Below, piece after piece: positions 1 to 64,000 of a stretch of DNA of 64,000 nucleotides; the first letter of the stretch is position 1, and each line of letters begins with the position of its first letter. Where the stretch lies: NCBI RefSeq assembly GCF_058153355.1, contig NZ_CM177019.1; one strand, given 5' to 3'. The notes below the pieces were generated by a model. The model was not told the origin of the DNA. It made no database searches and saw nothing but the letters and a program-made list of their open reading frames with translations. The position numbers were made by a program, and so were the translations under genes.

Positions 1-9
1 CCCAACTGT

Positions 10-1587
10 TTGCCGTTTCTATCAACAGTTTGTTGCATTTGCAGACAATTTGTTGGCGAAAATCTTTGCAGCTTTGCTGATTCTCCCTCATTATTTGAAA
101 TGTGGTTTCACTTTCTGCAATTAAGGTCGGCTTTGAATATCTCCTCTGCTTTACGCCAGGTTGTTCACGGCACTCGCTGGCACGCTAAACGCAAGAGCTA
201 CAAAGTGTTGTTCTGGCGCGAGATAACCCCGCTTGCTGTTCCTATCTTCATGGAGAATGCCTGTGTCCTGTTGATGGGGGTTCTGAGCACTTTTCTGGTC
301 AGCTGGCTGGGAAAAGATGCGATGGCCGGCGTGGGATTGGCGGACAGCTTCAATATGGTCATTATGGCTTTTTTTGCTGCTATCGATCTTGGTACTACTG
401 TCGTTGTGGCATTTAGTCTCGGTAAGCGGGATCGACGACGAGCGAGGGTGGCGACGCGGCAGTCATTGGTGATCATGACGTTGTTTGCCGTACTGTTGGC
501 AACGCTTATTCATCATTTTGGCGAGCAAATTATTGATTTCGTCGCGGGTGATGCCACGACAGAAGTTAAAGCACTGGCGTTGACTTATCTGGAGCTGACG
601 GTACTCAGTTATCCAGCAGCTGCCATCACTTTGATTGGTAGCGGGGCACTTCGTGGTGCAGGGAATACGAAAATACCGCTACTGATTAACGGTAGCCTGA
701 ATATTCTTAATATTATTATTAGCGGCATATTGATTTACGGCCTTTTCTCCTGGCTGGGACTGGGATTTGTCGGGGCTGGGTTGGGGTTAACCATTTCTCG
801 TTATATTGGCGCAGTGGCAATTTTGTGGGTGCTGGCGATTGGTTTTAATCCTGCGCTAAGGATTTCGTTAAAGAGCTATTTTAAACCGCTGAATTTTAGC
901 ATTATCTGGGAAGTCATGGGGATTGGTATTCCCGCGAGTGTCGAATCAGTGTTATTTACCAGTGGTCGGTTATTAACCCAAATGTTCGTTGCCGGGATGG
1001 GGACCAGTGTTATTGCCGGAAATTTTATCGCGTTTTCAATTGCGGCTCTTATCAACTTACCCGGAAGTGCGCTCGGCTCTGCTTCTACGATCATTACAGG
1101 CCGAAGGTTGGGTGTAGGACAGATAGCGCAAGCAGAGATTCAGTTGCGGCATGTGTTCTGGCTTTCCACTCTTGGATTAACGGCCATCGCCTGGCTAACG
1201 GCTCCCTTTGCCGGGGTTATGGCATCGTTTTACACCCAGGATCCACAGGTTAAACATGTCGTTGTGATTCTGATTTGGCTAAATGCTTTATTTATGCCTA
1301 TTTGGTCTGCCTCATGGGTGCTACCCGCTGGATTTAAGGGTGCTCGCGATGCACGTTACGCCATGTGGGTTTCTATGTTGAGCATGTGGGGTTGCCGGGT
1401 TGTAGTCGGTTATGTGCTGGGAATCATGCTTGGCTGGGGTGTGGTTGGTGTCTGGATGGGAATGTTTGCCGACTGGGCTGTGCGGGCCGTGCTGTTTTAC
1501 TGGCGCATGGTTACTGGACGTTGGCTGTGGAAATACCCTAGACCTGAGCCGCAAAAGTGTGAAAAAAAGCCAGTTGTGTCGGAATAA
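10..1587 (+). CDS. yeeO: MATE-family efflux transporter YeeO
   Basis: 525-aa ORF, multi-TM hydrophobic profile; matches remembered YeeO and sits beside tRNA-Asn and yeeN. ORF begins with TTG; true start may be an internal ATG near 100. Confidence 0.8.
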   Translation: MPFLSTVCCICRQFVGENLCSFADSPSLFEMWFHFLQLRSALNISSALRQVVHGTRWHAKRKSYKVLFWREITPLAVPIFMENACVLLMGVLSTFLVSWLGKDAMAGVGLADSFNMVIMAFFAAIDLGTTVVVAFSLGKRDRRRARVATRQSLVIMTLFAVLLATLIHHFGEQIIDFVAGDATTEVKALALTYLELTVLSYPAAAITLIGSGALRGAGNTKIPLLINGSLNILNIIISGILIYGLFSWLGLGFVGAGLGLTISRYIGAVAILWVLAIGFNPALRISLKSYFKPLNFSIIWEVMGIGIPASVESVLFTSGRLLTQMFVAGMGTSVIAGNFIAFSIAALINLPGSALGSASTIITGRRLGVGQIAQAEIQLRHVFWLSTLGLTAIAWLTAPFAGVMASFYTQDPQVKHVVVILIWLNALFMPIWSASWVLPAGFKGARDARYAMWVSMLSMWGCRVVVGYVLGIMLGWGVVGVWMGMFADWAVRAVLFYWRMVTGRWLWKYPRPEPQKCEKKPVVSE

Positions 1588-1640
1588 ACGACAAAGTGCA
1601 GATTATTTCAGCAAACGATTTCAAATTTAAAAAACAGGCT

Positions 1641-1669
1641 TTGACATTGTGGATGGGCGTCGCTAATAT
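1641..1669 (+). promoter_or_regulatory. sigma70-like promoter for tRNA-Asn (TTGACA-17 bp-TAATAT, GC-rich discriminator)
   Basis: TTGACA and TAATAT hexamers with 17-bp spacer about 20 bp upstream of the tRNA. Confidence 0.5.
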
Positions 1670-1687
1670 TCGCCTCGTTCTCACGAT

Positions 1688-1763
1688 TCCTCTGTAGTTC
1701 AGTCGGTAGAACGGCGGACTGTTAATCCGTATGTCACTGGTTCGAGTCCAGTCAGAGGAGCCA
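1688..1763 (+). tRNA. asnW: tRNA-Asn (GUU)
   Basis: 76-nt sequence TCCTCTGTAGTTCAGTCGGTAGAACGGCGGACTGTTAATCCGTATGTCACTGGTTCGAGTCCAGTCAGAGGAGCCA; symbol by synteny between yeeO and yeeN. Confidence 0.9.
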
Positions 1764-2213
1764 AATTTTAGTTTTGAGACATCTCTATGAGTCTCAAGAC
1801 AGTTAAAAAATAAAAATTATTTTTACCCGGTTACCTTGTAAAAAAGTGACTGGGTTTTTTGATTTCTGTGTTTCGTGCGCTTAATCGAGTCTCACGCTTC
1901 AGTTAGCAAATTGCCCCCCAACAGACATCACGATTCGCAAGGTCAAAAAATTCGTTCCGTGAAGTACCGTACAAAGGTATAGAGAAAAATGCCTTATGCG
2001 GGATGTTGCTGTCGCGTTTTTATCGGGAAACTAAACGTAATTGCCACTTTGTCTTCTGTAATCAGAAAAAGAAAACCTGGAATTTTAATAAATATTATTT
2101 CTCTGGGGCCGGTATTTTTATAATCAATATGACGAGTTGAATATTATATTTATTATAAGAATCATATGAGATTAAAGAAATCTGCCATAAAGACAGATTT
2201 CTTTAAAATATAA

Positions 2214-2930
2214 TTAGAGATTTGCGACGTTATGATAAACTTTTTGAACATCGTCGTCATCTTCAAGGGCATCAACAAGCCCTTCAAAGATTTCTAAATC
2301 TTCTGGTGAAAGCTCAACTTCAGATTGAGCGATCATTTCTAATTCTGTTGTTGAGAACTCAGTGATTCCAGCTGCTTTTAGAGCCGCGATTCCTTTATGA
2401 AGGTCAGTTGGTTCAGTATAAATAACAATGTTACCTTCTTCTTCGGTCACATCACGAACATCAACTTCAGCTTCAAGTAAAATTTCAAAAATATGGTCAG
2501 GGTCTGTACCTTTAAATACAATCACACCCGTATTGTCAAACATATAGCTGACAGAACCTGCCGCTCCGATATTGCCGCCTTTTTTATTGAAAATTGTGCG
2601 AACGTTAGCAATCGTACGGTTAACATTTGAAGTCAAGGTTTCAGCGATAATCATTGAGCCATTAGGACCAAAGCCTTCATAACGGCCCTGCACGAACGTT
2701 TCATCTCCGCCGCCTTTGGCTTTATCAATTGCTTTATCAATAACATGCTTTGGAACTTGTGCCTGCTTTGCTCGTTCAATAACGAATTTTAAAGATGTGT
2801 TTAATTCTGGATCGGGTTCACCTTGTTTGGCAGCAGCATAGATTTCTACACCGAATTTTGCATAAATTTTAGACGTCGCACCGTCTTTAGCCGTTTTTTT
2901 AGCAACAATATTGGCCCATTTACGTCCCAC
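2214..2930 (-). CDS. yeeN: YebC/PmpR-family transcriptional regulator YeeN
   Basis: 238-aa ORF starting [12 protein letters not shown], typical of the YebC family. Confidence 0.85.
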
Positions 2931-3271
2931 TGGAATGATCTCCTCGAAAATTTATTTACATTACTGGTAAATCGTTAACATGCGTTAATTCGGCATATTA
3001 TATCATAACAGGAAAAATCTCGTCTATTAGAAATAAAAATATTCTAAATCCATAATCTTATATTTAATCTCATAAAAACTAATGTTGTTGGCGGATTTTT
3101 TTATAATTGTATTTTGAAAGCATACTTGCTTTTAATATATGGAAATCATTAAGGCTATAATAAAACTCGTATCCGCCCCAGGAAGCAAACAGCCTGCTTT
3201 ATTGCAGGCTATTTGCTGGATGACTTACTAAATCCTTCACATCTATTCCTGATAAAAAGGAACAGAACTTA

Positions 3272-4726
3272 TTACCGGAACGGCGGTTCATTAAAGGTTC
3301 GTAATTTACGTGAATGCAGTCGGTCGCCTTCTGCGCGCAGCAAATCGATCGCCCGAATGCCAATTTGCAGGTGTTCGGAAATAGCGCCTTCATAAAAACG
3401 GTTAGCCTGACCGGGAAGTTTAATCTCACCATGCAACGGTTTATCTGAAACACACAGTAGTGTCCCGTATGGCACGCGGAAACGATATCCTTGCGCGGCA
3501 ATGGTTGCACTTTCCATATCAATTGCTACGGCCCGGCTTAAGTTAAAACGAAGTGCAGAAGCTGAGTAACGTAATTCCCAGTTCCTGTCATCTGTGGTTA
3601 CCACAGTGCCAGTACGTAGCCGCTGTTTAACTTCCTCTCCGGGCCTGCCGCTGACTAACTTGGTAGCGTCATAAAGCGCACGTTGCACTTCAGCAATGCT
3701 CGGAATAGGAATATCGGGCGGCAGTACCGCATCAAGAACGTGGTCATCGCGTAAATAAGCGTGTGCAAGTACATAATCTCCAATGGCCTGGCTTTCACGT
3801 AAGCCACCACAGTGACCAATCATCAACCAGACATCCGGGCGCAGCACCGCCAGATGATCGCAGATGGTTTTAGCATTTGACGGTCCCACGCCAATATTCA
3901 CCAGAGTAATACCCTGACCATCGGCGGTAATTAAATGCCATGCTGGCATCTGGTGTTTTTTCCATGCAAGGTCGGAAATGGCTTCTTCTGGCGCTTCGGT
4001 TTCGGCGGTGATCCAGTTCCCGCCAGCACAAGAAAGGGCAATGTAGGGACTATCAGGGTCGAGGATCTGGCTGCATCCCCAACGAACGAATTCATCCACA
4101 TAACGTGTGTAGTTGGTAAACAAGACGAACGGCTGAAAATGTTCAACTGGCGTACCGGTATAATGGCGCAACCGCGCGAGGGAAAAATCGACGCGGCGCG
4201 CATCAAAATGCGATAGCGGGGAGAATTCCGTTGGATGATAAATGCCGTCTGCAGTTTCATCGCCAATTTGCGCCAGTTCTGTTGTCGGGAAGTAGCGAGT
4301 TAATCCAGCGCTCATTGAGCGATCAAGTGTCAATTCAGAGCCATCGATGACATAAGGATAAGGGATTTCATGCTGCGAGGGTTGCACCGAGATATGCGCA
4401 CCATAATCCTGATACAGCAACGTAAGTTGTTCATTCAGATACGAACGAAAGAGAGTAGGGCGAGTAATCGTGGTGGTGTAGCTGCCTGCGTGGGTAAAAC
4501 GACCAAATGCGCGCGTTTTGGGGGGATTTGTTGTGCTACCGTCCCAGGTTACGGTCAGTGATGGATAGACAAAAAGACCTTCTTTACGGGCATTTTCATC
4601 AGGTAATTCGCCACTTTTAATATAGTTGCCAATGGCATTGCGTAAAGCGACTACAGATTGCTCATACAGCGCGTCGAGTTTTTCCAGTGCCTGAGCTGGG
4701 GTCAGACCGGAGCCCTTATTATTCAT
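3272..4726 (-). CDS. amn: AMP nucleosidase
   Basis: ORF 3272-4882 contains the Amn sequence from internal Met (MNNKGSGLTPAQALEKLDALYEQ); start placed at that Met (484 aa). Confidence 0.85.
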   Translation of the reverse strand: MNNKGSGLTPAQALEKLDALYEQSVVALRNAIGNYIKSGELPDENARKEGLFVYPSLTVTWDGSTTNPPKTRAFGRFTHAGSYTTTITRPTLFRSYLNEQLTLLYQDYGAHISVQPSQHEIPYPYVIDGSELTLDRSMSAGLTRYFPTTELAQIGDETADGIYHPTEFSPLSHFDARRVDFSLARLRHYTGTPVEHFQPFVLFTNYTRYVDEFVRWGCSQILDPDSPYIALSCAGGNWITAETEAPEEAISDLAWKKHQMPAWHLITADGQGITLVNIGVGPSNAKTICDHLAVLRPDVWLMIGHCGGLRESQAIGDYVLAHAYLRDDHVLDAVLPPDIPIPSIAEVQRALYDATKLVSGRPGEEVKQRLRTGTVVTTDDRNWELRYSASALRFNLSRAVAIDMESATIAAQGYRFRVPYGTLLCVSDKPLHGEIKLPGQANRFYEGAISEHLQIGIRAIDLLRAEGDRLHSRKLRTFNEPPFR

Positions 4727-4827
4727 GTGTGTCTCCTGTTCCATACAATTACCGCACTTCCGATAGTATGTCACAGGAATGTGAAACAAAAGTGTAAGGC
4801 GAAGATCGGATGATCTTCGCCAGGCTA

Positions 4828-6144
4828 TTAAGCGCGTTGATTGTCTTTCATCAACAAAGCGGTCATTGCGGAAATCAGGCATCCAGCCAGTAAATAAATG
4901 GCGACGCTATGCCAGTTCCCGGCAAAGTAAGTGATAAGTGCAGCGGCAATGAAAGGTGTAAATCCACCGCCAACCACACTGGCAACCTGATATCCGATTC
5001 CAGCACCACTGTAGCGATAACTGGCACCAAACATTTCGGTAAACATCGGTTGTTGCACGCACACCACCATGTCATGCGCAATGTTTGCCAGCATTATGGA
5101 GAAGAAAACTATCCAGAAAATGGATTGTGCTTCAAGCGCCATAAAGAAAGGAAATGCGCTCAACGTTCCGATTAACGCACCTGTGATATAAACTCTGCGG
5201 CGACCAAAACGATCGGCAAGCCAGGCAAAACAGGGAATTGTCAGACAGCTTAGTCCACCTACCAGCAAACCAATATTGAGGAAAAGTTCGCGCGGTAACC
5301 CCATATTCTGGGTTGAATAATTAAGTGCGAAGGCGGTAACGATGTACATCGTCAGCAACTCGCACAGTCGTAGCGCAATAATCTTCAGAAAAGCACCGGG
5401 ATGTCGTAACAGTGCTTCGATAACCGGGATGCGTTTTTGCGCTGCCGCTTGATTATGTTGCTGTTGTTCAAATTCCGCGGACTCCTCCATGCCATTACGC
5501 ACCCACAATGCCCCCAGTACCAGTACGATGCTAAACAGGAAAGGAATGCGCCAGCCCCAGCTTAAAAACTGTTCGTCAGTCGTCATCATACTGATCAATG
5601 AAACCAGTCCGGTCGAAAGCAGTAAACCTACTCCGTAGCCAACTTGTACACCGCTACTGTAAAAGGCTTTTTTATTTTTCGGTGCACTTTCAACGGAAAG
5701 TAACGCCGCGCCTCCCCATTCGCCGCCGACAGCAAATCCCTGAATGGCACGCAGCGTCACCAGTAAAATGGGGGCCCACCACCCAATAGTCGAGAATGAA
5801 GGAAGAATACCAATCAAGGCTGTCGCGATACCCATCATCCAGACGGTCAGCATTAACATGCGCTTACGTCCCAGTCGGTCGCCAAAGTGACCGAAAATGA
5901 CACCGCCGAGCGGACGGAACAGGAATCCGACACCAAAGGTGGCAAATGCGGCGAGCGTTCCCATAGCCGGGCTTACTTGCGGGAAAAACTCGCGATTAAA
6001 CACCAGTGCGGCGGTAATGCCATAGAGTAAAAAATCATACCAGTCGACGACGGCACCAGCGAAACTGCCTAACGCAGCTCGTCGGGCGCGACTTAACGAA
6101 AGCGTCCCTTCATCGGGACGAGTGGAGATGAGCGTGGAGTCCAT
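4828..6144 (-). CDS. shiA: shikimate/dehydroshikimate MFS transporter
   Basis: 438-aa MFS-type ORF starting MDSTLISTRPDEGTLSLSRARR; position beside amn. Confidence 0.85.
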   Translation of the reverse strand: MDSTLISTRPDEGTLSLSRARRAALGSFAGAVVDWYDFLLYGITAALVFNREFFPQVSPAMGTLAAFATFGVGFLFRPLGGVIFGHFGDRLGRKRMLMLTVWMMGIATALIGILPSFSTIGWWAPILLVTLRAIQGFAVGGEWGGAALLSVESAPKNKKAFYSSGVQVGYGVGLLLSTGLVSLISMMTTDEQFLSWGWRIPFLFSIVLVLGALWVRNGMEESAEFEQQQHNQAAAQKRIPVIEALLRHPGAFLKIIALRLCELLTMYIVTAFALNYSTQNMGLPRELFLNIGLLVGGLSCLTIPCFAWLADRFGRRRVYITGALIGTLSAFPFFMALEAQSIFWIVFFSIMLANIAHDMVVCVQQPMFTEMFGASYRYSGAGIGYQVASVVGGGFTPFIAAALITYFAGNWHSVAIYLLAGCLISAMTALLMKDNQRA

Positions 6145-6449
6145 AATGATCCTGTTTGTACTGTCTTTTTATAATTAGTATGGAAAAGGTAACTCACATT
6201 GCCGTCGATCTATAAACGAACCTTATGAGACTACCGCGCCAGAGCGCTTCTGCAAATGATTTTATGGCTGATTAACGGCAACATGAAAAATTCGATGGAA
6301 GATGAAATCGCAGGAGTTGCATAAGGATTGAGCAGAGCACCTACAGTTTTGAGATATGAAACATAAAAGTCCGCATATGCACAAAATTGCACCCTGATGA
6401 TTCTGATAGACTGCATTGCATTATAACCAGTAGGGAGGCGAGGTTAGGT

Positions 6450-7520
6450 ATGTTTTTAGCATCATTGTTGAGACGTATTGCATTTAGTTACTACGATTAT
6501 AAAGCTAATAATTTCAATATTGAAAAAACAGAGTTTGTTGTCATCCATATTCCCGATCAGATTGGCGATGCTATGGCTATCTTTCCAGTGATTCGGGCGC
6601 TTGAATTGCATAAAATCAAGCATCTTTTAATAGTTACTTCGACAATTAATTTAGAAGTCTTTAATGCGCTCAAACTTGAACATACTAAATTAACATTAGT
6701 CACAATGACTATGCAGGATCACGCAACATTAAAAGAAATAAAAGATTTAGCGAAGAACATAACACAGCAATACGGTACGCCGGATCTTTGTATAGAGGCA
6801 ATGCGTAAAAAGAACCTGAAAACGATGTTATTTATCAGTCAGTTGAAAGCAAAAACAAATTTTCAGGTTGTTGGTTTAACCATGAAGTGCTACTCCCCTT
6901 TGTGTAAGAACGCCTCCCGGATGGATCAACATCTCCGGGCTCCCGTACCCATGACATGGGCGTTTATGATGCGTGAAGCGGGTTATCCGCCAGTCAGGCC
7001 AATATATGAATTACCATTAAGCGAGCAGGTAATAAATGAAGTACGTGAGGAATTGTGCACTTTAGGATCTTACATTGCGCTTAATTTAGATGGCAGCGTG
7101 CAGGAACGCACATTTTCGTTATCAGTAGCTGAGAAACTCATCGCCAAAATTCAAAGTGATAATGATATGCCAATAGTCATTGTTCATGGACCAAAAGGGG
7201 AAGATAAAGCCCGGAAATTAGCGGGTTGTTATAATAATGTCTACCGGCTATCCTTATCACCCTCGATTAAACGTTCAGCAGCAATCATAAAAGATGCTTA
7301 TATCGCAATAACCCCTGATACCTCAATATTACATATGGCAAGTGCCTATAATACCCCCGTCGTTGCAATTTATGCTGATTACAAAACGCGGTGGCCTGCG
7401 ATGGCAGATATCTCGGAGTCAGTGGTCGTTGGGCAAAAAATTGATCATATAAGTTTGGATGAATTCGGAAAGGCGCTAAAAAGTGCTTTGGAGAGAGTAT
7501 GTGTCAGTACTTACGTATAG
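6450..7520 (+). CDS. yeeL: glycosyltransferase family 9 (heptosyltransferase-like) protein YeeL, apparently intact
   Basis: ORF 6387-7520; start placed at internal ATG preceded by GGGAGG. Position between shiA and yeeJ. Confidence 0.6.
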   Translation: MFLASLLRRIAFSYYDYKANNFNIEKTEFVVIHIPDQIGDAMAIFPVIRALELHKIKHLLIVTSTINLEVFNALKLEHTKLTLVTMTMQDHATLKEIKDLAKNITQQYGTPDLCIEAMRKKNLKTMLFISQLKAKTNFQVVGLTMKCYSPLCKNASRMDQHLRAPVPMTWAFMMREAGYPPVRPIYELPLSEQVINEVREELCTLGSYIALNLDGSVQERTFSLSVAEKLIAKIQSDNDMPIVIVHGPKGEDKARKLAGCYNNVYRLSLSPSIKRSAAIIKDAYIAITPDTSILHMASAYNTPVVAIYADYKTRWPAMADISESVVVGQKIDHISLDEFGKALKSALERVCVSTYV

Positions 7521-7818
7521 AAGGTAATGCCGATCTATGCTGAACAGGGGACATTAATACCCTGAGGTTGGTCAATCACCACAAAAAAAGCCTTTGAATC
7601 AAAGCAATACTCACCGAATAATAAGGCAACCTGAACTTAAATCCCCGTTAACTGCCATACATTATTATGACTTGCACTGATGTAATTAGCTAAATATTAT
7701 CGTGATTTGACTAAATAGCAAAAATGATAGCTATCAAAAATAGCTCATATACTTTGTTTCCCGCTGCCGTAGAATAGATGGTCCTTCCATGTTTCAAGCA
7801 TTTATTCAAAAAAAAGGG

Positions 7819-7872
7819 GGCTCGACTGTCTTACGATAAACAGAGAGGGATTGTAAAGTCGAGTGCCCCTAA
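7819..7872 (-). terminator. Rho-independent terminator downstream of yeeJ
   Basis: GC-rich hairpin (GGGGCACTCGACT...AGTCGAGCCCC on the minus strand) followed by a T-run. Confidence 0.5.
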
Positions 7873-7899
7873 TGGAGCACTCTATAAAAAAATCAACAA

Positions 7900-15888
<7,989 letters not shown>

Positions 15889-16196
15889 GCTTACCTTCCC
15901 TGAACGAGCTAACATAAATGCGCCCTTTCTAGCACAGCGAAAAAATATAAATCCTGATAGCAATATGATTGAAAATTAATAACTTTTCGTTAAGCAGTTT
16001 TGGGTGTGAGTTGCAAGAGGGGAGACTACTGAATAACTCAAGTTTTATAATCGAGGGGAAAATGGTGATGGTGTCCATAGCAAAACGCCCTCAACCATAA
16101 AGATCGAGGGCGCTTAAGATGTCAAAAACCCGCTATCCGTTAAAAAGCAATGCTCAACTAAGGTCAGTGACATTGCGCTAAAAAGCGAATTTTTAG

Positions 16197-16216
16197 AATT
16201 TGGCTCCTCTGACTGG
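16197..16216. repeat. island boundary direct repeat (duplicate of tRNA-Asn 3' end, AATTTGGCTCCTCTGACTGG)
   Basis: Identical 20-mer recurs at 33537-33556, overlapping the 3' end of the minus-strand tRNA-Asn. Confidence 0.75.
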
Positions 16217-16367
16217 GATCGCCGTAGCCATTAACTGGCTGATTGGTAAGCTAAACCTAAAAGTTGGGGTTGTCAAGACCACCAGAATGACCACCTCTTT
16301 ACTTTGAAACTAACGACATATTTTACGCTCATCCCTCAGTCAATCGTAAGCTAATAAACAACACCAA

Positions 16368-16748
16368 CTACGGTGCTGGTATTATAGTCTCTGCTCCAAA
16401 CCAATTTCCAAGTGTTGTCAGTGCCGCAGGTGACAAAGCTTGGGTGAAAAGGATCGCAAGGCGCTTTTGGGGTCTGGAACAAGCGACGTAAAACAAATTT
16501 CGGTTTCGTTCAAATGAGTCTTGCTTATCGACTGGAATCGTTTGGGCTCCAGCGAATTCCAACATTTCTCCGAAGTTATACTGGTTCCACCCACGCCCAA
16601 CAACAACCAGGACATTCTCAAATTCAGCACCTTTCACACCATGTTTAGTTTCGAATGGAGAATATCCATCAAGATAACGGCGAAGTGATCTGACCTCCGA
16701 ATAGGGAATATTTTTCAGCTTTTCAAGTTCTTTTAATCTTCGGGGCAT
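16368..16748 (-). CDS. UvrD/PcrA-like SF1 helicase, C-terminal segment
   Basis: Carries helicase motif V/VI-like sequences (KGAEFENVLVV, YVACSRPQKRL); same reading frame as 16794-18122, separated by a single TAA. Confidence 0.6.
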   Translation of the reverse strand: MPRRLKELEKLKNIPYSEVRSLRRYLDGYSPFETKHGVKGAEFENVLVVVGRGWNQYNFGEMLEFAGAQTIPVDKQDSFERNRNLFYVACSRPQKRLAILFTQALSPAALTTLGNWFGAETIIPAP

Positions 16749-16793
16749 TTCAACATCAGCCGTTCTGTCAAAATGGAGTAACTCCTGCTCAAA

Positions 16794-18122
16794 TTATTCA
16801 ACCTTATCTGGAAGTCTTGGCTTCCGTTGAGCACGGATGAACTCAATTACGTCGCCAATTGTACCAGTTTCGCGGAGAGCAAGAAGTTGCGTCATTACAT
16901 TGTGCCAACTCACCTTATCTGAATGTCTACGCAACAGTGGTGTAATACCGCCAAGCGCATTAAACATCTCTCCATACTTACGAGCGGTAAAGGCATCACA
17001 GGCGGGTTCCAGTTTGTCTACAAAAAAGGCTATATGTTCATGTTCCTTTTTCGTGAAGGATTCATTGTATTTAAACGCTGCCACTATATTTGAATAGCCC
17101 TGCTGATTGGCTAAAAGTCGATGGGTCAACATGAGAATTTTGGTGTGATTGGGAGAAAAGTCCCAACCATCCTGCTCCAACGTTGTTTTAACTCGTTCCA
17201 GAGTAGCCTGGCCTTCACATAATGGTAAATCACCACTCCAGTGCACGCCTTTTTGACGAACTCCTTGCCAATTGTTTGTATGGAAAACGCGTACTAAACC
17301 TGTAGCTTCGGGATCTTTAACACACTGCGGTAGCTCAGGTCTCATACGATTAAGGGCATCAACAATTATCTTGTCCGAACGAAAATTGGCTTCTTTACCT
17401 ATTTCAACCACGTCCTGATGTTCCAGCTTTCCACATCCACCACCATAGATTTTTTGCCAATGGTCGCCGAAAAAACCAAATAAAGGTGCTCTAGCTTGTC
17501 CAAGAAAATGCCGTTTAATTGCCTCAATCCAGTTTTTATCAGTGTCCTGGTACTCATCGACCAGAATGATTGGAAAGCGTTCTGCAATCACTCTACGGAA
17601 TTTTTCGTGCTCCATGAGTGAGACAGTTAAAGAAAGAACATCGTCATGATGAAGAGTTATACGATGGTCGCGAATAGAGCGATGTCCAAGATTATACTCA
17701 ACACTACGATTCCCAAGGCTTCCACCAACTTCTTCGAGCTTTTCTGTCCATGTTGGCATTGTCTCAATCAGTTCTCTCAACGGTTTTTGAAAGCTGCTTA
17801 TTAACGACCAACAGAACGCATGATTGGTATCACAAAAAACGATGGGGCTTCGATCTGTTCGCGCGACGATTTCATCCTTCGCCACGTTAGTAAAGGTGAT
17901 GCAGGCAATTTGCTGGCTACGTTTTTCAAATAAATCCTTATTTCGCTCAATCAAGAATCGAAGTGCCTTAATAAGGGAATACGTTTTACCCGCACCAGCG
18001 CCAGCTTCCAGCCGGAAGCTTCGTCCTTCACTGAGGCAAGCATACATAGATTCCAAAGCTCGCTGGCTAGCAGCTTCGGCGGGCGAATGGATCTCAGACA
18101 TCAGCGCTGGCTCCTTCTTCAA
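16794..18122 (-). CDS. UvrD/PcrA-like SF1 helicase, N-terminal segment
   Basis: Walker A GAGAGKTY, motif II ILVDEYQDT, motif III-like FFGDHWQKIY; start overlaps the upstream OLD-family gene by 29 nt. Confidence 0.7.
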   Translation of the reverse strand: MKKEPALMSEIHSPAEAASQRALESMYACLSEGRSFRLEAGAGAGKTYSLIKALRFLIERNKDLFEKRSQQIACITFTNVAKDEIVARTDRSPIVFCDTNHAFCWSLISSFQKPLRELIETMPTWTEKLEEVGGSLGNRSVEYNLGHRSIRDHRITLHHDDVLSLTVSLMEHEKFRRVIAERFPIILVDEYQDTDKNWIEAIKRHFLGQARAPLFGFFGDHWQKIYGGGCGKLEHQDVVEIGKEANFRSDKIIVDALNRMRPELPQCVKDPEATGLVRVFHTNNWQGVRQKGVHWSGDLPLCEGQATLERVKTTLEQDGWDFSPNHTKILMLTHRLLANQQGYSNIVAAFKYNESFTKKEHEHIAFFVDKLEPACDAFTARKYGEMFNALGGITPLLRRHSDKVSWHNVMTQLLALRETGTIGDVIEFIRAQRKPRLPDKVE

Positions 18123-20166
18123 TACTAGTTGTGGCTTCTACAACTTGCGCCAATACTGGATCTTGTGTCATAAGCTCATTGCTGCCAGCTAACCAGCGGA
18201 TTCCATCGACTATGTATTTGGGGGCGTTCCATTCTGTCTCTGTAATCGCGTATTTCAATGCAAATTCTGATTTTTTCCACTCAGACGCTTTATCACGGGC
18301 TTCTATTTCCAGTTCCTGAGAATTTCTCCCTACCAGCCCGAATAAAGCCGAATTTGCAAGGATAAATGCATCTTCGAATGTGCGTCCGCAGGGGCCATCT
18401 GTCACTTCTGCACATTGATAGGCAATACGATTTCCATTACGAGCTTTATCATCGTCACTCCTGGCAATCAAACCAGCTAATGTGAAAGGGGTATCTTCAG
18501 AGAACCATGCTTTCAAACAAGCATTACTGGAATATGTACCAAGATGAACAGCACATGCCTGACCTCCTGCTCTTTGGACTGCGTCCAGATCTGTTATGAT
18601 CAGACTCTGAAGCTCAAGAAACGCTAATAACTCGAAGAACAAATGAGCGTAAGCACCGCCGACTTCCATCACCGTTGCGTACTGGCTCGACAGCTTCGGT
18701 CTCTCTGGTTCGGCTGATTCTAGTTTTTTGATGATGACGGGAAGCAATAATCGCTCGCTTAACCCCTCGACGAGAATCGCTTTATCTGCGAAAAACAGAT
18801 CACAACGTGTCAACGTCATGTATTGATGAAGGAATTTTTTATCTTCAATTAGAATATGATTCAGCCCTTTACGCAGATCTTTAATTTTGGTTTTTCGGAC
18901 ACCTTCCTGAGTCCCCTGTGCTGGAGCCCCCAGAAAATAGCGAATACTCTCGAAACCAGCCGCATTGGCAATGTGAGACGAGTGTGTAGACACGACAAAT
19001 TGTACAGGCCAGGGTCTCCTGTCCTCAGTGCCATCCACCAGTTGTTGTGCAATTTTGGCAAGTTGACGAATAAAAACCTCCTGCATTTGTGGATGCAGAT
19101 GGGCTTCTGGTTCTTCAATGAATATCAGGTGTACACCCGGCTCAGTAACTTCAGCACAAAATGCTTTATAGAAACCAGCTAATTGCAAGAGAATAAATAT
19201 CAGATTACGTGTACCAAGACCGTTATATGACTCCGGTAATGCGATTCCGCTATAACCTGAATAGCGAACTTTCGTGAAGTTTGATAGCAACTTGCTAACA
19301 TCGAGCAATGTTTCAGTATGTAACTCCTGTCCTCCCAATCCTGGGTATCCAAAAGTTTCTAGAGCCGGAATCAGACTGTTGAGCTGGTTTCCGAAGTTTG
19401 TGTCAATTTGAGTCTGAATGTCCTGAACTGCACCTTTCAATGCATCAGCAATTTGTTTATCAGCAGCTCCCGCAGATGCCGAAGAGGCTGTTGCGAAAAG
19501 ATTTTCAACCGTTTTAGCCAGTACATCGGATTCTCGGGACGTCACATCATCAAGTCCTCGCTGAGCGTTGATAAAGCCCGATTTGACCAGACCGCGCAAT
19601 GCACTAGGTGGTAACTCGCGACGATTATCAGGATCGTTGGGATCTTCAGCCCATATTTTCACACAGAAATTATTAGGGATACGTTCTCGCAATATACGGA
19701 GGAAAGCGAGGCGGTCTTCTCTAGAAAGTGGCATTTCAGTCTGACTTTCGAGAAATTGTGTCAGATGGCCATCTTTCAATTCGTATCGGACTACTACCTG
19801 CGCTTCAGAACACGCGGGATCCAAATCGATAACAAAGGGACTCAATGGACCTAATTGAGGTTGTGCAGGGTCGTACTGGAATTTCAGTCGAAGTTCAATG
19901 GCGGGAATAAGTTCTCGAACGAGATGATCTTCCATGCCTTCCTTAAGTGCTTCCAGAACATCACAAAAACGGTCGTAGCAGGAACTGGAAAAGTCTTCAA
20001 GTTGGAAAGTAGCACTACCATCTGCTAAGAATCTGCGTATTATTTCTGAGAGTGATGTTTTTCCGCTGTTGTTTCGTCCAACAATGACGGTCGTCTGTTC
20101 CTCCAATACAAGCTCTGCATCAGCTAAAAGACGGAAGTTTTTAATTTCGACCTGATGAATGTGCAT
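18094..20166 (-). CDS. OLD-family ATP-dependent endonuclease (ABC ATPase plus TOPRIM), GajA-like
   Basis: 690 aa; Walker A GRNNSGKTS, Walker B/D-loop LIFIEEPEAHLHP, H-loop STHSSH, TOPRIM-like AILVEGLSE and ITDLD. Confidence 0.7.
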   Translation of the reverse strand: MHIHQVEIKNFRLLADAELVLEEQTTVIVGRNNSGKTSLSEIIRRFLADGSATFQLEDFSSSCYDRFCDVLEALKEGMEDHLVRELIPAIELRLKFQYDPAQPQLGPLSPFVIDLDPACSEAQVVVRYELKDGHLTQFLESQTEMPLSREDRLAFLRILRERIPNNFCVKIWAEDPNDPDNRRELPPSALRGLVKSGFINAQRGLDDVTSRESDVLAKTVENLFATASSASAGAADKQIADALKGAVQDIQTQIDTNFGNQLNSLIPALETFGYPGLGGQELHTETLLDVSKLLSNFTKVRYSGYSGIALPESYNGLGTRNLIFILLQLAGFYKAFCAEVTEPGVHLIFIEEPEAHLHPQMQEVFIRQLAKIAQQLVDGTEDRRPWPVQFVVSTHSSHIANAAGFESIRYFLGAPAQGTQEGVRKTKIKDLRKGLNHILIEDKKFLHQYMTLTRCDLFFADKAILVEGLSERLLLPVIIKKLESAEPERPKLSSQYATVMEVGGAYAHLFFELLAFLELQSLIITDLDAVQRAGGQACAVHLGTYSSNACLKAWFSEDTPFTLAGLIARSDDDKARNGNRIAYQCAEVTDGPCGRTFEDAFILANSALFGLVGRNSQELEIEARDKASEWKKSEFALKYAITETEWNAPKYIVDGIRWLAGSNELMTQDPVLAQVVEATTSIEEGASADV

Positions 20167-20303
20167 ATGTCCCTCATGATCTATTTATAGTCTATCGATA
20201 AATCTGATGTTATTGCTCTACCTGTAATTTTCATTCTTACGATTGTTTTGCAATGCAAAATATACCTCAGGCCATATTTATTCCTGAGGTATGTTTTGGT
20301 ATC

Positions 20304-21824
20304 TCACTCGGTCAAAGAGGCCTCACGAACATCATCCGGTTGAGGTTGGCACTCTTTCCATCGTCGAATAAGCGTTGCTACACAGGGATTACCCGCCAGT
20401 TGATTCATTCTGACCCAGTCAACATCCACTAATCCAGCCAGAAGTTCAGGATTTAGTTCCCCTTGTAATGGGTGCCACTGGCGAATACTGGGCTGGCGCT
20501 GAATTTGAGGTTGAAGGGGAGCCAAACTCCCGACGATAACGTAATTTTGTTCTGGATCATGCCAGAGTCGTGTAATGCCAGGTATGTTTTTCAACCAGTT
20601 TCGAGGATCACCTAAAGGTAAATCAAAAACACGAGAGAGTAATTTATTCCATGACGCTATTAATGACGAACTGGCTTTCTTTGCCAATTTTTTCTCACCT
20701 GCCAGGAGTGCATTTTTTCTTTCTGGCCATTTGGAAAAAATATAACTTTTTAAAATATCGTAGGTAACATTAAGTTCATTATTGTAATAATACTCACGCA
20801 AAGCACAATTCCACAACTCGCACAGCAAGTCTAGTTCACGCATGAGTGTATTTTTATTGGTATCTGATAATTCACCTTCCTCATTAAGTTGCGCTATATA
20901 AAAAGACAGTATCTTTGTATCTGGTAAGAGCCAGTGGTTTAGTGAGAACTGCTGACTTTGAGTATCAAGAACAGTCATTAATGCATCTAAATTCTCAGGG
21001 ATCATATTAGGGGTGTCGTATTTCGGATCCTGAAGAAGAATGGATATTTCTTCCATTCTATGAATAATTATTGTCAATCTCTGAGCAAATCTGGTTAATT
21101 TATCTTCACTGCTGCCAAAACCTTGCGCTATTGATTCAGGCCGATAAGTATAAGGCCATTTTTTATTTAAGAGAGTAAGAAGAGCCTCGACAGAGGTATC
21201 AAACAGTTTCAGCCTTTCATCGCAGGCTTTAACTAAATCCGGGCAAGAAGGATTAAAAGGTAAAATTACTGGGCGGTCTTGTTCAGCGGTGAATAAATAT
21301 CCTTCGGTGATAACCAATAGGTCATGAGTCAGTAAGTCTTTCTGTTCTGTCAGGCTTGTACTGATTCTTGTTTCTTTGCAAAGTAAAAGATGCTTCAACG
21401 CAAGTTCTTTGTACGCAACTTCGGTATTACGCGCCAATGCATCAAGACAGGTCTTTTTCTCAAGATCTTGAATGGCATAGTCGTAATAGCAAGAATCTAT
21501 CGCAGGGATGAGTCGGGTAGTCCCATCGGGAGTATCCTGCTCAATCAATAAATTATCAACAACAGAATCACCACTAAGATCAAACGGATTAACGTTGATA
21601 TGCTGGCACGCAATTTTAGTTCTTAGATTCTGAGTTAACGGATAGCGGTCATCAATTATACCACGGATCTGATCTAACAAAACAAGTATGCATATAGAGC
21701 TGTCTTTTTCCAATTTTTCAAATGATGAGGGTTCTGAATCCGGTAATAATTCCAGCTGTACATCAGGATACTTTTTGTTCAACACCTTTTGTATCTGCGC
21801 ACTTCCCCGTGAAACCCGGGTCAT
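20304..21824 (-). CDS. hypothetical protein, no recognisable motif; 5' end lies in IS66-derived sequence
   Basis: Long ORF (track 20304-22004); only in-frame Met codons are inside the IS66 tnpC remnant, so the native N-terminus is probably lost. Confidence 0.4.
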
Positions 21825-22843
21825 CCAACCGGAAGAAGAATGCTGCCCGGCCTGTGGTGGCGGGCTCAGTCCTCTGGGATGTGATGTGTCAGAACAACTG
21901 GAGCTTATCAGCAGCGCCTTTAAGGTTATCGAAACACAACGTCCGAAACTGGCCTGTTGCCGGTGCGACCATATCGTGCAGGCTCCGGTGCCTTCAAAAC
22001 CCATTGCACGCAGTTATGCCGGAGCGGGGCTTCTGGCCCATGTTGTCGCTGGAAAATATGCAGACCATCTGCCGTTATACCGCCAGTCAGAAATATACCG
22101 TCGTCAGGGCGTGGAGCTGAGCCGTGCCACACTGGGGCGCTGGACAGGTGCTGTTGCTGAACTGCTGGAACCGCTGTATGACATCCTGCGCCAGTATGTG
22201 CTGATGCCCGGTAAAGTCCATGCCGATGATATCCCCGTTCCGGTCCAGGAGCCGGGCAGCGGTAAAACAAGGACTGCCCGGCTGTGGGTCTACGTTCGTG
22301 ATGACCGTAACGCCGGTTCGGAAATGCCTCCGGCGGTCTGGTTCGCGTACAGCCCGGACCGGAAAGGTATCCATCCACAGAATCATCTGGCCGGTTACAG
22401 CGGAGTGCTTCAGGCCGATGCTTACGGTGGTTACCGGGCGTTGTACGAATCCGGCAGAATAACGGAAGCCGCATGTATGGCTCATGCCCGGAGAAAAATC
22501 CACGATGTGCATGCAAGAGTGCCCACCGACATCACCACGGAAGCCCTGCAGCGTATCGGTGAACTGTATGCCATCGAGGCAGAGGTCCGGGGCTGTTCAG
22601 CAGAACAGCGTCTGGCGGCAAGAAAAGCCAGAGCCGCGCCACTGATGCAGTCACTGTATGACTGGATACAGCAACAGATGAAAACACTGTCGCGTCACTC
22701 GGACACGGCAAAAGCGTTCGCATACCTGCTGAAACAGTGGGATGCACTGAACGTGTACTGCAGTAATGGCTGGGTGGAAATCGACAACAACATCGCAGAG
22801 AACGCCTTACGGGGAGTGGCCGTAGGCCGGAAAAACTGGCTCT

Positions 22844-24667
22844 GTGTGTCACGAAGGAGTACTTATGGCAACAATGTGAAAATTGCAGCATAAGTTATCC
22901 ATGCTCTGAGGTGGGTGGAGGTGGGCCCTCCGGTCAGGGTTTACAGGAGCACTGACCAAACGACCCGGTGCTGCTTCATTCTAAGGAATGAGGTGGTGAG
23001 CGACTCGGGAAAAGGCAGAGATCTACTGTCACGTGGGGTTCGGGAAGCTGAACGAAAGTAAACTGTCCGATGAAGCATCGAAATCTTAGATGATGTCAAA
23101 ATGGGGCCGTACAGCCGTCCCCTGATAAGCGCAGAAGACACCTGCTTACTGACTGCGCGGCATCCGGTGTGAAGGCAGCAGGATCCCGGGCCAGACCATC
23201 TCAGGGAACGTGAGAACCTGTTTCCGGCACGTATCGGGAAACAGGGGCGGACCCATTCGTAGTAGTGATGAAAGATCTGTAATGGGTCTGGAGCGAAGGG
23301 ATGGGGATCACATTCATTGCAGAAGACACAACCCAAAAGGGGATGACGTAACTGATGCAACGAAAATCATTTGAAATACCAAAAGCACTGGTCTGGGCAT
23401 CATATCTGGATGTGCGTCGCAACAAGGGAGCCCCCGGATGCGACGGGCAGACTTTGAAAATGTTCGACCAGCAACGTGATGGCAATCTATACAAGATCTG
23501 GAACCGGCTATGTTCGGGAACATGGTTTCCGCCACCAGTGCTGGAAAAACGGATCCCGAAGTCGAATGGCAAGGAACGCATTCTGGGGATCCCAACAGTA
23601 TCCGATCGAATTGCTCAGGGAGCGATAAAACTTTTCATGGAAGAAAAGCTTGACCCGATTTTCCATGCTGATTCATATGGTTACCGACCAGGCAAATCAG
23701 CTCATGACGCTCTGAAACAATGTGCCATCCGGTGCTGGCGTTATAGCTGGATACTGGAAGTGGACATCAGTGCGTTTTTCGACCATGTGAGACATGATCT
23801 GGTGCTCAAAGCTCTGGAACACCACGGGATGCCTAAATGGGTCATCCTGTACTGTCGACGCTGGATGGAAGCGCCAATGCAGAGTTGTGAAAATGGAGAA
23901 TTAATAACCCGAACACGAGGCACTCCGCAGGGCGGGGTCATTAGTCCACTACTTGCTAACTTGTTCCTTCACTATGCATTTGATTTGTGGATGGAAAGAG
24001 AATATCGGGGGGTACCGTTTGAGAGGTACGCTGACGATATTGTAGTACATTGTTCACGAATGAGTGATGCAACAAGGCTGAAGAACAGGTTATCGGAGCG
24101 CTTCTCGGAAGTCGGGCTGGTCCTGAATGCAGGGAAAACGAATATCGCCTACATTGACACGTTTAAAAGGAGAAACGTCGCAACGAGTTTCACCTTTCTC
24201 GGATATGACTTCAAAGTGCGTACGCTGAAGAATTTCAAAGGCGAACTGTACCGAAAATGCATGCCGGGTGCGTCAAATGCAGCAATGCGCAAAATAACAG
24301 AAACAATCAAGAAGTGGCGTATACATCGCTCAACAGCTGAGAGTTTGCTGGATTTTGCGAGGCGCTACAATGCGATAGTGAGAGGCTGGATCGAGTACTA
24401 CGGAAAGTTCTGGTCCAGAAATTTCAACTATCGACTGTGGAGTGCAATGCAGTCACGTCTGCTCAAGTGGATGCAGTCTAAATACAGACTTTCGAACCGG
24501 AAGGCTCAGCGAAAGCTGACGCTGGTAAGGAAGGAGTATCCGAAGCTATTTGTTCACTGGTATTTACTACGTGCATCAAATGAGTGATCAAGAGCCGTAT
24601 GACGCGAGAGTGTCACGTACGGTTCCGTGAGCAGCCGGGGAGTGAAATTCTCTCCGGCTGACTCGAC
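22844..24667 (+). mobile_element. group II intron (~1.8 kb) with intron-encoded reverse transcriptase
   Basis: 5' GTGTG start; domain V-like GAGCCGTATGACGCGAGAGTGTCACGTACGGTTC near 3' end; joining the flanks restores the TnpC frame (KNWL-FAGSDSGG). Confidence 0.7.
23355..24587 (+). CDS. group II intron reverse transcriptase/maturase
   Basis: 410 aa with RT motifs including YADD and a C-terminal maturase-like region. Confidence 0.8.
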   Translation: MQRKSFEIPKALVWASYLDVRRNKGAPGCDGQTLKMFDQQRDGNLYKIWNRLCSGTWFPPPVLEKRIPKSNGKERILGIPTVSDRIAQGAIKLFMEEKLDPIFHADSYGYRPGKSAHDALKQCAIRCWRYSWILEVDISAFFDHVRHDLVLKALEHHGMPKWVILYCRRWMEAPMQSCENGELITRTRGTPQGGVISPLLANLFLHYAFDLWMEREYRGVPFERYADDIVVHCSRMSDATRLKNRLSERFSEVGLVLNAGKTNIAYIDTFKRRNVATSFTFLGYDFKVRTLKNFKGELYRKCMPGASNAAMRKITETIKKWRIHRSTAESLLDFARRYNAIVRGWIEYYGKFWSRNFNYRLWSAMQSRLLKWMQSKYRLSNRKAQRKLTLVRKEYPKLFVHWYLLRASNE

Positions 24668-24852
24668 TCGCAGGTTCCGACAGCGGTGGCGAACATGCGG
24701 CGGTGTTGTACTCGCTGATCGGCACATGCCGTCTGAACAATGTGGGGCCAGAAAAATGGCTGCGTTACGTCATTGAGCATATCCAGGACTGGCCGGCAAA
24801 CCGGGTACGCGATCTGTTGCCCTGGAAAGTTGATCTGAGCTCTCAGTAAATA

Positions 24853-26796
24853 TCAATACGGTTCTGGCGAGCCGCTTACGTTTAATCGGGAAATCTCATA
24901 TTTTCGGTTCATCATTAATGGCAGAAGGAAGCGTTGATGCTGTTGACGAGAAATTTCACCAGCACGGAGCAGTTTTTCTAGGTTGCGTAACTGGAAACCC
25001 GCATGCGCCATATCATCATTGTTCTCTGTATTGGCCTGAAAAGCGGAAAAGTAATAATGCCGTGATTCCAGCAAATATAAACAGGTCAGATCCATATTTT
25101 TGCCAGATTCAGGCAGGCTGAAATCCAGATTCACACCATTCGTCGCAGAGGCGGTCTGAGTCAGCACAATGACAATACGCCGGGAGGCAAATGCGGCCTG
25201 ATAAGCATCACTAAAGCCCTTTTTCTTCTGACATTCTGCGGTTAACAGACAAATCAGCGCAGGCTCATTATGTATGCTCACTGGGATAAACACATCAGCA
25301 AAATTTTTTAGTAGAGGATCATCAGATAAAGGTTGTTCCATTTTTAACCATGCGAGGTATTCTCTACTTTGTGTTGCTATTGTAGTGGTAAGCCATTTTC
25401 TTAAATAGGCTATGGAATTCACGAAAGCAAGATGCCCCCGGTGTTGAGGTCTTTTTCCCGCAAGATCCAATACATTAAGCAATTTTAGCAGTATATTTTT
25501 TCGATATTCTGATTCGAAATCTGATGAGGGGTCATCGCCATTCTGGAAAAAATCGGGGGCTAGCGAAGCGAGCAGATCAACACAATGCGGGTTATTCTTT
25601 ATGCTATTGAAATCTTGAATCTCAGCATTCAGTTGTGTGTTTCTGATATTTTCTTTGCTGTTATTGATCTCTTCAATAGCTAAATACTGCAACTGGAAAT
25701 CATCAGCCGTCTGGACATAAGGTATCGGTTCTTTAAACCACTCGACAGGTCGTTTTTCAAAAGTTGTTCCCAGAAAACTTTGTGTAACAGCAGGGTTGCG
25801 TGCTTCTGCAATATAACGAAGAGCTGAATTAATCCACCGGACATCGAAGTGATTACAGGCTCTTTCAATATATGACGTAGCCGACAGTGCAAAGACAAGA
25901 TTACGACTGGCGAGAGAAAGCAGCAGACCTTCTGCCGTCGTGGGCAGAAAGGCACGTTTGATCTGTATCCGTAACGGATCGATATCCGTATCTGAGACAT
26001 TCTGTTTCAGCAACCAATTGGTCAAGCCAAAAATACTGGCATGAGTATTTGGCAAAATATTACTTTTCCTTAATTCCCGTAGTTCCGGCAGGTCAGTACG
26101 CGGTAACAAAAATCGGGACATATTGGGCAGGGTTGAGCCGTAGTATGAAGGCCTGTAATCATTAACGGGGTCGAACAGAAGTCGGGTTAACTTTTTAATG
26201 TATTCATACGCTTCATCTTCACTTGCAGTCAGGTCGGTCAACATTAGGCTAAACTGTCGAATGAATTTTTCCATCAAGCGTAAAAAATCACTGATGTCGA
26301 TAGTCTGATCGCTATCCTGAAGCGGAGAGTCTGGCCTGATAATTTCGTATCCATGTTCCGCTTTCCGCATAATAAGCCGTTCACTGGTCACCAGTTGATC
26401 GGAACGGAATAAATAATGCTCACCAAAGGGTTTATTATCCAGATATTGCTGAAGAGGAATAACCAGCGATCTGGCATGTGTTAAATCAGCATGTTTTTCT
26501 GTTAATGCACTATCCAGATCATTAATAAATTTTTCTAGACGTTCACGGATCATAGGTGCAGGTTCCATTTCAACATACTGCATACGTTGTAGTAATCTGC
26601 GTCCCCCGTCGAGCAACTGACCCAGACACTCAGGTGGTTCCTGAACCCATTGCGCCTGTGCCAGATACTCTTGTAATACCTCAGACTGGTAATCAAATTC
26701 ATCGATGAAAATGATGTAATTACGCAGCTCTTTGCTGGACATTTTTACTTTGCGACGCCCATCGTAAAACGATGAAACCATCTTTTGAGTCGTCAT
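24853..26796 (-). CDS. hypothetical large protein, downstream part of a split P-loop NTPase; Walker-B-like IIFIDEFD near N-terminus
   Basis: 647-aa ORF; stop codon lies inside the IS66 terminal repeat; starts 2 nt after the stop of 26799-27572 in another frame. Confidence 0.45.
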   Translation of the reverse strand: MTTQKMVSSFYDGRRKVKMSSKELRNYIIFIDEFDYQSEVLQEYLAQAQWVQEPPECLGQLLDGGRRLLQRMQYVEMEPAPMIRERLEKFINDLDSALTEKHADLTHARSLVIPLQQYLDNKPFGEHYLFRSDQLVTSERLIMRKAEHGYEIIRPDSPLQDSDQTIDISDFLRLMEKFIRQFSLMLTDLTASEDEAYEYIKKLTRLLFDPVNDYRPSYYGSTLPNMSRFLLPRTDLPELRELRKSNILPNTHASIFGLTNWLLKQNVSDTDIDPLRIQIKRAFLPTTAEGLLLSLASRNLVFALSATSYIERACNHFDVRWINSALRYIAEARNPAVTQSFLGTTFEKRPVEWFKEPIPYVQTADDFQLQYLAIEEINNSKENIRNTQLNAEIQDFNSIKNNPHCVDLLASLAPDFFQNGDDPSSDFESEYRKNILLKLLNVLDLAGKRPQHRGHLAFVNSIAYLRKWLTTTIATQSREYLAWLKMEQPLSDDPLLKNFADVFIPVSIHNEPALICLLTAECQKKKGFSDAYQAAFASRRIVIVLTQTASATNGVNLDFSLPESGKNMDLTCLYLLESRHYYFSAFQANTENNDDMAHAGFQLRNLEKLLRAGEISRQQHQRFLLPLMMNRKYEISRLNVSGSPEPY

Positions 26797-26798
26797 GA

Positions 26799-27572
26799 TC
26801 AGCAGGTGTTGCTTTTCGTCACGCCAGGCAATGGCGGGCAGAATGCGCCTGACCCAGACGTGGCGACGGAAATCTGCAACTCGTTGCCTGGCTTGGCTGC
26901 CTGCGTGAGTTCATGTTCTTCGCCATATTTTTCTTTTTGTTTCTTGGCTTCTTTTTCCAGCAATTTGATATTCTGAATCAGAGTTATCTCCACCGCTGCG
27001 CATGATTTGATTAATGACTCTTTCTCACTGGCGATGGCCGTCTGAAAACGCGTCGGATATCCTTTCAGCGATTTGTTAATATGCAGTATGTTTTTGCAAT
27101 TTCTACGCAATTTGTCGGCGATATCCTGAATGGCAAACAAATTTCTGTCTTCCAGGATATTGATGGAGTCAAATGGATCGGGAAGTGAGTCTGCGGAAAT
27201 ATTATTCTCATGAGGCAAGGGGGTGGCCTCGATGGCAGAAACGATCTGTTCATCTTGTGCATAGAGCACGCTGACGGTGAATGGTTCCCCGTTACTGTCT
27301 TTATGCGCTGCCGTTTTCTCATAAATGTCGTGCAAAATATTCCAGCGATGGGTAACCAGAATGGCTTGAGAGCCTGATTTTTTTATCGTCTCCAGCGCCG
27401 GGAGAGCGTTATCGGCATAGCCAGAGCGGTAGAGTGAGCTGGTTTTTCCGCTACCCGTAGGCCCCTGAAGCTGACAAAATCCTGCGATACGACGGGATGT
27501 TTTGGATTTTTTTGCCTGAGAAAGGGTGTATTCAATAACGGCATTGTAGGAACGTATTAAAGGGGCACTCAC
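26799..27572 (-). CDS. P-loop NTPase N-terminal segment (Walker A GPTGSGKTS)
   Basis: 257-aa ORF with Walker A near residue 40; low-complexity C-terminal tail suggests a frameshift into the next ORF. Confidence 0.45.
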   Translation of the reverse strand: MSAPLIRSYNAVIEYTLSQAKKSKTSRRIAGFCQLQGPTGSGKTSSLYRSGYADNALPALETIKKSGSQAILVTHRWNILHDIYEKTAAHKDSNGEPFTVSVLYAQDEQIVSAIEATPLPHENNISADSLPDPFDSINILEDRNLFAIQDIADKLRRNCKNILHINKSLKGYPTRFQTAIASEKESLIKSCAAVEITLIQNIKLLEKEAKKQKEKYGEEHELTQAAKPGNELQISVATSGSGAFCPPLPGVTKSNTC

Positions 27573-27885
27573 ATTTCACCTCATCCGTGTCAGGTTATCG
27601 AAGAGTAGAATTTCAGCAAATTCATGTTACACCGAACGGGTATCATTTCAATGTTTAATAATAATTTCCCCTTATAAAACAACGCTTATAATACATTCGC
27701 AGGTCAGATGATTTATCGGTGTGTTATTTGTTTGAATTTGGTGTTGTGGTTTTCTTTTTTTAACAATCTTCGATCTTCCTTCCACGACTTCCCCTTGCCG
27801 TTTTCAACCGAAAGCGGTATCTTTCACTTGCACCTGCAAAATCAGGTGCCGGGATTGGAACCCCGAAATGTAACCATACTGGCGA

Positions 27886-27910
27886 CACGTGACGCGTCTG
27901 CGTCTTTTTT
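27886..27910 (+). terminator. hairpin plus T-run (GACGCGTCTGCGTC-TTTTTTT)
   Basis: Short GC stem followed by seven T on the plus strand. Confidence 0.35.
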
Positions 27911-28075
27911 TATGTCGCGCGCTTAGCTACACCAAAATTATGGTGGGCTGGGCGGGGGCACCGTAAGGTGCGCCGGTTCCAGTATGGCCGGTAGTTCCAA
28001 CCTCGTTCAGTCCACCACCCATGAGATTGGAACCTCTGGTGGTGGTTTTCAAACCACATACTGGAGGCTGCCTTT

Positions 28076-28543
28076 ATGGCTACGATCCCCACTCAGACAC
28101 ACCCGTTACTTGCTGTTCCCTTCAATGCTGCCACAGATTTTACCGTACTGGCAGACCACTGTGAAAACTTCGCCGAAACCCTGATCGAAAGCGACGACCC
28201 GGTGCTGCGGCTGGCGCTTTGCGGGCGGCTTGCCGCCTGTCTGACTCTGCTGCAACCCACGCTGAACGAACCCATCCCGTCCCATCTGACTGACAGCCTG
28301 ACCGTTGATGCTCTACCTGCCGATATGCCCCGATTTGTCCCCGACGCTGAATTACTTTGTGACTACTCACTGACGCTGGCGCAACTTCTTATCGGGCAGG
28401 GGATGCTGCCAAAAATGGAGCAGACGATAACTGGCTTATTATGTGAACTGGTCTGGTATTTTGCCGCTGAAATGAAAGCCCCGCGTTGGCTGCGTACTGC
28501 CGGTGGCGTGAAGTTTATCGATGGTGTGGAGGCCAAAGCATGA
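28076..28543 (+). CDS. hypothetical protein (155 aa), translationally coupled to Ner-like gene
   Basis: ORF with no recognised motif; stop overlaps the next start. Confidence 0.4.
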   Translation: MATIPTQTHPLLAVPFNAATDFTVLADHCENFAETLIESDDPVLRLALCGRLAACLTLLQPTLNEPIPSHLTDSLTVDALPADMPRFVPDAELLCDYSLTLAQLLIGQGMLPKMEQTITGLLCELVWYFAAEMKAPRWLRTAGGVKFIDGVEAKA

Positions 28544-28746
28544 TGCAGTCTGACTGGCATCCTGCCGACATTATCGCCGGGCTGAAAAAACGTGGCACTT
28601 CGCTGTCAGCGCTTTCGCGTCAGGCTGGGCTGGCGTCCTCCACGCTGGCTAATGCGCTTACCCGCCGCTGGCCCAAAGGTGAAAGATTGATTGCCGAAGC
28701 GTTAGATGTTGCGCCTGAGAACATCTGGCCTTCGCGCTATCGCTGA
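28540..28746 (+). CDS. Ner/Nlp-family HTH DNA-binding protein
   Basis: MMQSDWHPADIIAGLKKRGTSLSALSRQAGLASSTLANAL...WPSRY resembles Nlp/Ner; start placed at internal Met of ORF 28486-28746. Confidence 0.6.
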   Translation: MMQSDWHPADIIAGLKKRGTSLSALSRQAGLASSTLANALTRRWPKGERLIAEALDVAPENIWPSRYR

Positions 28747-28892
28747 TGTCCTTCCGGCGCAGCCACGATACGGAAGCTGCGCCGCATTTCGTTTATCTGA
28801 TTTGTCATAATCCTTTGAACCGCAAAAACAGTTTTCTATTATCGGCCTTCTTACCACGAACTAAGCTCCCGCCTGTACAAAATGCTTCATGA

Positions 28893-28920
28893 CCTGAAAG
28901 AAGCGCCTGATGTATCAGGA
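28893..28920 (+). repeat. imperfect direct repeat copy 1 (CCTGAAAGAAGCGCCTG...TATCAGGA) upstream of pemI
   Basis: About 30 bp shared with a second copy at 29862-29889. Confidence 0.45.
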
Positions 28921-29093
28921 TGGTCGCCGTTTTACCGGCAATGCCGCCTTTGAAAACTGCCGGATCTGTCCTTCGATGGATTAAGGCTTTCTTCATACTT
29001 TATTACGCTAAGGAAATCACAATGAATCTGATGAATAATTGTGCATCGCCTGCCGTAGATGTTATATTAAAATATAATATTCGGAGGTGCTCT

Positions 29094-29351
29094 ATGTATA
29101 CAACTCGCCTGAAAAAGGTCGGCGGATCCATCATGCTGGCGGTTCCCCCCGCCGTGCTGAAAACGCTGGAGCTGTCGACGGACAGCGAAGTGGGTATGAC
29201 CATTGATAATGGCTGCCTGATTATTGAACCCCAGAAACGGCCCCGTTATTCGCTTGAGGAGCTGTTGGCGCAGTGCGATCCGCACGCAGAAATGAGCGAA
29301 GAGGATCGGGAATGGATTGATGCGCCTGCGGTGGGCAAGGAGATCCTGTAA
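29094..29351 (+). CDS. pemI: PemI/MazE-family antitoxin
   Basis: MYTTRLKKVGGSIMLAVPPAVLK...YSLEELLAQCDP closely resembles plasmid R100 PemI; start at internal Met of ORF 28920-29351. Confidence 0.8.
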   Translation: MYTTRLKKVGGSIMLAVPPAVLKTLELSTDSEVGMTIDNGCLIIEPQKRPRYSLEELLAQCDPHAEMSEEDREWIDAPAVGKEIL

Positions 29352-29684
29352 ATGGACAGAGGGGAAATCTGGCTGGTTTCACTGGATCCGATTGCAGGTC
29401 ACGAGCAAAGCGGAAAACGTCCGGTGCTTATCGTATCGAAGGCATCGTTTAACAAGCTGACCCGGCTACCCGTTGTTGTTCCCGTTACCAGCGGTGGAAA
29501 CTTCGCCCGTGCAGCCGGTTTTACCGTCTCACTGGACGGTGCGGGAACAAAAACAACGGGCGTTATTCGCTGCGACCAGCCCAGAACCATTGATATGGGA
29601 GCCCGGAGCGGAAAGCGACTGGAACGTATACCCGATGCTGTCGTGAATGAAGTGCTGGCCCGACTGGAGGCCATTCTGAGCTGA
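29352..29684 (+). CDS. pemK: PemK/MazF-family toxin
   Basis: MDRGEIWLVSLDPIAGHEQSGKRPVLIVS...LPVVVPVTSGGNFARAAGF closely resembles PemK. Confidence 0.85.
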   Translation: MDRGEIWLVSLDPIAGHEQSGKRPVLIVSKASFNKLTRLPVVVPVTSGGNFARAAGFTVSLDGAGTKTTGVIRCDQPRTIDMGARSGKRLERIPDAVVNEVLARLEAILS

Positions 29685-29861
29685 TGCTTTTTATGTAAAC
29701 TGAATGATGGCGCTGTCATATACAGCGCCATCATTTTTTATAACGACAAGTGATTAAAAAATCCTTTTGCAGGTAAAAACAGTTTTTCCTTTCTCCGCCA
29801 GCGGTACTGGCATAGTCTCCCCCTTGCCCTATGCTGTCGTTGACAGCGCCACGCTTCACAA

Positions 29862-29889
29862 CCTGAAAGAAGCGCCTGTTATCAGGAGG
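29862..29889 (+). repeat. imperfect direct repeat copy 2, downstream of pemK
   Basis: Matches 28893-28920 with a few mismatches; partial similarity extends ~40 bp further. Confidence 0.45.
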
Positions 29890-30119
29890 TTGAGCCCTTT
29901 ACCGGTGCAGACCTTTGCAAACACCGGGTCGCAGAACATCGCGACGGAGGCCAGAGTTTTAACACGATACGTCCTTTTACTGCGCCAGCCTGCTGGTCTG
30001 AATCTGCCCCGCGCCGGAATTTTCCCGGTCAGCTTATATTTGCTGACACCCTCAGCACCTTTTACCTCACGGGCTGCGGCATGCATTTGCCGCAAGGCAT
30101 TTGCTGACGCGTGCCCGTA

Positions 30120-30250
30120 AAACTGCACCAGACGGTAAATTTTCAGACGCTGCACCAGACCCGTGCGTCACTTTAACCGCGCAGAGCGGGAAAGTGACGC
30201 ACGCAATCCCTTTCGACCTGCACCAGAAAACTCAACTGCGCCAGCTCACG
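30120..30250 (-). repeat. array of CTGCACCAG/CTGCGCCAG motifs upstream of the recombinase gene
   Basis: At least four copies near 30123, 30149, 30220 and 30238, in opposite orientation to the array at 31618-31881. Confidence 0.45.
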
Positions 30251-30535
30251 GCTGGAGTCTGACACCGCCTTTTCAGGCCATTTACCTATAAGGAGAACAT
30301 GAATCGATACCGAGGCGGATCCGGACGATCCGGGGGATAACCCGCGCAAGCGGGCGGCTGCTCAGAGAGCACAACCGAAGCCCCACCACACCTCAACGGC
30401 TGCCGCCCCGGCGCTCAGGTATCGTTCGCAGCCCCGACAAAAAAACAGGGGCTATCGGCCTGTGCGCCGGGGAAAGCTGTATCAGTGTTGGTTTTTTGGG
30501 GGATGAGTTTGCGGCAATCATGAAAAGGGGAATGT

Positions 30536-31423
30536 ATGGGGATACTGGAGCAGGAAATGACGCGACTGGCGCAGCAGGCGGGTGGCAGCTACAAAACTGT
30601 GGATGACCGCATCAGGCTGGCGCAGCGGTTTTGTGAGCGTCTGGTTCTGGCGCAGAACGTACAAATCCGCCGGGTGGAGCAGCTTAAGGCGCGGCATATT
30701 GAAGGCTATGTTCGTGAACGGCTGGCGCAGGGCATCACAAAGCGTTCCCTGCAAAATGAGATGGCGGCGGTGCGCTGCATTCTGAAACAGGCCGGGCGTG
30801 ACAGGCTGGCGCAGAGTGAGCGGCTGAATAACCGCTCGCTGGGATTGTCCGGAGCATCCCGTAACGGGACGAAGCTGGCTATTACACTGGAGCACTATCG
30901 TGATGTGCTGGAGACCGCCCGCGTAAAAGATCCGGGGCTGGCGGCAGCGCTGGAGCTCTCAAGGTTGATGGGATTACGTTCGCAGGAGGCGGTGCAGAGT
31001 GTACAGTCGCTGAAAACGTGGATACAGGCGCTGGAGCGTGGTGAGTCCCGGTTAACCGTGGTGTTCGGCACCAAAGGCGGACGGCCCCGCGAGACGATTA
31101 TTCTTGATGCTGGCGTAGTTAAAAAAGCGCTGGATAATGCGCTGGTGGTGGCTGAGGATCGTCACGGCAGGCTGATAGATAAGCCCGATCTGAGAAGCGC
31201 GATGAAATACTGGCACAGCCAGGCGTCGGGTCTTGGTTTAACTGGCGCATATTCCCCGCACTCGTTGCGCTATGCCTGGGCGCAGGATGCTATTCGTCAT
31301 TATCTGGCGCAGGGATTTTGTGAGAAGGAAGCGCTGGCGATGACGGCGATGGATTTGGGTCACGGCGACGGGCGCGGGCGGTATGTGGCGCAGGTTTACG
31401 GGCGAAAGGGGGATGCTGATTGA
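30536..31423 (+). CDS. small tyrosine recombinase/integrase-family protein
   Basis: 295 aa; C-terminal HSLRYAWAQ box and candidate nucleophile in GRGRYVAQVYG; LAQ-rich N-terminal domain. Confidence 0.5.
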   Translation: MGILEQEMTRLAQQAGGSYKTVDDRIRLAQRFCERLVLAQNVQIRRVEQLKARHIEGYVRERLAQGITKRSLQNEMAAVRCILKQAGRDRLAQSERLNNRSLGLSGASRNGTKLAITLEHYRDVLETARVKDPGLAAALELSRLMGLRSQEAVQSVQSLKTWIQALERGESRLTVVFGTKGGRPRETIILDAGVVKKALDNALVVAEDRHGRLIDKPDLRSAMKYWHSQASGLGLTGAYSPHSLRYAWAQDAIRHYLAQGFCEKEALAMTAMDLGHGDGRGRYVAQVYGRKGDAD

Positions 31424-31446
31424 TAGCTTCAGACTTGCAATATGAT

Positions 31447-32005
31447 GTTATTCATCGTTTTCCGTACAAAATTATTTGCCTCAAATAATTTTGGGTGATT
31501 TCCTATTAATCCCGGGTTATTCATCGTTATTCACCGAAAAAATTTCTACGTAGAAATTTTTTGTTCGATTTCCTCTCAATAAAAATGCTTCTGAACGGTA
31601 TGGCCTATTAACAGGCCTCTGGTGCAGTATTACGGTATTTTACTGATGATTGCGCCAGCAAAAGGAAAAGGCCAAATAATGGTAAAGGGCGACTAAGGGT
31701 AACAGCGCCAGACCGGAAAGGGCCAAAAGGCTAAAAGGCCTTAACACTGGCGCAGTTTGATGTTTATCCAATAATATCTGGCGCAGTCCTGACATAGACA
31801 GGTGACAGCGGACTGGTGCAGTAAATGGTGACATTGAACTGGTGCGGATACGATGTATTGGGAAATCAGTTTCTGGTGCAGATTATCTGGCAGCTATCGT
31901 CTGGAGATTATTCACTGTGAATAATTTTCGTTATTTGCCTATTGATTCATAATATATTGATAGGTTTTCGTACAAAATTATTCTACGTCGAATAATTTTG
32001 TACGC
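31447..32005. promoter_or_regulatory. cluster of perfect palindromes (candidate operators or recombination sites)
   Basis: CAAAATTATTTG-CCT-CAAATAATTTTG (~31466-31492); 24-bp AAAAATTTCTACGTAGAAATTTTT (~31539-31565); ATTATTCAC-T-GTGAATAAT (~31907-31925); GTACAAAATTATTC...GAATAATTTTGTAC (~31969-32002). Confidence 0.5.
31618..31881 (+). repeat. array of CTGGYGCAG direct repeats at ~26-35 bp spacing
   Basis: Copies near 31618, 31747, 31778, 31813, 31839 and 31873. Confidence 0.5.
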
Positions 32006-32055
32006 TTTCCGATTAATAACCCAAAAGTTGAAGATAAATCCTTTCAATGTAAAAA

Positions 32056-32088
32056 GCAGATCCGGATTCAATCGGGATCTGCTTTTTC
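32056..32088. terminator. bidirectional hairpin terminator between recombinase region and integrase 3' end
   Basis: AAAAAGCAGATCCGGATTCAATCGGGATCTGCTTTTT: 10-bp stem flanked by A-run and T-run. Confidence 0.55.
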
Positions 32089-32116
32089 ATTCTTAACAAA
32101 TCATATTGCTACTGGC

Positions 32117-33379
32117 TCAGGCCGCCTTATGCCGTCGCGCATAAATATACGGCGCAACGTATCCCTCGCGGCTCACGTCCAGATAATCCGACCACCACTG
32201 CATCATGGCTGTACGGGCGTCAAGATGTTCAGCCCGGTGGATATACGCCGCCCGAACGCTGTTGCGCTCCTGATGACTTATCTGCCGCTCCACCGCATCC
32301 CGTGACCAGAGCTCAGATTCCACTAATGCGCTACAGGCCATTGCCCGGAAGCCATGCCCGCAAACGTCAGTTTTAGTATCGTAACCTATCAGACGCAGCG
32401 CCCGGTTGATGGTGTTTTCACTCATCGGTTTATACGGGTTATGGTCGCCGGGGAACACCAGTTCCAGATGGCCGGAAATTTCGTGTATCTGCTTCAGAAT
32501 GGCAATAGCCTGTCGGGAAAGTGGCACAATATGTGGGGTGCGCATTTTCGCGCCGCGACCAGAGAAACGGACTTTCTCAATCGCTTCCCTTGTGGCGGGG
32601 ATGATCCAGATTTTGTTTCTGAAATCTATCTCACCCCAGCGGGCAAAGCGCAGCTCGCTGGAACGGATAAACAGGTGGAGAGTCAACACCACCGCCAGCC
32701 TCGTAAGCTGTCGTCCCTGCCGATAGTCGCCAATGCGCTCAAACAATTCGGGCAACCGCTCCAGCGGCAGAGCGGGATAGTGATTCTTAACCGGCGGCGC
32801 GGTGACGCCTTCCAGATGCTGCGCCGGGTTGTTTTCGGTCAGTCCCTGCTGAACGGCGTAACGCATGATGTTGCAGAGTTGCTGCCGGGTACGGGACGCG
32901 ACTTCCAGAAAACCTTTATCCTCAATAACCCGCAGTAACGCAGTGAAATGCTGCGTTTTCAGCGTGGTAACGGGCAGATGGCCAATAGCCGGAAATATAT
33001 GGTTATTCATGCTGGCGAGAATGCGCTCTGCATAATCAGGCGACCACTTTTTGTTGGTTTTGTGCCATGCAAGCGCTACAGCTTTAAAACACTTTTCCGG
33101 TGAAGTGGCGGCTTTTTCATCCATGCGTTGTTGGGCGGGGTTGATATTCTGCGCCAGTAGCTTGCGGATAGCATCGCGCTGTTGCCGGGCTTCAGCGAGA
33201 GAAATCAGCGGATATGCGCCCAGACTGACGCGGGACTCTTTACCACCGAAGCGATACTTGAGATACCAGATACGTGAACCGCCGGGATTGACCAGCAAAT
33301 ACAGACCGTGTGAATCAGACAGTTTGACGGGTTTGGAAGAGGGTTTTAAGTTACGGATTTTTGAATCGTTTAAAGACAT
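32117..33379 (-). CDS. int: P4-type tyrosine integrase
   Basis: ORF 32117-33481; start placed at MSLNDSKIRNLKPSSKPVKLSDSHGLYLLVNPGGSRIWYLKY, a P4-integrase-like N-terminus; adjacent to tRNA-Asn. Confidence 0.8.
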   Translation of the reverse strand: MSLNDSKIRNLKPSSKPVKLSDSHGLYLLVNPGGSRIWYLKYRFGGKESRVSLGAYPLISLAEARQQRDAIRKLLAQNINPAQQRMDEKAATSPEKCFKAVALAWHKTNKKWSPDYAERILASMNNHIFPAIGHLPVTTLKTQHFTALLRVIEDKGFLEVASRTRQQLCNIMRYAVQQGLTENNPAQHLEGVTAPPVKNHYPALPLERLPELFERIGDYRQGRQLTRLAVVLTLHLFIRSSELRFARWGEIDFRNKIWIIPATREAIEKVRFSGRGAKMRTPHIVPLSRQAIAILKQIHEISGHLELVFPGDHNPYKPMSENTINRALRLIGYDTKTDVCGHGFRAMACSALVESELWSRDAVERQISHQERNSVRAAYIHRAEHLDARTAMMQWWSDYLDVSREGYVAPYIYARRHKAA

Positions 33380-33540
33380 TTGGGGGTCACTCCAGAATCG
33401 AACCAACCTGACCCCAAATCTGACCACCAAATTAACCGGATGCGGAGGGAAAACTGAATACGCATCTGGAAAGATTTTCACGCTAACTTATTGAATCAAT
33501 ATCAAATAAAGACTAATAAGGTAGCGTAAGAATCGAAATT

Positions 33541-33616
33541 TGGCTCCTCTGACTGGACTCGAACCAGTGACATACGGATTAACAGTCCGCCGTTCTACCG
33601 ACTGAACTACAGAGGA
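33541..33616 (-). tRNA. asnT: tRNA-Asn (GUU), island integration target
   Basis: Exact reverse complement of the 76-nt tRNA-Asn at 1688-1763; symbol by synteny with yeeJ and mtfA. Confidence 0.9.
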
Positions 33617-33623
33617 ATCGTGT

Positions 33624-33652
33624 GAACGAGGCGCATATTACTTAGCGGTACC
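33624..33652 (-). promoter_or_regulatory. sigma70-like promoter for asnT (TTGACA-17 bp-TAATAT)
   Basis: Minus strand reads TTGACAGACAAGGTACCGCTAAGTAATATGCGCCTC just upstream of the tRNA. Confidence 0.5.
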
Positions 33653-33716
33653 TTGTCTGTCAACACCAAATTTCATAAGTTATTTCAACTGGTTAATTAA
33701 TCTGCAAACTTGTTAA

Positions 33717-34514
33717 TTAATGAACATTCGTCGCCGAAAACGAGTCTGTATCATTAGCGTGATGCAGTCTCTGCAAAGGATCTTGTTGATAAAATTGGCA
33801 GAAACGTTGCCACAATGAAGGGAAACGAGGAGCAAAAAGTTCTGGGGCGCTAAAGAAATATTCAGAAAGTACAGCAAAACACTCAGCAGGATCACTGGCA
33901 GCATAAGCATCAATGCTCGCCGCATTCTCGCCAACCAATTCGATTTCTTCCTGAATATTGTTCATTGCAGCATGAAGATCGTGTTCCCAGCCAGCAACCT
34001 CACGCAACGGAATAAAGGGAACTCCGCTGGCGCGATCGCCGTTACGGGTGTCCAGCTTATGAGCGACTTCATGAATAATCAGGTTAAAACCAGAAGCATC
34101 AAAAGAATCTTGTATATCCAACCAGTTCAAAACGATAGGCCCTTGCTGCCAGCTCTGACCTGACTGAACAATACGTTGGTTATGCACCAGACCGATATCG
34201 TCTTCCCATTCGTCATCGACCACAAATGGCGCAGGATAAATTAAGACTTCATGAAAACCATCCAGCCATTCCAGTCCTAACTCCAGAACGGGCAGGCAAA
34301 ATAGAAGTGCTATCCGGCAGCTTCTTAATGAATCCAGCTCAAAGCCCTGTAAGGGAACAAGCCGTTTTTGCTGTAAAAAACGTTCAGCAAGAGTGACTAG
34401 TTTCCTTTGTTCCTGTTCTGTCAGGCACGTTAAAAGGGGAATCGATAGTGCTTCCTGCCAGGGAAGGGCAGTTTGATGTGCTGATTCTTGTACTTTCCAG
34501 GGCCACTTAATCAT
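33717..34514 (-). CDS. mtfA: Mlc titration factor A (zinc-dependent peptidase fold)
   Basis: ORF 33717-34553; start placed at [28 protein letters not shown] motif IIHEVAHKL. Confidence 0.85.
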
Positions 34515-34607
34515 CGTTTTGCTCGCAAACTCGTCACTTGAACAAAATTGCACGGACAGGGACTGTTAAAATGCCAAATTTCCTGGCATCATGGCAACCA
34601 TCTGAAC

Positions 34608-34697
34608 GGAGAGATGCCGGAGCGGCTGAACGGACCGGTCTCGAAAACCGGAGTGGGGGCAACTCCACCGGGGGTTCAAATCCCCCTCTCTCCGCCA
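34608..34697 (+). tRNA. serU: tRNA-Ser (CGA)
   Basis: 90-nt GGAGAGATGCCGGAGCGGCTGAACGGACCGGTCTCGAAAACCGG...TCTCCGCCA with long variable arm and CGA anticodon. Confidence 0.85.
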
Positions 34698-34749
34698 AAA
34701 TTCAATCAATTACACATCATTAAGTCAGTGACAAAAATCACACTTGGAA

Positions 34750-35775
34750 TTACTTGGAATATTTTCTTGGAATATTTTCAGGTAACGGGACATCAAGTGT
34801 CGGTGAAACTTTAACCTTCCTGTCATAGATTAGCACTTGCCCCTCGGTTTTGTGACCAGAGAAAAGTTGCTTATCCCGACTGCTTCCTTCATAGTCTGAA
34901 ATTCCTTTCGCCTTCAGATCATGAAAGGTGAAGTCGGTTAAAATACCTGAAATTTTGCCTGCGCGATTTCTTGCTTCTACCCACATTTCGTTAAAGCCTT
35001 TGTACATATATCGGTTGCCGTATTGATTGCTGATTACATAGGCGGATGTTGGTAACTGTTTTGCTTTTTCGATCGCCGCCTGTAATCGTGGACTCCATGC
35101 TTTTATCTGTTTTTTCCCTGTTTTCCCTTGCTGGATAAAGATCCCGTCGTTTCCAATCTGCTCCCATTTCAGCGATAACACATCGGAAACCCTCGCTGCA
35201 CACAGATAGGCAATTTCCATTGCGATAAAAACAGGAAGAGGTGCAACGCTTAATACTGCCTGGTATTCTTTGTCGGTTACATATCGTTCCCGGTTTTTGG
35301 CCTTGAATTTACTTACACCTGCACATGGGTTAGCCTTCACGTACCCTCGCTCATACCCCCAACTGTAAACGCGGGACATACTGCTTTTTTCATGGTTGGC
35401 TTGCGTTTTACTCTGTTCCCCTCTCTTGTCCATGTATCGACGGATGTGTTCTGGTTTTATGGAATCTGCCGGCACCTTACCGAATACGGCAAGCAACTTT
35501 TTTTGATGTTGCAGATAATCTTTTTGTGTTCTTGGACTGAGGTCACTGTAATAGGCGCTGGCGAGGAATTTTTCCCACAAGCGACCGAATGTCATTGCAC
35601 GATCGCGATTATTTACAGTTTCCTCATACTTTTTCCATAAAGCAGCTAAACCATCCTTGATGGCGGTTAGTGTTACAGATTCTCTGGATGTTGGTTTCCA
35701 TACATAACTATATTTATTTGGGTATACATTTGGAGGTAATTTTTCGTGTTCAGGATTTTTCCTTCGTCTTCCCAT
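34750..35775 (-). CDS. int: phage tyrosine integrase
   Basis: 341-aa ORF abutting the tRNA-Ser 3' end with an excisionase immediately upstream. Confidence 0.75.
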   Translation of the reverse strand: MGRRRKNPEHEKLPPNVYPNKYSYVWKPTSRESVTLTAIKDGLAALWKKYEETVNNRDRAMTFGRLWEKFLASAYYSDLSPRTQKDYLQHQKKLLAVFGKVPADSIKPEHIRRYMDKRGEQSKTQANHEKSSMSRVYSWGYERGYVKANPCAGVSKFKAKNRERYVTDKEYQAVLSVAPLPVFIAMEIAYLCAARVSDVLSLKWEQIGNDGIFIQQGKTGKKQIKAWSPRLQAAIEKAKQLPTSAYVISNQYGNRYMYKGFNEMWVEARNRAGKISGILTDFTFHDLKAKGISDYEGSSRDKQLFSGHKTEGQVLIYDRKVKVSPTLDVPLPENIPRKYSK

Positions 35776-35978
35776 CAGATCGCACCAAAATTCGGCTCTA
35801 CCTTGCGTGGTGGTAAAGTTTTATTGCAGGTAAATAGATCCCGGCTGACAATCGGTTTGCCACTACGATTGGTATAGAACGGAAGCCCGTTTTCCATTAA
35901 CCATTTTCGCTGGTGGCTTGCATATTTGCAGCCCGTTAATATTAGCAATTCATCTTCGGTTAAAAATAAGCTGCTCAT
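35775..35978 (-). CDS. xis: excisionase (Xis)
   Basis: 67-aa ORF overlapping the integrase start. Confidence 0.6.
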   Translation of the reverse strand: MSSLFLTEDELLILTGCKYASHQRKWLMENGLPFYTNRSGKPIVSRDLFTCNKTLPPRKVEPNFGAI

Positions 35979-36036
35979 AGCTATATCTCATAACCGCCGC
36001 TAACTATATGCGGTTAGCGGCGAGCAGGGTTGAACA

Positions 36037-38508
36037 TTAAAAATCAGCCTGACTCGGGATCAGTTTTTGCCAGATTGCTGAAACGTATTTTGCCTGGTAA
36101 CGAGCGTCATCAAGTGCATTATGGCGCTCACCTTCGAATGGAATGGCAGTTCTGGCATCGAAGTCTATGGCTTTCCCCAGCTCAACGATTGTGCGTACAT
36201 CGCGATCGTTGCAGTAGCGCCACGGGCAGGGGATACCCTGTCGTTCGTATGAACGGCGTAAAATCACGTTGTCGAAGTTGGCCCCATTTCCCCAGACCTG
36301 AACAAAAAATTCACCGGAGTTTTCGTCGATAAATTCTCGCAATTGTAACAGTGCATCATCTAACGGGATTTCATCGGTCATAATGGCAGATTGCGCTTCG
36401 CGTGATTGCTTCAGCCACCATTTAATGGTGTCCCGATCAATGACTCCGCCAGCAGTTTCCAGATCGATAGTCTTACTAAATTCCGGTCCCATATCTCCGG
36501 TTTGCGGATCGAAAAATATTGCACCTATTGAGATAATCGGGGCATCAGGATTTTCTCCCATGGTTTCGAGGTCGATCATTAGATGGTCACACGTTCTGCT
36601 GGTGGATGTGATTTCGTGATGACCGTTCACCGTAATTAAGGGATCTGCCGTCTCGCCAGTTTCATTATCGCTGGCGTGGTCCTGAGCGCTGCCAGCATTC
36701 TCCTTGTGTGGATGTTCAGCGCCTTCCATTTCCTCCGGATCATTTTCCTGAACTTCAACCTGATACTCTTCATCGAATGTTTCTTGGTATGTTGCGTCGC
36801 CCATCACCGCGCCACAATCAGGGCAGTTGCCGCCGCCGGTCTGACCGCAGGCGGTGCAGACTTTTTCCACTTCCTGTTGCGCCACTGGTTCAGGCTGTTT
36901 CGTTTCTGGCTCGTTTTGTAACGCATTTGGGCTGTTTTGTTCCGCTTTTTGGTAGTTCCGTTCCGATTCATGCTGGTTCTGGTTCACAGAATCGCGGGTC
37001 TGGCTCCCCTTAACCCATTTCGGATCATTCGGGTCACTAATCCCTTCAACAAATTCACCGCGAGAGGCCGCAAGCAACTTATCGGCGTCAGGCTGGCTGA
37101 TATTGGCTGCCTGCATAATTTTGCTTACTTCGTCAGCTGTAACTTTTACCGGCTCTGGTTGTGCGGTCGTGTCAGATGCACCAGTATTTTGTTGTGAACC
37201 TGAGTATGTACCGTTTTTGCGGGCGAAATATTCTTCTTTCGTGATTTCAGTAGCCCCGGCAGCCAGCGCCTTATCCAGACCAGAAAGTTTGTTTGCGCGA
37301 CCGTATTTTTCGCCATCCTTGTCGGTGAAGAGAAAGTAGAACGGCCCCTCACGCTCTACAGATGGTTTGACTTCCACTTTGCATTCGGTTTTTTCGTTGT
37401 CCGGAATTGCCGTTTCCACTGCATCAGTTTCTGGTACTGGCGACGAGAGAGTATCAGTTGCGCTCTGATTTCTTCCTTCATCTTCAAACACGCCCTTTGT
37501 AGTCAGGTATTCAGTAATGTATTTGTTCAGTGCCACAGGGTCTTTGTGAATGTCGATCGGACGTTCACGGACAAGGCCAAAAATAGTCTGGCGGTCGTAG
37601 CGAAGGGCATCAGGCTGTTTGCGCATTGATGCCGAGATACGCTTCCAGTCTTCGTGGTCGTTGTCGATAACTTCATTTTTTGCCCAGCGATGGATGCTGC
37701 CGTCAATGTTTCCGGCATCCACATCACCAGGCCAGAGAGCGTAGGCCAGTTCGTCATCCAGTGTTTTCCATGTCTGCTTGTATTCGCGATGAGTGGCAGC
37801 AATGACCGGGCTGATTTTTCCTGTTGAATTTTCAGTGTTCTGTTGATTGGCTCTGGCGCGGGCGAGATCAACAACAGACGTGTATTTTCCGGTTTCCTTG
37901 CGTTCACCTTCGCGACGTTTTTTCCAGATGCGCATCTCTGCCTGAATTTCGGGCCATTTGGCACCAGGCTTACATTTATGCTTAACCCACCCGATGGCAT
38001 GCAGCTTAAGCTCCGGATACATGGCGTTAACTTCTGGCATTTTCATCAACGCTTCAACGATATGTCCGTCGAATGTTGCCATGTCTTCCTGCAACAATTC
38101 CTGCGCGCTAATCACCATATCAACGGTGATGTTTTCACATGTGTCGAACTTAACCATGACAGCGTTCTGTACTTCAGGGGCCAGCTTGTCAAAAGTGACG
38201 TTCATCGGATCTGATTCAGTCTCAACCGGGACAAAGGAAGCAGACTCCTCATCCCAGCGGTTTTCCTGCATATATTCAGCATCCCAGGAATCGAGGGCAG
38301 GGCGGGGTATACCGGGTTTATCCTCGCAAACAAGAAATTTATAAGCGCAGTCCTGAGCAGCCGGATAATGTTCCAGGAATTGCCAGTGAAATTTGGCACG
38401 GGCGCGGCGTTCGTCGCCGGCTTCAATGGCAGTGGCTACAGGTTTAGCGCCTTCTTCTTTTGTTGCCTTTTCGTCCGGAATGGCGGCGCAAATAAAGACT
38501 TTACTCAT
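36037..38508 (-). CDS. phage protein with C-terminal DnaQ-like (DEDD) 3'-5' exonuclease domain
   Basis: 823 aa; C-terminus has MIDLETMG and HNALDD exonuclease motifs; central acidic region and a CxxC...CPDC cluster. Confidence 0.55.
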   Translation of the reverse strand: MSKVFICAAIPDEKATKEEGAKPVATAIEAGDERRARAKFHWQFLEHYPAAQDCAYKFLVCEDKPGIPRPALDSWDAEYMQENRWDEESASFVPVETESDPMNVTFDKLAPEVQNAVMVKFDTCENITVDMVISAQELLQEDMATFDGHIVEALMKMPEVNAMYPELKLHAIGWVKHKCKPGAKWPEIQAEMRIWKKRREGERKETGKYTSVVDLARARANQQNTENSTGKISPVIAATHREYKQTWKTLDDELAYALWPGDVDAGNIDGSIHRWAKNEVIDNDHEDWKRISASMRKQPDALRYDRQTIFGLVRERPIDIHKDPVALNKYITEYLTTKGVFEDEGRNQSATDTLSSPVPETDAVETAIPDNEKTECKVEVKPSVEREGPFYFLFTDKDGEKYGRANKLSGLDKALAAGATEITKEEYFARKNGTYSGSQQNTGASDTTAQPEPVKVTADEVSKIMQAANISQPDADKLLAASRGEFVEGISDPNDPKWVKGSQTRDSVNQNQHESERNYQKAEQNSPNALQNEPETKQPEPVAQQEVEKVCTACGQTGGGNCPDCGAVMGDATYQETFDEEYQVEVQENDPEEMEGAEHPHKENAGSAQDHASDNETGETADPLITVNGHHEITSTSRTCDHLMIDLETMGENPDAPIISIGAIFFDPQTGDMGPEFSKTIDLETAGGVIDRDTIKWWLKQSREAQSAIMTDEIPLDDALLQLREFIDENSGEFFVQVWGNGANFDNVILRRSYERQGIPCPWRYCNDRDVRTIVELGKAIDFDARTAIPFEGERHNALDDARYQAKYVSAIWQKLIPSQADF

Positions 38509-38588
38509 TTTGTTTTAACCTCATTACAGATTTAAGGGTGAACAAATCCCTGCCATTGCTGGCATATAAAAATGAAACCGGATATTAA

Positions 38589-38846
38589 TTACGGTGCTGT
38601 TTTAAGTCCTGCCGGGACTTCTTTATTATCCTGGTGAATGATTTTATCAACCGGATAACAGTTACCGGGAATTTTCTGTTCAGCTGCAGCAGCCACGCAT
38701 TCTTTCATGGAGTTGTATACTCCGGTAACCAGTTCAGCTGGTTCGCCCGTATTAAGAATAACGGTCAGAACGAGTGCAAATGCTGTATTCATCGCCAGCA
38801 TCCTTTTTGCATCAGACGCAAACGAGCCAGCATTGAAACAATGCAT
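38589..38846 (-). CDS. hypothetical small phage protein
   Basis: ORF with a possible signal peptide from an internal Met (MNTAFALVLTVIL); start uncertain. Confidence 0.3.
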   Translation of the reverse strand: MHCFNAGSFASDAKRMLAMNTAFALVLTVILNTGEPAELVTGVYNSMKECVAAAAEQKIPGNCYPVDKIIHQDNKEVPAGLKTAP

Positions 38847-38987
38847 ATTTTATTTAATGACTCCCGTTCGTGTTTTCTCTTGTTAATGGCATCTTCAGTA
38901 AATACCGTGTTACTGATAGTGACACCAATTTCAAAACAACCTTCAGACGTATTAACGTTTGGTAATAACGTTTCCATTATCGCGTCC

Positions 38988-39545
38988 TCAACAATGAATT
39001 TTGAGTAATTGCTCTACAGTCATATTTTTAATTGCGCCCCGGTTAACAAGAGTCCATCCCTGTTCTTCCAGATAAAACCGGAAAGTCTCCATGGTACAGA
39101 CCCGTGCGCCATCAGGGACGGTTTCGGTGAATCTGATGTTGCCGCGTTCGTCGAAGTGAACAACCAGGGTGCGGCCATCGCCTGGAATTATTTTGTCAGT
39201 GGGTGGGGTGTTATTCTGGCGCAGCTCGGCCTCCATGCGGTCGAACTCAGCAATGTAGGTTTCTTTGAATGCAGCGGCTTTTTTGCCTGTGAAGCCCATC
39301 ACCAGGAAAACGAAGCCGTTTTTGGTGATTTGGTACATTGGGCGTTTTTCGCCTTTGGCGTCGGTATAGGTGACGGGCTTAAAATTAAGCCGGTTAAACT
39401 CCGGCGAGCATTCGAGAGTTTCGATCTTCTGAATAACGTTTTTGTGCATTTTCCGGAAGAACTCCGCAACCGCAACAGACGTAGTGACAGCGCGACCATT
39501 TTCGATGGTTACGTCAGGGTGAGAAAGGGTAAGGATAGTAGCCAT
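38988..39545 (-). CDS. Rha-family phage regulatory protein
   Basis: Start placed at MATILTLSHPDVTIENGRAVTTSVAVAEFF within ORF 38988-39839. Confidence 0.55.
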   Translation of the reverse strand: MATILTLSHPDVTIENGRAVTTSVAVAEFFRKMHKNVIQKIETLECSPEFNRLNFKPVTYTDAKGEKRPMYQITKNGFVFLVMGFTGKKAAAFKETYIAEFDRMEAELRQNNTPPTDKIIPGDGRTLVVHFDERGNIRFTETVPDGARVCTMETFRFYLEEQGWTLVNRGAIKNMTVEQLLKIHC

Positions 39546-40392
39546 GATGGCAGCCTCGATAGTCAGTTTAAATAACTCACCACCAGAGGTAGCAATCTCA
39601 TGGGTGGTGAGACGCACAGGGTTGCTACAACCGGTGACTACCGAAACCGGCCAGCCTTGCGGCTGCCCTGCACGCCCCACCATAATCTGAATGTGGCTGT
39701 GCTTGACGCATAAAAAAACCGCCTGAGCGCGGTTATGCGCAGTAGTCATCGTCGGGGTAGCAATCCCGGCACCCGTTTTATGAGGTGCAGGTGCACTATA
39801 ATTCCACCCGTTCTGGTTTTCAATAGCTACATTCAACATTTTCTCTTTCCTTTCATCACCGAAGTGAACTTTGTTGATGCGGTGCCTGGTGCCTCCAGGT
39901 GACGTTAACCAGTTAACAATTAACGCCGGAATAAGGGATTTTCCTTACTGTTTTAACTGTTCCGCGTGCGCTGAGCCGCATTCACCGCATCACAAAATTC
40001 ACTTTAAAAAGGGCGGACATCAGCCAGCAATTAAACCGATGCCGCCAAAGGTAATCAACATGGGTTGTTGCAGCGGGGTTGTCGCTCAGGCGTATGGTCA
40101 ACCTGACAACCCGGTGGACATTTGCGAGGAACGGAGAACCCCCGCCATACTTACCGCCGCGCCATTTCGCGGATTGCCACAACCGGAAGCGCACGGTCGA
40201 AGAAAATTTAACGACAGGCTATCTATGAACCAGCAACCTCGCCGTGCGCTTTCGCGTTATGCTCTGACTTTTCAGGGAAATATCCTTTCAGTAAACTGTC
40301 AGTGCCGGATACTCACCCGTGTCCGGCGCACCTACTCCACCTTACCCGTGGAGAACTCCTTAATTACCAACCTTAGCTTCGTTGGTTAGCTA

Positions 40393-40611
40393 TTAACGCG
40401 GGTATGTAATCATTCTGGCAATGCTTAATGCCGCTGCTTTTTCCAGATTGGTGATATCCTGCTCCAGAGCAGACAGATTTTCGGCCTGCTTAGCCCTGGC
40501 TTTATTGGCCCATTTCAGGTCCTGCGCTGCCTTAATTTTCTGGCGCATCCACTCATAAAGTTCATCATCGGTATAGTCTGGCGCGATGATGACGGGTTCT
40601 CGTTTCTGCAT
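40393..40611 (-). CDS. hypothetical phage protein
   Basis: Start placed at internal Met (MQKREPVIIAPDY) preceded by AGGA; ORF track gives 40393-40773. Confidence 0.35.
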   Translation of the reverse strand: MQKREPVIIAPDYTDDELYEWMRQKIKAAQDLKWANKARAKQAENLSALEQDITNLEKAAALSIARMITYPR

Positions 40612-40769
40612 ACTGATTCCTCGCGTGCTGTTTCGCTTATCAGCCGTTAGATTTTGCCGAACTGGAAAGCGCCTGTTTAAATTCGCTGAAGCTGAGAGCT
40701 TCTTCGCCTTCGGCAAGGCCTTCGAAGTATTCTTCGTAAGCCTTTTCCATGATTGTGTCGAAATCCATA

Positions 40770-40925
40770 TCATTCACCTGAGTTTCTTTCCAGCCAGCGA
40801 CGGGCACCATTTTCGGTTTTAAACGTTTTGCTTCTGGTATACGTCATCGCGGTGAACGTGCCGTCCTGGTTTGGAAACACGCCGTACACCAGAGATTCGT
40901 TGTTGCCAAGATCAATAGTATCCAT
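40770..40925 (-). CDS. hypothetical phage protein
   Basis: Start placed at MDTIDLGNNESLVYGVF preceded by GAGG; ORF track gives 40770-40964. Confidence 0.35.
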   Translation of the reverse strand: MDTIDLGNNESLVYGVFPNQDGTFTAMTYTRSKTFKTENGARRWLERNSGE

Positions 40926-41129
40926 GCTGACCTCATTTCCCCTTAACGCCGGGTGGCGGAACAAAAAACCTGCTGCATAGTTAAAGATTGAACCCTGCCG
41001 TCATGTTCTTACGCCTCGGGCTGGCTACTTAACCCCTGACCACTGCCTGGTAACTCGAAGTATTGCCCTGCGTTCTGTGGGGCGGGGTGGGTTGACGCCT
41101 GGAACAATAGCATCATTATTTTTTGATGT

Positions 41130-41150
41130 AAATAGCATCGCTATTGTTTT
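41130..41150. promoter_or_regulatory. operator-like palindrome AATAGCATCGCTATT (candidate OL)
   Basis: Same palindrome recurs in the cI-cro intergenic region. Confidence 0.4.
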
Positions 41151-41201
41151 TTGTTGGGGCAAGAAAAAACCACCCTAAGGTGGTTCTGTCGGCGGGAATA
41201 A

Positions 41202-41492
41202 TTAACTGTTTTTGCCTGGATACTGTCTTCGAGAATGCACAATATTTACTACTTCTATGCTTGATGCTGTTACTCGGTAAAGGATGATGTAGTTAGGATG
41301 AGTTACAATTTCACGAAGACCAAGAACTCGCTCGCTTGGAGGATACAGGTAAGGATGCTCTGTGAGCGGCAAAACGGATGTTTCAATTCGAATTTTCATT
41401 CTGCGTGCTGCCGCGGGATTTTCTTTAGCTATGTAGGCTACGATCTGGCGCAAATCATCACGAGCAGATGGTAGCCATAAAACGGGTAACAT
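41202..41492 (-). CDS. RelE/ParE-family toxin
   Basis: 96-aa ORF with RelE/ParE-like composition, overlapping the upstream 64-aa antitoxin ORF. Confidence 0.6.
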   Translation of the reverse strand: MLPVLWLPSARDDLRQIVAYIAKENPAAARRMKIRIETSVLPLTEHPYLYPPSERVLGLREIVTHPNYIILYRVTASSIEVVNIVHSRRQYPGKNS

Positions 41493-41686
41493 TATTCACC
41501 TCTGTGAGTCGCAGCAGCAATTTGGGCAATAATTTGTTCCATTTCCGCCATTACCTCATCATGCGGAATCGCCGGGCGGGGATCCGCGAGGCTTGCTGCT
41601 ACTTTGGCCCGCAGCCATTCGTTGTAACTATTTTCTTGCTCAACTGTCTCAAATTCTGAAACCATTGGGGAAAGGACTGTACTCAT
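41492..41686 (-). CDS. antitoxin partner of the RelE/ParE-family toxin
   Basis: 64-aa ORF immediately upstream of and overlapping the toxin ORF. Confidence 0.5.
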   Translation of the reverse strand: MSTVLSPMVSEFETVEQENSYNEWLRAKVAASLADPRPAIPHDEVMAEMEQIIAQIAAATHRGE

Positions 41687-41705
41687 TTTACATATCTCCT
41701 CTGAT

Positions 41706-42206
41706 TTAGGCGCGACGGCCTTTTTGTGCAGCTAACCACCGCGCAACCGTACGATCCATTGATTCTTTTTTATCTTTCATCTCCTGAAGCATGTGCTCTT
41801 GATCTTCTTTCGGAAAAGCTCTGAACGTATGGATTAAATCTCGTTCCATCGGCTCTACGGCAAACGGTAGTTCATCCTCTGTTTGTTCTGTGTCTGCTGG
41901 TAATGCGACTATGTTATCTTGCTGTGGTTCTCGACAATACATCCTTGCAATTTGCAGCAAATCTGCCATGTCTGGCCTGATTGACTCAGGGGGAACTTTC
42001 AGTAAGCCAGCAAACTTTAGAACAGCCTCAAGGTTTAGTGGGGTTTGACCATTTAGGTAGTGACTTACCGCCCCTTGTGTTGAAAACCCCATAATTTCCG
42101 CCGCACGTTCCTGAGTCAATCCCAACTGAGATTTCTTTGCCATCCAGATTTCTTTCAGTCTTCTGGCGGCGTTTAGGTCGGTGTCTGACAGTGATTTTCT
42201 TTTCAT
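41706..42206 (-). CDS. CI-like HTH prophage repressor
   Basis: Start placed at MKRKSLSDTDLNAARRLKEIW in ORF 41706-42236; divergent from a Cro-like gene across a palindrome-rich intergenic region. Confidence 0.6.
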   Translation of the reverse strand: MKRKSLSDTDLNAARRLKEIWMAKKSQLGLTQERAAEIMGFSTQGAVSHYLNGQTPLNLEAVLKFAGLLKVPPESIRPDMADLLQIARMYCREPQQDNIVALPADTEQTEDELPFAVEPMERDLIHTFRAFPKEDQEHMLQEMKDKKESMDRTVARWLAAQKGRRA

Positions 42207-42244
42207 ACATCCAATTCTAATAAGATTGCTAATCACTTTGAAAT

Positions 42245-42290
42245 AGCATCGCTATTTACTTTTAAAAATAACAGTGCTATTAATTATGCG
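42245..42290. promoter_or_regulatory. cI-cro intergenic operators (AATAGCATCGCTATT and ATAACAGTGCTATTA)
   Basis: Two related palindromes between divergent repressor genes. Confidence 0.45.
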
Positions 42291-42317
42291 TTGGTAACAC
42301 ATCACATAGGGCGGATT

Positions 42318-42581
42318 ATGAATCTTGGAGAATATTTGCATCATTTTCATATAACCCAGAGTTCATTTGCTGAGATTGTTGGCGCATCCCAGGGGATGGT
42401 CAGCCACGTTATAACGGGGCGTGCAAAACTTACAGGAGAAAAAATATTACGTTGGTGTGAAGCAACGGGATGGGTGGTGACCCCACATGAGATTGACAGT
42501 AAAACCTACCCCAACCCAACTGACGGCTTGCCTGCTGAGTTTCAGGCTAACACACAACCATCGGCGGGGGTTGATTCATGA
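42318..42581 (+). CDS. Cro/YdaS-like HTH regulator
   Basis: Start placed at MNLGEYLHHFHITQSSFAEIVGASQGMVSH within ORF 42291-42581. Confidence 0.55.
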   Translation: MNLGEYLHHFHITQSSFAEIVGASQGMVSHVITGRAKLTGEKILRWCEATGWVVTPHEIDSKTYPNPTDGLPAEFQANTQPSAGVDS

Positions 42582-43003
42582 AAACCAAGCATGAGCACAT
42601 CCGTATGGCGATGAATGCATGGGCATATCCTGATGGTGAGAAAGTTCCGGCGGCTGAGATAGCCCGGACTTATTTCGAACTGGGGATGACGTTCCCTGAA
42701 CTGTACGACGACAGCCATCCGGAAGCCCTGGCTCGCAATACCCAGAAAATTTTCCGCTGGATAGAGAAAGACACCCCTGATGCTGTTAAAAAAATTCAGG
42801 CGTTGTTACCAGCGATCGAAAAGGCAATGCCGCCTCCGCTGGTGGCCCGAATGCGCAGCCACAGTTCAGCTTATTTTCGGGAGCTGGTGGAGACGCGGGA
42901 GCGACTGGTGAGAGACGCTGATGATTTTGTCGCAGTGGCAATCGCCGGTTTCAATCAGATGAACCGTGGTGGCCCGGCAGGAAATGCTGTGGCAGTACAT
43001 TGA
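42578..43003 (+). CDS. CII/YdaT-like early regulatory protein
   Basis: 141-aa ORF immediately after the Cro-like gene, overlapping start/stop. Confidence 0.35.
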   Translation: MKTKHEHIRMAMNAWAYPDGEKVPAAEIARTYFELGMTFPELYDDSHPEALARNTQKIFRWIEKDTPDAVKKIQALLPAIEKAMPPPLVARMRSHSSAYFRELVETRERLVRDADDFVAVAIAGFNQMNRGGPAGNAVAVH

Positions 43004-43074
43004 CTGACAATAGCCATATCGAATTGCTTCCGGCAACTCGTGAGTAAAAAGATTCGGTATCAGAAGAGGTGAGT

Positions 43075-44127
43075 ATGGCTAACGCCTGGCTCAGATTATG
43101 GCATGACATGCCAAATGACCCTAAGTGGCGAACAATTGCCAGGGTGTCAGGGCAGACAATTGCAACAGTGATGGCTGTGTATATCCACCTTCTGGTGAGC
43201 GCGTCACGAAATGTCACGACATGTCACGGCGTGTCACTACGTGGTCACATTGATGTCACGACGGAAGATTTAGCAAGTGCGCTTGATGTGACGGAAGAAG
43301 TAATTGATTCAATTTTACAGGCAATGCAGGGGCGGGTACTTGATGGAGATTTAATCTCTGGATGGGAAAAACGCCAGGTACTGAAAGAGGACAATGGCAA
43401 CGTTTCACAAACCGCGAAATCCCCGGCAGAGCGCAAGAGAGCGCAGCGCGAGAGGGAAAAATTACGAAAACAGAATGAGGGGGGGCATGACGAGTCACGC
43501 ATATGTCACGACATGTCACGACGAGTCACGACAGATAAAGATACAGATAAAGATACAGATAAAGAATTAAACCCCACACATAACGCGCGCGTGCGCGAGA
43601 GTGCTCCGACCAGTGAGTCGAATGGCGTGCTGTTGCAGGCAGCGGAACCTGATTACCTGGAAGGCCTGAGCGAACCCATCGGGAAATTTCCGATGACTGA
43701 TGGCTGGCATCCGTCGCCGGATTTTCGACGGCGGGCAGCTCTGTGGGGAGTAGCTCTGCCGGAGCCGGAATTTACACCAGCTGAACTTGCCGCCTTCCGG
43801 GACTACTGGGCAGCGGAGGGTAAAGTTTTCACGCAGGTTCAGTGGGAGCAGAAATTCGCCCGTCACGTAAATCACGTCAGGGCGCAGGTTAAACCAGTCA
43901 GCAAGGGGGTGAGCCATGCAGCAGCACCAGGCGGCACCGCATCACGGGCAGTTCAGGAAATTCGGGCAGCACGTGAGCAGTGGGAACGTGAAAACGGATT
44001 TATCAGCGACGGAAACGGCGTGGAAGCTGTGGGAACTCATGGGGGAGGTTTATTCGAACCGCTGGACCCGGAAGAACGGGGCCGCACCTTCGAAGCTCTG
44101 GATTGCACAGATTGGCGTGATGACTGA
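43075..44127 (+). CDS. phage replication initiation protein (O-like) with internal iterons
   Basis: Start at ATG preceded by GAGGTG; coding sequence contains GTCACG repeat clusters and GATAAAGATACA tandem repeats. Confidence 0.5.
43190..43570 (+). repeat. candidate phage origin iterons (GTCACG clusters; tandem GATAAAGATACA)
   Basis: Two clusters of GTCACG-type repeats plus three tandem 12-mers inside the O-like gene. Confidence 0.5.
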
Positions 44128-44581
44128 GCAGCAAATCCGACAGGTCTGCCGCCAGTGCATGGACCGCTGCCGGGCGGGTGAAACATGGCCTCCGGACCTG
44201 GCTGAGTTTGTGGCGCTGATTTCGGAAAGCGGGGCCAATCCATTCGGTCTGACGGTGGATGCCGTGATGGAGGAGTACCGCCGCTGGCGCAATGAGTCCT
44301 GGCGATACGACGGAAGCGATAAATACCCGTGGTCTCAGCCTGTGCTGTATCACATTTGCCTCGAAATGCGGGCAAAAGGGGTTGAGCGTCAGATGACCGA
44401 AGGGGAGTTAAAACGACTTGCAGAACGGCAACTGACGAAATGGGCAAAACATGTTGGTATGGGTCTGAGTGTTCCACCCGTCCGGCGGCAACTGGCAGCC
44501 CCCAAACGTCCTGCGGGACCAACACCAATTGAGTTGCTGAAACAGGAGTATGAACGCCGGAAGGCAGCTGGTTTTGTATGA
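44120..44581 (+). CDS. phage replication-associated protein (P-like position)
   Basis: Start placed at [13 protein letters not shown] overlapping the O-like stop; assigned by position only. Confidence 0.3.
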
Positions 44582-44611
44582 ATTGTGAAGGTGATTTTTT
44601 CAGGAGGATTT

Positions 44612-45034
44612 ATGGCGAAACCTTTTACTCCCGAACAGCGGGAAGAACTGAAGACGCGAATTGTGGAACTCGTGCATCAGGACGGTCGGGTCACGATTCG
44701 GCAGTTGTCAGATGAAACAGGTATCAGTCGTGCGTCTGTCGGTCGCTTATGCATGGAACTGGTCGCAAGTGGTGATGTATATAATTCTGGCTACGGCTTA
44801 TTCCCGTCTGAACAGGCTCGCAAGGACTGGCAAAGCGCCCGCAAAAAACTCTCGAGAGTAAAGGTGAGGAAACCGGTTGTTGTTGATCCGGACCTTATCT
44901 GGTCATTACCAGACGGAGAAATACGTCGTTACAACAGACGACAGAACATAATCTGTCGCGAGTGCCGGAATAGTGAAGTTATGCAGCGTGTACTGGCTTT
45001 CTATCAGGGGAATTTTCAGGAGGCGGCGCAGTGA
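44612..45034 (+). CDS. hypothetical phage protein
   Basis: Start placed at MAKPFTPEQ preceded by AGGAGG. Confidence 0.4.
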   Translation: MAKPFTPEQREELKTRIVELVHQDGRVTIRQLSDETGISRASVGRLCMELVASGDVYNSGYGLFPSEQARKDWQSARKKLSRVKVRKPVVVDPDLIWSLPDGEIRRYNRRQNIICRECRNSEVMQRVLAFYQGNFQEAAQ

Positions 45035-45231
45035 GCAGGATTGACTACCAGGAATTGGCTGCTGCTAATGCTTTCCTGGCGGATGTGCGGGCGGTAGCGT
45101 TTAACGACCTTTGCGCGGCGTTTGTCAGGCACGCAAAAGTTGCAGGGCTGGATGATGGCGATACCGTAACGCTTAAGGAAGCGACAGATTCGCTGCTGCA
45201 TTGTGCGGAACAGCTTCGTACATCTGAATAA
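45031..45231 (+). CDS. hypothetical phage protein
   Basis: 66-aa ORF coupled to the upstream gene. Confidence 0.3.
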   Translation: MSRIDYQELAAANAFLADVRAVAFNDLCAAFVRHAKVAGLDDGDTVTLKEATDSLLHCAEQLRTSE

Positions 45232-45327
45232 TTAAATTTAGCACTGTAAATAAAATTTAATCCTTAACCGGAGGGATTTCTGCACCCTCAGAACATCAGG
45301 AGGCCGCCCGAAAGGGCAGTAATAAAA

Positions 45328-46173
45328 ATGGCTGAATTAACCAGAGAGCAATTAATCGAAGAAGCTAAATTAAAAATAGCAATTGCGGAATGCCACCCCA
45401 ATTCAGGGATGGCACAGGTAGAGTGCGAGTTATTCAAAATTGCACTGGCATCACTGGAAGCAGAGCCGGTTGCTTATATTTTCAAACATCCGGCCGGGAA
45501 ATTATTCTGGTCTTTAACAGACGAAAGTAATAAAGGACAGTCAGATGTTATGCCTGTTTATGCTGCCGCGCCTGCGTCAGTTGTGCCGGATAATGCATCA
45601 GGGTCTCTTGCTTATGCTTACAAAGAGCTTACGCCTGAGATTATGCGCGGTCATATCGCTGTATTCGAGCGATATGGAATAGCCCCAAACGATAGCTCGA
45701 CCACAATTCAGGCACTGCGAATCGCGCTGGATGGTATAGAGCGGAGCGACTCCATGCTTTATGGGCGTCAGCCATGCCATCAAATTACCGCCGCAATGGC
45801 AAAAGCCATTGCGCTTAAACTTGGTGCTGAACTGAATAACGAAGAAGCAGAGATTTTCGCGGATGGGTATAACGCCGCTGTGCTTCATGGTGTCGAACCT
45901 GTAAGCCAGACTTACAAGTTGAATGAGATGTCGGGCAACTCTCCGGTAACTCCGGGCGGTTGGATAAGCTGTAGTGAGCGAATGCCTGAGAAGCATCAGA
46001 ATGTGCTTATTTCGGTGAATTTCGATAGCTCTCTGGTTGAGCCGCTAATATGTTCAGCACGCTATACCGGAAGCACATTTCGGCGCGGAGATGCAACGGT
46101 TAAGCCGGGTAATGATATTGAACAGGCAACCCACTGGATGCCGCTACCAGAACCGCCTCAGGAGGTGAACTGA
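45328..46173 (+). CDS. hypothetical phage protein
   Basis: 281-aa ORF in the early-right region. Confidence 0.4.
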   Translation: MAELTREQLIEEAKLKIAIAECHPNSGMAQVECELFKIALASLEAEPVAYIFKHPAGKLFWSLTDESNKGQSDVMPVYAAAPASVVPDNASGSLAYAYKELTPEIMRGHIAVFERYGIAPNDSSTTIQALRIALDGIERSDSMLYGRQPCHQITAAMAKAIALKLGAELNNEEAEIFADGYNAAVLHGVEPVSQTYKLNEMSGNSPVTPGGWISCSERMPEKHQNVLISVNFDSSLVEPLICSARYTGSTFRRGDATVKPGNDIEQATHWMPLPEPPQEVN

Positions 46174-46568
46174 TGAAAAATGAAACCGACAATGTTATCA
46201 CCCTGGTACAGCCAAAACGCGATGAAGAGAAGCTGCTGAACATTACAGTAACTGACAGAAAAAACTACATACAACAGAGATGTAAGCATCGGGCTGTTGA
46301 GGTTCACGAACCGGATCGCGTTATCCTGTGTTTACAGTGCGGATGTGCTGTAGACCCTTTCCAGTACGTTCTGCAGTGCGCGAACGATGGCGAGGCTGTG
46401 GTGAAAGAGATTAAGCAGCTTCATAACAGGCGTGATCAGCTTCGCGAATCCGTTGCCAACCTTGAGCGCGAAGAAAAGAACGCCAAAGCACGGTTACGAG
46501 CAGCAAGGACTGCAATATTGTATGCGGAAAATGATCTTAAAAATATTGAGCAGGAGGTGAATCGATGA
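46173..46568 (+). CDS. hypothetical phage protein
   Basis: 131-aa ORF coupled to the upstream gene; coiled-coil-like C-terminus. Confidence 0.35.
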   Translation: MKNETDNVITLVQPKRDEEKLLNITVTDRKNYIQQRCKHRAVEVHEPDRVILCLQCGCAVDPFQYVLQCANDGEAVVKEIKQLHNRRDQLRESVANLEREEKNAKARLRAARTAILYAENDLKNIEQEVNR

Positions 46569-46772
46569 GCTGGCCTGAAGCATTCACAACGGTAGGAATT
46601 GCGATGGCGGTGGCGCTGGTGGTGTATTCGATTTGCCGCTGGGGATAAATCGCCGAAAAAAGATCCCGACACAAACATGAGCCGGAATCTTTGATTTATA
46701 TAGCCTACGAATCCGCCAGTAAGAGAGGGGGCGGACGGTTTATTCTAACACCGGAATGATGTGTGTAAAAGT

Positions 46773-47072
46773 TTATAAGAAATCGGTTTCATAACTTTGC
46801 CCACCATGATAGATACCGACAATAAAGACTTTTCTGCCATCAACGGCAAAAGCAATAATCGTTCTGTGGCGGAAATGAGTTACCCGCATTCCCTGGCGAA
46901 TATCATCGCGTTTATTGCCCCGATGCGGGAATGTAGAAAACCCATCAAGATAATCAAGAAGCGCATTGGCATAATTGTCAGCAATAACGCTCCCTGCTTT
47001 CTCCGTTATATATCTGTGCAGGTCGATTATCTGTTGTTCGGCCTCCGGAGTAATGATGACTTCATATGTCAT
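46773..47072 (-). CDS. ParE/RelE-family toxin
   Basis: 99-aa ORF MTYEVIITPEAEQQIIDLHRYI, typical ParE N-terminus. Confidence 0.7.
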   Translation of the reverse strand: MTYEVIITPEAEQQIIDLHRYITEKAGSVIADNYANALLDYLDGFSTFPHRGNKRDDIRQGMRVTHFRHRTIIAFAVDGRKVFIVGIYHGGQSYETDFL

Positions 47073-47077
47073 GCAGA

Positions 47078-47335
47078 TTACTTCCCGGATCGAATCGCGG
47101 CGCGAACCTGTGAAATGGAGCGTCCGTTGTTTGGGTTTTCGCGGATAGAATCAAGAGAGGGGGCGGCTGAATGCGTTAACCATGCTTCGATTGCTTTATC
47201 GCGCTCATTCAGTGCGCGAAGCCCTTCACGAATGACCTCGCTTTCTGAAGCATAGGCACCGGAAGCCACACGGGCGCGCACCATGTCAGCCATCTCGTTA
47301 GTTAATGTAATGCTGAATTGTTGGGTTGTACGCAT
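47078..47335 (-). CDS. ParD-family RHH antitoxin
   Basis: Start placed at MRTTQQFSITLTNEMADMVRARVASGAYASESEVIREGLRAL within ORF 47078-47398. Confidence 0.7.
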   Translation of the reverse strand: MRTTQQFSITLTNEMADMVRARVASGAYASESEVIREGLRALNERDKAIEAWLTHSAAPSLDSIRENPNNGRSISQVRAAIRSGK

Positions 47336-47473
47336 GGTAAACCTCACAGAGTAGGATAGAACACTATTCGATGATAGCACGCTGCCTGTTGACGACAACA
47401 GAAATCAGAGACAATATTGCCGCACGCCAGCCTGAACAACTGGCACCTGCTGCGTCAGCAGAGAAAACTGATG

Positions 47474-47749
47474 GCGCACGATACCAAATTACACAATTCT
47501 GATAATTCAGCCGTCTTTGCCAGCAGGCACGGGCGGCGTACTCACGCATTCAAATATGACTGGTATCAGCATGACCCCTGCACCGAAGAACAGGCTGAAT
47601 GGCTGATTCAGCGCTACCGCAGACACGGATACGAGATTAAGAAAGCCCTCAGCCTCGATTATCGTCACTGGATAATCTTCGTCAGGCTCCCTTATTCCGA
47701 ACGCCCACCGCGTCCGTCCCGCACATTCCAGCAACGCATCTGGAGGTAA
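47474..47749 (+). CDS. hypothetical phage protein
   Basis: Start placed at internal Met of ORF 47417-47749. Confidence 0.3.
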   Translation, partial: AHDTKLHNSDNSAVFASRHGRRTHAFKYDWYQHDPCTEEQAEWLIQRYRRHGYEIKKALSLDYRHWIIFVRLPYSERPPRPSRTFQQRIWR

Positions 47750-47750
47750 C

Positions 47751-48806
47751 GTGCGGGTATTACTTAGACCTGTTCTGGTACCGGAACTCGGGCTGGTGGT
47801 TCTTAAGCCTGGTCGTGAATCCATGCAGGTATTTCATAACCCTCGCGTGCTGGTGGAGCCGGAACCGAAAAGCATGCGTGGTCTGCCGTCCGGAGTCGTG
47901 CCTGCCGTTCGCCAGCCGCTGGCGGAGGACAAATCATTACTGCCATTTTTCAGCGATGAGCGTGTGATTCGTGCTGCAGGTGGTGCTGGTGCACTGTCTG
48001 ACTGGCTGTTGCGTCATGTCAAATCCTGCCAGTGGCCTCATGGTGACTATCATCACAGTGAAACCGTCATACATCGTTACGGTACCGGCGCGATGGTGTT
48101 GTGCTGGCACTGCGACAACCAGCTGCGTGACCAGACCTCCGAATCACTCGGGCAACTTGCTCATCAAAACCTGTCAGCATGGATGATTGACGTCATACGC
48201 CATGCAATGAATGGCACACAGGAGCGGGAATTATCGCTGGCTGAATTATCCTGGTGGGCGGTCTGCAATCAGGTGGCGGATGCGCTACCAGAGGCAGCAT
48301 TACGTCGTTCTCTGGGGTTACGTGCGGAAAAAATCCGCTCGGTGTACCGCGAAAGCGACATCATACCGGGAGAACAGACAGCCACCAGCATCCTGAAACA
48401 GCGCACAAAAAATCTTGCGCCGCTGCCTCACGCCCACCAGCAAAACCCGCCACAGGAAAAGACGGTGGTCAGCATTGCCGTTGATCCGGAGTCACCGGCT
48501 CAGTATCTCCAGCGCCAGAAACCACAACGGGAAGAGATGCCCGTATACACGCGCTGGGTAAAAACGCAGAAATGCATGACGTGTGGCAATCAGGCAGATG
48601 ATCCGCATCACATCATTGGTCATGGACTGGGAGGGATGGGAACAAAGGCTGATGATTTGTTTGTTATTCCGCTGTGCCGTAAATGCCATAGCGAACTACA
48701 CGCCGGGGTAAAAGATTTTGAAGAAAAACACGGCAGCCAGCTGTTGTTGCTGATTCGTTTTTTAATGCACGCGAGAAATTCGGGTGTTCTGAAGTGGAAA
48801 GCATAA
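47751..48806 (+). CDS. phage protein with Cys/His-rich C-terminal motif
   Basis: C-terminal CMTCGNQADDPHHIIGH...CRKCHSELH; start uncertain. Confidence 0.4.
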   Translation: MRVLLRPVLVPELGLVVLKPGRESMQVFHNPRVLVEPEPKSMRGLPSGVVPAVRQPLAEDKSLLPFFSDERVIRAAGGAGALSDWLLRHVKSCQWPHGDYHHSETVIHRYGTGAMVLCWHCDNQLRDQTSESLGQLAHQNLSAWMIDVIRHAMNGTQERELSLAELSWWAVCNQVADALPEAALRRSLGLRAEKIRSVYRESDIIPGEQTATSILKQRTKNLAPLPHAHQQNPPQEKTVVSIAVDPESPAQYLQRQKPQREEMPVYTRWVKTQKCMTCGNQADDPHHIIGHGLGGMGTKADDLFVIPLCRKCHSELHAGVKDFEEKHGSQLLLLIRFLMHARNSGVLKWKA

Positions 48807-49187
48807 ATGACTGAACGTACAGAATTCGTTTTGCCTTACCCGCCGACGGTGAACACTTACTGGCGGCGTCGTGGTGGAACGTACTTTATATCGGAAACGG
48901 GAAAGCGTTATCGCCGGGATGTGGCGCTTATTGTCCGTCAGCAGCGACTGAAATTAAGCCTGTCCGGAAGACTGGCGATAAAGATTATTGCAGAGCCACC
49001 GGATAAGCGCCGTCGTGACCTGGACAATATCCTGAAGGCACCACTGGATGCGCTGACGCATGCCGGACTACTTATAGACGACGAGCAGTTTGATGAAATC
49101 AATATTGTGCGCGGTCAGGTCGTTCCTGGTGGGCGACTGGGCGTGAAGATTTACGAAATAATGCATGACGGGCAGGTCAAAAAATGA
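48807..49187 (+). CDS. rusA: RusA-family Holliday junction resolvase
   Basis: 126 aa with RusA-like core (PDKRRRDLDNILKAPLDALTHAG). Confidence 0.75.
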   Translation: MTERTEFVLPYPPTVNTYWRRRGGTYFISETGKRYRRDVALIVRQQRLKLSLSGRLAIKIIAEPPDKRRRDLDNILKAPLDALTHAGLLIDDEQFDEINIVRGQVVPGGRLGVKIYEIMHDGQVKK

Positions 49188-50005
49188 AGCTGGAAGATTT
49201 ACCGAAATACTATTCCCCAAAATCGCCAGGCCTGACTGATGCATCCGCCTCGACGTCAAAAGATGCGCTGAGTATCACTGATGTGATGGCTGCGCAGGGT
49301 ATGACACAAAACCTGGCTGAGATGGGATTTTCTGCGTTCCTGGGGAAAATGGGCATCAGTATGAATGACAGGGCGCGGGCAACAGAATTACTGGCAGATT
49401 ATGCACTCAGTCGGTGCGATCGCGTGGCGGCGTTAAGAAAACTTCCGGCAGAAATAAAACCGACAGTGATGCGCATTATGGCTTCGTACGCTTTTGAGGA
49501 TTATGCCCGCAGCGCAGCGAGTAAAAAGCAATGCCCTTGTTGCCGGGGGGAAAAATTTATTGAAAGCGAGGTTTTTACAAACAAGGTTCAGTATCCGGAT
49601 GGCAAGCCGCCAGTATGGGCAAAGTGTACGAAAGGTGTGTATCCGTCTTACTGGGAAGAATGGAAAAAAGTCCGGGAGGTGGTGAAGGTTTCCTGTCCTG
49701 AATGCAAAGGGAAGGGGGAGATTTCCACTGCCTGTAAAGACTGTCGTGGGCGTGGTGTCGCCATTCATCGTGAAGAGTCGGAAAAACGGGGCATGCCTGT
49801 TATCAGGGACTGCCAGCGTTGTGGCGGTCGGGGCTATGAAAGGCTGCCATCAACGGAGGCATTTAATGCCATATGCAAAGTGACGAGTGCTATTACACTT
49901 GATACGTGGAAAAAATCAGTGAAGCGCTTTTACGATACGTTGGTGGTTCGGTTTGACATTGAAGAGGCATGGGCGGAGCGGCAGTTAAAGAGGGTAATGC
50001 GATAG
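49184..50005 (+). CDS. late-gene antiterminator Q-like protein
   Basis: 273 aa with several CxxC zinc-finger pairs; lies between rusA and the lysis cassette. Confidence 0.55.
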   Translation: MKLEDLPKYYSPKSPGLTDASASTSKDALSITDVMAAQGMTQNLAEMGFSAFLGKMGISMNDRARATELLADYALSRCDRVAALRKLPAEIKPTVMRIMASYAFEDYARSAASKKQCPCCRGEKFIESEVFTNKVQYPDGKPPVWAKCTKGVYPSYWEEWKKVREVVKVSCPECKGKGEISTACKDCRGRGVAIHREESEKRGMPVIRDCQRCGGRGYERLPSTEAFNAICKVTSAITLDTWKKSVKRFYDTLVVRFDIEEAWAERQLKRVMR

Positions 50006-50007
50006 TG

Positions 50008-50108
50008 TTGTTGATTTTTCCCGAATTTGTGGTAAATTCGCCATAAAGATGGGCGTTTTGTGCCTGACGTTAGAGAAATTTTTACAGCCCGCCATCGAGC
50101 GGGTTTTT
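50008..50108 (+). promoter_or_regulatory. candidate late promoter and Q-dependent terminator (PR-prime and tR-prime equivalent)
   Basis: TTGATT...TAAATT promoter-like hexamers just after the Q stop, then hairpin CCCGCCATCGAGCGGG-TTTTTTG. Confidence 0.45.
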
Positions 50109-50232
50109 TGTGCCAGAAAAACGGTACAGAACATTAAACGCGCTGGTGGTTGCGAATACTGGTCTTTCAGCTTGCTGGCTGTTTCGACAAGAGTTATTGG
50201 TATGTCACGTTAACCGGAAAAGGGAAAAAGGC

Positions 50233-50430
50233 ATGCTAAAACAGCAGGATATGACCGAAACCGCCAGAGTGGTGTTTAATGAATTAAGCGTCACCGAACC
50301 GGCGACCGTCGGGGAAATTGCGCAGAACATTTATCTTTCACGCGAACGCTGCCAGTTAATACTGACCCAGCTTGTTATGGCGGGTCTGGCAGATTATCAG
50401 TTCGGTTGTTACAGACGCCTTCCGCAGTGA
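50233..50430 (+). CDS. hypothetical small phage protein
   Basis: Start at internal Met of ORF 50110-50430; weak ribosome-binding site. Confidence 0.25.
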   Translation: MLKQQDMTETARVVFNELSVTEPATVGEIAQNIYLSRERCQLILTQLVMAGLADYQFGCYRRLPQ

Positions 50431-50580
50431 AGGCTTTTTTATTTGTGGTAATGGGCGGCTGGTGGGTGTTAGCGGCACCTGCCAGCCATCTGCTCATGCG
50501 TTGGGATCACAAGCAAACCTCAGGCCCATCTGCTTTGCGCAAAAGCAGAATGAGCCTATCAGAGAAGTGCTTATTGATCT

Positions 50581-51633
50581 ATGACTAATACTGTAAAAAT
50601 ATCCAGTTGTGAGTTAATCAACGCTGATTGCCTGGAATTTATCCAGACCTTACCGGAAAACTCTGTCGATCTGATAGTCACAGACCCGCCATACTTTAAA
50701 GTGAAGCCCGAGGGCTGGGATAACCAGTGGAAGGGCGACGAGGATTACCTGAAATGGCTGGATCAGTGTCTGGCGCAATTCTGGCGGGTACTGAAGCCTG
50801 CCGGAAGTCTCTACCTGTTCTGTGGTCATCGCCTGGCATCTGATATCGAAATCATGATGCGTGAGCACTTTAATGTGCTGAACCACATTATCTGGGCGAA
50901 GCCGTCCGGACGCTGGAACGGATGCAGCAAGGAAAGCCTGCGGGCGTATTTCCCGGCAACAGAACGCATTCTGTTTGCAGAACATTATCAGGGGCCATAC
51001 CAGCCCAAAAATGACGGCTATGCGGCAAAGGGGCGCGAACTAAAACAGCACGTCATGGCCCCGCTGATTTCTTACTTTCGTGATGCGCGTGAATCACTGG
51101 GAATAACGTCAAAACAGATAGCGGAAGCCACCGGAAAGAAAAACATGGCTTCGCACTGGTTTGGTACCAGTCAGTGGCAATTACCGAACGAGGTTGATTA
51201 CAACAAATTGCAGGCGTTGTTTGCGCGTGTTGCGGCAGAAAAACATCAGCGCGGGGAACTGGAAAAGCCACACCACCAGCTGGTGGCATCTTATGATTCA
51301 CTTAATCGCAAATATTCTGAATTGCTGGATGAGTTTAAATCTCTCCGGCGCTATTTCTCCGTATCAGTATCCGTGCCTTATACCGATGTCTGGATGCATA
51401 AGCCCGTTCAGTTCTACCCGGGTAAACATCCGTGCGAGAAACCGGCGGATATGCTCAGGCAAATAATCAATGCCAGTAGTCGACCTGGTGATCTGGTTGC
51501 TGATTTTTTTATGGGATCCGGTTCCACAATAAAAGCAGCAATGGCGCTGGGGCGTCGGGCCTTAGGTGTTGAGCTTGAGTCAGAGCGGTTTAACCAGACA
51601 GTGAAAGAGATAAACGAGCTGGTGGGGAAATAA
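50581..51633 (+). CDS. DNA methyltransferase (likely N6-adenine; DPPY motif IV before FxGSG motif I)
   Basis: VTDPPYF near N-terminus and FFMGSGST near C-terminus; no adjacent restriction enzyme. Confidence 0.7.
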
Positions 51634-51700
51634 TCTGGTGGCCACGTCAGGTGGCCTTTTTATTTCCATTACACAGCACCCGCATCTGCGAGGTGGGGTT

Positions 51701-51916
51701 ATGAAATCCATGGATAAGTTAACAACGGGTGTCGCCTATGGCACCTCAGCAGGTAGTGCTGGCTACTGGTTTTTACAGTGGCTTGATCAGGTCAGTCCGT
51801 CACAGTGGGCTGCGATTGGTGTACTGGGGAGTCTGGTTCTGGGCTTTCTGACTTATCTGACGAATCTGTATTTCAAAATAAGAGAAGACAAGCGTAAGGC
51901 TGCGAGAGGTGAATAA
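51701..51916 (+). CDS. phage-21-type class II holin (pinholin) with dual start MKSMDK
   Basis: [53 protein letters not shown] closely resembles S21. Confidence 0.8.
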
Positions 51917-52413
51917 TGTCGCCATCATTACGCAAGGCTGTTGCAGTTGCTATTGGTGGTGGGGCTATTGCCATAGCGTCTGTGCTCATCACTGGCCCAG
52001 GTGGTAACGATGGTCTGGAAGGTGTCAGCTACATACCATACAAAGATATCGTTGGCGTATGGACTGTATGCCACGGACACACCGGAAAAGACATCATGCT
52101 CGGTAAAACGTATACCGAAGCAGAATGCAAAGCCCTCCTGAATAAAGACCTTGCCACTGTCGCCAGACAAATTAACCCGTACATCAAAGTCGATATACCG
52201 GAAACAACGCGCGGCGCTCTTTACTCGTTCGTTTACAACGTGGGCGCTGGCAATTTCAGAACATCGACGCTTCTTCGCAAAATAAACCAGGGCGATATCA
52301 AAGGCGCATGTGACCAGCTACGTCGCTGGACATATGCTGGCGGTAAGCAATGGAAAGGGCTGATGACCCGTCGTGAGATTGAGCGTGAAGTCTGTTTGTG
52401 GGGGCAGCAATGA
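51916..52413 (+). CDS. SAR endolysin (lysozyme with N-terminal signal-anchor-release domain)
   Basis: N-terminal Gly/Ala-rich TM segment [23 protein letters not shown] followed by a lysozyme-like domain. Confidence 0.75.
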
Positions 52414-52874
52414 GCAGAGTCACCGCGATTATCTCCGCTCTGGTTATCTGCATCATCGTCTGCCTGTCATGGGCTGTTAATCATTACCGTGATAACGCCA
52501 TTACCTACAAAGAGCAGCGCGACAAAAACGCAAGAGAACTGAAGCTGGCGAACGCAACCATTACTGACATGCAGCAGAGACAGCGTGATGTTAATGCACT
52601 CGATGCTAAATACACGAAGGAGTTAGCTGATGCGAAAGCTGAAAATGAAACTCTGCGCGCTGATGTTGCCGCTGGTCGTCGTCGGTTGCACATCAAAGCA
52701 GTCTGTCAGTCAGTGCGTGAAGCCACCACCGCCTCCGGCGTGGATAATGCAACCAGCCCCCGACTGGCAGACACCGCTGAACGGGATTATTTCACCCTCA
52801 GAGAGCGGCTGATGACGATGCAGATGCAACTGGAAGGGGCACAGGAGTATATCCGCACTCAGTGCATTAAGTAG
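52398..52874 (+). CDS. i-spanin (Rz)
   Basis: N-terminal TM segment then coiled-coil; follows the endolysin. Confidence 0.7.
52630..52812 (+). CDS. o-spanin (Rz1) embedded in Rz in another frame
   Basis: Lipobox LVVVGC and proline-rich PPPPPAW; entirely inside the Rz gene. Confidence 0.7.
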
Positions 52875-52916
52875 CCTTTTTATCGTGGTAAACATTTCGC
52901 AGGGTATGAGGTATTT

Positions 52917-53267
52917 ATGCCATCACTAATCCCACGTGCCTGCCGTAAGCGAGGCTGCGCAGGCACAACAACAGACAGCTCTGGCTACTGTGATAAACAT
53001 CGCGGTGAAGGCTGGGTGCAGCACCAGCGCGGACTGAGCTGCCACCAGCGTGGCTATGGCTCAAAATGGACGGTGATTCGTGCCCGTATTCTGAAGCGCG
53101 ATAAAGGTCTGTGTCAGTTGTGTCTGCGTGTCGGTGTGGTGAGCGAGGCGAAAACCGTCGACCACATCATCCCGAAAGCGCATGGCGGAACAGACGCAGA
53201 CAGCAACCTGCAGAGTCTGTGCTGGCCCTGCCATAAAGCGAAAACAGCGCGCGAACGAATCAGGTGA
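52917..53267 (+). CDS. HNH endonuclease
   Basis: Cys-rich 116-aa protein with HNH-like DHIIPKAHGGTD...CWPCH, upstream of terminase genes. Confidence 0.65.
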   Translation: MPSLIPRACRKRGCAGTTTDSSGYCDKHRGEGWVQHQRGLSCHQRGYGSKWTVIRARILKRDKGLCQLCLRVGVVSEAKTVDHIIPKAHGGTDADSNLQSLCWPCHKAKTARERIR

Positions 53268-53414
53268 TAATTATTCTCACTTGTAGGGAGGGGCGGGGCA
53301 AATCCCTGCAGCCCTGGCTGTCCGGGACCGCCCGCCAACCCTTCCTCGCATCGCCGCAGGTTCGAAAACTTTTTTTTGGGAATGCGATCAAACGATTGAT
53401 AGGTAAAATCGATT

Positions 53415-53897
53415 ATGTCAGGACCCCCGAAAAACCCGCCACGCCTGCATTTGATACGAGGCAATCCCTCAAAGCGTCCCGTTAAAGACGCCAAAAAAAA
53501 CGCTAAAAAGGACGAAAAAGGTCTCCCTAAAATTCCGCAGCATTTAGGGGCGCAGGGAAAGTACTGGTTCAGGCGAATGGCGGAAGAGCTGAATGCGGAA
53601 GGGATCATTTCTCAGCTTGATGCGCGTGCACTCGAGTTGCTGGTGGAAGCCTACACCGAATACCGGCATCACTGCGAAACCCTCGATGTTGAGGGTTATA
53701 CCTACCGCACGGAAACGCAGAACGGTGATGTGCTGATTAAGGCACACCCGGCTGCTGCGATGAAAGCGGATGCCTGGAAGCGGATCCGGGCGATGCTTGC
53801 AGAATTTGGTATGTCACCGGCAAGCCGGGCGAAAGTAAATATCGCCGGACCGGATGATGTTGATCCGCTGGCAGAACTTTTAAAAGCGAGAGACTGA
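53415..53897 (+). CDS. terminase small subunit
   Basis: 160-aa basic protein directly upstream of the large terminase. Confidence 0.6.
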   Translation: MSGPPKNPPRLHLIRGNPSKRPVKDAKKNAKKDEKGLPKIPQHLGAQGKYWFRRMAEELNAEGIISQLDARALELLVEAYTEYRHHCETLDVEGYTYRTETQNGDVLIKAHPAAAMKADAWKRIRAMLAEFGMSPASRAKVNIAGPDDVDPLAELLKARD

Positions 53898-55654
53898 TGG
53901 CAAAAGTGGCTGACGGGATCCGCTACGCCGAACGTGTTGTTGCAGGAGAAATTGTCGCTGGTGAATTTGTCCGTCTGGCCTGCCAGCGTTTTCTTGATGA
54001 TCTGAAGTACGGCGAAGAGCGGGGGATTTATTTCAGTGAACCCCGTGCGCAGCACATCCTGAATTTCTACAAATTTGTGCCCCATGTAAAAGGGGCGCTG
54101 GCAGGTCAGCCCATTGAGTTGATGGACTGGCATGTGTTTATCCTCATTAATATTTTTGGTTTTGTCATTCCGCTGGTGAATGAAGAGACCGGGGAAGTTG
54201 TCATGCGCAGCGATGGCAGCGGACGCCCGGTGATGGTGCGCCGTTTCCGGACAGCGTACAACGAAGTCGCCCGTAAAAACGCAAAATCAACCCTGTCATC
54301 AGGTATCGGTCTGTATATGACGGGGGCAGATGGTGAAGGCGGGGCTGAGGTGTATTCAGCCGCAACCACGCGTGACCAGGCCAGAATCGTGTTTGAAGAC
54401 GCCAAAAATATGGTCAGAAAAGCCCGGTCGACACTCGGGCGGTTGTTTGATTTCAACAAGCTGGCGATTTACCAGGAGCAGAGCGCATCAAAATTTGAAC
54501 CGCTTTCCTCGGATGCAAACAACCTGGATGGTCTGAACATCCACTGCGCCATTATTGATGAGCTGCATGCACATAAAACCCGCGACGTGTGGGACGTTCT
54601 GGAAACGGCAACCGGTGCCCGTCTGCAGTCCCTGTTATTTGGTATCACCACGGCTGGCTTTAACAAGGAAGGGATTTGTTACGAGCAGCGTGATTACGCC
54701 ATCAAGGTATTGCGTGGCTATAACAGCGACGTGGAGGGCGCGGTAAAAGACGACTCCTACTTTGCGATTATTTACACGCTCGATGAGGGAGATGATCCGT
54801 TTGATGAAACGGTCTGGCAGAAAGCGAATCCGGGCCTGGGCATCTGTAAACGCTGGGATGATCTGCGTCGTCTGGCGAAAAAAGCGAAAGAACAGGTCTC
54901 TGCGCGGGTGAATTTTTTCACCAAACACATGAACGTGTGGGTAACAGCAGAGTCTGCCTGGATGGATATGATTAAGTGGGAGAAGTGTGAATACATTGCC
55001 CCACGACATGAGCTGAAAACGTATCCCATGTGGGTCGGCGTTGACCTTGCTCATAAGATTGATATCTGTGCGGCGGCAAAACTCTGGCGAACGGATAACG
55101 GGCATGTTCATGCCGATTTTAAATTCTGGCTTCCGGAAGGACGGCTGGAACGATGCTCGCGGCAGCAGGCAGAACTTTACCGGAAGTGGGCGGAGATGGA
55201 TAAGCTCATCCTGACGGATGGTGATGTTATCGATCATGCTCAGATAAAAAGTGACCTACTGGAATGGACTGGCGGTGAAAACCTGAGGGAGCTGGGATTT
55301 GACCCGTGGAGCGCAATGCAGTTCAGTCTGGCGCTGGCTGAAGAAGGTATACCGCTGGTGGAGGTTCCGCAGACGGTCCGCAATCTGTCAGAGGCCATGA
55401 AGGAAACGGAATCACTGGTCTATGCCGGGCGTTTCCATCACAGCAATCACCCGGTCATGAACTGGATGATGTCTAACGTTACGGTAAAACCGGACAAAAA
55501 CGACAATATCTTCCCGAACAAATCCACGCCGGAAGCCAAAATCGACGGCCCTGTTGCGATGTTTACAGCAATGAGCCGGATGCTGGTCAATGGCGGTGAA
55601 CCGGAGCCGGATCTGTCTGAGCATCTGGTCAGCGTTGGTATTCGCTCGCTTTAA
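53897..55654 (+). CDS. terminase large subunit
   Basis: 585 aa in canonical position before portal. Confidence 0.7.
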
Positions 55655-55665
55655 CCGAGGTCATT

Positions 55666-55848
55666 ATGTTTCTGATAATTCTCACGCCACTGGTGGGCGT
55701 GCTGGGGGCGCTTTTGCTGTCGTATGGCACATGGCTGATTTATCCCCCGGCAGGTTTTGTTGTTGCCGGGGCGCTGTGTCTGTGCTGGTCGTGGCTGGTT
55801 GCGCGTTATCTCGATCGCGGTCACCGGGTCGCCTCCGGAGGTGAGTAA
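55666..55848 (+). CDS. small hydrophobic phage protein
   Basis: 60-aa two-TM-like ORF between terminase and portal. Confidence 0.3.
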
Positions 55849-57089
55849 TGTTTTTCCAGGGGCTTTTTCAACGCAAAAATAACACCCCCGTCACAACGCC
55901 CGGGATGCTTGCGGAAGAGCTGGGGTTGTCATACGACACCTATACCGGAAAGCGGATCAGCAGCCAGCGGGCCATGCGGCTGACGGCGGTCTATTCCTGC
56001 GTCAGGGTGCTGGCTGAGTCTGTTGGTATGCTGCCCTGCAGTCTCTACAAAATCAGCGGCACCCTTAAAACACGGGCGGTGGATGAACGGCTGCATAAGC
56101 TGATTTCAGCAAAACCCAATGGCTACATGACGCCGCAGGAATTCTGGGAGCTGGTTATCGTCTGCCTGTGTCTGCGGGGGAATTTTTACGCTTACAAGGT
56201 GAAGGCGCTGGGGGAAGTTGTGGAGCTTCTTCCGATAGATCCGGGCTGTGTGGAACCGAAGCTGAACAGCCAGTGGCAGCCGGTTTATCAGGTGACGTTT
56301 CCGGATGGTTCCGTGGATGTGCTGACCCAGGATGAAATCTGGCATGTGCGTACTCTGACGCTGGACGGACTGGTCGGGCTGAATCCCATTGCGTATGCGC
56401 GTGAGGCCATTTCACTGGCAGCGGCAACCGAGGAGCACGGCGCCAGGTTGTTTGGTAATGGTGCGGTGACATCCGGTGTGTTGCGTACGGAACAAAAGCT
56501 CACGCCGGATGCTTATGAGCGCATGAAGAGGGATTTTGAGGAGCGTCATCTTGGGCTGGGTAATGCGCACCGTCCGATGATTCTGGAAATGGGGCTGGAC
56601 TGGAAGCCGGTGGCACTGAATGCCGAGGACAGCCAGTTCCTGGAAACCCGCAAGTTTCAGCTGGAAGAAATCTGTCGTCTTTTCCGCGTGCCACTGCATA
56701 TGGTGCAGAACACTGACCGCGCCACCTTCAACAATATTGAAGAGCTGGGGCTTGGCTTCATTAACTATTCCCTTGTGCCGTATCTGATCCGTATTGAACA
56801 GCGGATCAATACAGGGCTGGTGAGGGAGAGTAAACAGGGAAAATTTTACGCCAAATTTAATGCCGGGGCGTTGTTGCGCGGGGATATGAAATCCCGCTTT
56901 GAAGCGTATGCCACGGGAATTAACTGGGGTATTTATTCCCCGAATGACTGCCGTGATCTGGAAGATATGAACCCTCGCCCGGGCGGTGATGTGTATCTGA
57001 CACCGATGAACATGACCACCAGTCCCTCTGCTGGCGATGACAACGGTAAGAAAAAGGAGAGTGGAGATGCAGACAAAACAGCGTCTTGA
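55848..57089 (+). CDS. portal protein (HK97-like)
   Basis: 413 aa; followed by protease and capsid genes. Confidence 0.7.
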   Translation: MFFQGLFQRKNNTPVTTPGMLAEELGLSYDTYTGKRISSQRAMRLTAVYSCVRVLAESVGMLPCSLYKISGTLKTRAVDERLHKLISAKPNGYMTPQEFWELVIVCLCLRGNFYAYKVKALGEVVELLPIDPGCVEPKLNSQWQPVYQVTFPDGSVDVLTQDEIWHVRTLTLDGLVGLNPIAYAREAISLAAATEEHGARLFGNGAVTSGVLRTEQKLTPDAYERMKRDFEERHLGLGNAHRPMILEMGLDWKPVALNAEDSQFLETRKFQLEEICRLFRVPLHMVQNTDRATFNNIEELGLGFINYSLVPYLIRIEQRINTGLVRESKQGKFYAKFNAGALLRGDMKSRFEAYATGINWGIYSPNDCRDLEDMNPRPGGDVYLTPMNMTTSPSAGDDNGKKKESGDADKTAS

Positions 57090-57717
57090 TATACCGCTGA
57101 ACCTGAAATCCGTCAGTGATTCTGGTGAGTTTGAAGGTTACGGTTCTGTTTTTGGTGTTAAGGACAGCCACGATGATGTGGTGATGTCCGGGGCATTTGC
57201 TGCTTCCCTGCGGGCGTGGAGTGACAGAAAAGCGTTACCTGCGCTGCTCTGGCAGCACCGCATGGATGAACCCATCGGTGTGTACACCGAAATGAAGGAA
57301 GACGATGTCGGGCTTTACGTCAGGGGACGGTTGCTTATTGATGATGATCCCCTCGCAAAACGCGCACATGCACACATGAAGGCCGGTTCGTTAACCGGCC
57401 TTTCTGTTGGCTACATCCTGAAGGACTGGGAGTACGACCGGGGAAAAGGGGTATTCCTGCTGAAAGAGATCGACCTGTGGGAGGTCAGTCTGGTGACGTT
57501 TCCTTCCAATGATGAAGCACGCATCAGCGATGTGAAAAATGCGCTGGCGCGTGGGGAGATCCCTGATCAGAAAATTATTGAGCGAGTCCTGCGCGATGTT
57601 GGACTCTCGCGAACCCAGGCCAAAGCATTCATGGCCGGGGGATATGGCGCTTTATCCCTGCGTGATGCTGAGGATGTGGATGTCGCACTGAATGCACTGA
57701 AAAATCTTAAATTTTAA
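57067..57717 (+). CDS. prohead protease (HK97-like)
   Basis: Start placed at internal Met of ORF 57037-57717; between portal and capsid. Confidence 0.6.
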   Translation: MQTKQRLDIPLNLKSVSDSGEFEGYGSVFGVKDSHDDVVMSGAFAASLRAWSDRKALPALLWQHRMDEPIGVYTEMKEDDVGLYVRGRLLIDDDPLAKRAHAHMKAGSLTGLSVGYILKDWEYDRGKGVFLLKEIDLWEVSLVTFPSNDEARISDVKNALARGEIPDQKIIERVLRDVGLSRTQAKAFMAGGYGALSLRDAEDVDVALNALKNLKF

Positions 57718-57730
57718 CCAGGAGTAAATA

Positions 57731-64000: not shown

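Follow-up and report, generated by a model that had tools for sequence, protein, structure and literature searches.

Positions 22844–24667 (plus strand) of the window, by which we mean the whole 64,000-nt stretch of contig NZ_CM177019.1 (assembly GCF_058153355.1) that was analysed, are occupied by the group II intron E.c.I3 (1824 nt, GUGUG...GAC), delimited by Rfam models and by a match to published boundaries. The intron lies within a remnant of an IS66-family (IS679/ISCro1-like) element at 21800–24879 (plus strand, intron included) that lacks its left part. On one side, the remnant abuts the 3' fragment of a DdmE/ApsB-like (Argonaute-like) gene (20304–21799, minus strand; residues 321–818 of 818, from tblastn against the LF82 orthologue, 98.4%), and on the other, the 5' fragment of a DdmD/ApsA-like helicase-nuclease gene (24880–27572, minus strand; residues 1–896 of 1300). 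This broken pair adjoins a Gabija pair (16368–20166, minus strand), with gajA intact at 18094–20166 and gajB (16368–18101) carrying a nonsense codon at 16794–16796, a stop at codon 436; the LF82 orthologues, 98.7–98.8% identical to the window copies, scored 963 bits (GajA) and 885 bits (GajB) in PADLOC. An earlier, sequence-only reading had described an intron inside a 5'-truncated IS66 tnpC at 21799–24880, and each end of that span falls within one base of the limits given here.

An E.c.I3 copy in a truncated IS66 transposase gene

The truncation of tnpC is as that reading proposed: IS66 sequence starts at 21800, at about codon 116 of 523, and the exon 1 remnant (21802–22843, plus strand), defined by translation and gapless alignment, reads LPRETRV...GRKNWL. 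Exon 2 (24668–24849, plus strand), defined in the same way, reads FAGSDSGGE...SSQ, with the stop at 24847–24849, and the intron is in the sense orientation relative to tnpC. Joining 22843 to 24668 restores the TnpC frame, again as proposed, with GRKNWL running directly into FAGSDSGGE, and an uninterrupted ISCro1-like IS66 copy (contig L005, from position 2566) matches the 1256 nt of the two exons with no gaps, at 95.9% identity. The spliced TnpC matches NF033517 (IS66 family transposase) over positions 16–386 of 387 with 463.6 bits against a cut-off of 180, and a search for empty sites, one of the checks suggested at the outset, found the intron site contiguous in 2,448 E. coli records.

At its right end, the remnant closes at 24879 with an IS66-type terminus (...GAGCCGCTTAC), host sequence resuming at 24880; the right terminal sequence (24860–24879, plus strand; reverse complement GTAAGCGGCTCGCCAGAACC) is common to the compared copies L002, L004 and L005. 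The terminus (GTAAGCG...) and a TnpC core that scores as an IS66 transposase equivalog liken the remnant to IS679, ISCro1 and ISEc8 of the IS66 family. In contrast to these elements, the window keeps only the 3' 1,256 nt: the first 346 nt of tnpC are gone, and neither tnpA nor tnpB nor the left end occurs anywhere in the window. The IS66 organisation, with tnpA-tnpB-tnpC, inverted repeats at both termini and a duplicated 8-bp target, which would take a left end to recognise, is not preserved here and, since only the right terminus and the 3' part of tnpC remain, we call this piece a remnant and not a member element.

The intron begins with GTGTG at 22844–22848, in keeping with the GUGYG rule, and ends with ...CGAC, its last base at 24667, in keeping with the AY rule; these are the ends (GTGTG...AC) that had been read from the letters. 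Comparison with known E. coli group II introns, another of the suggested checks, led to E.c.I3-2b of E. coli 536 (NC_008253, 4007952–4009775), whose boundaries coincide exactly with those of the window intron and from which the latter differs by 19 substitutions in 1824 nt and no indels (98.96% identity). A Shigella fragment is 99.7% identical across nt 37–1824. With its equal length, the window copy falls within E.c.I3 by the naming rule used in PMC3522654 (>90% nucleotide identity), the identity being anchored on the 536 and Shigella copies named there. That work (Leclercq & Cordaux 2012) gives E.c.I3 as class D with IS679 as its target; the class D assignment is literature-derived and refers to the published E.c.I3 (PMC3522654 Table S2; also PMC8283771 Table 1).

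The insertion point, where the intron separates ...AACTGGCT[C/G]T from TCGC..., is the same in all examined copies in the IS66 group, and the same point in tnpC is occupied in 536, MEI3O-23 and several plasmids; no second homing site was found within the window. Taken together, remnant and intron are 97.3% identical to the IS66::intron of 536 and 96.9% to that of MEI3O-23. The window element, which shares both the boundaries of E.c.I3-2b and the target position in tnpC, is the already described E.c.I3 at its usual homing site and not a new intron; with its ribozyme domains and reverse transcriptase/maturase equivalog, it is a genuine group II intron. Published examples are E.c.I3-2b, located in PAI I of 536, and the fragments E.c.I3-tr1 and -tr2, carried by virulence plasmids of E24377A and Shigella (PMC3522654), whereas the window copy resides in a chromosomal defence island, within an IS truncated at a private breakpoint. 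E.c.I4, described in the same paper (PMC3522654), is also native to E. coli and Shigella and also inserts in transposase genes, forming intron-in-IS tandems, but this group II intron belongs to class A, is about 2.27 kb long and targets IS3-family elements (IS629, IS911).

Ribozyme domains and intron-encoded protein

The suggested search with covariance models recovered both ends of the ribozyme. RF01999 (group-II-D1D4-2; Rfam) matches part of domain I at 22917–23033 (plus strand) over the full model (1–118) with 91.9 bits (E 2.2e-17, gathering 36), and RF00029 (domain V/VI; Rfam) matches 24590–24667 with 57.1 bits (E 1.4e-8, gathering score 40). The RF00029 alignment and a local fold place a 34-nt domain V at 24592–24625 (plus strand), with an AGC triad, a GAGA tetraloop and a 2-nt bulge, which bears out the domain V-like element noticed earlier, and domain VI at 24628–24665 (plus strand), in which the bulged branch-point A at 24661 is the seventh base counted from the intron 3' end in the local fold. 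The fold of domains V and VI is more stable than that of shuffled sequences (z = -5.5).

Between ribozyme domain I and domain V sits an intact ORF (23355–24587, plus strand) encoding a 410-aa protein with a reverse transcriptase (RT) domain, including YADD, and a maturase (X) domain. It matches TIGR04416 over model positions 2–352 of 353 with 393.9 bits against a cut-off of 300, so that the RT, like the ribozyme domains, is of the intron class. The sequence-only reading had named a missing domain V/VI structure together with a non-intron RT as grounds for refutation, and neither applies here. The Pfam domains are RVT_1 (67–285) and GIIM (311–385), with no others, and the protein ends 25 aa past GIIM; the lack of a Pfam match to an HNH (D/En) endonuclease domain fits the class D (IIB3) trait. 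The prototype of class D/IIB3 introns homing into an insertion sequence is RmInt1 of Sinorhizobium meliloti, which by description resembles the window intron in its endonuclease-less RT/maturase of ~410–420 aa, IIB-like ribozyme and IS homing site, but is another intron species with a target in another IS family. The window RT differs from that of the 536 copy by 3 aa, and its exact sequence is present on 11 public contigs.

Since Gabija and the DdmDE-like pair are neighbours of this gene in a hotspot of defence systems, one may ask whether the RT itself serves defence (as a DRT, retron or Abi type) and belongs to the island, and weak partial matches to Drt3a (77 bits), the retron St85 RT (68 bits) and Drt2 (54 bits) point in the same direction. 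These scores, however, are far under the respective cut-offs (200–390 bits), whereas the TIGR04416 score exceeds its own; moreover, the protein carries the maturase GIIM domain, ribozyme domains lie on both sides of the ORF, excision of the intron restores tnpC exactly, and the same element is also met on plasmids and in islands that have nothing to do with this locus. A defence RT is thereby effectively refuted, and we give it a negligible probability.

Exon binding and recent homing

The final 6 nt of the 5' exon, GGCUCU at 22838–22843 (plus strand), form a candidate IBS1 that pairs with a candidate EBS1, ACAGCC, in a domain I hairpin loop at 23111–23116 (plus strand), the latter supported by covariation and duplex energies. 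Other copies achieve 6/6 pairs, AGAGCC with GGCUCU and ACAGCC with GGCUGU, a compensatory change in which G or C at intron nt 269 accompanies C or G at exon position -2. The window E.c.I3 differs in setting the ACAGCC variant opposite the GGCUCU exon, with five of the six pairs formed and a single C.C mismatch at -2. A search for EBS2/IBS2 by complementarity in intron nt 1–520 gave only weak, ambiguous candidates: nothing in domain I complemented exon positions -7 to -14 convincingly, and the minimum-free-energy fold of domains I–III was too unreliable for placing this second pairing. For EBS3-IBS3, too, no assignment was obtained.

An intron identical to that of the window (0 differences in 1824 nt, 100%) is carried by metagenome contig L017, whereas exon 1 of the two copies differs at 29 of 1044 positions (2.8%), with the differences reaching position -2 (Fisher p = 1.5e-13 for the contrast). 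An identical intron in an IS diverged by 2.8% implies a recent, separate homing event into the window IS copy. As far as can be read from the sequences, the comparison shows recent independent retrohoming of E.c.I3 into this IS, apparently with one EBS1-IBS1 mismatch tolerated. The contrast between intron and exon thus provides clean sequence evidence of very recent E.c.I3 mobility.

The disrupted host operon and its probable history

The placement of the intron inside a candidate defence locus stands, although the genes hit are those of a DdmDE/ApsAB-like pair, with a predicted antiplasmid role, and not of Gabija, which is only adjacent. Profiles of the DdmD-like family match PDB DdmD (E 1.5e-8), and the invariant motifs GxTGxGK, DE(FD), SAT, QQxxGRxER and D..DAK correspond to an SF2 helicase that carries a PD-(D/E)xK nuclease at its C terminus. 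An AF2 model of the intact DdmE-like protein (pLDDT 84.6) retrieved DdmE chains as its top six Foldseek matches, followed by PIWI/Ago proteins (E 1.8e-18 and TM 0.5–0.6 against DdmE). The adjacency of the helicase and Argonaute-like genes is kept in three distant taxa. In organisation, too, the host pair resembles DdmDE of Vibrio cholerae and Lactobacillus casei and ApsAB of E. coli ST38 (PMC11096173): it is a two-gene operon whose first gene encodes an SF2 helicase-PD-(D/E)xK protein of ~1300 aa and the second, an Argonaute-like protein of ~820 aa. The latter is, however, only about 12% identical to DdmE, and the window copy is inactivated. Experiments demonstrating antiplasmid activity are confined to DdmDE of V. 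cholerae and to ApsAB variants of E. coli (PMC11096173). The intact pair had no match in PADLOC v2, Pfam or NCBIfam, and no mention of the accession numbers of the two proteins was found in the papers searched.

The IS remnant is not simply nested in this operon, as the sequence-only reading had it, although the nesting of the intron in the remnant holds. Compared with LF82, the remnant stands in place of a 2,173-bp host segment that comprises the 3' portion of the DdmD-like gene and the 5' portion of the DdmE-like gene; the intact locus with this segment is present in LF82 and about 20 other genomes. Comparing window, LF82 and IS three ways, we placed the junction between the DdmE-like gene and the tnpC interior at 21796–21803, with (T)CACT microhomology of only 4–5 nt, and found none at the right junction. 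On either side of the remnant, the host sequence runs collinear with that of LF82, in an order and orientation that fit a simple deletion. An inversion or translocation was rejected, the missing IS and host pieces being nowhere else within the window.

We consider it highly probable that a full-length E.c.I3 homed in an IS66 tnpC and that IS insertion and deletion wrecked a DdmDE/ApsAB-type operon. Under this scenario, the IS66 element would have entered the DdmD-like gene after codon 896, in antisense orientation. An illegitimate deletion of no less than 3.5 kb, reaching from the tnpC interior into the DdmE-like gene, would later have removed the IS left end, tnpA, tnpB, 346 nt of tnpC and the 2,173 bp of host DNA. 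An inverted-repeat search in L004 and L005 did not locate the left-hand repeat of the IS used as reference, so the size of the missing IS portion is a lower bound derived from gene layout.

Two other origins of the junction can be weighed against insertion and deletion. An IS66::intron fragment that was already truncated, on a virulence plasmid for instance, could have recombined in and taken the place of the host segment in a single step: of the 233 places with intron matches in complete E. coli genomes, 182 lie on plasmids, truncated IS66::E.c.I3 fragments are frequent there, and the identical intron of L017 adjoins a SPATE autotransporter gene. However, the intact right IS terminus abuts host DNA as after normal transposition, the truncation point at 21800 was seen in none of the compared copies, and microhomology is limited to the 4–5 nt at the left junction. 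We regard this route as very improbable. Alternatively, the 21799/21800 host-IS junction could have been created in assembly, by chimeric joining through repeated IS sequence. A search for the junction 34-mer in 5,426 complete E. coli genomes, GTDB species representatives and JGI metagenomes found no match, and the deletion is supported only by this one assembly and possibly by a 1.9-kb Logan contig (L023) with the same 30 nt of exon 1; short-read assemblies tend to break at multi-copy repeats such as IS66 and E.c.I3, and most contigs with the RT are <2 kb. Against such a join, the left junction falls in the tnpC interior and not at a repeat boundary, the host flanks have the collinearity noted above, and two further independent inactivating lesions at the locus, a frameshift in the DdmD-like gene caused by a 5-nt insertion near 26892 and the gajB nonsense codon, fit real decay. 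We regard an artefact as even less probable than the one-step replacement.

If insertion and deletion proceeded as outlined, the IS would now be immobile and the host DdmDE/ApsAB-like module presumably dead. Judging by its sequence, the intron appears structurally competent and is probably silent, given the loss of the upstream promoter and its antisense orientation to host transcription; a scan for sigma-70-like promoters on the plus strand upstream of the intron, a weak test, found none. The intron-in-IS arrangement is real, but already known, and constitutes ordinary mobile-DNA debris. Introns homing into insertion sequences, E.c.I3 in IS679-type tnpC included, have been catalogued since the early 2000s, and the islands and plasmids of E. 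coli commonly contain IS and intron fragments in decay. Reading the locus as debris accounts for two odd chimeric ORFs and an RT gene in a defence island, and guards against annotating the latter as a defence RT.

It is conceivable, albeit unlikely, that IS66::E.c.I3, a tandem found mostly on plasmids in E. coli and Shigella, jumped from an incoming plasmid into the antiplasmid operon and that the resulting knock-out was selected, letting the plasmid persist; if true, this would be a natural case of plasmid cargo disarming antiplasmid immunity. A lesser point of the same reading is that homing into a target with an EBS1-IBS1 mismatch would make E.c.I3 less strict in its choice of target than has been assumed. 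The locus in any case adds one more naturally inactivated allele of the DdmDE/ApsAB type, from a pair that the three profile collections miss, and 'many partially deleted systems' were already remarked on by the ApsAB authors (PMC11096173).

A known group II intron in an IS66 transposase gene

The sequence-only reading had proposed a group II intron nested in a 5'-truncated IS66 tnpC at 21799-24880, and covariance-model searches with Rfam, run on the whole window and on 22600-25000, bear the intron out. RF01999 (group-II-D1D4-2) matches at 22917-23033 (+; 91.9 bits, gathering score 36, E 2e-17) and RF00029 (domain V/VI) at 24590-24667 (+; 57.1 bits, gathering score 40, E 1e-8). Between them lies an intact ORF of 410 codons (23355-24587, +), which matches the "group II intron reverse transcriptase/maturase" model TIGR04416 over its full length at 393.9 bits (cut-off 300). 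The only Pfam domains of this protein are RVT_1 (67-285) and GIIM (311-385), so that it has no endonuclease domain. Defense RTs were also considered for the ORF, with models of Drt3a, Drt2 and retron RTs reaching at most 77 bits against cut-offs of 200-600. The intron spans 22844-24667 (+; 1824 nt), starting with GUGUG and ending with GAC, and folding of its 3' 93 nt (z = -5.5) yields a canonical 34-nt domain V at 24592-24625 (+; AGC triad, GAGA loop, 2-nt bulge) and a domain VI (+) with a bulged A at 24661, the seventh base from the 3' end.

With 22843 joined to 24668, the frame stays open and reads ...GRKNWL/FAGSDSGGEHAAVLYSLIGT...SSQ(stop), with the slash marking the exon junction, which at the nucleotide level reads CTGGCTCT/TCGCAGG. 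Conceptual splicing yields a 407-aa product to which the IS66 family transposase model NF033517 assigns 463.6 bits (cut-off 180), and the joined exons (1256 nt) align at 95.9%, with zero gaps, to an uninterrupted ISCro1-like IS66 (L005, 2566-3821), confirming that the TnpC frame is restored across the intron. A 321-nt probe spanning the junction found unbroken matches in 2,448 E. coli records, drawn from 1,683 genomes; empty IS66 sites are therefore abundant, and the called junction is exact.

Comparison with known E. coli group II introns led to E.c.I3, a class D element that targets IS679 (Leclercq & Cordaux 2012, PMC3522654) and is listed among the IIB introns (PMC8283771). The stretch of E. 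coli 536 that aligns with window 22844-24667 coincides, base for base, with the published coordinates of E.c.I3-2b (NC_008253 4007952-4009775; PMC3522654), from which the window copy differs by 19 substitutions and no indels, and its RT by 3 amino acids. Among 5,426 complete E. coli genomes, 168 match the intron, 55 with a coverage of 80% or more, and 182 of the 233 matching places in these genomes are plasmid-borne; 126 Shigella plasmids match over nt 37-1824 at 99.6-99.7%. In the published survey, E.c.I3 is represented by one copy in E. coli 536, located in PAI I, by a fragment on an E24377A plasmid, and by a 1789-bp fragment "lacking 37 bp" on Shigella virulence plasmids (PMC3522654), which is exactly the distribution of the window intron. 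By boundaries, distribution and identity, the intron is therefore the known, named element E.c.I3 at its known homing site.

Comparison of copies identified a hairpin-loop segment, intron nt 268-273 (window 23111-23116), as complementary to the six terminal bases of the 5' exon. Pairing is perfect in the copies from 536, MEI3O-23 and L014 (EBS1 AGAGCC, IBS1 GGCUCU) and, with a different sequence, in L003, L011, L012, L017 and L022 (EBS1 ACAGCC, IBS1 GGCUGU). This compensatory double change supports the putative EBS1-IBS1 assignment. The window copy combines EBS1 ACAGCC with IBS1 GGCUCU, leaving one C.C mismatch at -2 and a duplex energy of -4.8 kcal/mol, compared with -8.5 for the perfect pair. 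The same arrangement is found in a 1.9-kb Logan contig (L023, source SRR31441161), and single mismatches also occur in L013 and L015.

The exact RT sequence is present on 11 public contigs. In one of these, the metagenome contig L017, where the element lies beside a SPATE autotransporter gene, the intron is identical to that of the window at 1824/1824 positions, whereas the 5' exons differ at 29/1044 positions (Fisher p = 1.5e-13), with differences reaching as far as -2. An unchanged intron shared by IS copies that have diverged points to separate, recent homing events, and this comparison is the best available evidence, short of experiment, for activity of this E.c.I3 variant. Near-identical E.c.I3 copies (1795-1818/1824 bases) in quite different exons were observed in a Logan contig (L019, ERR10505424), where the exons are ~34-46% diverged from those of the window, and on E. 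coli E02 plasmid p2 (L013), where exon 1 ends in TTGGCTTT and exon 2 is unrelated. These exons hint at E.c.I3 targets wider (IS66-family or ectopic) than "IS679" alone.

An IS remnant in place of host sequence

By sequence comparison, IS66 homology covers 21800-24879 (+). Its right end is an IS66-type terminus (...GAGCCGCTTAC; reverse complement GTAAGCG...) directly abutting host DNA, and its left boundary falls within tnpC, near codon 116 of 523, in line with the proposed 5' truncation. Missing are tnpA, tnpB and the first 346 nt of tnpC, together at least 1.36 kb, which were found nowhere else in the window. The island exists without this IS in E. coli LF82 and ~20 other genomes. Window 16190-21803 corresponds to positions 2191-7805 of the LF82 locus (L001), and 24879-27864 to 9979-12959; given these collinear flanks, a 3,080-bp remnant replaces 2,173 bp of host sequence. 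The remnant thus lies in host genes, as had been proposed, but is not simply nested in the operon.

The left junction shows (T)CACT microhomology. In the simplest history, the IS would have transposed antisense into a host gene, at a site marked by its right end, and tnpC and the neighboring host gene would then have been truncated by one illegitimate deletion spanning 3.5 kb or more; the intron may have homed before or after this loss. The junction 34-mer CACCTTTTGTATCTGCGCACTTCCCCGTGAAACC is absent from complete E. coli genomes, GTDB representatives and JGI metagenomes, which suggests that the deletion is private to this lineage. The site at which a full IS66 would be expected is GTTTAATC. 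In LF82, an ISEc1 insertion (L001 12960-14248) separates the DdmD-like gene from the isrK/C4 region; it is absent from the window (~27864), so the two islands decayed independently.

A decaying DdmDE-like and Gabija locus

The candidate defense locus does hold defense-type genes, and its targets can be specified further. The LF82 minus strand encodes four genes, the last two of which are Gabija (PADLOC: GajA 963 bits, GajB 885 bits), while the remnant falls in the first two, encoding 1300-aa and 818-aa proteins (intact in LF82 as WP_001275764.1 and WP_000982354.1; L001 6305-12667). PADLOC v2, NCBIfam and Pfam give no match for either protein. The two fall in matching families of ~70 clusters from Enterobacterales, Vibrio, Alteromonas, cyanobacteria and one spirochaete, every member annotated "hypothetical", and the pair is adjacent, without Gabija, in Rheinheimera, a cyanobacterium and Spirochaeta. 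The large-protein profile matches DdmD in the PDB (9ix4_A; E 1.5e-8), in a region that takes in the DExx and SAT motifs. Its invariant columns read GxTGxGK, DE, SAT, QQxxGRxER and, at the C-terminus, the nuclease motif D...DAK. The six best PDB matches of the 818-aa AlphaFold model (pLDDT 84.6, pTM 0.81) are DdmE chains (E 1.8e-18 to 5.5e-11; target-normalized TM 0.52-0.61), followed by PIWI and Argonaute proteins. The profile match and the model together identify the module as a divergent member of the DdmDE/ApsAB family, combining a helicase-nuclease with an Argonaute-like protein and predicted to be antiplasmid by family. Such systems are reported from several E. coli islands, with "many partially deleted systems" (PMC11096173).

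The DdmD-like fragment (24880-27572, -) keeps residues 1-896 and the DdmE-like fragment (20304-21799, -) residues 321-818. The former also carries a frameshift, independent of the IS-associated deletion, caused by a 5-nt insertion (duplication-like AGCCA) at ~26885-26895 (-), about codon 226. The neighboring gajA (18094-20166, -) is intact, and gajB (16368-18101, -) is interrupted by a nonsense codon at position 436 of 577 (16794-16796). Gabija is probably dead too, and the whole locus is decaying. An unlikely reading, which draws on the knock-out itself, is that an IS/intron tandem carried mostly by plasmids disabled an antiplasmid system and that this loss was selected.

Present state and surroundings

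With one end and no accessory genes, the IS appears to be immobile. The intron retains all features that could be tested. It has lost the tnpA-B-C promoter region and lies antisense to the host operon, and a scan of the + strand upstream, a weak test, found no promoter-like site; the copy is most likely silent, though its structure is intact. Two ORFs that cross the deletion junction, 21688-22893 (+), running from antisense host DNA into tnpC, and 20304-22004 (-), running from antisense tnpC into the DdmE-like fragment, are likely annotation traps, not genes.

The core chromosomal flank (1-16200, yeeO-amn-shiA region) shows 90-95% identity to most complete E. coli genomes (best 98.2%), unlike the island, which is ~99% identical to those of LF82 and EC28. 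The source is a divergent Escherichia lineage. Two tRNA-Asn genes with equal Rfam scores lie in inverted orientation at 1688-1763 (+) and 33541-33616 (-), the second adjoining the defense island, with a tRNA-Ser(CGA) nearby at 34608-34697 (+). The isrK and C4 antisense RNA pair is likewise present twice in opposite orientation, at 27830-28022 (+) and 39600-39788 (-), which suggests a head-to-head arrangement of two P4-like or island modules. Downstream of the island regulatory RNAs, 28920-29684 (+) encodes an AbrB/MazE-like antitoxin and a PemK/MazF-like toxin, according to the LF82 annotation of the homologous stretch, and a strong EFASI RNA match (119 bits) at 30299-30428 (+) lies just upstream of a 295-aa ORF (30536-31423).

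What the first reader, a model, noticed from the sequence alone, without database searches (positions are those of the whole stretch)
24853..27572. P-loop NTPase split across two ORFs, with its 3' end running into the IS66 terminal repeat
Walker A (GPTGSGKTS) is in the 257-aa ORF and a Walker-B-like IIFIDEFD opens the 647-aa ORF in another frame 2 nt later, consistent with one ~900-aa gene carrying a frameshift. The last codons and stop of the 647-aa ORF fall in IS66-derived sequence, so the native C-terminus may be missing.
Basis: partly seen in the sequence, partly recalled or inferred. Interest (0 to 1): 0.7.

Follow-up and report, generated by a model that had tools for sequence, protein, structure and literature searches.

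The report
Dead DdmD-like anti-plasmid helicase gene
The two ORFs are the broken front two-thirds of one 1,300-aa helicase-nuclease gene of a DdmDE-type (Argonaute-guided) anti-plasmid system. A 5-bp duplication and an IS66-associated deletion destroyed it, so the window holds an ordinary pseudogene, though of a gene family no annotation pipeline currently names.

Summary
ORFs 27572..26799 (257 aa, Walker A) and 26796..24853 (647 aa, DEFD) are one gene. A 5-bp tandem duplication (AGCCA, 26898-26889) breaks the frame. At 24879 the sequence runs into an IS66 right end, which supplies the last 8 codons and the stop.

The intact gene is 1,300 aa, not about 900 aa (E. coli LF82 WP_001275764.1; about 70 homologue clusters, nearly all about 1,300 aa). 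The window lacks residues 897-1300, which hold helicase motif VI and all five PD-(D/E)xK nuclease residues. The same deletion removed the first 321 of 818 codons of the downstream partner gene.

The cassette is therefore a DdmDE-like anti-plasmid pair from a clade listed only as "Unclassified" in the ApsAB paper. Pfam, NCBIfam and PADLOC do not detect it. In Enterobacterales it sits next to Gabija. In this window it is dead, and gajB also carries a nonsense codon.

Verdict: a real feature and an ordinary pseudogene, from a new member of a known kind.

The parts
26799..27572 (-). ORF A (257 aa). Residues 1 to about 226 are the native N-terminus of the DdmD-like helicase-nuclease, with Walker A G37-S45. 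The last roughly 31 residues (KPGNEL...SNTC) are an out-of-frame tail created by the duplication.
   Evidence: Walker A invariant in the family
26889..26898 (-). The frameshift lesion. This is the tandem duplication AGCCA-AGCCA; LF82 and all 24 other E. coli copies have a single AGCCA.
   Evidence: alignment; every near-identical hit spans 2,817 nt or fewer of record for 2,822 nt of query; repair restores an 896-codon frame
24880..26796 (-). Native part of ORF B, equal to residues 258-896 of the 1,300-aa protein. It holds DEFD (motif II, D289/E290), SAT (motif III, 562-564) and TQTASATNG(V/I)NLD (motif V region, 802-815). Helicase motif VI and the nuclease lie beyond the truncation point.
24853..24879 (-). 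IS66 right terminal repeat read through by ORF B. It supplies the 8 foreign codons VSGSPEPY and the TGA stop.
   Evidence: IS66 tnpC matches
21800..24879 (+). 5'-truncated IS66-family element (no left end, tnpA, tnpB or 5' end of tnpC) whose tnpC is interrupted by a group II intron (about 22900-24670; RT ORF 23355-24587). It replaces about 2,177 bp of the ancestral locus.
20304..21799 (-). Remnant of the DdmE-like (Argonaute-fold) partner gene, residues 322-818 of 818. The N-terminal 321 codons, the start codon and the operon linkage are deleted. The listed 566-aa ORF (to 22004) begins in IS66 sequence.
   Evidence: fold assignment
18094..20166 (-). gajA (Gabija OLD-family ATPase-nuclease), intact. 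It is the neighbour of the cassette in Enterobacterales.
   Evidence: PADLOC GajA E=3e-290; 9 aa differences from LF82
16368..18101 (-). gajB (UvrD-like helicase) with a premature stop, K436* (AAA to TAA at 16796-16794).

Best explanation
The finding is the decayed 5' two-thirds of a single gene for a DdmD-like helicase-nuclease. That protein is the effector of a two-gene, Argonaute-guided anti-plasmid system of the DdmDE/ApsAB superfamily.

Shown: in intact relatives (E. coli LF82 and others) a 1,300-aa protein is followed 3 nt later by an 818-aa protein. The 1,300-aa protein combines an XPD/DinG-like SF2 helicase core with a C-terminal PD-(D/E)xK nuclease. The 818-aa protein has the DdmE (long-C prokaryotic Argonaute) fold.

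Inferred by analogy with DdmDE: the Argonaute-like partner, loaded with a short 5'-phosphorylated DNA guide, binds plasmid DNA and opens a D-loop. It then recruits and releases the auto-inhibited helicase-nuclease onto the displaced strand. The helicase-nuclease translocates 5' to 3' on ATP and degrades the plasmid.

Shown: the window copy cannot do this, because three lesions are present. (1) A 5-bp tandem duplication splits the helicase after about residue 226, separating Walker A from motif II. (2) An IS66-family element carrying a group II intron inserted after codon 896. (3) A deletion removed the left part of that IS, the last 404 codons of the helicase-nuclease (motif VI and all five nuclease residues), and the first 321 codons of the partner. 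That a single event caused this last deletion is inferred.

The adjacent Gabija system is also hit, by gajB K436*. The locus is a defence-island cassette in decay, not a split or novel NTPase.
For: One gene, not two: intact 1,300-aa CDS in LF82 and SC418. About 70 homologue clusters are nearly all 1,280-1,330 aa. The 5-bp duplication is absent from all 25 E. coli copies, and repair gives an open 896-codon frame.

Truncation and deletion: BLAST and MAFFT against LF82. IS66 plus intron identity.

DdmD relationship: the family profile hits V. cholerae DdmD at E=4e-21 and L. casei DdmD at E=1e-8. Motif II, SAT, motif VI and the nuclease motifs are aligned. The five DdmD nuclease residues essential for plasmid elimination (E1059, E1082, D1085, D1100, K1102; bioRxiv 10.1101/2024.05.10.593530) align to invariant E1144, E1170, D1173, D1184, K1186. 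The AF2 model of the repaired 896-aa product (pLDDT 83) has DdmD as its top 21 PDB hits (E=1e-20 to 2e-10), followed by DinG/XPD at about 1e-6.

The two-gene module is conserved in 9 loci from E. coli to cyanobacteria and Spirochaeta.

Published context: an Oceanisphaera member of this family and its partner are listed as 'Unclassified' in the ApsA/DdmD superfamily table of PMC11096173.
Against: No function has been tested for any member of this clade, so anti-plasmid activity is inferred by homology only.

The partner is about 130 aa longer than DdmE and only 11-13% identical to it. TM-scores are moderate (0.5-0.63). Absence of the DEDX tetrad was not checked. The guide-pocket correspondence (Y373/Q386/E452/K456 to DdmE Y363/Q376/E401/K405) rests on identical spacing, invariance and a sub-threshold alignment.

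PADLOC gave no DdmD or DdmE hit; I do not know whether that release holds such models.

The order of the three lesions, and whether the deletion was IS-mediated, are inferred.

The window was not re-sequenced, so the 5-bp duplication is taken at face value.
Confidence: 0.88

Rival explanations
1. The two ORFs are naturally separate genes: a split NTPase whose Walker A and Walker B subunits assemble in trans.
For: Only the ORF layout itself, with a stop and an ATG 2 nt apart, which resembles translational coupling.
Against: All full-length homologues are single proteins of about 1,300 aa. The split is caused by a 5-bp duplication unique to this sequence among 25 E. coli copies. 31 native residues (227-257), including invariant R241, P244 and W248, fall in neither ORF. 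The C-terminal 404 residues are deleted.
Confidence: 0.02
2. The frame break is bypassed, by programmed -1 frameshifting or because it is a sequencing error, so a single protein is still made and active.
For: ORF B's frame is open upstream of its ATG and overlaps ORF A by about 100 nt, the geometry that recoding would need.
Against: No canonical slippery heptamer is visible in the overlap on reading the sequence. Intact relatives need no recoding. Even a perfectly repaired product ends at residue 896. It would lack motif VI and the nuclease residues that are essential in DdmD. Its partner gene is also beheaded.
Confidence: 0.03
3. The cassette belongs to the ApsAB branch rather than the DdmDE branch of the superfamily.
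For: ApsAB occurs in E. coli genomic islands and has the same architecture (PMC11096173). hhalign of the family profile against ApsA aligns motif VI through the nuclease D-x-K at E=0.0033.
Against: The HMMER score against ApsA is 7.5 bits (not significant), compared with 77.7 bits for DdmD. The partner shows no similarity to ApsB and lacks the ApsB motif Y-x3-K...QG: the family has Y373-PLT-x and Q386-H387. The partner's fold and sequence match DdmE instead. The paper itself leaves this clade 'Unclassified'.
Confidence: 0.04
4. The helicase-nuclease and Argonaute-like genes are accessory parts of an extended four-gene Gabija-type system and do not form an independent module.
For: gajA starts about 130 bp after the partner's stop in E. 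coli LF82, SC418 (82% nt identity) and Serratia. A cyanobacterial locus has an AAA_15/AAA_21 ATPase fragment in the same position.
Against: Vibrio, Rheinheimera, Photorhabdus and Spirochaeta loci carry the pair without Gabija. The cyanobacterial fragment resembles GajA only around the P-loop (E=4e-4 over 42 aa). Gabija and DdmDE are each self-sufficient two-gene systems in published work.
Confidence: 0.05

Closest known systems
DdmDE plasmid-defence system (Vibrio cholerae VPI-2; Lactobacillus casei): DdmD helicase-nuclease plus DdmE long-C pAgo
   Same: Two-gene operon in the same order. The effector has an XPD/DinG-like SF2 helicase core with Walker A Lys, DExx, SAT and motif VI, plus a C-terminal PD-(D/E)xK nuclease in which all five catalytic residues are conserved. 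The partner has the DdmE fold, with Tyr/Gln/Glu/Lys at DdmE-like spacing in the MID region.
   Different: Sequence identity is only about 11-16%. The effector is 1,300 aa against about 1,190 aa, and the partner 818 aa against about 690 aa. Single-sequence searches, Pfam, NCBIfam and PADLOC do not detect it. No experimental data exist for this clade. In Enterobacterales it is linked to Gabija. In this window the effector is frameshifted and truncated and the partner has lost its N-terminal 321 residues.
ApsAB antiplasmid system of E. coli ST38 (Zongo et al. 2024, PMC11096173)
   Same: Same superfamily and logic: an SF2 helicase/PD-(D/E)xK nuclease followed by an Argonaute-like protein. It lies in E. 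coli genomic islands beside other defence systems, and complete and partially deleted copies are both reported. The motif VI to nuclease region is alignable.
   Different: ApsA is 1,571 aa with a 180-aa N-terminal extension, and the profile score is not significant (7.5 bits). ApsB (743 aa) shows no detectable similarity to the partner, and its MID motif Y-x3-K...QG is not present. The paper's table labels a member of the present clade 'Unclassified'.
Gabija (GajA/GajB)
   Same: Immediate downstream neighbour in the same orientation. It too is a nuclease plus helicase defence pair.
   Different: The families are unrelated: OLD-type ATPase-TOPRIM and UvrD-like SF1 helicase. The pair studied here occurs without Gabija in four other genera.

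Membership tests
DdmD-type helicase-nuclease | Significant sequence similarity to experimentally characterised DdmD | tested here: met
   A profile of 24 family members hits V. cholerae DdmD (9bf1/9ezx) at E=4e-21 and 77.7 bits, in two stretches covering 251-601 and 785-1210. It hits L. casei DdmD at E=1e-8. Single-sequence phmmer found nothing.
DdmD-type helicase-nuclease | XPD/DinG-like SF2 helicase core with Walker A Lys, DExx, motif III and motif VI | tested here: met
   In the intact family, G37xTGxGK43, D289-E290, S562-A563-T564 and Q914QxxGRxER922 are invariant or nearly so. The model of the repaired window product matches DdmD in its top 21 hits (E=1e-20 to 2e-10), then DinG/XPD. In the window itself, Walker A and DExx lie in different ORFs and motif VI is deleted.
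DdmD-type helicase-nuclease | C-terminal PD-(D/E)xK nuclease with the five catalytic residues (DdmD E1059, E1082, D1085, D1100, K1102) | tested here: met
   Intact homologues have invariant E1144, E1170, D1173, D1184 and K1186, aligned to those residues. This is not met by the window copy, because everything after residue 896 is replaced by IS66.
DdmD-type helicase-nuclease | Encoded directly upstream of a catalytically inactive long-C pAgo (DdmE) | tested here: met
   A partner of about 770-830 aa follows within 0-40 nt in 9 loci from 7 genera. Its fold is that of DdmE.
DdmD-type helicase-nuclease | Auto-inhibited dimer, DdmE-triggered loading, 5'-3' translocation, plasmid elimination in vivo | not testable with these tools
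   Requires biochemistry and genetics. The features are described for DdmDE in bioRxiv 10.1101/2024.05.10.593530.
DdmE / long-C prokaryotic Argonaute | Argonaute architecture (N, L1, L2, MID, PIWI) closest to DdmE | tested here: met
DdmE / long-C prokaryotic Argonaute | Detectable sequence homology to DdmE | tested here: met
   The narrow profile gave no hit. A profile widened with distant relatives hits L. casei DdmE at E=1.5e-8 and V. cholerae DdmE at E=0.01, at the C-terminal end of PIWI. The bridging protein P0167 hits the family profile at 5e-20 and DdmE at 1e-5.
DdmE / long-C prokaryotic Argonaute | MID pocket for the 5'-phosphorylated guide end (DdmE Y363, Q376, E401, K405) | tested here: inconclusive
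   Y373, Q386, E452 and K456 are invariant in the 28-member family. Y373, Q386 and K456 are among only 7 invariant columns in the widened family. The Y-to-Q (13) and E-to-K (4) spacings equal those of DdmE. A sub-threshold HMMER stretch pairs Y373/Q386 with Y363/Q376. A MID-only profile gave no PDB hit, and no residue-level structural superposition was available.
DdmE / long-C prokaryotic Argonaute | No DEDX catalytic tetrad in PIWI; C-APAZ domain in place of PAZ; PIWI insertion | not tested
   Needs a residue-level structural alignment, which the tools do not return.
ApsAB | ApsA-like sequence (motifs GFGKS, DELH, SAT, QAVGRVER, D...DVK) with significant similarity | tested here: inconclusive
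   Full-length ApsA was recovered from strain SCU-316. HMMER gives 7.5 bits, E=6. hhalign gives E=0.0033 over motif VI to the nuclease only. The motifs are analogous, but this is superfamily-level similarity only.
ApsAB | ApsB-type partner with MID motif Y-x3-K ... QG ... K | tested here: not met
   hhalign of the partner profile against ApsB gives E=0.25 and probability 0.2%. The partner family has Y373-P-L-T-x (no Lys at +4) and Q386-H387 (not QG). The motif definition comes from PMC11096173.
IS66 family insertion sequence | Terminal inverted repeat beginning GTAAGCG and a tnpC transposase; a full element also has tnpA, tnpB and a left repeat | tested here: met
   The right end, GTAAGCGGCTCG..., lies at 24879. 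tnpC matches thousands of E. coli IS66 copies. The left repeat, tnpA, tnpB and the 5' end of tnpC are absent, so this is a truncated remnant. That GTAAGCG is the family's typical terminus is from my own knowledge.

The most novel reading that the evidence does not exclude
The LF82-type pair is a functionally distinct third branch of the DdmDE/ApsAB superfamily. Its larger (818-aa) Argonaute-like sensor would give it different guide or target rules. In Enterobacterales it would be inherited, and perhaps work, as one four-gene unit with Gabija, for example with GajAB acting on the DNA ends or nicks made by the helicase-nuclease. The repeated independent decay seen here would then reflect selection against the whole unit when useful plasmids arrive. 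The examples are this window (three lesions), strain A13 and strain SC418.
Probability: 0.1. Interest if true: 0.65.

Novelty: new member of a known kind. Interest (0 to 1): 0.33.

Why it matters
For this window the result is housekeeping. The two 'hypothetical' ORFs and the 566-aa ORF downstream should be annotated as pseudogene fragments of a DdmDE-like cassette disrupted by IS66, not as an unusual split NTPase.

The wider value lies in the intact relatives. A DdmDE-type, Argonaute-guided anti-plasmid system is present in 25 of 5,426 complete E. coli genomes, including the Crohn's-associated reference strain LF82. It also occurs in Serratia, Klebsiella, Photorhabdus, Vibrio, cyanobacteria and a spirochaete.

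Pfam, NCBIfam and PADLOC miss it completely, and every source calls it 'hypothetical protein'. The only published trace I found is one 'Unclassified' row in a supplementary table.

Systems of this kind shape which plasmids, including resistance plasmids, a lineage can keep. A named, testable third clade, and evidence that it is repeatedly inactivated in the wild, is useful to people who study plasmid ecology and defence islands.

Tried and rejected
- Direct family scans of the two ORFs and of the full-length LF82 proteins against PADLOC, NCBIfam and Pfam gave nothing usable. The hits were a ComGA/PilB P-loop at E of about 0.003-0.1, AAA_11 and DEAD at E above 0.003, and PbeC at 0.096.
- Single-sequence phmmer against PDB gave nothing for either protein.
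- The narrow partner profile against PDB returned only a spurious copper-chaperone hit. A MID-segment-only profile returned only a spurious hit.
- I looked for the LF82 accessions and organism names in the ApsAB paper's supplements and found none. A sequence-word search did find the Oceanisphaera member.
- Recovering full-length ApsA by protein search returned only fragments. I got it through DNA instead.
- P0187 and P0184, tried as bridges to DdmE, gave no hit.
- My first GajB translation was off by one base, and an apparent 1-nt gap was an alignment-edge artefact. Both were corrected.
- Considered and rejected: ABC/SMC or STAND NTPase (the fold is SF2, XPD-like); natural two-gene split; programmed frameshift; membership of ApsAB; the cassette being part of Gabija; coverage of this locus by the P4-satellite hotspot paper (PMC9122126), which mentions LF82 only as a phage name.
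Full report
OBSERVATION

On the minus strand, the ORF listing gives a 257-aa ORF at 27572..26799 (GTG start) containing GPTGSGKTS, and a 647-aa ORF at 26796..24853 containing IIFIDEFD. The first ORF's TGA and the second's ATG are 2 nt apart. Translating all three frames shows that the second ORF's frame is open for about 40 codons upstream of its ATG and reads like real protein (...FRRHVWVRRILPAIAWRDEKQHLLIMTTQ...). That already pointed to a frame break some 100 nt upstream of the ORF boundary.

THE INTACT GENE AND THE LESIONS

A megablast of 27700..24700 against 5,426 complete E. coli genomes found 25 genomes with the region. 24 of them are 98.8-99.0% identical. In every case the match stops at query position 2821-2822 (window 24879-24880), where thousands of IS66 tnpC matches take over.

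In LF82 the region is one 1,300-aa CDS (WP_001275764.1). It is followed 3 nt later by an 818-aa CDS (WP_000982354.1) and then by GajA and GajB. The whole set lies in an island next to tRNA-Asn. A diverged copy in strain SC418 (82% nt identity) has the same four-gene order.

Alignment of the window to LF82 shows 29 substitutions and a single indel. The indel is five extra bases that make AGCCA into AGCCAAGCCA at window 26898-26889. Every E. coli hit spans five (or, in strain A13, six) fewer bases of record than of query, so none has the duplication. Deleting the five bases restores an uninterrupted 896-codon frame with 10 amino-acid differences from LF82, from 15 synonymous and 10 non-synonymous codon changes.

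Homology ends at 24879/24878, exactly where GTAAGCGGCTCGCC... begins. That 26-nt end occurs once in the window, with none expected by chance. Its first 27 nt supply the codons VSGSPEPY and the stop.

Window 24879..21800 is an IS66-family remnant on the plus strand. It lacks the left end, tnpA, tnpB and the 5' part of tnpC. Its tnpC is interrupted by a group II intron: Rfam D1-D4 at 22917-23033, domain V/VI at 24590-24667, and an RT ORF at 23355-24587. The same tnpC::intron module is 97% identical in E. coli 536.

LF82 homology resumes at window 21799, which is codon 322 of the 818-aa gene. About 2,177 bp of the ancestral locus are therefore gone: 404 codons of the first gene and 321 codons of the second. 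The 566-aa ORF listed at 22004..20304 is a chimera that starts in IS66 sequence.

The simplest history is IS66 insertion after codon 896, followed by one deletion running from inside the IS across the gene boundary. That order is inferred, not shown.

WHAT THE GENE IS

Pfam, NCBIfam, PADLOC and single-sequence PDB searches were all uninformative for the fragments and for the full-length LF82 proteins.

A homologue search returned about 70 clusters. Nearly all are 1,280-1,330 aa and all are 'hypothetical'. They come from Enterobacterales, Vibrio, Rheinheimera, Photorhabdus, cyanobacteria and a spirochaete. This refutes the two-gene alternative.

In 24 sequences down to 33% identity, these columns are invariant:
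- Walker A: G37, T39, G40, G42, K43, S45
- Motif II: D289, E290
- Motif III: S562, A563
- Motif VI: Q914, Q915, G918, R919, E921, R922
- Nuclease: E1144, E1170, D1173, D1184, A1185, K1186

The profile hits V. cholerae DdmD at E=4e-21 (77.7 bits) and L. casei DdmD at E=1e-8. The alignment pairs IFIDEFDYQ with LIIDEIDKQ, LSATS with ISATA, QQQVGRIER with EQAVGRAGR, GRLGEE with GALGEQ, ELYDF with ERFDN, and VDAKYW with LDSKYW.

Those nuclease positions are the five DdmD residues whose alanine substitutions abolish plasmid elimination (E1059, E1082, D1085, D1100, K1102). DdmD K55 is the Walker A lysine (bioRxiv 10.1101/2024.05.10.593530).

An AlphaFold2 model of the repaired 896-aa window product (pLDDT 83, pTM 0.80) was searched against PDB. 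It returned DdmD chains as the top 21 hits (E=1e-20 to 2e-10, TMq 0.53-0.58 for full-length chains), followed by DinG and XPD/TFIIH helicases at 1e-6 to 1e-3. This matches the published description of DdmD as an XPD/DinG-like 5'-3' SF2 helicase.

THE PARTNER

The 818-aa protein has about 66 homologue clusters and only 63 hits among 1.84 billion representatives. It has no Pfam family, and its narrow profile gives no PDB hit.

Sequence evidence followed. P0167 matches the partner profile at 5e-20 and L. casei DdmE at 1e-5. A profile widened with such distant relatives hits L. casei DdmE at 1.5e-8 and V. cholerae DdmE at 0.01.

In the 28-member family Y373, Q386, E452 and K456 are invariant. In the widened family only seven columns remain invariant, and three of them are Y373, Q386 and K456. 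DdmE holds the guide's 5' end with Y363, Q376, E401 and K405, and the Y-to-Q and E-to-K spacings are identical. A sub-threshold HMMER stretch pairs Y373/Q386 with Y363/Q376. I treat that pocket correspondence as likely but not proven.

RELATION TO ApsAB AND TO GABIJA

Zongo et al. [quoted passage not shown] Their Supplementary Data 8 contains Oceanisphaera profunda WP_087038521.1 (1,295 aa...GIFVTHRWNIL...VIFIDEFEYQ...) with a 769-aa partner. Both are plainly of the present family and both are labelled 'Unclassified'. The LF82 accessions are not listed there.

I recovered full-length ApsA (1,571 aa) and ApsB (743 aa) from strain SCU-316. The family HMM scores ApsA at 7.5 bits, which is not significant. 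hhalign aligns only motif VI through the nuclease at E=0.0033. The partner profile does not match ApsB, and the ApsB motif Y-x3-K...QG is absent. The clade is therefore nearer DdmDE.

The two-gene module is conserved in all nine loci inspected. GajA/GajB follows it in E. coli and Serratia only. A cyanobacterial ATPase fragment in the same position resembles GajA only at the P-loop. I read Gabija as a defence-island neighbour, not as a component.

STATE OF THE WINDOW COPY

- Walker A and motif II are in different ORFs.
- Native residues 227-257 (with invariant R241, P244, W248) are in neither ORF.
- Motif VI and the entire nuclease are deleted.
- The partner lacks its N-terminal 321 residues, including the start of the MID-like domain, and has no native start codon.

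A recoding bypass would not rescue it. In addition, gajB carries K436* (AAA to TAA, 16796-16794), while gajA is intact.

Independent damage exists elsewhere. Strain A13 has the 1,300-aa gene annotated as two CDS, and SC418 has gajA and gajB each split. This fits the report that apsAB is readily inactivated when plasmids are selected. A causal link here is speculation.

VERDICT

The feature itself is an ordinary pseudogene.

What is worth keeping is the identification of its intact family. It is an unannotated DdmDE-like anti-plasmid clade, present in E. coli LF82 among others, and so a new member of a known kind.

Function and mechanism are inferred by homology to DdmDE, and nothing in this clade has been tested.

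Noticed in passing
window 16368-18101 (-), stop at 16794-16796: gajB, the Gabija UvrD-like helicase, has a premature stop (K436*, AAA to TAA) relative to the 577-aa LF82 protein. gajA (18094-20166) is intact. Both defence systems in this island are therefore disabled.
   Followed up: yes
window 22900-24670 (+); RT ORF 23355-24587: A group II intron (Rfam D1-D4 at 22917-23033, domain V/VI at 24590-24667) sits inside the IS66 tnpC remnant. The same tnpC::intron module is 97% identical in E. coli 536 and about 20 other complete genomes.
   Followed up: partly
window 27830-28022 (+): isrK (27830-27910) and a C4/CI-type antisense RNA (27936-28022) lie about 260 bp upstream of the gene and are divergently oriented. 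These are elements of a P4-like immunity region. In LF82 and SC418 an ISEc1 is inserted at the site matching window 27853-27864, inside isrK. The 12 bp there match both BLAST pieces, as a target duplication would. The window has the empty site.
   Followed up: partly
window 30299-30428 (+): Full-length EFASI sRNA match (119 bits), between the toxin-antitoxin pair and an integrase-domain gene (30536-31423).
   Followed up: no
window 29100-29684 (+): An AbrB/MazE-type antitoxin and a PemK/MazF-type toxin (29352-29684). LF82 and Serratia have the same pair upstream of the cassette.
   Followed up: no
window 1-16000: The chromosomal backbone (yeeO, amn, shiA, a 2,687-aa Ig-like adhesin at 7900-15963) is only 90-95% identical to most E. 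coli genomes and 98% to a few (for example 2013C-4282). This suggests a divergent Escherichia lineage. No complete genome in the collection has this exact IS66 junction.
   Followed up: partly
L003 6129-10030 (E. coli A13); L002 15612-18641 (E. coli SC418): Independent decay of the same island in other strains. In A13 the 1,300-aa gene is annotated as two CDS, and its match is one base shorter than in the other close copies. In SC418 gajA and gajB are each split into two CDS.
   Followed up: partly
L004 15626-17129 (cyanobacterium J06581_3): Directly downstream of the cyanobacterial pair lies a 138-aa AAA_15/AAA_21 ATPase fragment cut by a DDE transposase. It resembles GajA only around the P-loop (E=4e-4), so it is unclear whether an OLD/ABC-type ATPase recurs next to this module.
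   Followed up: partly
L012 2147-14944 (E. coli SCU-316): The ApsAB operon (1,571 aa and 743 aa) sits directly after a three-gene cluster (TerB N-terminal domain protein, ATP-binding protein, DEAD/DEAH helicase) and an AbiEii-family toxin gene, the Shango and AbiE neighbours the ApsAB paper describes. An apsA probe matches 147 of 5,426 E. coli genomes, against 25 for the LF82-type cassette.
   Followed up: no

Follow-up and report, generated by a model that had tools for sequence, protein, structure and literature searches.

The leader of a 155-aa gene in a tRNA-Asn island is probably a phage P1 immI-type antisense RNA control module

What does the structured stretch of DNA ahead of an unnamed 155-aa gene encode, and how might it act on that gene? 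Within the window analyzed here, a 64,000-nucleotide stretch of contig NZ_CM177019.1 (assembly GCF_058153355.1), a reading from the letters alone had singled out positions 27886-28075 as a structured leader of ~190 bp, with two hairpin/T-run elements flanking a GC-rich stretch, and had proposed a small RNA or an attenuator. We find that the leader comprises an IsrK decoy RNA, a C4 antisense RNA behind it and, after that, target sites that lie on the ribosome-binding site of the following gene. Family membership, collinearity with phage P1, complementarity, stem co-variation and loops that co-vary with their targets together lead us to read it, with a probability of roughly 85%, as a P1 immI-type antisense control module. 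Elements of this kind are already described and curated, and the RNA mechanism is not new; for the present locus we propose by homology where transcription starts, that part of it terminates early, and that processing, repression and anti-repression occur. The parts of the module and of the operon behind it are as follows, with site names a and b as in the Weinberg 2010 supplement (PMC2864571).

27795-27823, plus strand: promoter-like element aligned with P1, with -35 TTGCCG (27795-27800), a 17-nt spacer and -10 TATCTT (27818-27823)
about 27830-27911, plus strand: IsrK / c4-a1b1 small RNA (Rfam isrK)
27830-27849, plus strand: IsrK hairpin
27850-27865, plus strand: IsrK hairpin with a1 (TTGGAAC, 27855-27861) in its loop
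27874-27882, plus strand: site b1, CCATACTGG (also written CCAUACUGG)
27891-27911, plus strand: IsrK terminator, GACGC (27891-27895), loop GTCT, GCGTC (27900-27904), seven Ts (27905-27911)
27936-28022, plus strand: C4 antisense RNA, predicted mature form 27942-28019 (~78 nt), from Rfam C4 and P1 mapping; its P2 hairpin carries a GUAA tetraloop (GNRA)
27977-27987: C4 P3 loop b', TTCCAGTATGG (as RNA UUCCAGUAUGG)
27992-28001: C4 single-stranded joiner a', core GTTCCAA (27994-28000)
28012-28045, plus strand: a2 stem-loop
28012-28019 / 28038-28045: a2 outer helix of 8 bp, CCACCACC / GGTGGTGG, then TTTT (28046-28049)
28023-28025 / 28034-28036: a2 inner helix of 3 bp, GAG / CTC
28026-28033: a2 loop of 8 nt, ATTGGAAC (RNA AUUGGAAC), with a2 = TTGGAAC (28027-28033)
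28033-28067, plus strand: alternative Shine-Dalgarno hairpin, -18.5 kcal/mol
28076-28543, plus strand: 155-aa gene, its ATG 8 nt after the Shine-Dalgarno
28540-28746, plus strand: Ner/SfsB-like winged-helix regulator (Pfam HTH_35, E = 8e-33)

The window was scanned against Rfam at gathering thresholds, and a separate permissive scan added c4-a1b1. The C4 antisense RNA model (RF01695) matches 27936-28022 with 83.2 bits against a gathering score of 45 (E = 7e-17) and isrK (RF01394) matches about 27830-27911 with 71.1 bits against 50 (E = 3e-15), both over their full length (model positions 1-87 of 87 and 1-77 of 77, respectively). In the permissive scan c4-a1b1 (RF03163) stayed below its gathering score at 27817-27869 (45.2 vs. 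46.7 bits, E = 3e-10), a shortfall of 1.5 bits in a stretch where the overlapping isrK model passes; one related locus, L077, passes with 49.2 bits. The Rfam covariance search that the sequence-only reading had named as a check thus yields hits to two curated small-RNA families, each above its gathering threshold, and its 'small RNA or attenuator' is further upheld by relatives that show conserved structure with covariation. The flagged leader is indeed structured, folding at -82.7 kcal/mol vs. -62.5 ± 4.2 for dinucleotide shuffles (z = -4.86, with 0 of 200 shuffles as good), but its length needs revision: the transcribed leader probably measures ~246 nt, from a start at ~27830 that is placed by the predicted promoter at 27795-27823. 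A generic promoter scan did not list this promoter, yet in the alignment its -35 and -10 elements match the annotated P1c4 (former P51b) promoter of phage P1 column for column.

The first of the two hairpins, described as a stem with seven Ts near 27886-27910, is present and is the IsrK terminator, with a GC-rich stem of 5 bp; the coordinates that had been given for the hairpins were off by a base or two. A simple terminator scan finds it at 27891-27911, although that scan as a whole is not above chance (2 sites vs. 1.2 ± 0.8 in shuffles), and the hairpin owes its significance to the isrK covariance model, of which it is a part. The IsrK region folds at -28.1 kcal/mol (z = -2.53), and a hairpin with a T-run was scored at the terminator position in 46 of 62 related loci, a count in which a few are the a1 hairpin or non-homologous stems and ~40 are clearly homologous to the IsrK terminator stem. 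Because some transcripts run past the terminator of the Gifsy-1 homologue (PMC4825925), the one in the window may by analogy act like an attenuator.

Between the hairpins, the GC-rich structured stretch that had been noted there is the C4 RNA itself. It folds at -47.7 kcal/mol (z = -5.67), and its minimum-free-energy fold is the Rfam consensus, in which a long stem P1 of 17 bp encloses P2 and P3; among 58 homologues these stems are 99.7%, 100% and 90% paired, respectively, with 12 compensatory pairs. The 77-nt mature C4 annotated in phage P1 (NC_005856) maps to 27942-28019, and from these homologous ends we place those of the mature RNA here, putatively, at 27942 and 28019. PMC11143913 cites the processing of the C4 precursor by RNase P and credits Hartmann 1995 with the finding that in phage P1 this enzyme makes the 5' end of C4.

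The second hairpin, an 8-bp stem followed by TTTT near 28012-28050, was also seen correctly, but it is the target-presenting stem-loop of a2 and in this respect the description of two hairpin/T-run elements holds for the first one only. The 5' arm of the stem is formed by the last 8 nt of mature C4, and its outer helix encloses 18 nt, that is, the inner 3-bp helix and the 8-nt loop, where a2 is displayed in the same way as a1 in the second IsrK hairpin. The stem-loop folds at -17.4 kcal/mol (z = -2.56). Across the 58 homologues pairing is kept at 97% over its 11 base pairs, 6 of which carry compensatory changes, values that 0-3 of 500 shuffles reach, and slid controls are 33-61% paired. Two-sided changes are found in both the inner helix (e.g., GAG/CUC, AAG/CUU and GAA/UUC) and the outer one (e.g., CCACCACC/GGUGGUGG vs. 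CCGCCACC/GGUGGCGG), and the stem recurs with changed bases in phage P1 and in a second copy of the module in the window. The T-run, by contrast, is present in a minority of homologues: of 58 sequences, only 8 have at least 5 Ts in the 8 nt after the stem, and 28 have no more than 3. Since the run is not conserved, the a2 stem-loop is not a canonical terminator; it was also unlisted by the terminator scan, and we rejected it as an intrinsic terminator. According to the Weinberg 2010 supplement (PMC2864571), a terminator-like hairpin overlaps the 3' half of C4 P1 in some cases.

The loops of C4 are complementary to two pairs of sites, one on either side of it. The P3 loop b' (27977-27987) pairs without interruption with b2 (CAUACUGGAG, 28057-28066) over 10 nt that end in the Shine-Dalgarno and with b1 (27874-27882) over 9 nt, and the a' core GUUCCAA (27994-28000) pairs over 7 nt with both a2 (28027-28033) and a1 (27855-27861); b2 overlaps the Shine-Dalgarno GGAGG (28063-28067) of the 155-aa gene. 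Among 60 loci we count 31 loop/joiner combinations, with which the two target pairs co-vary, such that matching sequence is found in both of them in nearly every locus. Cognate uninterrupted runs average 9.6, 9.5, 7.1 and 7.0 nt in these 60 loci, vs. 6.3, 6.8, 5.6 and 6.0 nt between loci with different loops, a control that is diluted by the cores shared among many loops.

The window itself holds a further example, hereafter copy 2, as distinct from the module described above (copy 1):

39600-39788, minus strand: second, heterospecific IsrK and C4 module (IsrK 39788-39712, C4 39687-39600)

Copy 2 scores 75.7 bits for C4 and 61.5 bits for isrK in Rfam and precedes a Rha-family regulator ORF (39545-38988, minus strand; Pfam Phage_pRha, PHROG 995). 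Its loops, UUUCGGUAGUCA and GUAGCAA, and all four of its targets differ from those of copy 1 in a compensating way, and the cognate duplexes of the two copies reach -23.8 and -23.2 kcal/mol vs. -9.4 and -18.8 kcal/mol for the crosses. The module is a clean natural case of re-programmable antisense specificity, with ~30 loop combinations and four matching targets for each. In one scan of IMG/VR viral contigs for the a2 and b2 pair of copy 1, the sole match was L084, which carries the same 155-aa module, and cross-talk with a phage antirepressor is therefore not supported. In L084 the IsrK-C4-155-aa module (3599-4400) lies beside DNA invertase and tail-fibre-like genes, a context from which it follows that the module can sit inside or beside a prophage. 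The element that holds copy 2 is integrated at a tRNA-Ser (34608-34697) and features an integrase (34750-35775) and an 823-aa protein with an Rv2179c-like exonuclease domain (36037-38508); it resembles a PICI with 'antirepressor, Ash family protein and primase' (PMC11773190).

Downstream of C4 the leader can adopt a further fold. The 3' strand of the a2 stem (CCUCUGGUGGUGG) has b2 and the Shine-Dalgarno as possible other pairing partners, and the resulting alternative hairpin at 28033-28067, in which b2 (CATACTGGAG, 28057-28066) and GGAGG are paired with CCTCTGGTGGTGG, is mutually exclusive with the a2 stem-loop. It is 82% paired across homologues, with mostly one-sided or wobble changes and weaker covariation than the a2 stem. 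In the processed leader the pairing probability of the Shine-Dalgarno has a median of 0.97 vs. 0.72 with a shuffled upstream part; the Shine-Dalgarno is thus predicted to be buried even without C4, in which case the default state might be off and IsrK the main activator, as in Gifsy-1.

In light of these features and of the homologous systems, we propose the following course of events. A constitutive promoter at ~27795-27823 would start transcription at ~27830, and many transcripts would end at the hairpin and T7 run to give an IsrK of ~80 nt carrying a1 and b1, while read-through RNA would extend over the C4 precursor and the leader with a2/b2 into the 155-aa and Ner-like genes. C4 would be excised from it as a ~78-nt RNA (27942-28019), with RNase P generating the 5' end as it does in phage P1. 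Its a' segment and P3 loop b' would then pair with the leader sites a2 and b2; through the overlap of b2 with the Shine-Dalgarno, translation of the 155-aa gene would be blocked, and the Ner-like gene would fall together with it, via translational coupling or polarity. The ATG of the latter overlaps the TGA of the 155-aa gene (ATGA, 28540-28543, as read from the sequence), an arrangement that may couple the two. The short IsrK, bearing the same two sites, would titrate C4 or remodel the leader and thereby switch the operon on, and the leader itself would alternate between exclusive folds, one a stem-loop that displays a2 and uses the 3' end of C4 for its stem, the other a hairpin in which b2 and the Shine-Dalgarno are hidden. 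In phage P1 a translational block of icd reportedly leads to Rho-dependent polarity on ant (Biere et al., 1992), and by analogy such polarity could act on the Ner-like gene. The Weinberg 2010 supplement (PMC2864571) gives C4 as a repressor of ant and proposes a1/b1 as competitors of a2/b2, and in Gifsy-1 the short IsrK activates downstream genes in trans (PMC4825925).

All sequence parts of this proposal are shared by a positive-control scheme as in Gifsy-1, in which the read-through mRNA is self-silenced, the short IsrK acting in trans is the switch and free C4 is secondary, and which differs only in the interaction that dominates. We consider this scheme possible, if on balance unlikely. It is favored by the leader alone burying the Shine-Dalgarno (-18.5 kcal/mol, median 0.97), by full-length folds that pair the middle of IsrK with the C4 loops, like 'structure A' of Gifsy-1, and by the finding that Gifsy-1 IsrK in trans raises translation of a downstream gene >100-fold (PMC4825925); the activation by an Hfq-binding IsrK of its own read-through mRNA in trans is known only for Gifsy-1 (PMC4825925). 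Against the scheme, the window has no open frame over C4 that would correspond to orf45, C4 is a trans-acting repressor in P1 genetics (PMC2864571), and the co-variation of loop and target at b2 and the Shine-Dalgarno is what would be expected if C4 represses. It is important to note that the minimum-free-energy folds of long precursors pair the C4 loops with their targets in cis; C4 may act in cis or in trans, and either C4 repression or IsrK activation of a self-silenced leader may dominate. A cis transcription attenuator, where the two hairpin/T-runs are alternative terminators and the C4 fold a cis switch with no trans RNA, appears improbable. The 3' half of C4 P1 does overlap the 5' half of the second hairpin, rendering the two mutually exclusive, TTTT does follow the second stem in the window copy, and an attenuator has been raised for some C4 examples by Weinberg 2010 (PMC2864571). 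Against these stand the poorly kept T-run in the homologues described above and C4 P1 (17 bp, -48 kcal/mol for the whole RNA), which is transcribed first and is far more stable than the second hairpin (-17.4 kcal/mol), and loop co-variation with two separate target pairs would serve no purpose in such a device.

Least credible of all, and in our view very improbable, is that the region codes for a small protein ('Ash family protein' or orf45-like) and owes its conservation to coding. The 'Ash' name derives from satellite phage P4. In Escherichia coli EC28, PGAP does annotate this region as an 'ash family protein', whose translation scores 26.1 bits against a gathering score of 26 for Pfam Phage_ASH (PF10554), and the Phage_ASH domain also appears in calls of the 155-aa gene that are extended at the N-terminus; in addition, start-codon mutations in orf45 lowered anrP expression in Gifsy-1 (PMC4825925). 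The Phage_ASH-matching residues, however, are the translation of C4 itself (12160-12456 in L001, 27940-28020 in the window), and the frame in the window is stopped at the GUAA tetraloop (CCG TAA GGT). Across the 58 homologues no frame is consistently open over C4 (15, 11 and 10 for the individual frames, two open in 13 and none in 9), and substitutions track base-pairing and not codons. We therefore reject an Ash/orf45 ORF here and conclude from the lack of a consistent open frame that the conservation is that of the RNA. PF10554 Phage_ASH and the RefSeq 'ash family protein' appear, on these sequence grounds, to be a conceptual translation of the C4 RNA, and annotation should label the IsrK and C4 ncRNAs with their target sites instead of an 'ash family protein' or a hypothetical ORF.

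Returning to the P1 immI-type module as the preferred reading, what does it control? For the 155-aa protein, 411 homologues were found at E <= 0.001, none of them named, and family searches returned no match for it; its predicted structure is a four-helix bundle with a C-terminal beta-hairpin (pLDDT 86), and none of the structural neighbors of the predicted model was informative. The Ner-like protein also matches the PHROG 769 transcriptional repressor and the NCBIfam SfsB-like family. A scan with one genome per species gave 80 loci across Enterobacterales, and 82 related loci were examined in total; in IMG/VR, a search for the 155-aa protein gave no relatives. By nhmmer, 72 of the 82 loci have C4 on the strand of the 155-aa homologue, 20-120 nt ahead of it; Rfam adds L012, which makes at least 73, and an Rfam check of nine distant loci found C4 in 9 of 9 and isrK above threshold in 6 of 9. 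In L005 and L048 (~7900-8003 in each) C4 has been lost and the a1 hairpin runs straight into the a2 leader, which looks like a deletion by recombination between the a1 and a2 repeats; because of this loss, constitutive expression of the 155-aa protein is predicted there. The module also points to an uncharacterized operon of the 155-aa and Ner-like genes that is almost always under C4 and that lies beside variable defence cargo, here Gabija. Copy 1 and this operon are embedded in an island that ends at a tRNA-Asn gene, the remaining features of which are:

16794-20166, minus strand: Gabija (GajA 18094-20166, GajB 16794-18122)
22917-24667: group II intron (D1-D4 22917-23033, RT/maturase ORF 23355-24587, 3' domain 24590-24667)
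29097-29684: MazE-like / PemK-MazF (PemIK) toxin-antitoxin pair, just downstream of the Ner-like gene
30299-30428: EFASI RNA, 119 bits
30536-31423: Integrase_1/Phage_int_SAM_2 protein, directly downstream of the EFASI RNA
32117-33379, minus strand: P4-type integrase
33541-33616, minus strand: tRNA-Asn

The EFASI RNA, the Integrase_1 protein, the P4-type integrase and the tRNA-Asn together form a conserved island end, and the toxin-antitoxin pair is conserved in ~10 related loci. The cargo, in turn, is divergent: it includes Gabija, whose GajB matches only the first 435 of 579 profile positions, and unknown genes interrupted by the group II intron, which sits between minus-strand ORFs of 566, 647 and 257 aa (20304-27572). 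None of these three ORFs had a PADLOC match, and the only Pfam matches among them, to the 257-aa ORF, are weak and sub-threshold (AAA_11, DEAD). Relatives carry large unknown genes of 818 and 1300 aa at the place of the intron-bearing cargo, and close E. coli relatives keep the island core and swap the cargo; in E. coli LF82 the module is 97% identical to that of the window. The island region is bracketed by tRNA-Asn genes of opposite orientation at 1688-1763 (plus strand) and 33541-33616 (minus strand), which are probably identical, as their Rfam scores are (72.6 bits). A 2687-aa inverse autotransporter/invasin-like ORF with many Big_1 and Invasin_D3 repeats is found at 7900-15963 (minus strand).

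A broader and rather doubtful reading would make C4/IsrK the master switch of an undescribed family of compact islands integrated at tRNA genes, with the 155-aa and Ner-like proteins triggering excision, transfer or a satellite-like phage response and the leader serving as a processing-coupled relay. If true, the family would be defined by the P4-type integrase, Integrase_1 with EFASI, the Ner-like and the 155-aa proteins, and would carry swappable defence cargo immediately upstream of the IsrK promoter. In the relay, pairing of the C4 3' end with its own 5' strand would produce the mature substrate for RNase P and leave the Shine-Dalgarno buried, and pairing with the leader strand would display a2 and free the Shine-Dalgarno, with C4 acting both in cis and in trans.

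Among known systems, the CI RNA of satellite phage P4 (seqA, seqC) resembles the present module, by description only, in being a processed small RNA within the leader that it controls, with complementary sites on both sides. P4 SeqA has been called a structural homologue of IsrK (Hershko-Shalev 2016, PMC4825925), but P4 CI terminates transcription of the replication operon prematurely (PMC4825925), and the immediate surroundings of copy 1 showed none of the P4 hallmark genes. The isrK-orf45/STnc1160-anrP locus of Gifsy-1, whose RNA mechanism has been known since 2016 (Hershko-Shalev 2016, PMC4825925), shares with copy 1 an IsrK-family RNA, its terminator and the read-through into a C4-type RNA, STnc1160, as well as the complementarity of the IsrK middle to the C4 loops and the alternative leader folds (PMC4825925). 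It differs in that its target is an antirepressor-like protein feeding into AntQ and that its model includes a translated orf45 over C4 (PMC4825925), a frame that is closed in the window; copy 2, which stands before a Rha-family gene, is a closer analogue of Gifsy-1 than copy 1.

The immI region of phages P1 and P7 has the same order and spacing as copy 1, namely promoter, a1, b1, hairpin with T-run, C4, a2, b2 and start codon. The c4 antisense RNA of immI, with a1/b1 and a2/b2 upstream of icd-ant, is said to have been described by Citron and Schuster in 1990 and 1992, and the RNA mechanism has reportedly been known since 1990. In the P1 record (NC_005856) the order is P1c4 (P51b), a1, b1, the 77-nt c4, a2, b2 and the icd start; in the alignment, a1 of P1 falls on TTGGAAC at 27855-27861 of the window, the icd start codon on 28076, and b2 beside the Shine-Dalgarno in the window. 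The C4 fold of P1-P3 is the same, b2 is likewise placed on the ribosome-binding site, and as in the window a stem joins the C4 3' end to sequence after a2, with the bases CCTGCCACC / GGTAGCAGG in phage P1. Conversely, P1-like plasmids match the whole 271-nt module at only ~68% identity, the burial of the Shine-Dalgarno by a leader hairpin predicted here seems to be absent from P1, and P1 is a phage-plasmid whereas copy 1 sits in a tRNA-Asn integrative island. The regulated genes differ as well: P1 regulates icd/ant, which were not found downstream of copy 1, where the genes under its control would be those of the 155-aa protein and the HTH_35 Ner-like regulator. In both P1/P7 and the window, finally, specificity varies in the same manner, in that the heteroimmune variants of the phages are distinguished by compensating changes in loops and targets, just as the two copies here are.

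Follow-up and report, generated by a model that had tools for sequence, protein, structure and literature searches.

The window, as we call the whole 64,000-nucleotide stretch of DNA analysed here, contains two overlapping genes on its plus strand. The upstream gene, ORF155, encodes a protein of 155 aa, and the downstream gene encodes a small Ner-like winged-HTH protein.

28076-28543, plus strand: ORF155, 155 codons; ATG at 28076, stop TGA at 28541-28543, Shine-Dalgarno sequence (SD) GGAGG at 28063-28067
28540-28746, plus strand: Ner-like winged-HTH gene (HTH_35), 68 codons; ATG at 28540-28542, its own SD GGAGG at 28528-28532 inside the end of ORF155
28755-28784, plus strand: GC-rich 9-bp hairpin with a weak U tract; fold z only -1.2, terminator scan silent

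In our reading of the sequence both genes have an SD-to-start distance of 7-8 nt. The stop of ORF155 and the start of the Ner-like gene share the ATGA at 28540-28543 (sequence and ORF list). In other species, 36 of about 40 Ner-positive loci retain the overlap, which upholds the translational coupling proposed in the preliminary description of this DNA. The hairpin just downstream may be the end of the bicistronic unit.

The same description had called the second gene Ner/Nlp-like, and the profile searches agreed. The protein matched Pfam HTH_35 (PF13693) over residues 5-68 (E=8e-33, 112.7 bits, cutoff 25) and PHROG 769 'transcriptional repressor', and it aligned end to end with the structures of Mu Ner (1NEQ, E=2e-26) and EnrR (7F9H, E=5e-23). 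Against the NCBIfam SfsB/Nlp equivalog NF007670 it scored 103.5 bits, below the cutoff of 150. Judged by its sequence, it is a Ner-family paralogue and not the chromosomal sfsB.

ORF155 had been described as lacking any recognisable motif, and our searches returned the same answer, with zero matches in Pfam, NCBIfam, PHROGs, and PADLOC and nothing at E ≤ 1 in a PDB profile search. Neither ORF155 nor the Ner-like protein matched a PADLOC-DB 2.0 defence model at E ≤ 0.01. AlphaFold predicted ORF155 as a four-helix bundle with a C-terminal beta-hairpin and a disordered N-terminus (mean pLDDT 81; 72 residues with pLDDT at or above 90). A run on the two proteins fused by a linker (paired 23-row alignment) gave a pTM of 0.54 with both domains unchanged, and no sign of a defined complex emerged from this fusion model. 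ORF155 is acidic (pI about 4.5) and the Ner-like protein has a pI of 10.4. ORF155 is the faster-evolving of the two, with a mean identity of 64% versus 80% and a dN/dS of 0.21 (dS about 1) versus 0.12. Since a dN/dS of 0.21 indicates purifying selection, ORF155 is a real gene, and both ORFs are genuine genes and not chance ORFs.

The RNA leader upstream of ORF155

Two Rfam families lie between a putative promoter and the start of ORF155, together with sequences complementary to the second of them.

27795-27823, plus strand: putative cassette promoter, read from the sequence; -35 TTGCCG at 27795-27800, 17-nt spacer, -10 TATCTT at 27818-27823
27830-27910, plus strand: isrK / P4 seqA-like RNA (Rfam RF01394, 71.1 bits, gathering score 50)
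27855-27861 and 27874-27882, plus strand: decoy sites in isrK read from the sequence, b1 (TTGGAAC) and a1 (CCATACTGG)
27891-27904, plus strand: stem of the isrK intrinsic terminator, followed by a T7 run (terminator scan)
27936-28022, plus strand: C4 / P4 CI-type antisense RNA (Rfam RF01695, 83.2 bits, gathering score 45)
27978-27987 and 27994-28000, plus strand: C4 recognition elements read from the sequence, loop a' (UCCAGUAUGG) and bulge b' (GUUCCAA)
28027-28067, plus strand: mRNA target region, with b2 (TTGGAAC) at 28027-28033 and a2 (CATACTGGA) at 28057-28065, by direct complementarity to C4 b' and a'

The candidate promoter at 27795-27823 scored below the threshold of the consensus scan. 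Homology between loci begins at its -35, about -260 to -300 from ORF155 (first conserved alignment columns). An inverted repeat in the promoter spacer (27796-27819), terminator-like in the scan, was considered as a conserved hairpin or operator and rejected, with 65.5% paired versus 62.3% in shuffled alignments. The SD and ATG of ORF155 are conserved in the leader alignment, and about ten codons at the start of ORF155 are part of the cassette.

The target site a2 (28057-28065) overlaps the ORF155 SD (28063-28067). The short isrK RNA folded with z=-2.3. When C4 was folded alone, a' lay in a hairpin loop and b' was unpaired (z=-4.2). In the minimum-free-energy fold of the read-through leader, a' paired with a2 and b' with b2 in cis and the SD was buried (z=-5.3).

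We collected 80 loci with ORF155 homologues from 80 genome records and aligned 73 of their leaders. C4 a'/b' and a2/b2 were paired in 97.1% of cells, with 226 compensatory changes versus 55±5.6 in shuffled alignments and 27-46% pairing in slid controls; C4 a'/b' and a1/b1 were paired in 96.7% of cells, with 220 compensatory changes versus 56 shuffled and 24-46% slid, where the shuffle test is inflated by relatedness and the slid controls retain it. The alignment held 9 b' strings and 33 a' strings in 45 a'/b' combinations. That the a and b alleles reassort so freely speaks for many independent events.

Pairing was also specific. Cognate sets of C4 and target paired at 14.93/15 positions versus 11.47/15 for non-cognate sets, and 7.9% of the non-cognate pairs across genomes were fully complementary. 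The window itself holds a second C4 cassette, which drives a Rha-family antirepressor-like gene. Each of the two cassettes paired 15/15 with its own targets and 8-9/15 with those of the other. Several genomes carry three to five copies of ORF155, and none of the 51 non-cognate combinations of C4 and target within a genome was fully complementary at both sites.

The island and the distribution of the cassette

The pair and its leader sit in a 17.3-kb integrative island, whose features outside the leader and the pair are these:

16197-33556: the island, flanked by the 20-nt direct repeat AATTTGGCTCCTCTGACTGG at 16197-16216 and 33537-33556
29094-29684: PemI/PemK, between the Ner-like gene and the EFASI RNA side
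30299-30428: EFASI RNA, preceding Integrase_1
30536-31423, plus strand: Integrase_1, island backbone
32117-33481, minus strand: P4-type integrase (int), island backbone
33541-33616: tRNA-Asn, whose 3' end is the right repeat of the island (33537-33556)

The island is present at tRNA-Asn in 41/5,426 complete E. coli genomes. In the window the operon divergent from the pair is a remnant. Of the 1300-aa and 818-aa genes that are intact in E. coli LF82, it retains residues 1-896, interrupted by a frameshift near residue 226, and residues 321-818, respectively, and a group II intron fills part of the deletion gap. The EARL/ROD21 family of Asn-tRNA islands, defined by genes for a type IV pilus, a MobA relaxase, and TraD (PMC6035254), was considered and rejected, as all three are absent here. 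The MIR17-GI paper (PMC6177240) is relevant here only through its 'Ash/cI' labelling.

Homologues of ORF155 formed 411 clusters at 90% identity, all in Enterobacterales. Their length is conserved across genera at 142-159 aa, and homologues down to 51% identity were still intact. A profile search of 1.84 billion representatives returned only 224. The family was essentially absent from phage and plasmid collections: the sole phage match was one unannotated 1.4-kb 'phage' fragment, and the plasmid matches included records of chromosome size that had been entered as plasmids, a few smaller, non-mobilizable ones labelled 'hypothetical protein', and one weak match in Pantoea. The homologues are labelled 'hypothetical', or 'ash family protein' where the start was called too far upstream. 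The Pfam family Phage_ASH is the protein image of the isrK-C4 leader. Genome pipelines thus give the RNA cassette the label 'ash family protein', often fused to ORF155, which hides both the RNAs and the true start. The ORF155 family is uncharacterised. As far as the searched literature shows, there is no earlier description of the family, its near-obligate link with the cassette, the architecture of the islands, or the stand-alone copies; the regulatory principle, a P4-type antisense-RNA switch, is already known.

The preliminary description had proposed examining the gene neighbourhoods of homologues, and these proved to be conserved. The isrK-C4 leader abuts the ORF155 homologue in about 74/80 loci, and an Rfam scan found C4 in 17/17 of the related loci sampled, at -141 to -54. 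The Rfam family c4-a1b1 (RF03163) overlaps the isrK element in three of the related loci (L055, L009, and L037). At Rfam thresholds isrK and C4 were not found beside the two distant homologues P0259 and P0172, so the tie between ORF155 and the cassette is not absolute. In E. coli of the LF82 type, ISEc1 lies inside isrK; the genes survive with their promoter cut off, which argues against strict promoter dependence.

The loci fell into two classes. Class A, which has the Ner-like gene, comprises about 40 loci, roughly half of the total, in the order variable cargo, promoter-isrK-C4-ORF155-Ner, optional TA pair, EFASI RNA, Integrase_1 (PF12835), P4-type integrase on the opposite strand, and tRNA; the conserved neighbours in this class thus extend downstream of the pair as well as upstream. 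E. coli EC28 and LF82 share this backbone order, as do 17-22 other species. The cargo upstream of the promoter is a defence hotspot whose content varies among the related loci (Avs2, PDC-M54A, AbiE, type I R-M, and unknown giants). After Ner, some loci have PemIK, whereas in others the slot is taken by Gp49/HigB-HTH_3 or is empty. Among the 64 loci with enough flank, int and/or Integrase_1 was found in 22/30 Ner-positive versus 2/34 Ner-negative loci, a link that may merely separate complete from decayed islands.

Class B lacks the Ner-like gene and has a more divergent ORF155 with a different C-terminus. The DNA that these loci share runs only from the -35 through the ORF155 stop, that is, promoter, isrK, C4, and ORF155. 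Their neighbours are ordinary core genes, and few have a tRNA within 8 kb. ORF155 was intact in 38/40 class B copies, with a dN/dS of about 0.30. A breakpoint at codon 138 (KAPRW) in the Ner-less copies was considered as a recombination site or truncation and rejected, as a 145-aa subfamily shares a short conserved tail (…AH-stop) and so represents a variant C-terminus and not a truncation.

Comparison with known RNA-controlled systems

The immunity region of satellite phage P4 (PLE, seqA, CI RNA, seqC/kil, epsilon) has isrK followed by C4, from the same Rfam families and in the same order as in the window. In authentic P4 both elements lie on the minus strand, isrK at 8615-8692 and C4 at 8420-8507 (Rfam). 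The P4 ORF after C4, which we take to be kil, begins MATTLTPSHP, and ORF155 begins MATIPTQTHP. In both, the first ORF starts MAT(T/I)(L/P)T..HP within the target region and is overlapped by the next gene, epsilon in P4. The P4 record annotates only an old 137-aa 'cI' ORF at this place. The P4 integrase is of the same type as int of the island.

The payloads, in contrast, are unrelated. The place of kil (65 aa) is taken by ORF155 (155 aa) and that of epsilon by the Ner-like HTH gene, and the operon here appears to end after two genes. In hhalign, ORF155 aligned with the P4 ORF at the kil position over the first 18 residues only (probability 4%), and past the cassette-encoded N-terminus the comparison found no likeness to P4 Kil. 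ORF155 also showed no similarity to P4 epsilon. P4 ORF151, which has a similar neighbourhood and the right size, was considered as a relative of ORF155 and rejected when hhalign found no similarity. A tblastn search with all P4 proteins against 82 loci, the window and 81 related loci with ±8 kb, recovered only int (30/82) and no alpha, epsilon, sid, delta, psu, or vis. With no P4 gene but int, the island is not a satellite by gene content. IsrK has been equated with P4 seqA and C4 with P4 CI RNA, and the IsrK-like genes of P4-like prophages were required in a TraDIS screen of S. Typhi (PMC3632133). Pairing of P4 CI with seqA and seqC leads to premature termination (PMC4825925).

The layout of C4, a1b1, and a2b2 is also like that of immI in P1 and P7 (c4, icd, ant), and RF03163 was found in the isrK region of related loci. 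In P1 immI the a' and b' elements of C4 pair with a1/b1 upstream and with a2/b2 at the ribosome site of the first gene, to which the next gene is translationally coupled. ORF155 and the Ner-like protein are dissimilar to Icd and Ant, however, and lie on a chromosomal island and not on a plasmid prophage. The isrK-orf45-anrP locus of Gifsy-1 in Salmonella likewise has an isrK with its own terminator and a processed C4-like RNA downstream, and its read-through mRNA is not translated unless IsrK acts on it in trans (PMC4825925). In Gifsy-1 the payload, an antirepressor, activates the toxic antiterminator AntQ, in contrast to ORF155 and Ner here.

Chromosomal type I TA loci (hok/sok, ldr/rdl, ibs/sib) share several traits with the Ner-less unit, which is likewise compact (about 0.75 kb), has an RNA that would mask the ribosome site of the adjacent ORF, and can reach five copies per genome, none of whose RNA specificities match one another. 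They differ in that ORF155 is a 155-aa protein predicted to be a soluble acidic helical bundle and not a small hydrophobic peptide, and in that C4 is co-transcribed upstream on the same strand and not antisense-encoded.

We know of no other Ner-family gene under C4 control. EnrR of Edwardsiella is likewise encoded on a horizontally acquired island; this Ner homologue counteracts H-NS on AT-rich horizontally acquired genes, and its N-terminal extension, which promotes competition with H-NS (PMC9023278), is missing from the Ner-like protein here.

Function of the pair and its wider meaning

Most probably the pair is itself controlled by an antisense-RNA switch, independently of what it may go on to regulate, a point that the preliminary description overlooked. 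With the leader and the C4 pairings arranged as in P4, ORF155 occupies the kil position and the Ner-like gene the epsilon position. The pairings mark ORF155, at the position of kil/icd, as the direct target of the antisense RNA, and the gene overlap couples to it the Ner-like gene, at the position of epsilon/ant. We consider it likely that a P4-type RNA immunity cassette, part of the conserved backbone of a small integrative tRNA-Asn defence island, carries the two genes as its payload.

By analogy with P4, P1 immI, and Gifsy-1, RNA processing, termination, and repression would also operate at this locus. In the integrated resting state most transcripts would end at the isrK terminator. On read-through transcripts C4 would mask the ORF155 ribosome site, in cis or as a processed RNA in trans, and with ORF155 untranslated the coupled Ner-like gene would fall silent through lost coupling and polarity. 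Where C4 is absent or outcompeted, both proteins would be made. Possible triggers would be entry into a naive cell, an excess of IsrK decoy, or a drop in C4; IsrK, which carries the same target sequences, could act as such a decoy.

The similarity of the Ner-like protein to Mu Ner and EnrR suggests a DNA-binding regulator of the island backbone, a repressor of the Cro/Ner type. The gene co-occurs with both integrases, so the likeliest roles of the protein are feedback on the cassette promoter or an effect on integrase expression. ORF155, which persists with the cassette where Ner and the integrases are missing, would act on its own. It is most likely a kil/icd-like effector directed against a host or phage process; the stand-alone unit with its orthogonal RNA specificities, together with the IsrK requirement in S. 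Typhi (PMC3632133), points to an effector of the kil kind that is harmful if unscheduled.

A further, less likely reading is that promoter, isrK, C4, and ORF155 form a novel kind of autonomous selfish or defensive module, in which ORF155 is a toxin or abortive-infection effector silenced by the CI-type RNA of its own leader. This would explain why the 0.75-kb unit is the sole survivor outside islands, intact and under purifying selection, why there are up to five copies per genome with C4 specificities that never fully cross-match, and why IsrK-like genes appear 'required' in transposon screens of P4-like prophages. In full islands the Ner-like repressor would then add a brake at the protein level or tie the module to excision.

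Several other explanations were weighed against that of a P4-type cassette payload. That the island is a degenerate P4-like satellite whose ORF155 and Ner genes serve to manipulate a helper phage, with ORF155 as an epsilon-like antirepressor and Ner as a Cro-like switch expressed on helper infection, is unlikely given that alpha, epsilon, sid, delta, psu, and vis were all missing from the window and from the 81 related loci at ±8 kb, that the phage collection yielded ORF155 only in one 1.4-kb fragment, and that ORF155 resembles neither epsilon nor ORF151. The island does combine a P4-type integrase with a P4-type immunity cassette, the second cassette of the window drives a Rha-family antirepressor-like gene, and P4-like satellites are known to carry defence hotspots (PMC9122126). 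The preliminary description had instead suggested that either the divergent defence operon or pemIK could be under the control of the pair. The two genes do adjoin pemIK and run divergently from the large operon, Mu Ner represses divergent promoters, and EnrR provides a precedent on AT-rich genes (PMC9023278), the cargo here having 41-46% GC versus 56% for the ORF155-Ner pair. Both neighbours nevertheless change from locus to locus whereas the pair does not, and the pair is therefore no dedicated regulator of either. The sequence shared between loci ends precisely at the cassette -35, which leaves no common operator toward the cargo, and the divergent operon survives here only as a remnant that bears a frameshift, a deletion, and a group II intron. 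PemIK-type modules, moreover, autoregulate. A dedicated transcriptional regulator of either neighbour thus seems distinctly unlikely; a general, EnrR-like anti-silencing by Ner on AT-rich cargo promoters, independent of the particular cargo, is possible.

It is improbable that ORF155 and Ner form a type II-like TA or abortive-infection pair, in which the acidic effector is neutralised or autoregulated by its basic downstream HTH partner. The overlapping genes, the small products of pI 4.5 and 10.4, and the setting in a defence island beside a TA slot would all suit such a pair, but ORF155 occurs without Ner in 34/64 loci with enough flank, and 38/40 of the Ner-less copies are intact and under purifying selection. 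Neither protein matched a PADLOC or TA family, and Ner, unlike most antitoxins, is the more conserved partner (80% versus 64% identity). We give almost no credence to the idea that ORF155 is not a gene but, like the 'Ash protein', an open frame that happens to cross a conserved RNA or DNA element. Such artefacts do exist at this locus, where Phage_ASH is an image of the isrK-C4 leader, and the first ten or so codons of ORF155 are cassette-derived. Against this stand the dN/dS of 0.21 at a dS of about 1, a length conserved across genera, an AF2 pLDDT at or above 90 for 72 residues, the conserved SD and ATG, and reading frames intact at 51% identity.

To our knowledge, work on RNA immunity of the C4/CI type has been confined almost entirely to P1, P4, and a single Gifsy-1 locus, in which it keeps antirepressors or replication genes in check. 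In the present loci, spread over dozens of enterobacterial genera, the C4 switch would control another family of proteins, as yet uncharacterised, and its cassette diversifies combinatorially, with 45 a'/b' combinations among 73 leaders. Its settings are small tRNA-Asn/Phe defence islands (with Avs2, AbiE, type I R-M, Gabija-like, and unknown systems) and integrase-less sites. Should ORF155 prove to be an effector of the kil kind, the unit would represent a new addiction or abortive-infection module under RNA control. If ORF155 and Ner control island excision or cargo expression, the pair would supply the missing regulatory logic of these common mini defence islands.

A second isrK-C4 cassette in the window

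The P4-type RNA switch ahead of ORF155, the 155-aa ORF coupled to the HTH_35 gene Ner, has a counterpart that drives a Rha-family gene in the same window:

39545-39835, minus strand, second cassette region
39712-39788, minus strand, isrK
39600-39687, minus strand, C4
39545 down to 38988, minus strand, Rha-family (Phage_pRha) ORF

This cassette lies in an adjacent tRNA-Ser-associated element. The N-terminus of the Rha-family protein likewise reads MATILTLSHP. The a/b recognition sequences, the C4 loops that pair with targets in isrK and at the leader of the controlled gene, differ between the two cassettes. Each C4 paired with its own targets at 15/15 positions versus only 8–9/15 for those of the other cassette, and by this predicted pairing the two switches look mutually blind.

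Ends and cargo of the tRNA-Asn island

The 17.3-kb island is bounded by a 20-nt direct repeat, AATTTGGCTCCTCTGACTGG, present at 16197-16216 and 33537-33556 as copies of the tRNA-Asn 3' end. With intact att-like sites at its two ends, the island may retain the capacity for excision. Its Integrase_1 recombinase gene has an RNA as upstream partner, about 100 nt away:

30299-30428, plus strand, EFASI RNA (119 bits)
30536-31423, plus strand, Integrase_1 gene (PF12834 and PF12835)

The same pairing was found in 9/9 further Ner-positive island loci (class A) scanned. Since ORF155, Ner, the TA genes, EFASI, and Integrase_1 all share one direction, it is conceivable that the recombinase receives read-through from the C4-controlled promoter.

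The cargo includes the divergent operon previously described as a candidate for defence, which is a remnant in the window, and a Gabija-like pair at the island's far end:

20304-27572, minus strand, divergent operon, remnant
22917-24667, group II intron within a gap in the operon
23355-24587, reverse transcriptase of the intron
16794-20166, minus strand, Gabija-like pair

The window homologue of the 1300-aa protein of E. coli LF82 retains residues 1–896 with a frameshift near residue 226, and residues 321–818 of the operon's 818-aa protein are retained. PADLOC returned no match for either protein, including their intact forms. One member of the Gabija-like pair is a 690-aa OLD-family ATPase-TOPRIM protein; the other is a UvrD-type helicase, whose ORF spans 442 aa in the window compared with 577 aa annotated in LF82 and may therefore be truncated, judging from ORF length.

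Cassettes and RNA motifs at related loci

LF82 and the majority of the other E. coli carriers have ISEc1 inside isrK at the b1 site, which cuts the promoter off from C4-ORF155-Ner; ORF155 and Ner are nonetheless intact. Serratia marcescens, 'Enterobacteriaceae bacterium 89', RIT691, and Leminorella grimontii each had four or five separate isrK-C4-ORF155 units (loci L017/L032/L044/L047/L051; L050/L055/L056/L062/L064; L057/L059/L066/L073; L045/L049/L053/L070). Most of these were located among core genes, lacking an integrase or Ner, and a/b specificity differed from unit to unit. Two further Rfam motifs occurred in related islands, with sRNA-Xcc1 immediately 5' of the cassette promoter; they are listed here after the ISEc1 insertion:

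L002 (LF82) 10712-12000, ISEc1 insertion (window equivalent about 27853-27864)
L020 (Klebsiella spallanzanii) 8837-8977, STAXI RNA, between Ner and EFASI
L005 7572-7656 and L016 1245-1329 (Mixta and Tenebrionibacter), sRNA-Xcc1

The Ash protein family and the RNA leader

Pfam PF10554 (Phage_ASH, 'Ash protein family') matched the isrK-C4-target leader when this was conceptually translated, in an alignment covering P4, both window cassettes, and RefSeq 'ash family protein' calls:

window 27830-28105, Ash-like leader translation
L001 12264-12560, Ash-like leader translation

In some database proteins, P0248 (291 aa) and P0245, an ORF155-like domain is followed by an in-frame Ash-like translation and then a new MAATPTQLHP start. 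A further isrK-C4 cassette can thus directly follow an ORF155-type gene, with the cassettes then in tandem. The Phage_ASH family appears to be the protein image of an RNA element, and this family leads to ORF155 genes being mis-annotated with an N-terminal extension.

Follow-up and report, generated by a model that had tools for sequence, protein, structure and literature searches.

STAXI was described in 2010 as a conserved enterobacterial RNA motif of no known function (PMC2864571), and EFASI is likewise a conserved enterobacterial RNA motif without a known function. A STAXI unit consists of a UNCG hairpin followed by a pseudoknot hairpin; the authors who defined it noted C4 antisense RNA nearby, argued that UNCG loops stabilise RNA and not DNA, and themselves raised a single-stranded-DNA role (PMC2864571). 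Canonical STAXI and EFASI RNAs have been detected via RT-PCR in E. coli vesicles, and the RF02957 description, as quoted in that paper, has EFASI following STAXI at a distance of several hundred bp and preceding integrase genes (PMC12370729).

A second system of comparable layout is the mobilisation module of SGI1, in which promoter P5 is followed by a 650–700-nt primary RNA containing oriT, then by sgm-sRNA and mpsA, with oriT lying a few hundred bp upstream of mpsA within the primary transcript (PMC6414798, PMC9299015). The 3' end of this primary RNA is an sRNA needed for mobilisation (PMC9299015). PF12835 serves as the signature of MpsA, the SGI1 relaxase (PMC10484663); MpsA-type relaxases are reported to be the most common kind in chromosomes (2026 preprint), and conserved intergenic DNA ahead of MOB_M relaxases has been used to infer oriTs (2026 preprint).

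Here, we analyse a 64-kb stretch of DNA (the window) in which a toxin–antitoxin pair stands between two direct repeats, which we call R-left and R-right, or R for the element in general. We compare it with 47 related loci from Enterobacterales that share the module HTH gene, R, EFASI and relaxase-like gene. The features of the region are collected in Table 1.

Table 1. Positions of genes, repeats and structured elements in the window, with the evidence for each
Feature	Position	Strand	Basis
C4 antisense RNA	27936–28022		Rfam scan
Ner/SfsB-like HTH gene, 68 aa	28540–28746	+	NCBIfam SfsB model, E 4e-30
pemIK unit, 1013 bp	28743–29755	+	alignment with empty alleles EA2, S. diarizonae and Citrobacter; blastn
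Hairpin, 8-bp GC-rich stem (GGCGCAGC/GCTGCGCC), then T-rich tract	28757–28783	+	sequence
R-left, STAXI-like element without hairpin H1	28809–28985	+	collinear blocks, gapped alignment, fold
R-left sigma-70-like site TTGAAC-16-TATTAT	28815–28842	+	sequence
R-left pseudoknot strands GCTTC / GAAGC	28884–28888 / 28900–28904	+	
R-left outer stem TGACC/GGTCG; inner hairpin CCTGAT-GT-ATCAGG	28906–28919 (inner hairpin)	+	
R-left downstream hairpins CCGGCA/TGCCGG and ATCTGTC/GATGGAT		+	last hairpin covaries across copies
pemI antitoxin, 85 aa	29094–29351	+	MazE/ChpS-type models
pemK toxin, 110 aa, Kid/PemK endoribonuclease family	29352–29684	+	Kid toxin 1m1f; ChpB-family model, E 9e-34
Perfect 14-bp inverted repeat, then T run	29703–29735		inverted-repeat search and sequence
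R-right, native STAXI-like element of island backbone	29760–29954	+	covariance model, STAXI match, identity to empty alleles
R-right hairpin H1 TGCTGTC-GTT-GACAGCG	29832–29848	+	
R-right pseudoknot strands GCTTC / GAAGC	29853–29857 / 29869–29873	+	
R-right outer stem CAACC/GGTTG; inner hairpin CCTG-TTAT-CAGG		+	
R-right hairpins CCGG-TGCAG...TTGCA-CCGG and GTCGC...GCGAC		+	
Conserved stretch from R-right to EFASI	29980–30244	+	inverted-repeat search, conservation
EFASI RNA	30299–30428	+	Rfam RF02957, 119.2 bits (gathering score 51.2)
"Integrase domain" gene, 295 aa, MpsA-type (MOB_M) relaxase-like, tyrosine-recombinase fold	30536–31423	+	Pfam

Extent and distribution of the repeats

A preliminary description of this DNA had noted imperfect direct repeats of about 30 bp flanking pemIK some 970 bp apart. 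The two copies are indeed present and imperfect, spaced by 969 bp with pemI and pemK between them, but they are considerably longer than was thought. The sequence CCTGAAAGAAGCGCCTG occurs at 28893–28909 and 29862–29878, its sole two matches in 64 kb even with up to three mismatches tolerated (0.08 expected), and is followed in both copies by TATCAGGA (28913–28920 and 29880–29887); an exact 18-mer core is common to both. Aligning the two regions, as had been proposed, gives three collinear blocks (28809–28835/29760–29786, 28884–28909/29853–29878 and 28913–28938/29880–29905), and a gapped alignment of R-left with R-right runs over about 130–150 nt at 72% identity, with a 2-nt indel within the conserved core. 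A covariance model built from relatives (R1) finds exactly two copies in the window, R-left at 28852–29004 (118.2 bits, E ~1e-33) and R-right at 29822–29973 (135.9 bits, E ~5e-39), and a maximum of two at any related locus.

We looked for a REP/BIME-like scatter of R and found only the two copies in the 64-kb window and one or two places per E. coli genome. R is present in 39–42 of 5426 complete E. coli genomes, in at most two copies each and invariably within the module of HTH gene, R, EFASI and relaxase-like gene. E. coli LF82 and NRG 857C are strains with the allele of the window, at 96.7% identity. A pattern search across 100,044 species genomes gave 50 matches, of which 43 come from Enterobacterales and have the same gene context. 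The preliminary description would have read a repeat widespread without pemIK as an ordinary REP-like intergenic element; R does stand without pemIK in 23 of the 47 loci, which on that description's own terms counts against the cassette reading, although R is not REP-like.

R has a conserved plus-strand fold and is a relative of STAXI

Across 59 distinct copies, 82% of the cells in the R stems pair, as against 30–51% when the partners are slid, and double-sided changes number 126, compared with 25–47 in the slid controls. The outer stem occurs as CAACC/GGTTG, TGACC/GGTCG, CGACC/GGTCG and TGGCC/GGTCA, pair 6 of the inner hairpin takes all four Watson–Crick forms, and H1 varies in sequence while its stem is kept, with loops that are mostly YNCG (TTCG, TCCG, TGCG, CGCG). 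G.U pairs are frequent in the plus-strand fold, where the opposite strand would have A.C mismatches. The pseudoknot pairs in 100% of copies and is almost invariant, so it contributes no covariation. Thermodynamic folding is unremarkable (z-scores of −1.4 and −2.2 for the plus strand, −1.1 to −1.5 for the minus strand) and does not by itself decide the matter; the argument for a structure is built on covariation. Both R copies are under selection for a plus-strand fold, which combines a pseudoknot with hairpins that covary. We also considered a long-range helix between 5' GCCCU and 3' GGAGGC that would close R, but dropped it, as only 60% of its cells pair with no surplus of double changes.

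On the plus strand, R matches no Rfam family other than STAXI. The full-length STAXI model scores 35.1, 35.0, 26.9 and 23.7 bits against R in independent lineages, and in two loci (L049 and L012) it aligns at 35 bits over the whole R copy. In the window, R-right matches RF01728 with 25.5 bits (E 7e-4 to 5e-3, at 29832–29902) and R-left weakly, with 15.1 bits at 28881–28926. The R scores of 15–35 bits stay under the Rfam gathering score of 40.5 bits, which was reached by none of the copies tested in the window or in 15 related loci. R resembles STAXI in its unit, where a first hairpin capped by a UNCG-type loop precedes a second one with an internal loop that pairs with an upstream strand (cmscan alignment), and also in its context, namely Enterobacterales, "integrase" genes and C4 antisense RNA nearby, and EFASI a few hundred bp downstream. 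It differs in that STAXI is defined by two to three tandem units, usually three, whereas each R has one clear unit and two different hairpins; in that the first hairpin is lost in the R-left lineage; and in that the two units of the window lie 969 nt apart with a toxin–antitoxin operon between them. R is a divergent, sub-threshold relative of STAXI.

The two copies belong to separate lineages. R-right shares 90–95% identity with the lone R found in empty alleles (L003, L043 and L049), while R-left is of a distinct type that always has pemIK next downstream. Because they are only 72% identical and each has been kept with its own downstream module across genera, we regard them as old paralogues and not as a fresh duplication. 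Terminator-like hairpins precede both copies. No convincing sigma-70 promoter is found in the sequence at R-right, whose transcription may come from upstream read-through or depend on an activator. At the 3' end of R, there is no clear terminator; most copies have a short run of U (TTTTAC or TTTAC) after the second hairpin.

The pemIK unit is an insert that carries R-left within it

By homology, the toxin–antitoxin pair is what the preliminary description took it to be. PemK aligns with the Kid toxin 1m1f across residues 1–109 (185.6 bits), PemI fits MazE/ChpS-type models, and the pemI stop abuts the pemK start (TAA ATG at 29349–29354), so that homology and gene order identify the pair as a PemIK/Kis–Kid type II toxin–antitoxin system. 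A palindrome (TTATATT-AA-AATATAA) and a TATAAT box lie closely upstream of pemI, and pemIK is probably under its own autoregulated promoter. The pair resembles pem/parD (PemI–PemK, Kis–Kid) of plasmids R100 and R1 in its toxin, a close Kid homologue over the full length, in the antitoxin gene directly upstream, and in the palindrome over the −10 box. It differs in being chromosomal, in a tRNA-Asn island with a STAXI-like element in front, and the plasmid copies detected, those in Salmonella pESI, are pieces of the island layout.

Ahead of the variable stretch, the backbone ends with the HTH gene, the last codons and stop of which are already part of the pemIK unit, and the homology of this region to empty and relE alleles stops at 28742. 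The unit comprises, in order, a hairpin, a promoter-like site, R-left, pemI, pemK and a terminator-like hairpin, and it replaces ~96 bp of the empty allele, namely the HTH C-terminal codons and a hairpin with a 14-bp stem. It is conserved en bloc at 85–100% in loci whose flanks are 70–80% identical. The hairpin at its left end resembles a terminator of the operon upstream and moves along with the unit, being found also before R and pemIK in Leminorella L050 and in pESI; the inverted repeat at its right end looks like a terminator that closes the unit.

R-left lies entirely within the insert and R-right entirely outside it, and because the junctions at 28743 and 29755 place them so, the repeats do not appear to be insertion scars. 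From these alignments, we conclude that they are neither cassette ends nor a target duplication, and that the region is modular. The proposal of cassette-like acquisition therefore survives in part: the slot is variable and R-left moves with pemIK as a block, but the repeats are not the ends of the insert.

Among the 47 loci, 17 have no toxin–antitoxin genes between the HTH and relaxase-like genes, about 18 have pemIK (with R and pemIK ahead of the native R in 11), and six have a relE/HTH module placed after a single R. In these relE/HTH alleles, no R copy was found downstream of the module. Leminorella L050 carries a tandem of relE/HTH, then R, then pemIK. A search for the repeat–pemIK unit in other genomes and on plasmids, which the preliminary description had recommended, found the R-left and pemIK block across many genera, as well as on pESI plasmids and in remnants of islands directly adjoining tRNA-Asn. 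In pESI and in three such remnants (L022, L023 and L035), R-left and pemIK are kept although the relaxase module has been lost. The pESI copy retains 20 nt of the island HTH gene and ends 13 nt into EFASI, at a transposase ORF; on account of these two breaks, it reads as a fragment of the island and not the reverse. An origin in phages or satellites was considered and set aside: 50,697 phage records gave one marginal match to the mid-region, and the core pattern turned up in one viral contig.

The native R heads a putative mobilisation module

EFASI is found at the same position in 13 of the 15 related loci scanned, and the other two are without the relaxase-like gene. The protein encoded downstream of EFASI matches PF12835 over the full model (E 3e-60) and PF12834 (E 8e-36), that is, it carries the MOB_M (MpsA-type) relaxase signature and is predicted to be relaxase-like. 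SGI1 MpsA was not among the results of a protein search with it, which returned only close relatives at 85–94% identity. The conserved stretch between R-right and EFASI contains a nearly invariant long hairpin (30162–30203) flanked by five plus-strand copies of CTGCRCCAG; retained in every allele type, this hairpin is the best candidate for an oriT.

The arrangement follows the published one, with a STAXI-like element, an interval of several hundred bp, EFASI and a gene annotated as "integrase". In the window, however, the "integrase" can be assigned as a PF12835/PF12834 (MpsA-type) protein, and the RF02957 description, in the part quoted, names no function and no toxin–antitoxin modules in or beside the interval. 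The comparison with SGI1 is an analogy of layout and length. Both have a relaxase or relaxase-like protein with the same Pfam signature, a structured RNA directly upstream of its gene (EFASI sits at the position of sgm-sRNA), a structured element just past the presumed start, and a similar length, about 670 nt from R-right to the end of EFASI; SGI1, too, has a toxin–antitoxin pair for stability. Unlike the window, SGI1 has a separate MpsB, where our protein has a fused N-terminal SAM-like domain, and it integrates at trmE and not at a tRNA gene.

A proposed model of two R-headed modules

We think it probable, on balance, that the R copies are paralogous structured elements that act as leaders. 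R itself is most likely an RNA, the plus strand being the sense strand of all genes here. As judged from the alleles, R-right is part of the mobilisation region in a genomic island at tRNA-Asn and R-left moves with pemIK. The fold with its covariation, the kinship with STAXI, the places of the junctions and the spread of allele types are demonstrated by the data, whereas the leader role of R and the stabilising role of pemIK are inferred. The model can be set out as follows:

(i) R-right would be the native backbone copy, heading a stretch of ~670 nt that ends in EFASI just before the relaxase-like gene.

(ii) R-left would represent a second, older lineage in which H1 has been lost; it comes with a good sigma-70-like promoter and is passed on together with pemIK.

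(iii) The pemIK unit (28743–29755) would have come to lie downstream of the HTH gene and ahead of the native R, and two R-headed modules standing side by side would give the appearance of a bracketed cassette.

(iv) R may act as a promoter-proximal RNA leader that sets the continuation or processing of the transcript, by analogy with the 650–700-nt RNA of SGI1, and pemIK would stabilise the island.

A bolder form of the model, which we put forward tentatively and would not ourselves expect to hold in full, makes R and EFASI the 5' and 3' structured parts of one ~670-nt primary RNA of a MOB_M island mobilisation module, a counterpart of the SGI1 P5 transcript with its essential sgm-sRNA. Toxin–antitoxin modules would then have been recruited repeatedly into or beside this transcript, with the invariant R core as the crossover point that shuffles them between islands.

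Alternative readings of the repeats

Several points weigh against this model. Every R copy tested falls short of the STAXI gathering score and shows a single clear unit, R-right has no convincing sigma-70 promoter, and thermodynamic folding does not stand out. The transcript starts and ends are predicted ones, and pemIK seems to be served by a promoter and operator of its own immediately before pemI. Single-stranded DNA at an oriT would also show a strand-specific fold.

The last point leads to the first alternative, which we regard as unlikely: R as the single-stranded-DNA part of an oriT for the MpsA-type relaxase, two direct copies of which would allow initiation and termination and so the movement or deletion of pemIK. 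R does lie upstream of a MOB_M-type relaxase-like gene, as the oriT of SGI1 and the oriTs inferred before other MOB_M relaxases do, its fold is strand-specific, and a single-stranded-DNA role was already contemplated for STAXI. Its loops, however, are mostly of the UNCG type that stabilises RNA and not DNA, R-left is kept with pemIK where the relaxase gene is absent, and the hairpin with its CTGCRCCAG repeats between R-right and EFASI is the better candidate.

Alternatively, each R copy could be an independent gene for a trans-acting small RNA, as Rfam suggests for EFASI, and not a cis leader. STAXI RNA has been detected as an RNA species (PMC12370729), R-left has its own promoter-like site and a terminator-like hairpin before it, and most copies have the short U tract after the second hairpin; set against this are the want of a clear terminator at the end of R and of a recognisable promoter at R-right, and a complementarity to the nearby C4, isrK and EFASI RNAs that nowhere exceeds 7 nt. 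On the same result, we rejected the idea that these RNAs target R. We consider this reading quite unlikely.

We judge it very unlikely that R-left and R-right bound a mobile cassette, whether as an insertion duplication or as att- or attC-like sites at which a site-specific recombinase, possibly the neighbouring tyrosine-recombinase-fold protein, would capture toxin–antitoxin cassettes. Such a reading would account for a slot that holds two different toxin–antitoxin modules in different strains, for the tandem in Leminorella L050, for the tyrosine-recombinase-fold gene next door, for an R core that is invariant over ~40 nt, and for the occurrence of all four combinations of left-arm type (H1 present or absent) and right-arm type, which suggests crossovers within R. 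Integron attC cassettes offer the nearest parallel, with strand-specific structured sites whose fold is conserved beyond their sequence, a tyrosine-recombinase-fold gene adjoining, and toxin–antitoxin cassettes as common cargo. Yet R is placed 5' of the genes and does not form one long imperfect hairpin; the boundaries of the insert fall outside both repeats, so the copies are not hybrid attL/attR sites; and the copies are divergent, each conserved with its own module across genera. Further, no locus has more than two copies, the relE/HTH module sits after a single R, not before one, and the UNCG-type loops point to RNA.

Finally, the reading of R as dispersed REP/BIME-like repeats, chance similarity or parts of minus-strand ORFs, to which the minus-strand hypothetical proteins that RefSeq annotates across the two copies of LF82 and the window's ORFs at 28805–28996 and 29856–30155 might lend colour, has next to no chance of being right and is already contradicted by the distribution of R, always in this module, and by the frames, since the 2-nt core indel leaves no minus-strand frame common to both copies and the small plus-strand peptide MLHDLKEAP... 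lacks its start codon in ~40% of copies and is shifted in frame by loop indels.

Implications

The toxin–antitoxin pair is the more ordinary part of the locus, a presumably stabilising module in the variable stretch of a genomic island. It has been kept even after the rest of the island decayed, and a fragment of the island was copied onto the Salmonella Infantis pESI megaplasmid. The wider meaning lies with the structured elements. In the window and its 47 relatives, a STAXI-like element and then EFASI stand in fixed order before a gene with an MpsA-type relaxase signature, and in SGI1, the only studied MpsA-type example, transfer needs a locally encoded RNA. If R and EFASI are indeed parts of one mobilisation RNA, two Rfam motifs without a known function would gain one.

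Setting of the repeats

The locus lies near one end of a 32-kb island that has a tRNA-Asn gene at each side, and its + strand order is isrK, C4, an ORF, the HTH gene, R-left, pemIK, R-right, EFASI and the 'integrase domain' gene, R being the structured repeat element with two copies in the window. The placing of pemI and pemK between two repeat copies in the preliminary description is borne out: CCTGAAAGAAGCGCCTG occurs at 28893-28909 and 29862-29878, followed each time by TATCAGGA, with no further copy at up to three mismatches in the 64-kb window (0.08 expected). The repeat itself is real but longer than the ~30 bp first described, since three collinear blocks with a spacing of 951-969 bp together make up an alignment, with gaps, of ~150 nt in which 72% of positions are identical.

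Features of the R/pemIK locus and its island
Feature	Position	Strand	Remark
tRNA-Asn	1688	+	
isrK	27830-27910	+	
C4 antisense RNA	27936-28022	+	
155-codon ORF	between C4 and HTH gene	+	
Ner/SfsB-like HTH gene	28540-28746	+	
R-left	28809-28985		
pemI	29094-29351	+	MazE/ChpS-type antitoxin models match PemI
pemK	29352-29684	+	Kid toxin of plasmid R1 (1m1f), 185.6 bits, whole length
R-right	29760-29954		
EFASI RNA	30299-30428	+	119 bits
'Integrase domain' gene	30536-31423	+	295 aa; Pfam PF12835 E 3e-60, PF12834 E 8e-36
P4-type integrase gene	32117-33481	-	adjoins second tRNA-Asn
tRNA-Asn	33541	-	

PF12835 is a signature for recognising MpsA, the atypical relaxase of Salmonella genomic island 1 (SGI1) with a tyrosine-recombinase fold (PMC10484663), and MOB_M relaxases are reportedly abundant in chromosomes and frequently annotated as integrases (2026 preprint). 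Judged by its domains, the 'integrase' of the STAXI-EFASI arrangement is a predicted MpsA-type relaxase-like protein.

Three further features were recorded. A second isrK and C4 pair (39600-39788, - strand) apparently belongs to a second integrated element adjoining tRNA-Ser (34608-34697), in which neither R nor EFASI was found. The tRNA-Asn island also contains a 410-codon ORF flanked by group II intron signatures (22917-24667), with domains D1-D4 at 22917-23033 and the 3' domain at 24590-24667. An in-frame ATG 24 codons 5' of the annotated pemI start (29023-29093), with a plausible ribosome-binding site TAAGGAAATCACAATG, is kept across pemIK units and may give an N-terminally extended PemI or be incidental.

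A structured, STAXI-like element

Among 54 distinct aligned copies, R has an invariant core, GCTTCA..CCTG.AAGAAGC, flanked by stems that vary while their pairing is kept. H1, the hairpin 5' of the core, takes forms that include GCTGTC-GTT-GACAGC, GCTGC-TCCG-GCAGC, GTTGTC-TTCG-GACAAC, CTGCC-TGCG-GGCAG and CCGTC-CGCG-GACGG, with loops mostly of the YNCG type. The second hairpin varies in its outer stem (CAACC/GGTTG, TGACC/GGTCG, CGACC/GGTCG, TGACC/GGTTG, TGGCC/GGTCA) and shows all four Watson-Crick forms at the sixth pair of its inner stem (CCTGAN/N'TCAGG), while its internal loop supplies the GAAGC that forms a pseudoknot with the upstream strand GCTTC. Two further hairpins follow, the last of which covaries, pemIK-associated lineage included (ATCTGTC/GATGGAT with two wobble pairs, ATCTGTC/GACAGAT, ATCCATC/GATGGAT). 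The variants listed were taken from unaligned sequences. With 59 distinct copies realigned to a covariance model, 82% of pairing cells pair, against 30-51% for slid partners, and double-sided changes number 126, against 25-47 in slid controls, both figures leaning toward structure because the alignment was fitted to the model. G.U pairs are frequent on the + strand and would mismatch on the other, which makes the + strand the folding one. RefSeq places minus-strand hypothetical proteins over both R copies of E. coli LF82 (L001:4266-4457, LF82_RS25295; 5192-5614, LF82_RS10405); since the fold is conserved and indels put the two copies in different frames, they are unlikely to be genes.

At gathering thresholds, Rfam places no family at R; under E-value thresholds, STAXI (RF01728) is the sole + strand family to match it, at 25.5 bits for R-right and 15.1 for R-left, with the full-length model giving 35.1, 35.0, 26.9 and 23.7 bits in independent lineages (gathering score 40.5). 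STAXI is known from Enterobacteriales as a pseudoknot unit in two or three repeats, with integrases and sometimes C4 antisense RNAs as neighbours and with UUCG loops that favour RNA over single-stranded DNA (PMC2864571). The cmscan alignment is one-to-one for the first hairpin, the pseudoknot strands and the second hairpin, and R-right stands, relative to EFASI and the PF12835 gene, exactly at STAXI's published position, with EFASI several hundred bp downstream and integrase genes beyond it (PMC12370729), in the window and in related loci. We read R as a divergent relative of STAXI. It differs in scoring below the gathering threshold and in having one clear unit rather than tandem units, so we file it as a STAXI variant, not a member. 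The RNA motif was known, though uncharacterised, and so was its genomic arrangement; the variant is new. The name EFASI turned up in only two papers, one of them unrelated.

A possible role in an SGI1-like transcript

Terminator-like hairpins precede both R copies (28757-28783; 29703-29735, with a T run). R-left has a sigma-70-like site, TTGAAC-16-TATTAT, and R-right matches such a site only poorly. The stretch that opens with R-right and closes with EFASI measures ~670 nt. SGI1 makes a 650-700-nt primary RNA whose start precedes oriT and whose end lies just short of mpsA; its full-length form is limited by a GC-rich stem-loop 66 nt past the start, and its 3' part, sgm-sRNA, is needed for mobilisation (PMC9299015). 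The locus layout parallels this RNA-dependent module, and by analogy R would be the promoter-proximal structured leader of a ~670-nt transcript, with EFASI as its stable 3' product. R-left may play the same or a residual role for the pemIK unit, which seems also to be served by a promoter and operator of its own immediately 5' of pemI.

That R is instead a single-stranded-DNA part of oriT is unlikely: its loops are of the UNCG type, R-left is kept where the relaxase gene is absent, and a better candidate lies between R-right and EFASI. This is the hairpin at 30162-30203, long and nearly invariant, with 13-bp perfect arms and a nested inner hairpin that covaries between lineages (CCGC/GCGG vs TCGC/GCGA); retained by all three allele types (empty, pemIK, relE) and by pESI, it is the best candidate for an origin of transfer or an RNA processing site. 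The window has 20 copies of the 9-mer CTGCRCCAG where 1.06 would be expected, and 16 of these lie within 29980-31881. Five on the + strand, between R-right and EFASI, flank the hairpin; six, on the - strand, fall within the relaxase-like gene, where they specify a recurring RLAQ peptide; and five, also on the - strand, lie in a 690-bp noncoding stretch 3' of that gene. Diverged loci (L005-L008, L016, L040, L042) show this convergent layout too, and the array looks like a set of putative protein-binding sites. We regard it as quite unlikely that R, rather than leading a transcript, is an independent trans-acting sRNA.

Boundaries of the pemIK insert

We compared the window with empty alleles (the HTH-to-relaxase interval lacking a toxin-antitoxin pair) from EA2, S. 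diarizonae and Citrobacter. Homology ends at 28742, within the last HTH-gene codons, and restarts at 29756, the 5' edge of R-right, so that R-left lies wholly inside the insert and R-right wholly outside. The 1013-bp insert takes the place of ~96 bp comprising five C-terminal HTH codons and a hairpin with a 14-bp stem. In empty and relE alleles (L003:4922-5000; equivalents in L002, L005, L006, L043 and L049) the HTH gene is longer, at 73 aa, and is followed by this hairpin (CTCCCGATCTTCTG...CAGAAGATCGGGAG, without a T run), for which the pemIK unit substitutes a different one.

The single R of the empty alleles compared matches R-right at 90-95% identity. R-left forms a lineage of its own, without the first hairpin and with another 3' half; except in L039, pemIK follows it wherever downstream sequence exists. 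The relE/HTH2 module sits on the opposite side of the native R, replacing the equivalent of 29955-30051, and no second R was found in these alleles. Together these observations rule out both a target duplication and hybrid att sites. The same junctions make it very unlikely that R is a site-specific recombination site, as do the single R of relE alleles and the fact that no locus has more than two copies.

The modularity in the proposed cassette reading survives; the nature it gave the repeats does not. On these alignments the apparent bracket is best described as one R-headed module put in front of another, and the repeats are very probably selected structured backbone elements rather than insertion scars. 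All four combinations of left-arm type (with or without the first hairpin) and right-arm type are seen, which suggests that crossovers inside the invariant core shuffled R halves and speaks to some degree for ordinary homologous recombination as a means of exchanging modules.

Distribution and alleles of the island family

The 2-kb region is present in 43 of 5426 complete E. coli genomes, always on the chromosome. The repeat-pemIK-repeat unit, which the preliminary description proposed seeking elsewhere, is arranged identically in 29 of these genomes, among them LF82 and NRG 857C at 96.7% identity; a single repeat copy as query finds 39-42 genomes, with one or two places apiece. When one genome from each of 100,044 species was scanned for the exact pattern, 50 stretches matched: 43 lie in Enterobacterales with the gene context unchanged, and the remaining seven, in unrelated phyla, are isolated matches by chance.

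Architectures were called by tblastn, a repeat HMM and EFASI detection, with Rfam on a subset of loci. HTH - R - EFASI - relaxase-like gene, toxin-antitoxin absent, is found at 17 loci, R - pemIK - R at 11, and HTH - R - relE - HTH2 - EFASI - relaxase-like gene, with a single R, at six; at several more, R - pemIK is followed by an early sequence end or is truncated. R is a fixed component of this island family. It occurs without pemIK at the 17 loci and at the six with relE, and the distribution and allele architectures make it neither REP-like nor pemIK-specific. A REP-like, chance or coding origin, contradicted by this distribution and by frame analysis, is hardly credible.

Copies were also sought on plasmids, where 145 match, 142 from Salmonella; the records listed (168-324 kb, assumed to be pESI-type) cover window 28723-30312 at ~83%. 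The copy on pN55391 (L004, Salmonella Infantis, pESI-type) starts with 20 nt of the HTH gene 3' end and stops 13 nt into EFASI, where an ORF begins that we read from its translation as transposase-like (...GYLGSQDTFYVGNLKGVGRIYQQMFVDTYSKVAHCKLY...; L004:6545-7200) and at which PLSDB lists no gene. With an HTH 3' end and a broken EFASI, the plasmid carries a fragment of the island arrangement, and these sequences give no support to the idea that the island recently took up a plasmid cassette.

In Enterobacter cancerogenus, [Erwinia] mediterraneensis and Pantoea sp. (L022, L023, L035), R-left and pemIK are followed by a terminator and then directly by tRNA-Asn; these are island remnants that have lost the integrase, relaxase-like gene, EFASI and native R. 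In Leminorella grimontii (L050, 811-2303), two toxin-antitoxin modules stand in tandem: relE, decayed and interrupted by a stop codon, with HTH2, and then R-left with pemIK. The first has no R upstream.

Implications

Toxin-antitoxin pairs have an established stabilising role on integrative elements, and for this reason pemIK and relE/HTH2 most likely stabilise the island, a role that fits their survival in decayed islands. Taken whole, the explanation is one we consider somewhat probable. Both flanks of a STAXI-like element have gained toxin-antitoxin modules, one of which brought its own R copy. The main value of the locus is that the function of STAXI and EFASI becomes experimentally approachable.

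What the first reader, a model, noticed from the sequence alone, without database searches (positions are those of the whole stretch)
30120..31890. Small tyrosine recombinase flanked by inverted arrays of a 9-bp CTGGYGCAG motif
Four or more copies of CTGCACCAG lie upstream and about six of CTGGYGCAG downstream at 26-35 bp spacing in opposite orientation. The same nonamer, read as Leu-Ala-Gln, recurs within the gene. This looks like iterated binding sites around a self-contained recombination module, unlike a simple att-site integrase.
Basis: seen in the sequence. Interest (0 to 1): 0.65.

Follow-up and report, generated by a model that had tools for sequence, protein, structure and literature searches.

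The report
Polar nonamer arrays around relaxase-like gene
The repeated 9-base motif is real and evolutionarily conserved, but the "small recombinase" it surrounds most likely belongs to the transfer-initiating (mobilisation) module of a 17-kb defence island, not to a DNA-flipping switch; what the motif arrays do has not been described.

Summary
CTGGYGCAG occurs 20 times in the window against 1.06 expected, and 16 copies lie in 29980-31881. Five are on the minus strand upstream of ORF 30536-31423, six on the plus strand inside it, and five on the plus strand downstream.

The same polarity holds across about 45 related loci: 108:12 upstream, 120:1 in the gene, 72:8 downstream. The in-gene copies are selected at the DNA level, because the Leu-Ala-Gln they encode is not a conserved protein feature.

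The 295-aa protein has a complete tyrosine-recombinase fold and active site. It belongs to Pfam Integrase_1, the family of SGI1 MpsA, and is 50% identical to a published seed of the MOB_M tyrosine-recombinase-like relaxases.

It sits in a 17.3-kb island at tRNA-Asn (16201-33556) that has its own P4-type integrase. Between the upstream array and the gene lie a deeply conserved, covarying hairpin (30162-30203) and an EFASI RNA (30299-30428). This matches the oriT–sRNA–mpsA layout of SGI1.

No inversion or excision polymorphism was seen.

Most likely this is a mobilisation module, and the nonamers are clade-specific accessory binding sites. Which protein binds them is inferred, not shown.

The parts
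29980..30244 (-). Upstream nonamer array: five exact CTGGYGCAG copies on the minus strand, at 29980, 30123, 30150, 30218 and 30236. Two lie on each side of the hairpin, and one lies about 140 bp further left.
   Evidence: The positions and the minus polarity are conserved in relatives.
30162..30203 (.). Conserved hairpin or inverted repeat CGTGCGTCACTTT-N16-AAAGTGACGCACG. It is the candidate oriT core, i.e. the relaxase recognition and nic region.
   Evidence: (I20) reports it as an inverted repeat. As ssDNA it folds at -21.2 kcal/mol, z = -8.3. The arms GCGTCACTT/AAGTGACGC occur at -320 to -390 in about 70 of 80 loci, as 44 distinct sequences with covarying inner stems. They also occur in Pantoea and Thiothrix plasmids.
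30299..30428 (+). EFASI RNA (Rfam RF02957), on the same strand as the gene, between the hairpin and the gene.
   Evidence: 119.2 bits against a gathering score of 51.2. It is present upstream of the homologous gene in all 49 loci tested.
30406..30472 (+). GC-rich inverted repeat (CCCCGGCGCTCAGG / CCTGTGCGCCGGGG) followed by a T-run. It may be a terminator or attenuator between EFASI and the gene.
   Evidence: (I22) and the sequence. Its function is inferred.
30536..31423 (+). Gene for a 295-aa tyrosine-recombinase-fold protein (Pfam Phage_int_SAM_2 + Integrase_1), a MOB_M/MpsA-type relaxase candidate. It carries six in-frame CTGGCGCAG copies, at 30566, 30617, 30647, 30722, 30806 and 31304.
31619..31881 (+). 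Downstream nonamer array: exact plus-strand copies at 31619, 31747, 31778, 31813 and 31873. One-mismatch copies lie at 31839 (+), 31650 (-) and 31703 (-).
   Evidence: The array is conserved in relatives that have int downstream.
31650..31755 (.). Conserved purine-rich core (AAAGGAAAAGGCC...TAAGGGTAACAGCGCCAGACCGGAAAGGGCC) bracketed by a divergent nonamer pair.
   Evidence: Alignment A2 shows long invariant runs across six loci, including the 181-bp minimal spacer of L008.
31449..32018 (.). Four AT-rich units of about 65 nt, each with a hairpin (31449-31510, 31518-31580, 31907-31946, 31955-32018). They bracket the downstream array. Their function is unknown.
   Evidence: D1, D3, I1, I15. ssDNA folds give z = -3.2 to -6.5.
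32117..33481 (-). P4-type (DUF4102-class) integrase of the island, convergent with the relaxase-like gene.
   Evidence: NCBIfam PRK09692, 4.5e-68. The synteny holds in L001 and L006-L009.
33541..33616 (-). tRNA-Asn. Its 3' 16 bases (33541-33556) are the right copy of the island's direct repeat.
16201..16216 (+). Left copy of the 16-bp direct repeat TGGCTCCTCTGACTGG. It marks the other end of the 17.3-kb island.

Best explanation
The region is the mobilisation module of a 17.3-kb integrative mobilisable island (16201-33556, tRNA-Asn, cargo Gabija).

**Shown**
- The 295-aa protein has a two-domain tyrosine-recombinase fold with an intact R-K-H-R-H-Y active site. It belongs to the Integrase_1 family, which contains the atypical relaxase MpsA of SGI1.
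- Upstream of it, in fixed order, lie a deeply conserved covarying hairpin and the EFASI RNA.
- CTGGYGCAG nonamers surround and invade the gene with mirrored polarity. They are conserved in the protein's own clade, independent of the neighbouring integrase, and maintained in the coding sequence at the expense of the amino-acid sequence.

**Inferred**
- After excision by the P4-type integrase, the protein acts as a MOB_M-type relaxase. It would recognise and nick at or near the hairpin (oriT), with EFASI playing the part that sgm-sRNA plays for MpsA.
- A helper conjugative element would supply the mating pore.
- The nonamers are accessory binding sites, most economically for the protein's own core-binding/catalytic clamp. 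Integron IntI and Tn4430 TnpI bind extra direct repeats of their sites in a comparable way.
- These sites would build an oriented higher-order complex around oriT and probably also autoregulate the gene.
For: **Family and fold**
- Pfam Integrase_1 3e-60 and Phage_int_SAM_2 8e-36.
- MpsA, recovered from an SGI1 fragment, has Integrase_1 as its best Pfam hit at 1e-10.
- A profile comparison with MpsA gives probability 98.2%, E 3e-14, over 238 columns.
- The protein is 49.8% identical to WP_033567157.1, a MOB_M seed.
- R148, K180, H242, R245, H276 and Y288 are invariant or nearly so in 47 diverse homologues.
- The AF2 model has pLDDT 95.8. It matches the core-binding plus catalytic domains of XerA, lambda Int, IntI, Tn1549 Int, XerH and Cre.

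**Layout**
- The order hairpin, EFASI, gene is found in 49 of 49 loci for EFASI and in about 70 of 80 loci for the hairpin.
- This parallels the oriT, sgm-sRNA, mpsA order of SGI1 (PMC9299015).

**Nonamers**
- Enrichment and polarity of 108:12, 120:1 and 72:8 over 80 loci.
- LAQ occurs 3.0 times per protein in the motif clade, against 0.17 in the sister clade and 0.25 expected from composition. 87 of 103 LAQ are encoded by the exact motif.
- In-gene copies occupy ten different alignment positions, one of them out of frame.
- The reverse orientation would encode an equally ordinary Leu-Arg-Gln, yet it occurs once against 120.
- The arrays occur next to integrases of 33-94% identity, or with no adjacent integrase.
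- They also occur with different upstream neighbours: PemIK, HigA, PTS genes or T6SS genes. The relaxase-like protein, the hairpin and EFASI are therefore the only constant partners.

**Context**
- Homologues are the only relaxase candidates on an MPF_G Pantoea plasmid and an 8-kb Caballeronia plasmid. MOB-suite types both as non-mobilizable.
Against: - No experiment exists on this clade. Relaxase activity rests on homology to MpsA, with 32% identity over 75 aa by BLASTP, and on a preprint's classification.
- The nonamer does not resemble the hairpin arms. If the protein recognises the hairpin, it would need a second specificity for the nonamers.
- Relatives of 55-64% identity have the hairpin and EFASI but no arrays, so the arrays are dispensable for the basic function.
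- EFASI is not detectably homologous to the sgm-sRNA region: no hit in SGI1 even at E ≤ 10.
- Many E. coli copies of the gene are frameshifted.
- The reason for the mirrored polarity is not explained by any tested model.
Confidence: 0.5

Rival explanations
1. The nonamers are binding sites for a factor not encoded in the module. This could be a regulator, relaxosome accessory protein or coupling-protein adaptor of the helper conjugative element, or a host protein. The island would use them to sense or hijack its helper.
For: - SGI1-type islands are known to carry helper-activator binding sites and to depend on helper functions (PMC6414798, PMC9299015).
- The nonamer is unlike the hairpin arms, which are the better candidate for the relaxase's own site.
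- The outer CTG...CAG is palindromic, as for dimeric regulators.
- The arrays are dispensable in the sister clade.
Against: - The arrays track the protein clade across many host genera, including Escherichia, Salmonella, Citrobacter, Klebsiella, Brenneria and Tatumella.
- In-gene copies and strict polarity are unusual for an activator site.
- No helper is identified.
Confidence: 0.15
2. This is a replicon-like control unit. The protein initiates replication of the excised island, and the flanking nonamers act as origin and copy-control iterons, as in P1 (incC-repA-incA) or F (the repE gene flanked by iterons).
For: - The gene is flanked by arrays of one motif.
- The downstream array sits in a 38% GC region with four AT-rich hairpin units and one consensus DnaA box at 31916-31924.
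- Relaxases and rolling-circle initiators are functionally related (general knowledge).
Against: - There is no Rep-family domain.
- DnaA boxes are not enriched: 5 in the window against 6.6 expected.
- The 9-bp units at irregular 18-68 bp spacing, and the copies inside the gene, are unlike 17-22 bp iterons.
- The downstream array is missing in several loci that keep the upstream and in-gene copies.
Confidence: 0.1
3. The motif acts in RNA. All copies would be in the sense orientation if transcription diverges from the 30245-30300 region, so CUGGYGCAG would mark the mob mRNA, its 3' UTR and a leftward transcript for an RNA-binding factor or for the EFASI pathway.
For: - The polarity switches once, near the EFASI 5' end.
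- In some relatives an exact copy lies at the 3' end of EFASI.
- SGI1 needs a locally encoded sRNA of unknown mechanism (PMC9299015).
Against: - No promoter-like site for a leftward transcript was found.
- EFASI holds no sequence complementary to the motif (sequence).
- In SGI1 the primary transcript runs through oriT towards mpsA. By analogy, the upstream copies here would be antisense.
Confidence: 0.07
4. One reading: an autonomous site-specific recombination module in which the protein inverts or excises the segment between the inverted arrays.
For: - The protein has a complete tyrosine-recombinase fold and active site.
- The arrays are in inverted orientation.
- TnpI and IntI use accessory repeats (general knowledge).
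Against: - No core site was found, i.e. inverted half-sites around a 6-8 bp spacer.
- Orientation relative to the flanks is constant in more than 45 motif-bearing loci and in the 36 collinear E. coli matches.
- Copies inside the gene would be cut by its own product.
- The only tested members of the wider group (MpsA, MobK, TcpM) are relaxases (PMC6414798, PMC8152469).
Confidence: 0.07
5. The nonamers are arm-type sites of the neighbouring P4-type integrase and belong to an extended attP.
For: - In the motif clade the integrase is usually adjacent.
- It has an arm-binding N-terminal domain, annotated as such in L006.
Against: - The arrays lie 1.66-3.5 kb from the core at 33541-33556, and none lies near either end of the island.
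- The same motif accompanies integrases of 33%, 57% and 88-94% identity, and also loci with no adjacent integrase.
Confidence: 0.03

Closest known systems
mobSGI1 module of Salmonella Genomic Island 1 (oriT - sgm-sRNA - mpsA - mpsB)
   Same: - The protein is in the same Pfam family as MpsA (PF12835).
- The order of parts is the same: a structured cis element with inverted repeats, then a small RNA on the gene's strand, then the gene (PMC6414798, PMC9299015).
- Both lie in an integrative mobilisable island that has a separate integrase.
   Different: - Here the core-binding domain is fused to the catalytic domain. MpsA needs a separate MpsB.
- EFASI is not detectable in SGI1, and the hairpin differs from oriT-SGI1.
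- SGI1 has no CTGNNNCAG nonamers around mpsA.
- Here the module abuts the integrase and the tRNA.
- Protein similarity is remote: 32% over 75 aa.
MOB_M relaxases as defined in bioRxiv 10.64898/2026.01.13.699239 (seeds include WP_033567157.1 of ICE SGI-4)
   Same: - The protein is 49.8% identical over 98% of its length to that seed.
- It is chromosomal, next to an integrase, in a small relaxase-only island ('iMOB'), as the preprint reports for this class.
- EFASI and STAXI also precede the SGI-4 gene.
   Different: - The preprint treats the upstream intergenic region as a candidate oriT. In its main text it does not mention hairpins, inverted repeats, direct repeats or iterons.
- SGI-4 has no nonamer arrays.
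- I could not run the preprint's profile.
Accessory direct repeats of tyrosine recombinases that lack an arm-binding domain (IntI1 at attI1 DR1/DR2; TnpI at the Tn4430 IRS DR1/DR2)
   Same: Extra copies of a short recombinase-binding motif flank the catalytic site and impose directionality. The enzyme has only core-binding and catalytic domains. This comparison rests on general knowledge and was not tested here.
   Different: - Those systems have 2 accessory copies within about 100 bp. Here there are 16 or more copies over 1.9 kb, including inside the gene.
- No core site built from the same motif is evident here.
EFASI and STAXI RNA motifs (Rfam RF02957, RF01728)
   Same: The EFASI match is full length and well above the gathering score. 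Rfam's own description says EFASI lies downstream of STAXI and upstream of 'integrase' genes, with unknown function (quoted in PMC12370729).
   Different: - The 'integrase' turns out to be the MpsA-family protein.
- In this window's clade STAXI is reduced to a sub-threshold remnant (25.5 bits), and the nonamer arrays occupy the flanks.
Initiator genes flanked by iterons (P1 incC-repA-incA, F repE)
   Same: A gene is bracketed by arrays of one short motif, which raises the possibility of handcuffing or autoregulation (general knowledge).
   Different: - There is no Rep domain.
- The units are 9 bp at irregular spacing, and copies lie inside the gene.
- DnaA boxes are not enriched.

Membership tests
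MOB_M / MpsA-type tyrosine-recombinase-like relaxases | Sequence homology to an experimentally characterised member (MpsA, MobK or TcpM) | tested here: met
   MpsA (L090:3230-4192) and the window protein share Pfam PF12835 as their best family. hhalign of family alignment A3 against MpsA gives probability 98.2%, E 3.3e-14, 238 columns. BLASTP gives E 1e-4.
MOB_M / MpsA-type tyrosine-recombinase-like relaxases | Catalytic tyrosine and the R-K-H-R-H residues of the DNA breaking-rejoining domain | tested here: met
   R148, K180, H242, R245, H276 and Y288 are invariant or at least 90% conserved in 47 homologues. The fold is confirmed.
MOB_M / MpsA-type tyrosine-recombinase-like relaxases | Score above the cut-off (84 bits) of the CONJscan MOB_M profile | not tested
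   The profile is not available here. Indirect support: 49.8% identity to seed WP_033567157.1.
MOB_M / MpsA-type tyrosine-recombinase-like relaxases | A cognate oriT next to the gene | tested here: inconclusive
   A conserved, covarying hairpin lies 330-370 bp upstream. This is the usual position, but no nic site or transfer assay exists.
MOB_M / MpsA-type tyrosine-recombinase-like relaxases | Site-specific nicking at oriT and a requirement for conjugative mobilisation | not testable with these tools
   This needs nicking and mating assays.
Classical site-specific tyrosine recombinase system (integrase, invertase or resolvase) | Two-domain recombinase with an intact active site | tested here: met
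Classical site-specific tyrosine recombinase system (integrase, invertase or resolvase) | A core site made of two inverted binding motifs around a 6-8 bp crossover spacer, in two copies | tested here: not met
   The nearest inverted nonamer pairs are 22 bp (31619/31650) and 35 bp (31703/31747) apart. The hairpin arms are 16 bp apart and occur once.
Classical site-specific tyrosine recombinase system (integrase, invertase or resolvase) | Rearrangement (inversion or deletion) between the sites, seen among genomes | tested here: not met
   The gene's orientation relative to C4/isrK, int and tRNA is constant in all motif-bearing loci. The 36 E. coli genomes with at least 80% coverage are collinear.
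Arm-type sites of a lambda/P4-type integrase | Sites lie within a few hundred bp of the att core and co-vary with the integrase | tested here: not met
   The arrays are 1.66-3.5 kb from the core, and none lies at the island ends. The same motif occurs with integrases of 33-94% identity or with none.
Iteron-regulated replicon | A Rep-family initiator, with 17-22 bp iterons adjoining DnaA boxes and an AT-rich region | tested here: not met
   There is no Rep domain. The units are 9 bp at irregular spacing. DnaA boxes are not enriched. An AT-rich region is present.
EFASI RNA (Rfam RF02957) | Covariance-model score above the gathering threshold | tested here: met
   119.2 bits against 51.2, full length, at 30299-30428 on the plus strand.

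The most novel reading that the evidence does not exclude
The nonamers are a polarity device for conjugative DNA processing. Oriented copies on both sides, including inside the relaxase gene, would direct head-to-tail assembly or tracking of the Xer-like relaxase towards the hairpin oriT, much as KOPS point FtsK to XerCD-dif or as accessory repeats orient TnpI. EFASI would be an RNA cofactor of the whole MpsA-family relaxase class, generalising the unexplained requirement of SGI1 for sgm-sRNA. The orphan EFASI and STAXI motifs would then be parts of oriT regions. A coding sequence would have been remodelled (Leu-Ala-Gln at up to six places) to carry binding sites for its own product.
Probability: 0.15. 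Interest if true: 0.8.

Novelty: new variant of a known kind. Interest (0 to 1): 0.58.

Why it matters
**How common the module is.** Relatives of this gene at about 70% DNA identity occur in 618 of 5,426 complete E. coli genomes. They occur across the Enterobacterales, at the integrase end of tRNA-linked islands carrying defence, T6SS and sugar-uptake genes. How such islands move is mostly unknown.

**What this analysis offers for testing.**
- A candidate cis-acting transfer site: the hairpin conserved from E. coli to a Thiothrix plasmid.
- A proposed function for the orphan EFASI RNA, as the positional counterpart of SGI1's essential sgm-sRNA.
- A clade-specific set of polar nonamers under DNA-level selection strong enough to rewrite the protein.

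**Consequences if confirmed.**
- It would extend the poorly understood tyrosine-recombinase-like relaxases beyond three studied cases.
- It would improve the typing of islands and plasmids now called 'non-mobilizable'.

Tried and rejected
- **Chance or codon usage.** Rejected by shuffles, by the LAQ statistics and sister-clade comparison, and by the 120:1 orientation bias, even though the reverse orientation (Leu-Arg-Gln) is equally codable.
- **Arm sites of the P4-type integrase.** Rejected on distance and lack of covariation.
- **SfsB/Ner-like regulator (28486-28746), the 155-aa ORF, or PemI as the binder.** These neighbours are absent from other array-bearing loci.
- **A different repeated 8-mer in the 55-64% clade.** None was found. 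The TTCGGGTG triplets there fall inside STAXI.
- **EFASI in SGI1.** None, even at E ≤ 10.
- **SGI1 in complete E. coli genomes, searched with a published primer.** No match. A fragment was found among records labelled as plasmids.
- **Solved structures by sequence.** No hit.
- **NCBIfam.** Only a weak XerC hit. **PADLOC:** none.
- **Promoter scan.** Nothing above the shuffle expectation.
- **DnaA boxes.** Not enriched.
- **The isolated downstream-core match in E. coli NMBU-W12E19.** It is an IS5-truncated remnant, not a relaxase-less island.
- **First search for related loci attempt with the 47-sequence alignment.** It failed for lack of a conserved stretch.
- **The SGI-4 oriT paper (DNA Research 2025).** Not held in the library.
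- **Mirror symmetry of the five upstream and first five in-gene copies about ~30410.** Seen in the window and its 90% relative, but not in more distant loci, so it is treated as unexplained and not as evidence.
Full report
**1. The observation**

An exact search for CTGGYGCAG finds 20 matches in the 64-kb window. Dinucleotide shuffles expect 1.06, and none of 100 shuffles reaches 20. Sixteen matches lie between 29980 and 31881:
- Five on the minus strand upstream of ORF 30536-31423: 29980, 30123, 30150, 30218, 30236.
- Six on the plus strand inside the ORF: 30566, 30617, 30647, 30722, 30806, 31304.
- Five on the plus strand downstream: 31619, 31747, 31778, 31813, 31873.

One-mismatch copies lie at 31839 (+), 31650 (-) and 31703 (-). 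The unit is a strict 9-mer without conserved flanks. Its outer CTG...CAG is palindromic, so orientation is carried only by the central GYG. All six Leu-Ala-Gln tripeptides of the protein are encoded by CTGGCGCAG. The polarity switches once, between 30244 and 30566.

**2. The protein**

The 295-aa product matches Pfam Phage_int_SAM_2 (residues 1-92, 8e-36) and Integrase_1 (PF12835, residues 103-251, 3e-60). NCBIfam gives only a faint XerC hit.

In 47 homologues of 32-52% identity, R148, K180, H242, R245, H276 and Y288 are invariant or nearly so. An AlphaFold model (pLDDT 95.8) aligns over both domains with XerA, lambda Int (core-binding plus catalytic), IntI, Tn1549 Int, XerH and Cre. It also aligns with the recombinase-like repressors YopR and MrpR. 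So this is a complete, probably active, tyrosine-recombinase-fold enzyme without an arm-binding domain.

PF12835 is the signature the Burrus laboratory uses for MpsA, the atypical relaxase of SGI1 (PMC10484663). I recovered an SGI1 fragment through a published primer. Three checks followed:
- MpsA's best Pfam family is Integrase_1, at 1e-10.
- The family profile aligns with MpsA at 98.2% probability, E 3e-14.
- Pairwise BLASTP is weak, at 1e-4.

The window protein is also 49.8% identical to WP_033567157.1 of ICE SGI-4. That protein is one of the seed 'MOB_M' relaxases of bioRxiv 10.64898/2026.01.13.699239. The preprint reports that such proteins are the commonest relaxase candidates in enterobacterial chromosomes and nearly always lie next to an integrase.

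**3. Context**

A 16-bp direct repeat (16201-16216 and 33541-33556, the 3' end of tRNA-Asn) delimits a 17.3-kb island. The island holds:
- a P4-type integrase at 32117-33481;
- Gabija, GajA and GajB;
- a group II intron;
- isrK and C4 RNAs;
- an SfsB-like regulator;
- PemIK.

E. coli LF82 has a 90% identical module at tRNA-Asn. Relatives at about 70% DNA identity occur in 618 of 5,426 complete E. coli genomes. They sit at tRNA-Asn, tRNA-Asp or tRNA-Phe and always have the order tRNA, int, non-coding DNA, this gene.

**4. Conserved cis elements besides the nonamers**

An alignment of upstream regions shows two elements.

The first is a hairpin at 30162-30203. Its arms GCGTCACTT/AAGTGACGC are found 320-390 bp upstream of the start codon in about 70 of 80 genome loci. 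There are 44 distinct sequences, and the inner stems differ but stay complementary. The arms also occur upstream of homologues on a Pantoea plasmid (47% identity) and a Thiothrix plasmid (36% identity). As ssDNA the hairpin folds at -21.2 kcal/mol, z = -8.3.

The second is an EFASI RNA at 30299-30428: 119 bits against a gathering score of 51. EFASI lies directly upstream, on the gene's strand, in all 49 loci tested, including SGI-4. Rfam describes EFASI as 'frequently around STAXI and integrases', with unknown function (PMC12370729).

In SGI1 an essential small RNA, sgm-sRNA, is encoded between oriT and mpsA on the same strand (PMC9299015). The layout here is the same. EFASI is nevertheless not detectable in SGI1, so this is a positional parallel and not a demonstrated homology. 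I found no paper that connects EFASI with these relaxases.

**5. Behaviour of the nonamers in evolution**

Eighty loci from species-representative genomes give these orientation counts:

| Position | Dominant strand | Other strand |
|---|---|---|
| Upstream | 108 minus | 12 plus |
| In gene | 120 plus | 1 minus |
| Downstream | 72 plus | 8 minus |

The motif occurs wherever the protein is at least ~65% identical to the window's, plus two outliers. It is absent from the 55-64% clade, which keeps the hairpin and EFASI and carries STAXI upstream.

The LAQ tripeptide shows the DNA-level selection:
- It occurs 3.0 times per protein in the motif clade.
- It occurs 0.17 times per protein in the sister clade, and 0.25 are expected from composition.
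- 87 of 103 LAQ are encoded by the exact nonamer.

In-gene copies occupy ten different alignment positions, one of them out of frame. This indicates repeated gain. The DNA motif therefore drives the amino-acid sequence, not the reverse.

The arrays accompany neighbouring integrases of 33-94% identity, or no adjacent integrase. They also occur with varied upstream neighbours. Their only constant partners are the protein, the hairpin and EFASI.

Downstream, a purine-rich core (31650-31755) bracketed by a divergent nonamer pair is nearly invariant, even in a locus with only 181 bp between the gene and int.

**6. Mechanism**

Best supported is a mobilisation module. The P4-type integrase excises the island. 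The MpsA-family protein processes the hairpin region as oriT, with EFASI as a locally encoded RNA factor. A helper element provides the pore. These steps are inferred from homology and layout.

The nonamers are most economically read as accessory sites for the module's only protein. They would organise an oriented complex and perhaps provide autoregulation. This is inference, and the mirrored polarity remains unexplained. A helper or host factor is the main alternative binder.

The other readings fared as follows:
- **Recombination switch:** disfavoured. No core site exists and no rearrangement is seen among genomes.
- **Integrase arm sites:** excluded by distance and lack of covariation.
- **Iteron replicon:** no Rep domain and no DnaA-box enrichment.
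- **RNA-level role:** would need an unseen leftward transcript.

**7. Novelty**

The protein family, the island type and EFASI are each known. Three things are not described in what I could search:
- the polar nonamer arrays, including their selection inside the gene;
- the family-wide hairpin;
- the EFASI/STAXI link to MpsA-type relaxases.

I rate this a new variant of a known kind, of moderate to good interest, with clear experiments available.

Noticed in passing
window 16794-20166: The island's cargo includes a Gabija defence system: GajB at 16794-18122 (-) and GajA at 18094-20166 (-). The PADLOC E-values are 3e-203 and 3e-289. The large ORFs at 20304-22004, 24853-26796 and 26799-27572 match no family.
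   Followed up: partly
window 22917-24667: A group II intron lies inside the island. Rfam finds D1-D4 at 22917-23033 and D5/D6 at 24590-24667, and a reverse transcriptase/maturase ORF lies at 23355-24587.
   Followed up: partly
window 27830-28022 and 39600-39788: Pairs of isrK and C4 antisense RNAs (P1/P4-type immunity RNAs) occur twice. One pair is in this island. The other is in the neighbouring element to the right of tRNA-Ser (34608-34697), which has its own integrase at 34750-35775.
   Followed up: no
window 31449-31580 and 31907-32018: Four AT-rich units of about 65 nt bracket the downstream nonamer array. Each has a hairpin with an 8-15 bp stem and shared flanks (TATTCATCGTT ... GATTTCC.ATTAAT). 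ssDNA folds give z = -3.2 to -6.5. One consensus DnaA box lies at 31916-31924. Their function is unknown.
   Followed up: partly
window 29832-29902: A sub-threshold STAXI match (25.5 bits; gathering score 40.5) lies left of the upstream array. In the sister clade that lacks nonamers, full STAXI copies lie 600-900 bp upstream of the gene. Two of those loci have a radC RNA motif instead.
   Followed up: partly
L095 (Thiothrix unzii plasmid pTunz2) 1341-2225 and about 470 bp upstream: A 36%-identical homologue in another order keeps the hairpin arms (GCGTCACTTG...CAAGTGACGC). It carries five copies of a different CTG-N3-CAG nonamer (CTGCAACAG) inside the gene, all in one orientation and in two reading frames. 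This may be an independent case of the same phenomenon.
   Followed up: partly
L094 (Pantoea agglomerans 78-kb plasmid) and L093 (Caballeronia 8-kb plasmid): MOB-suite types both plasmids as 'non-mobilizable', and the first has an MPF_G mating system. Both encode a homologue of this protein, which is probably a relaxase that current typing misses.
   Followed up: no
L092 (Salmonella Infantis pESI-like plasmid pN55391) 4023-5200: 148 Salmonella plasmid records, 131 of them typed conjugative and resembling the Salmonella Infantis pESI plasmid, carry PemIK followed by an 82%-identical copy of the upstream array and hairpin. No EFASI was detected there. It is apparently a truncated remnant of such an island.
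   Followed up: partly
window 29980-30810: In the window the centres of the five upstream nonamers and of the first five in-gene nonamers are roughly mirror-symmetric about ~30410. Pairwise sums of centres are 60794-60853. LF82, with its near-identical layout, would share this, but more distant relatives do not. It is unexplained and possibly coincidental.
   Followed up: partly
L006, L007, L009 (E. coli RM9387, 22AR0322, O145:H28 RM13516): In many E. coli genomes the relaxase-like gene, and often the adjacent integrase, are annotated as frameshifted pseudogenes while the nonamer arrays persist. These islands appear to be decaying in place.
   Followed up: no
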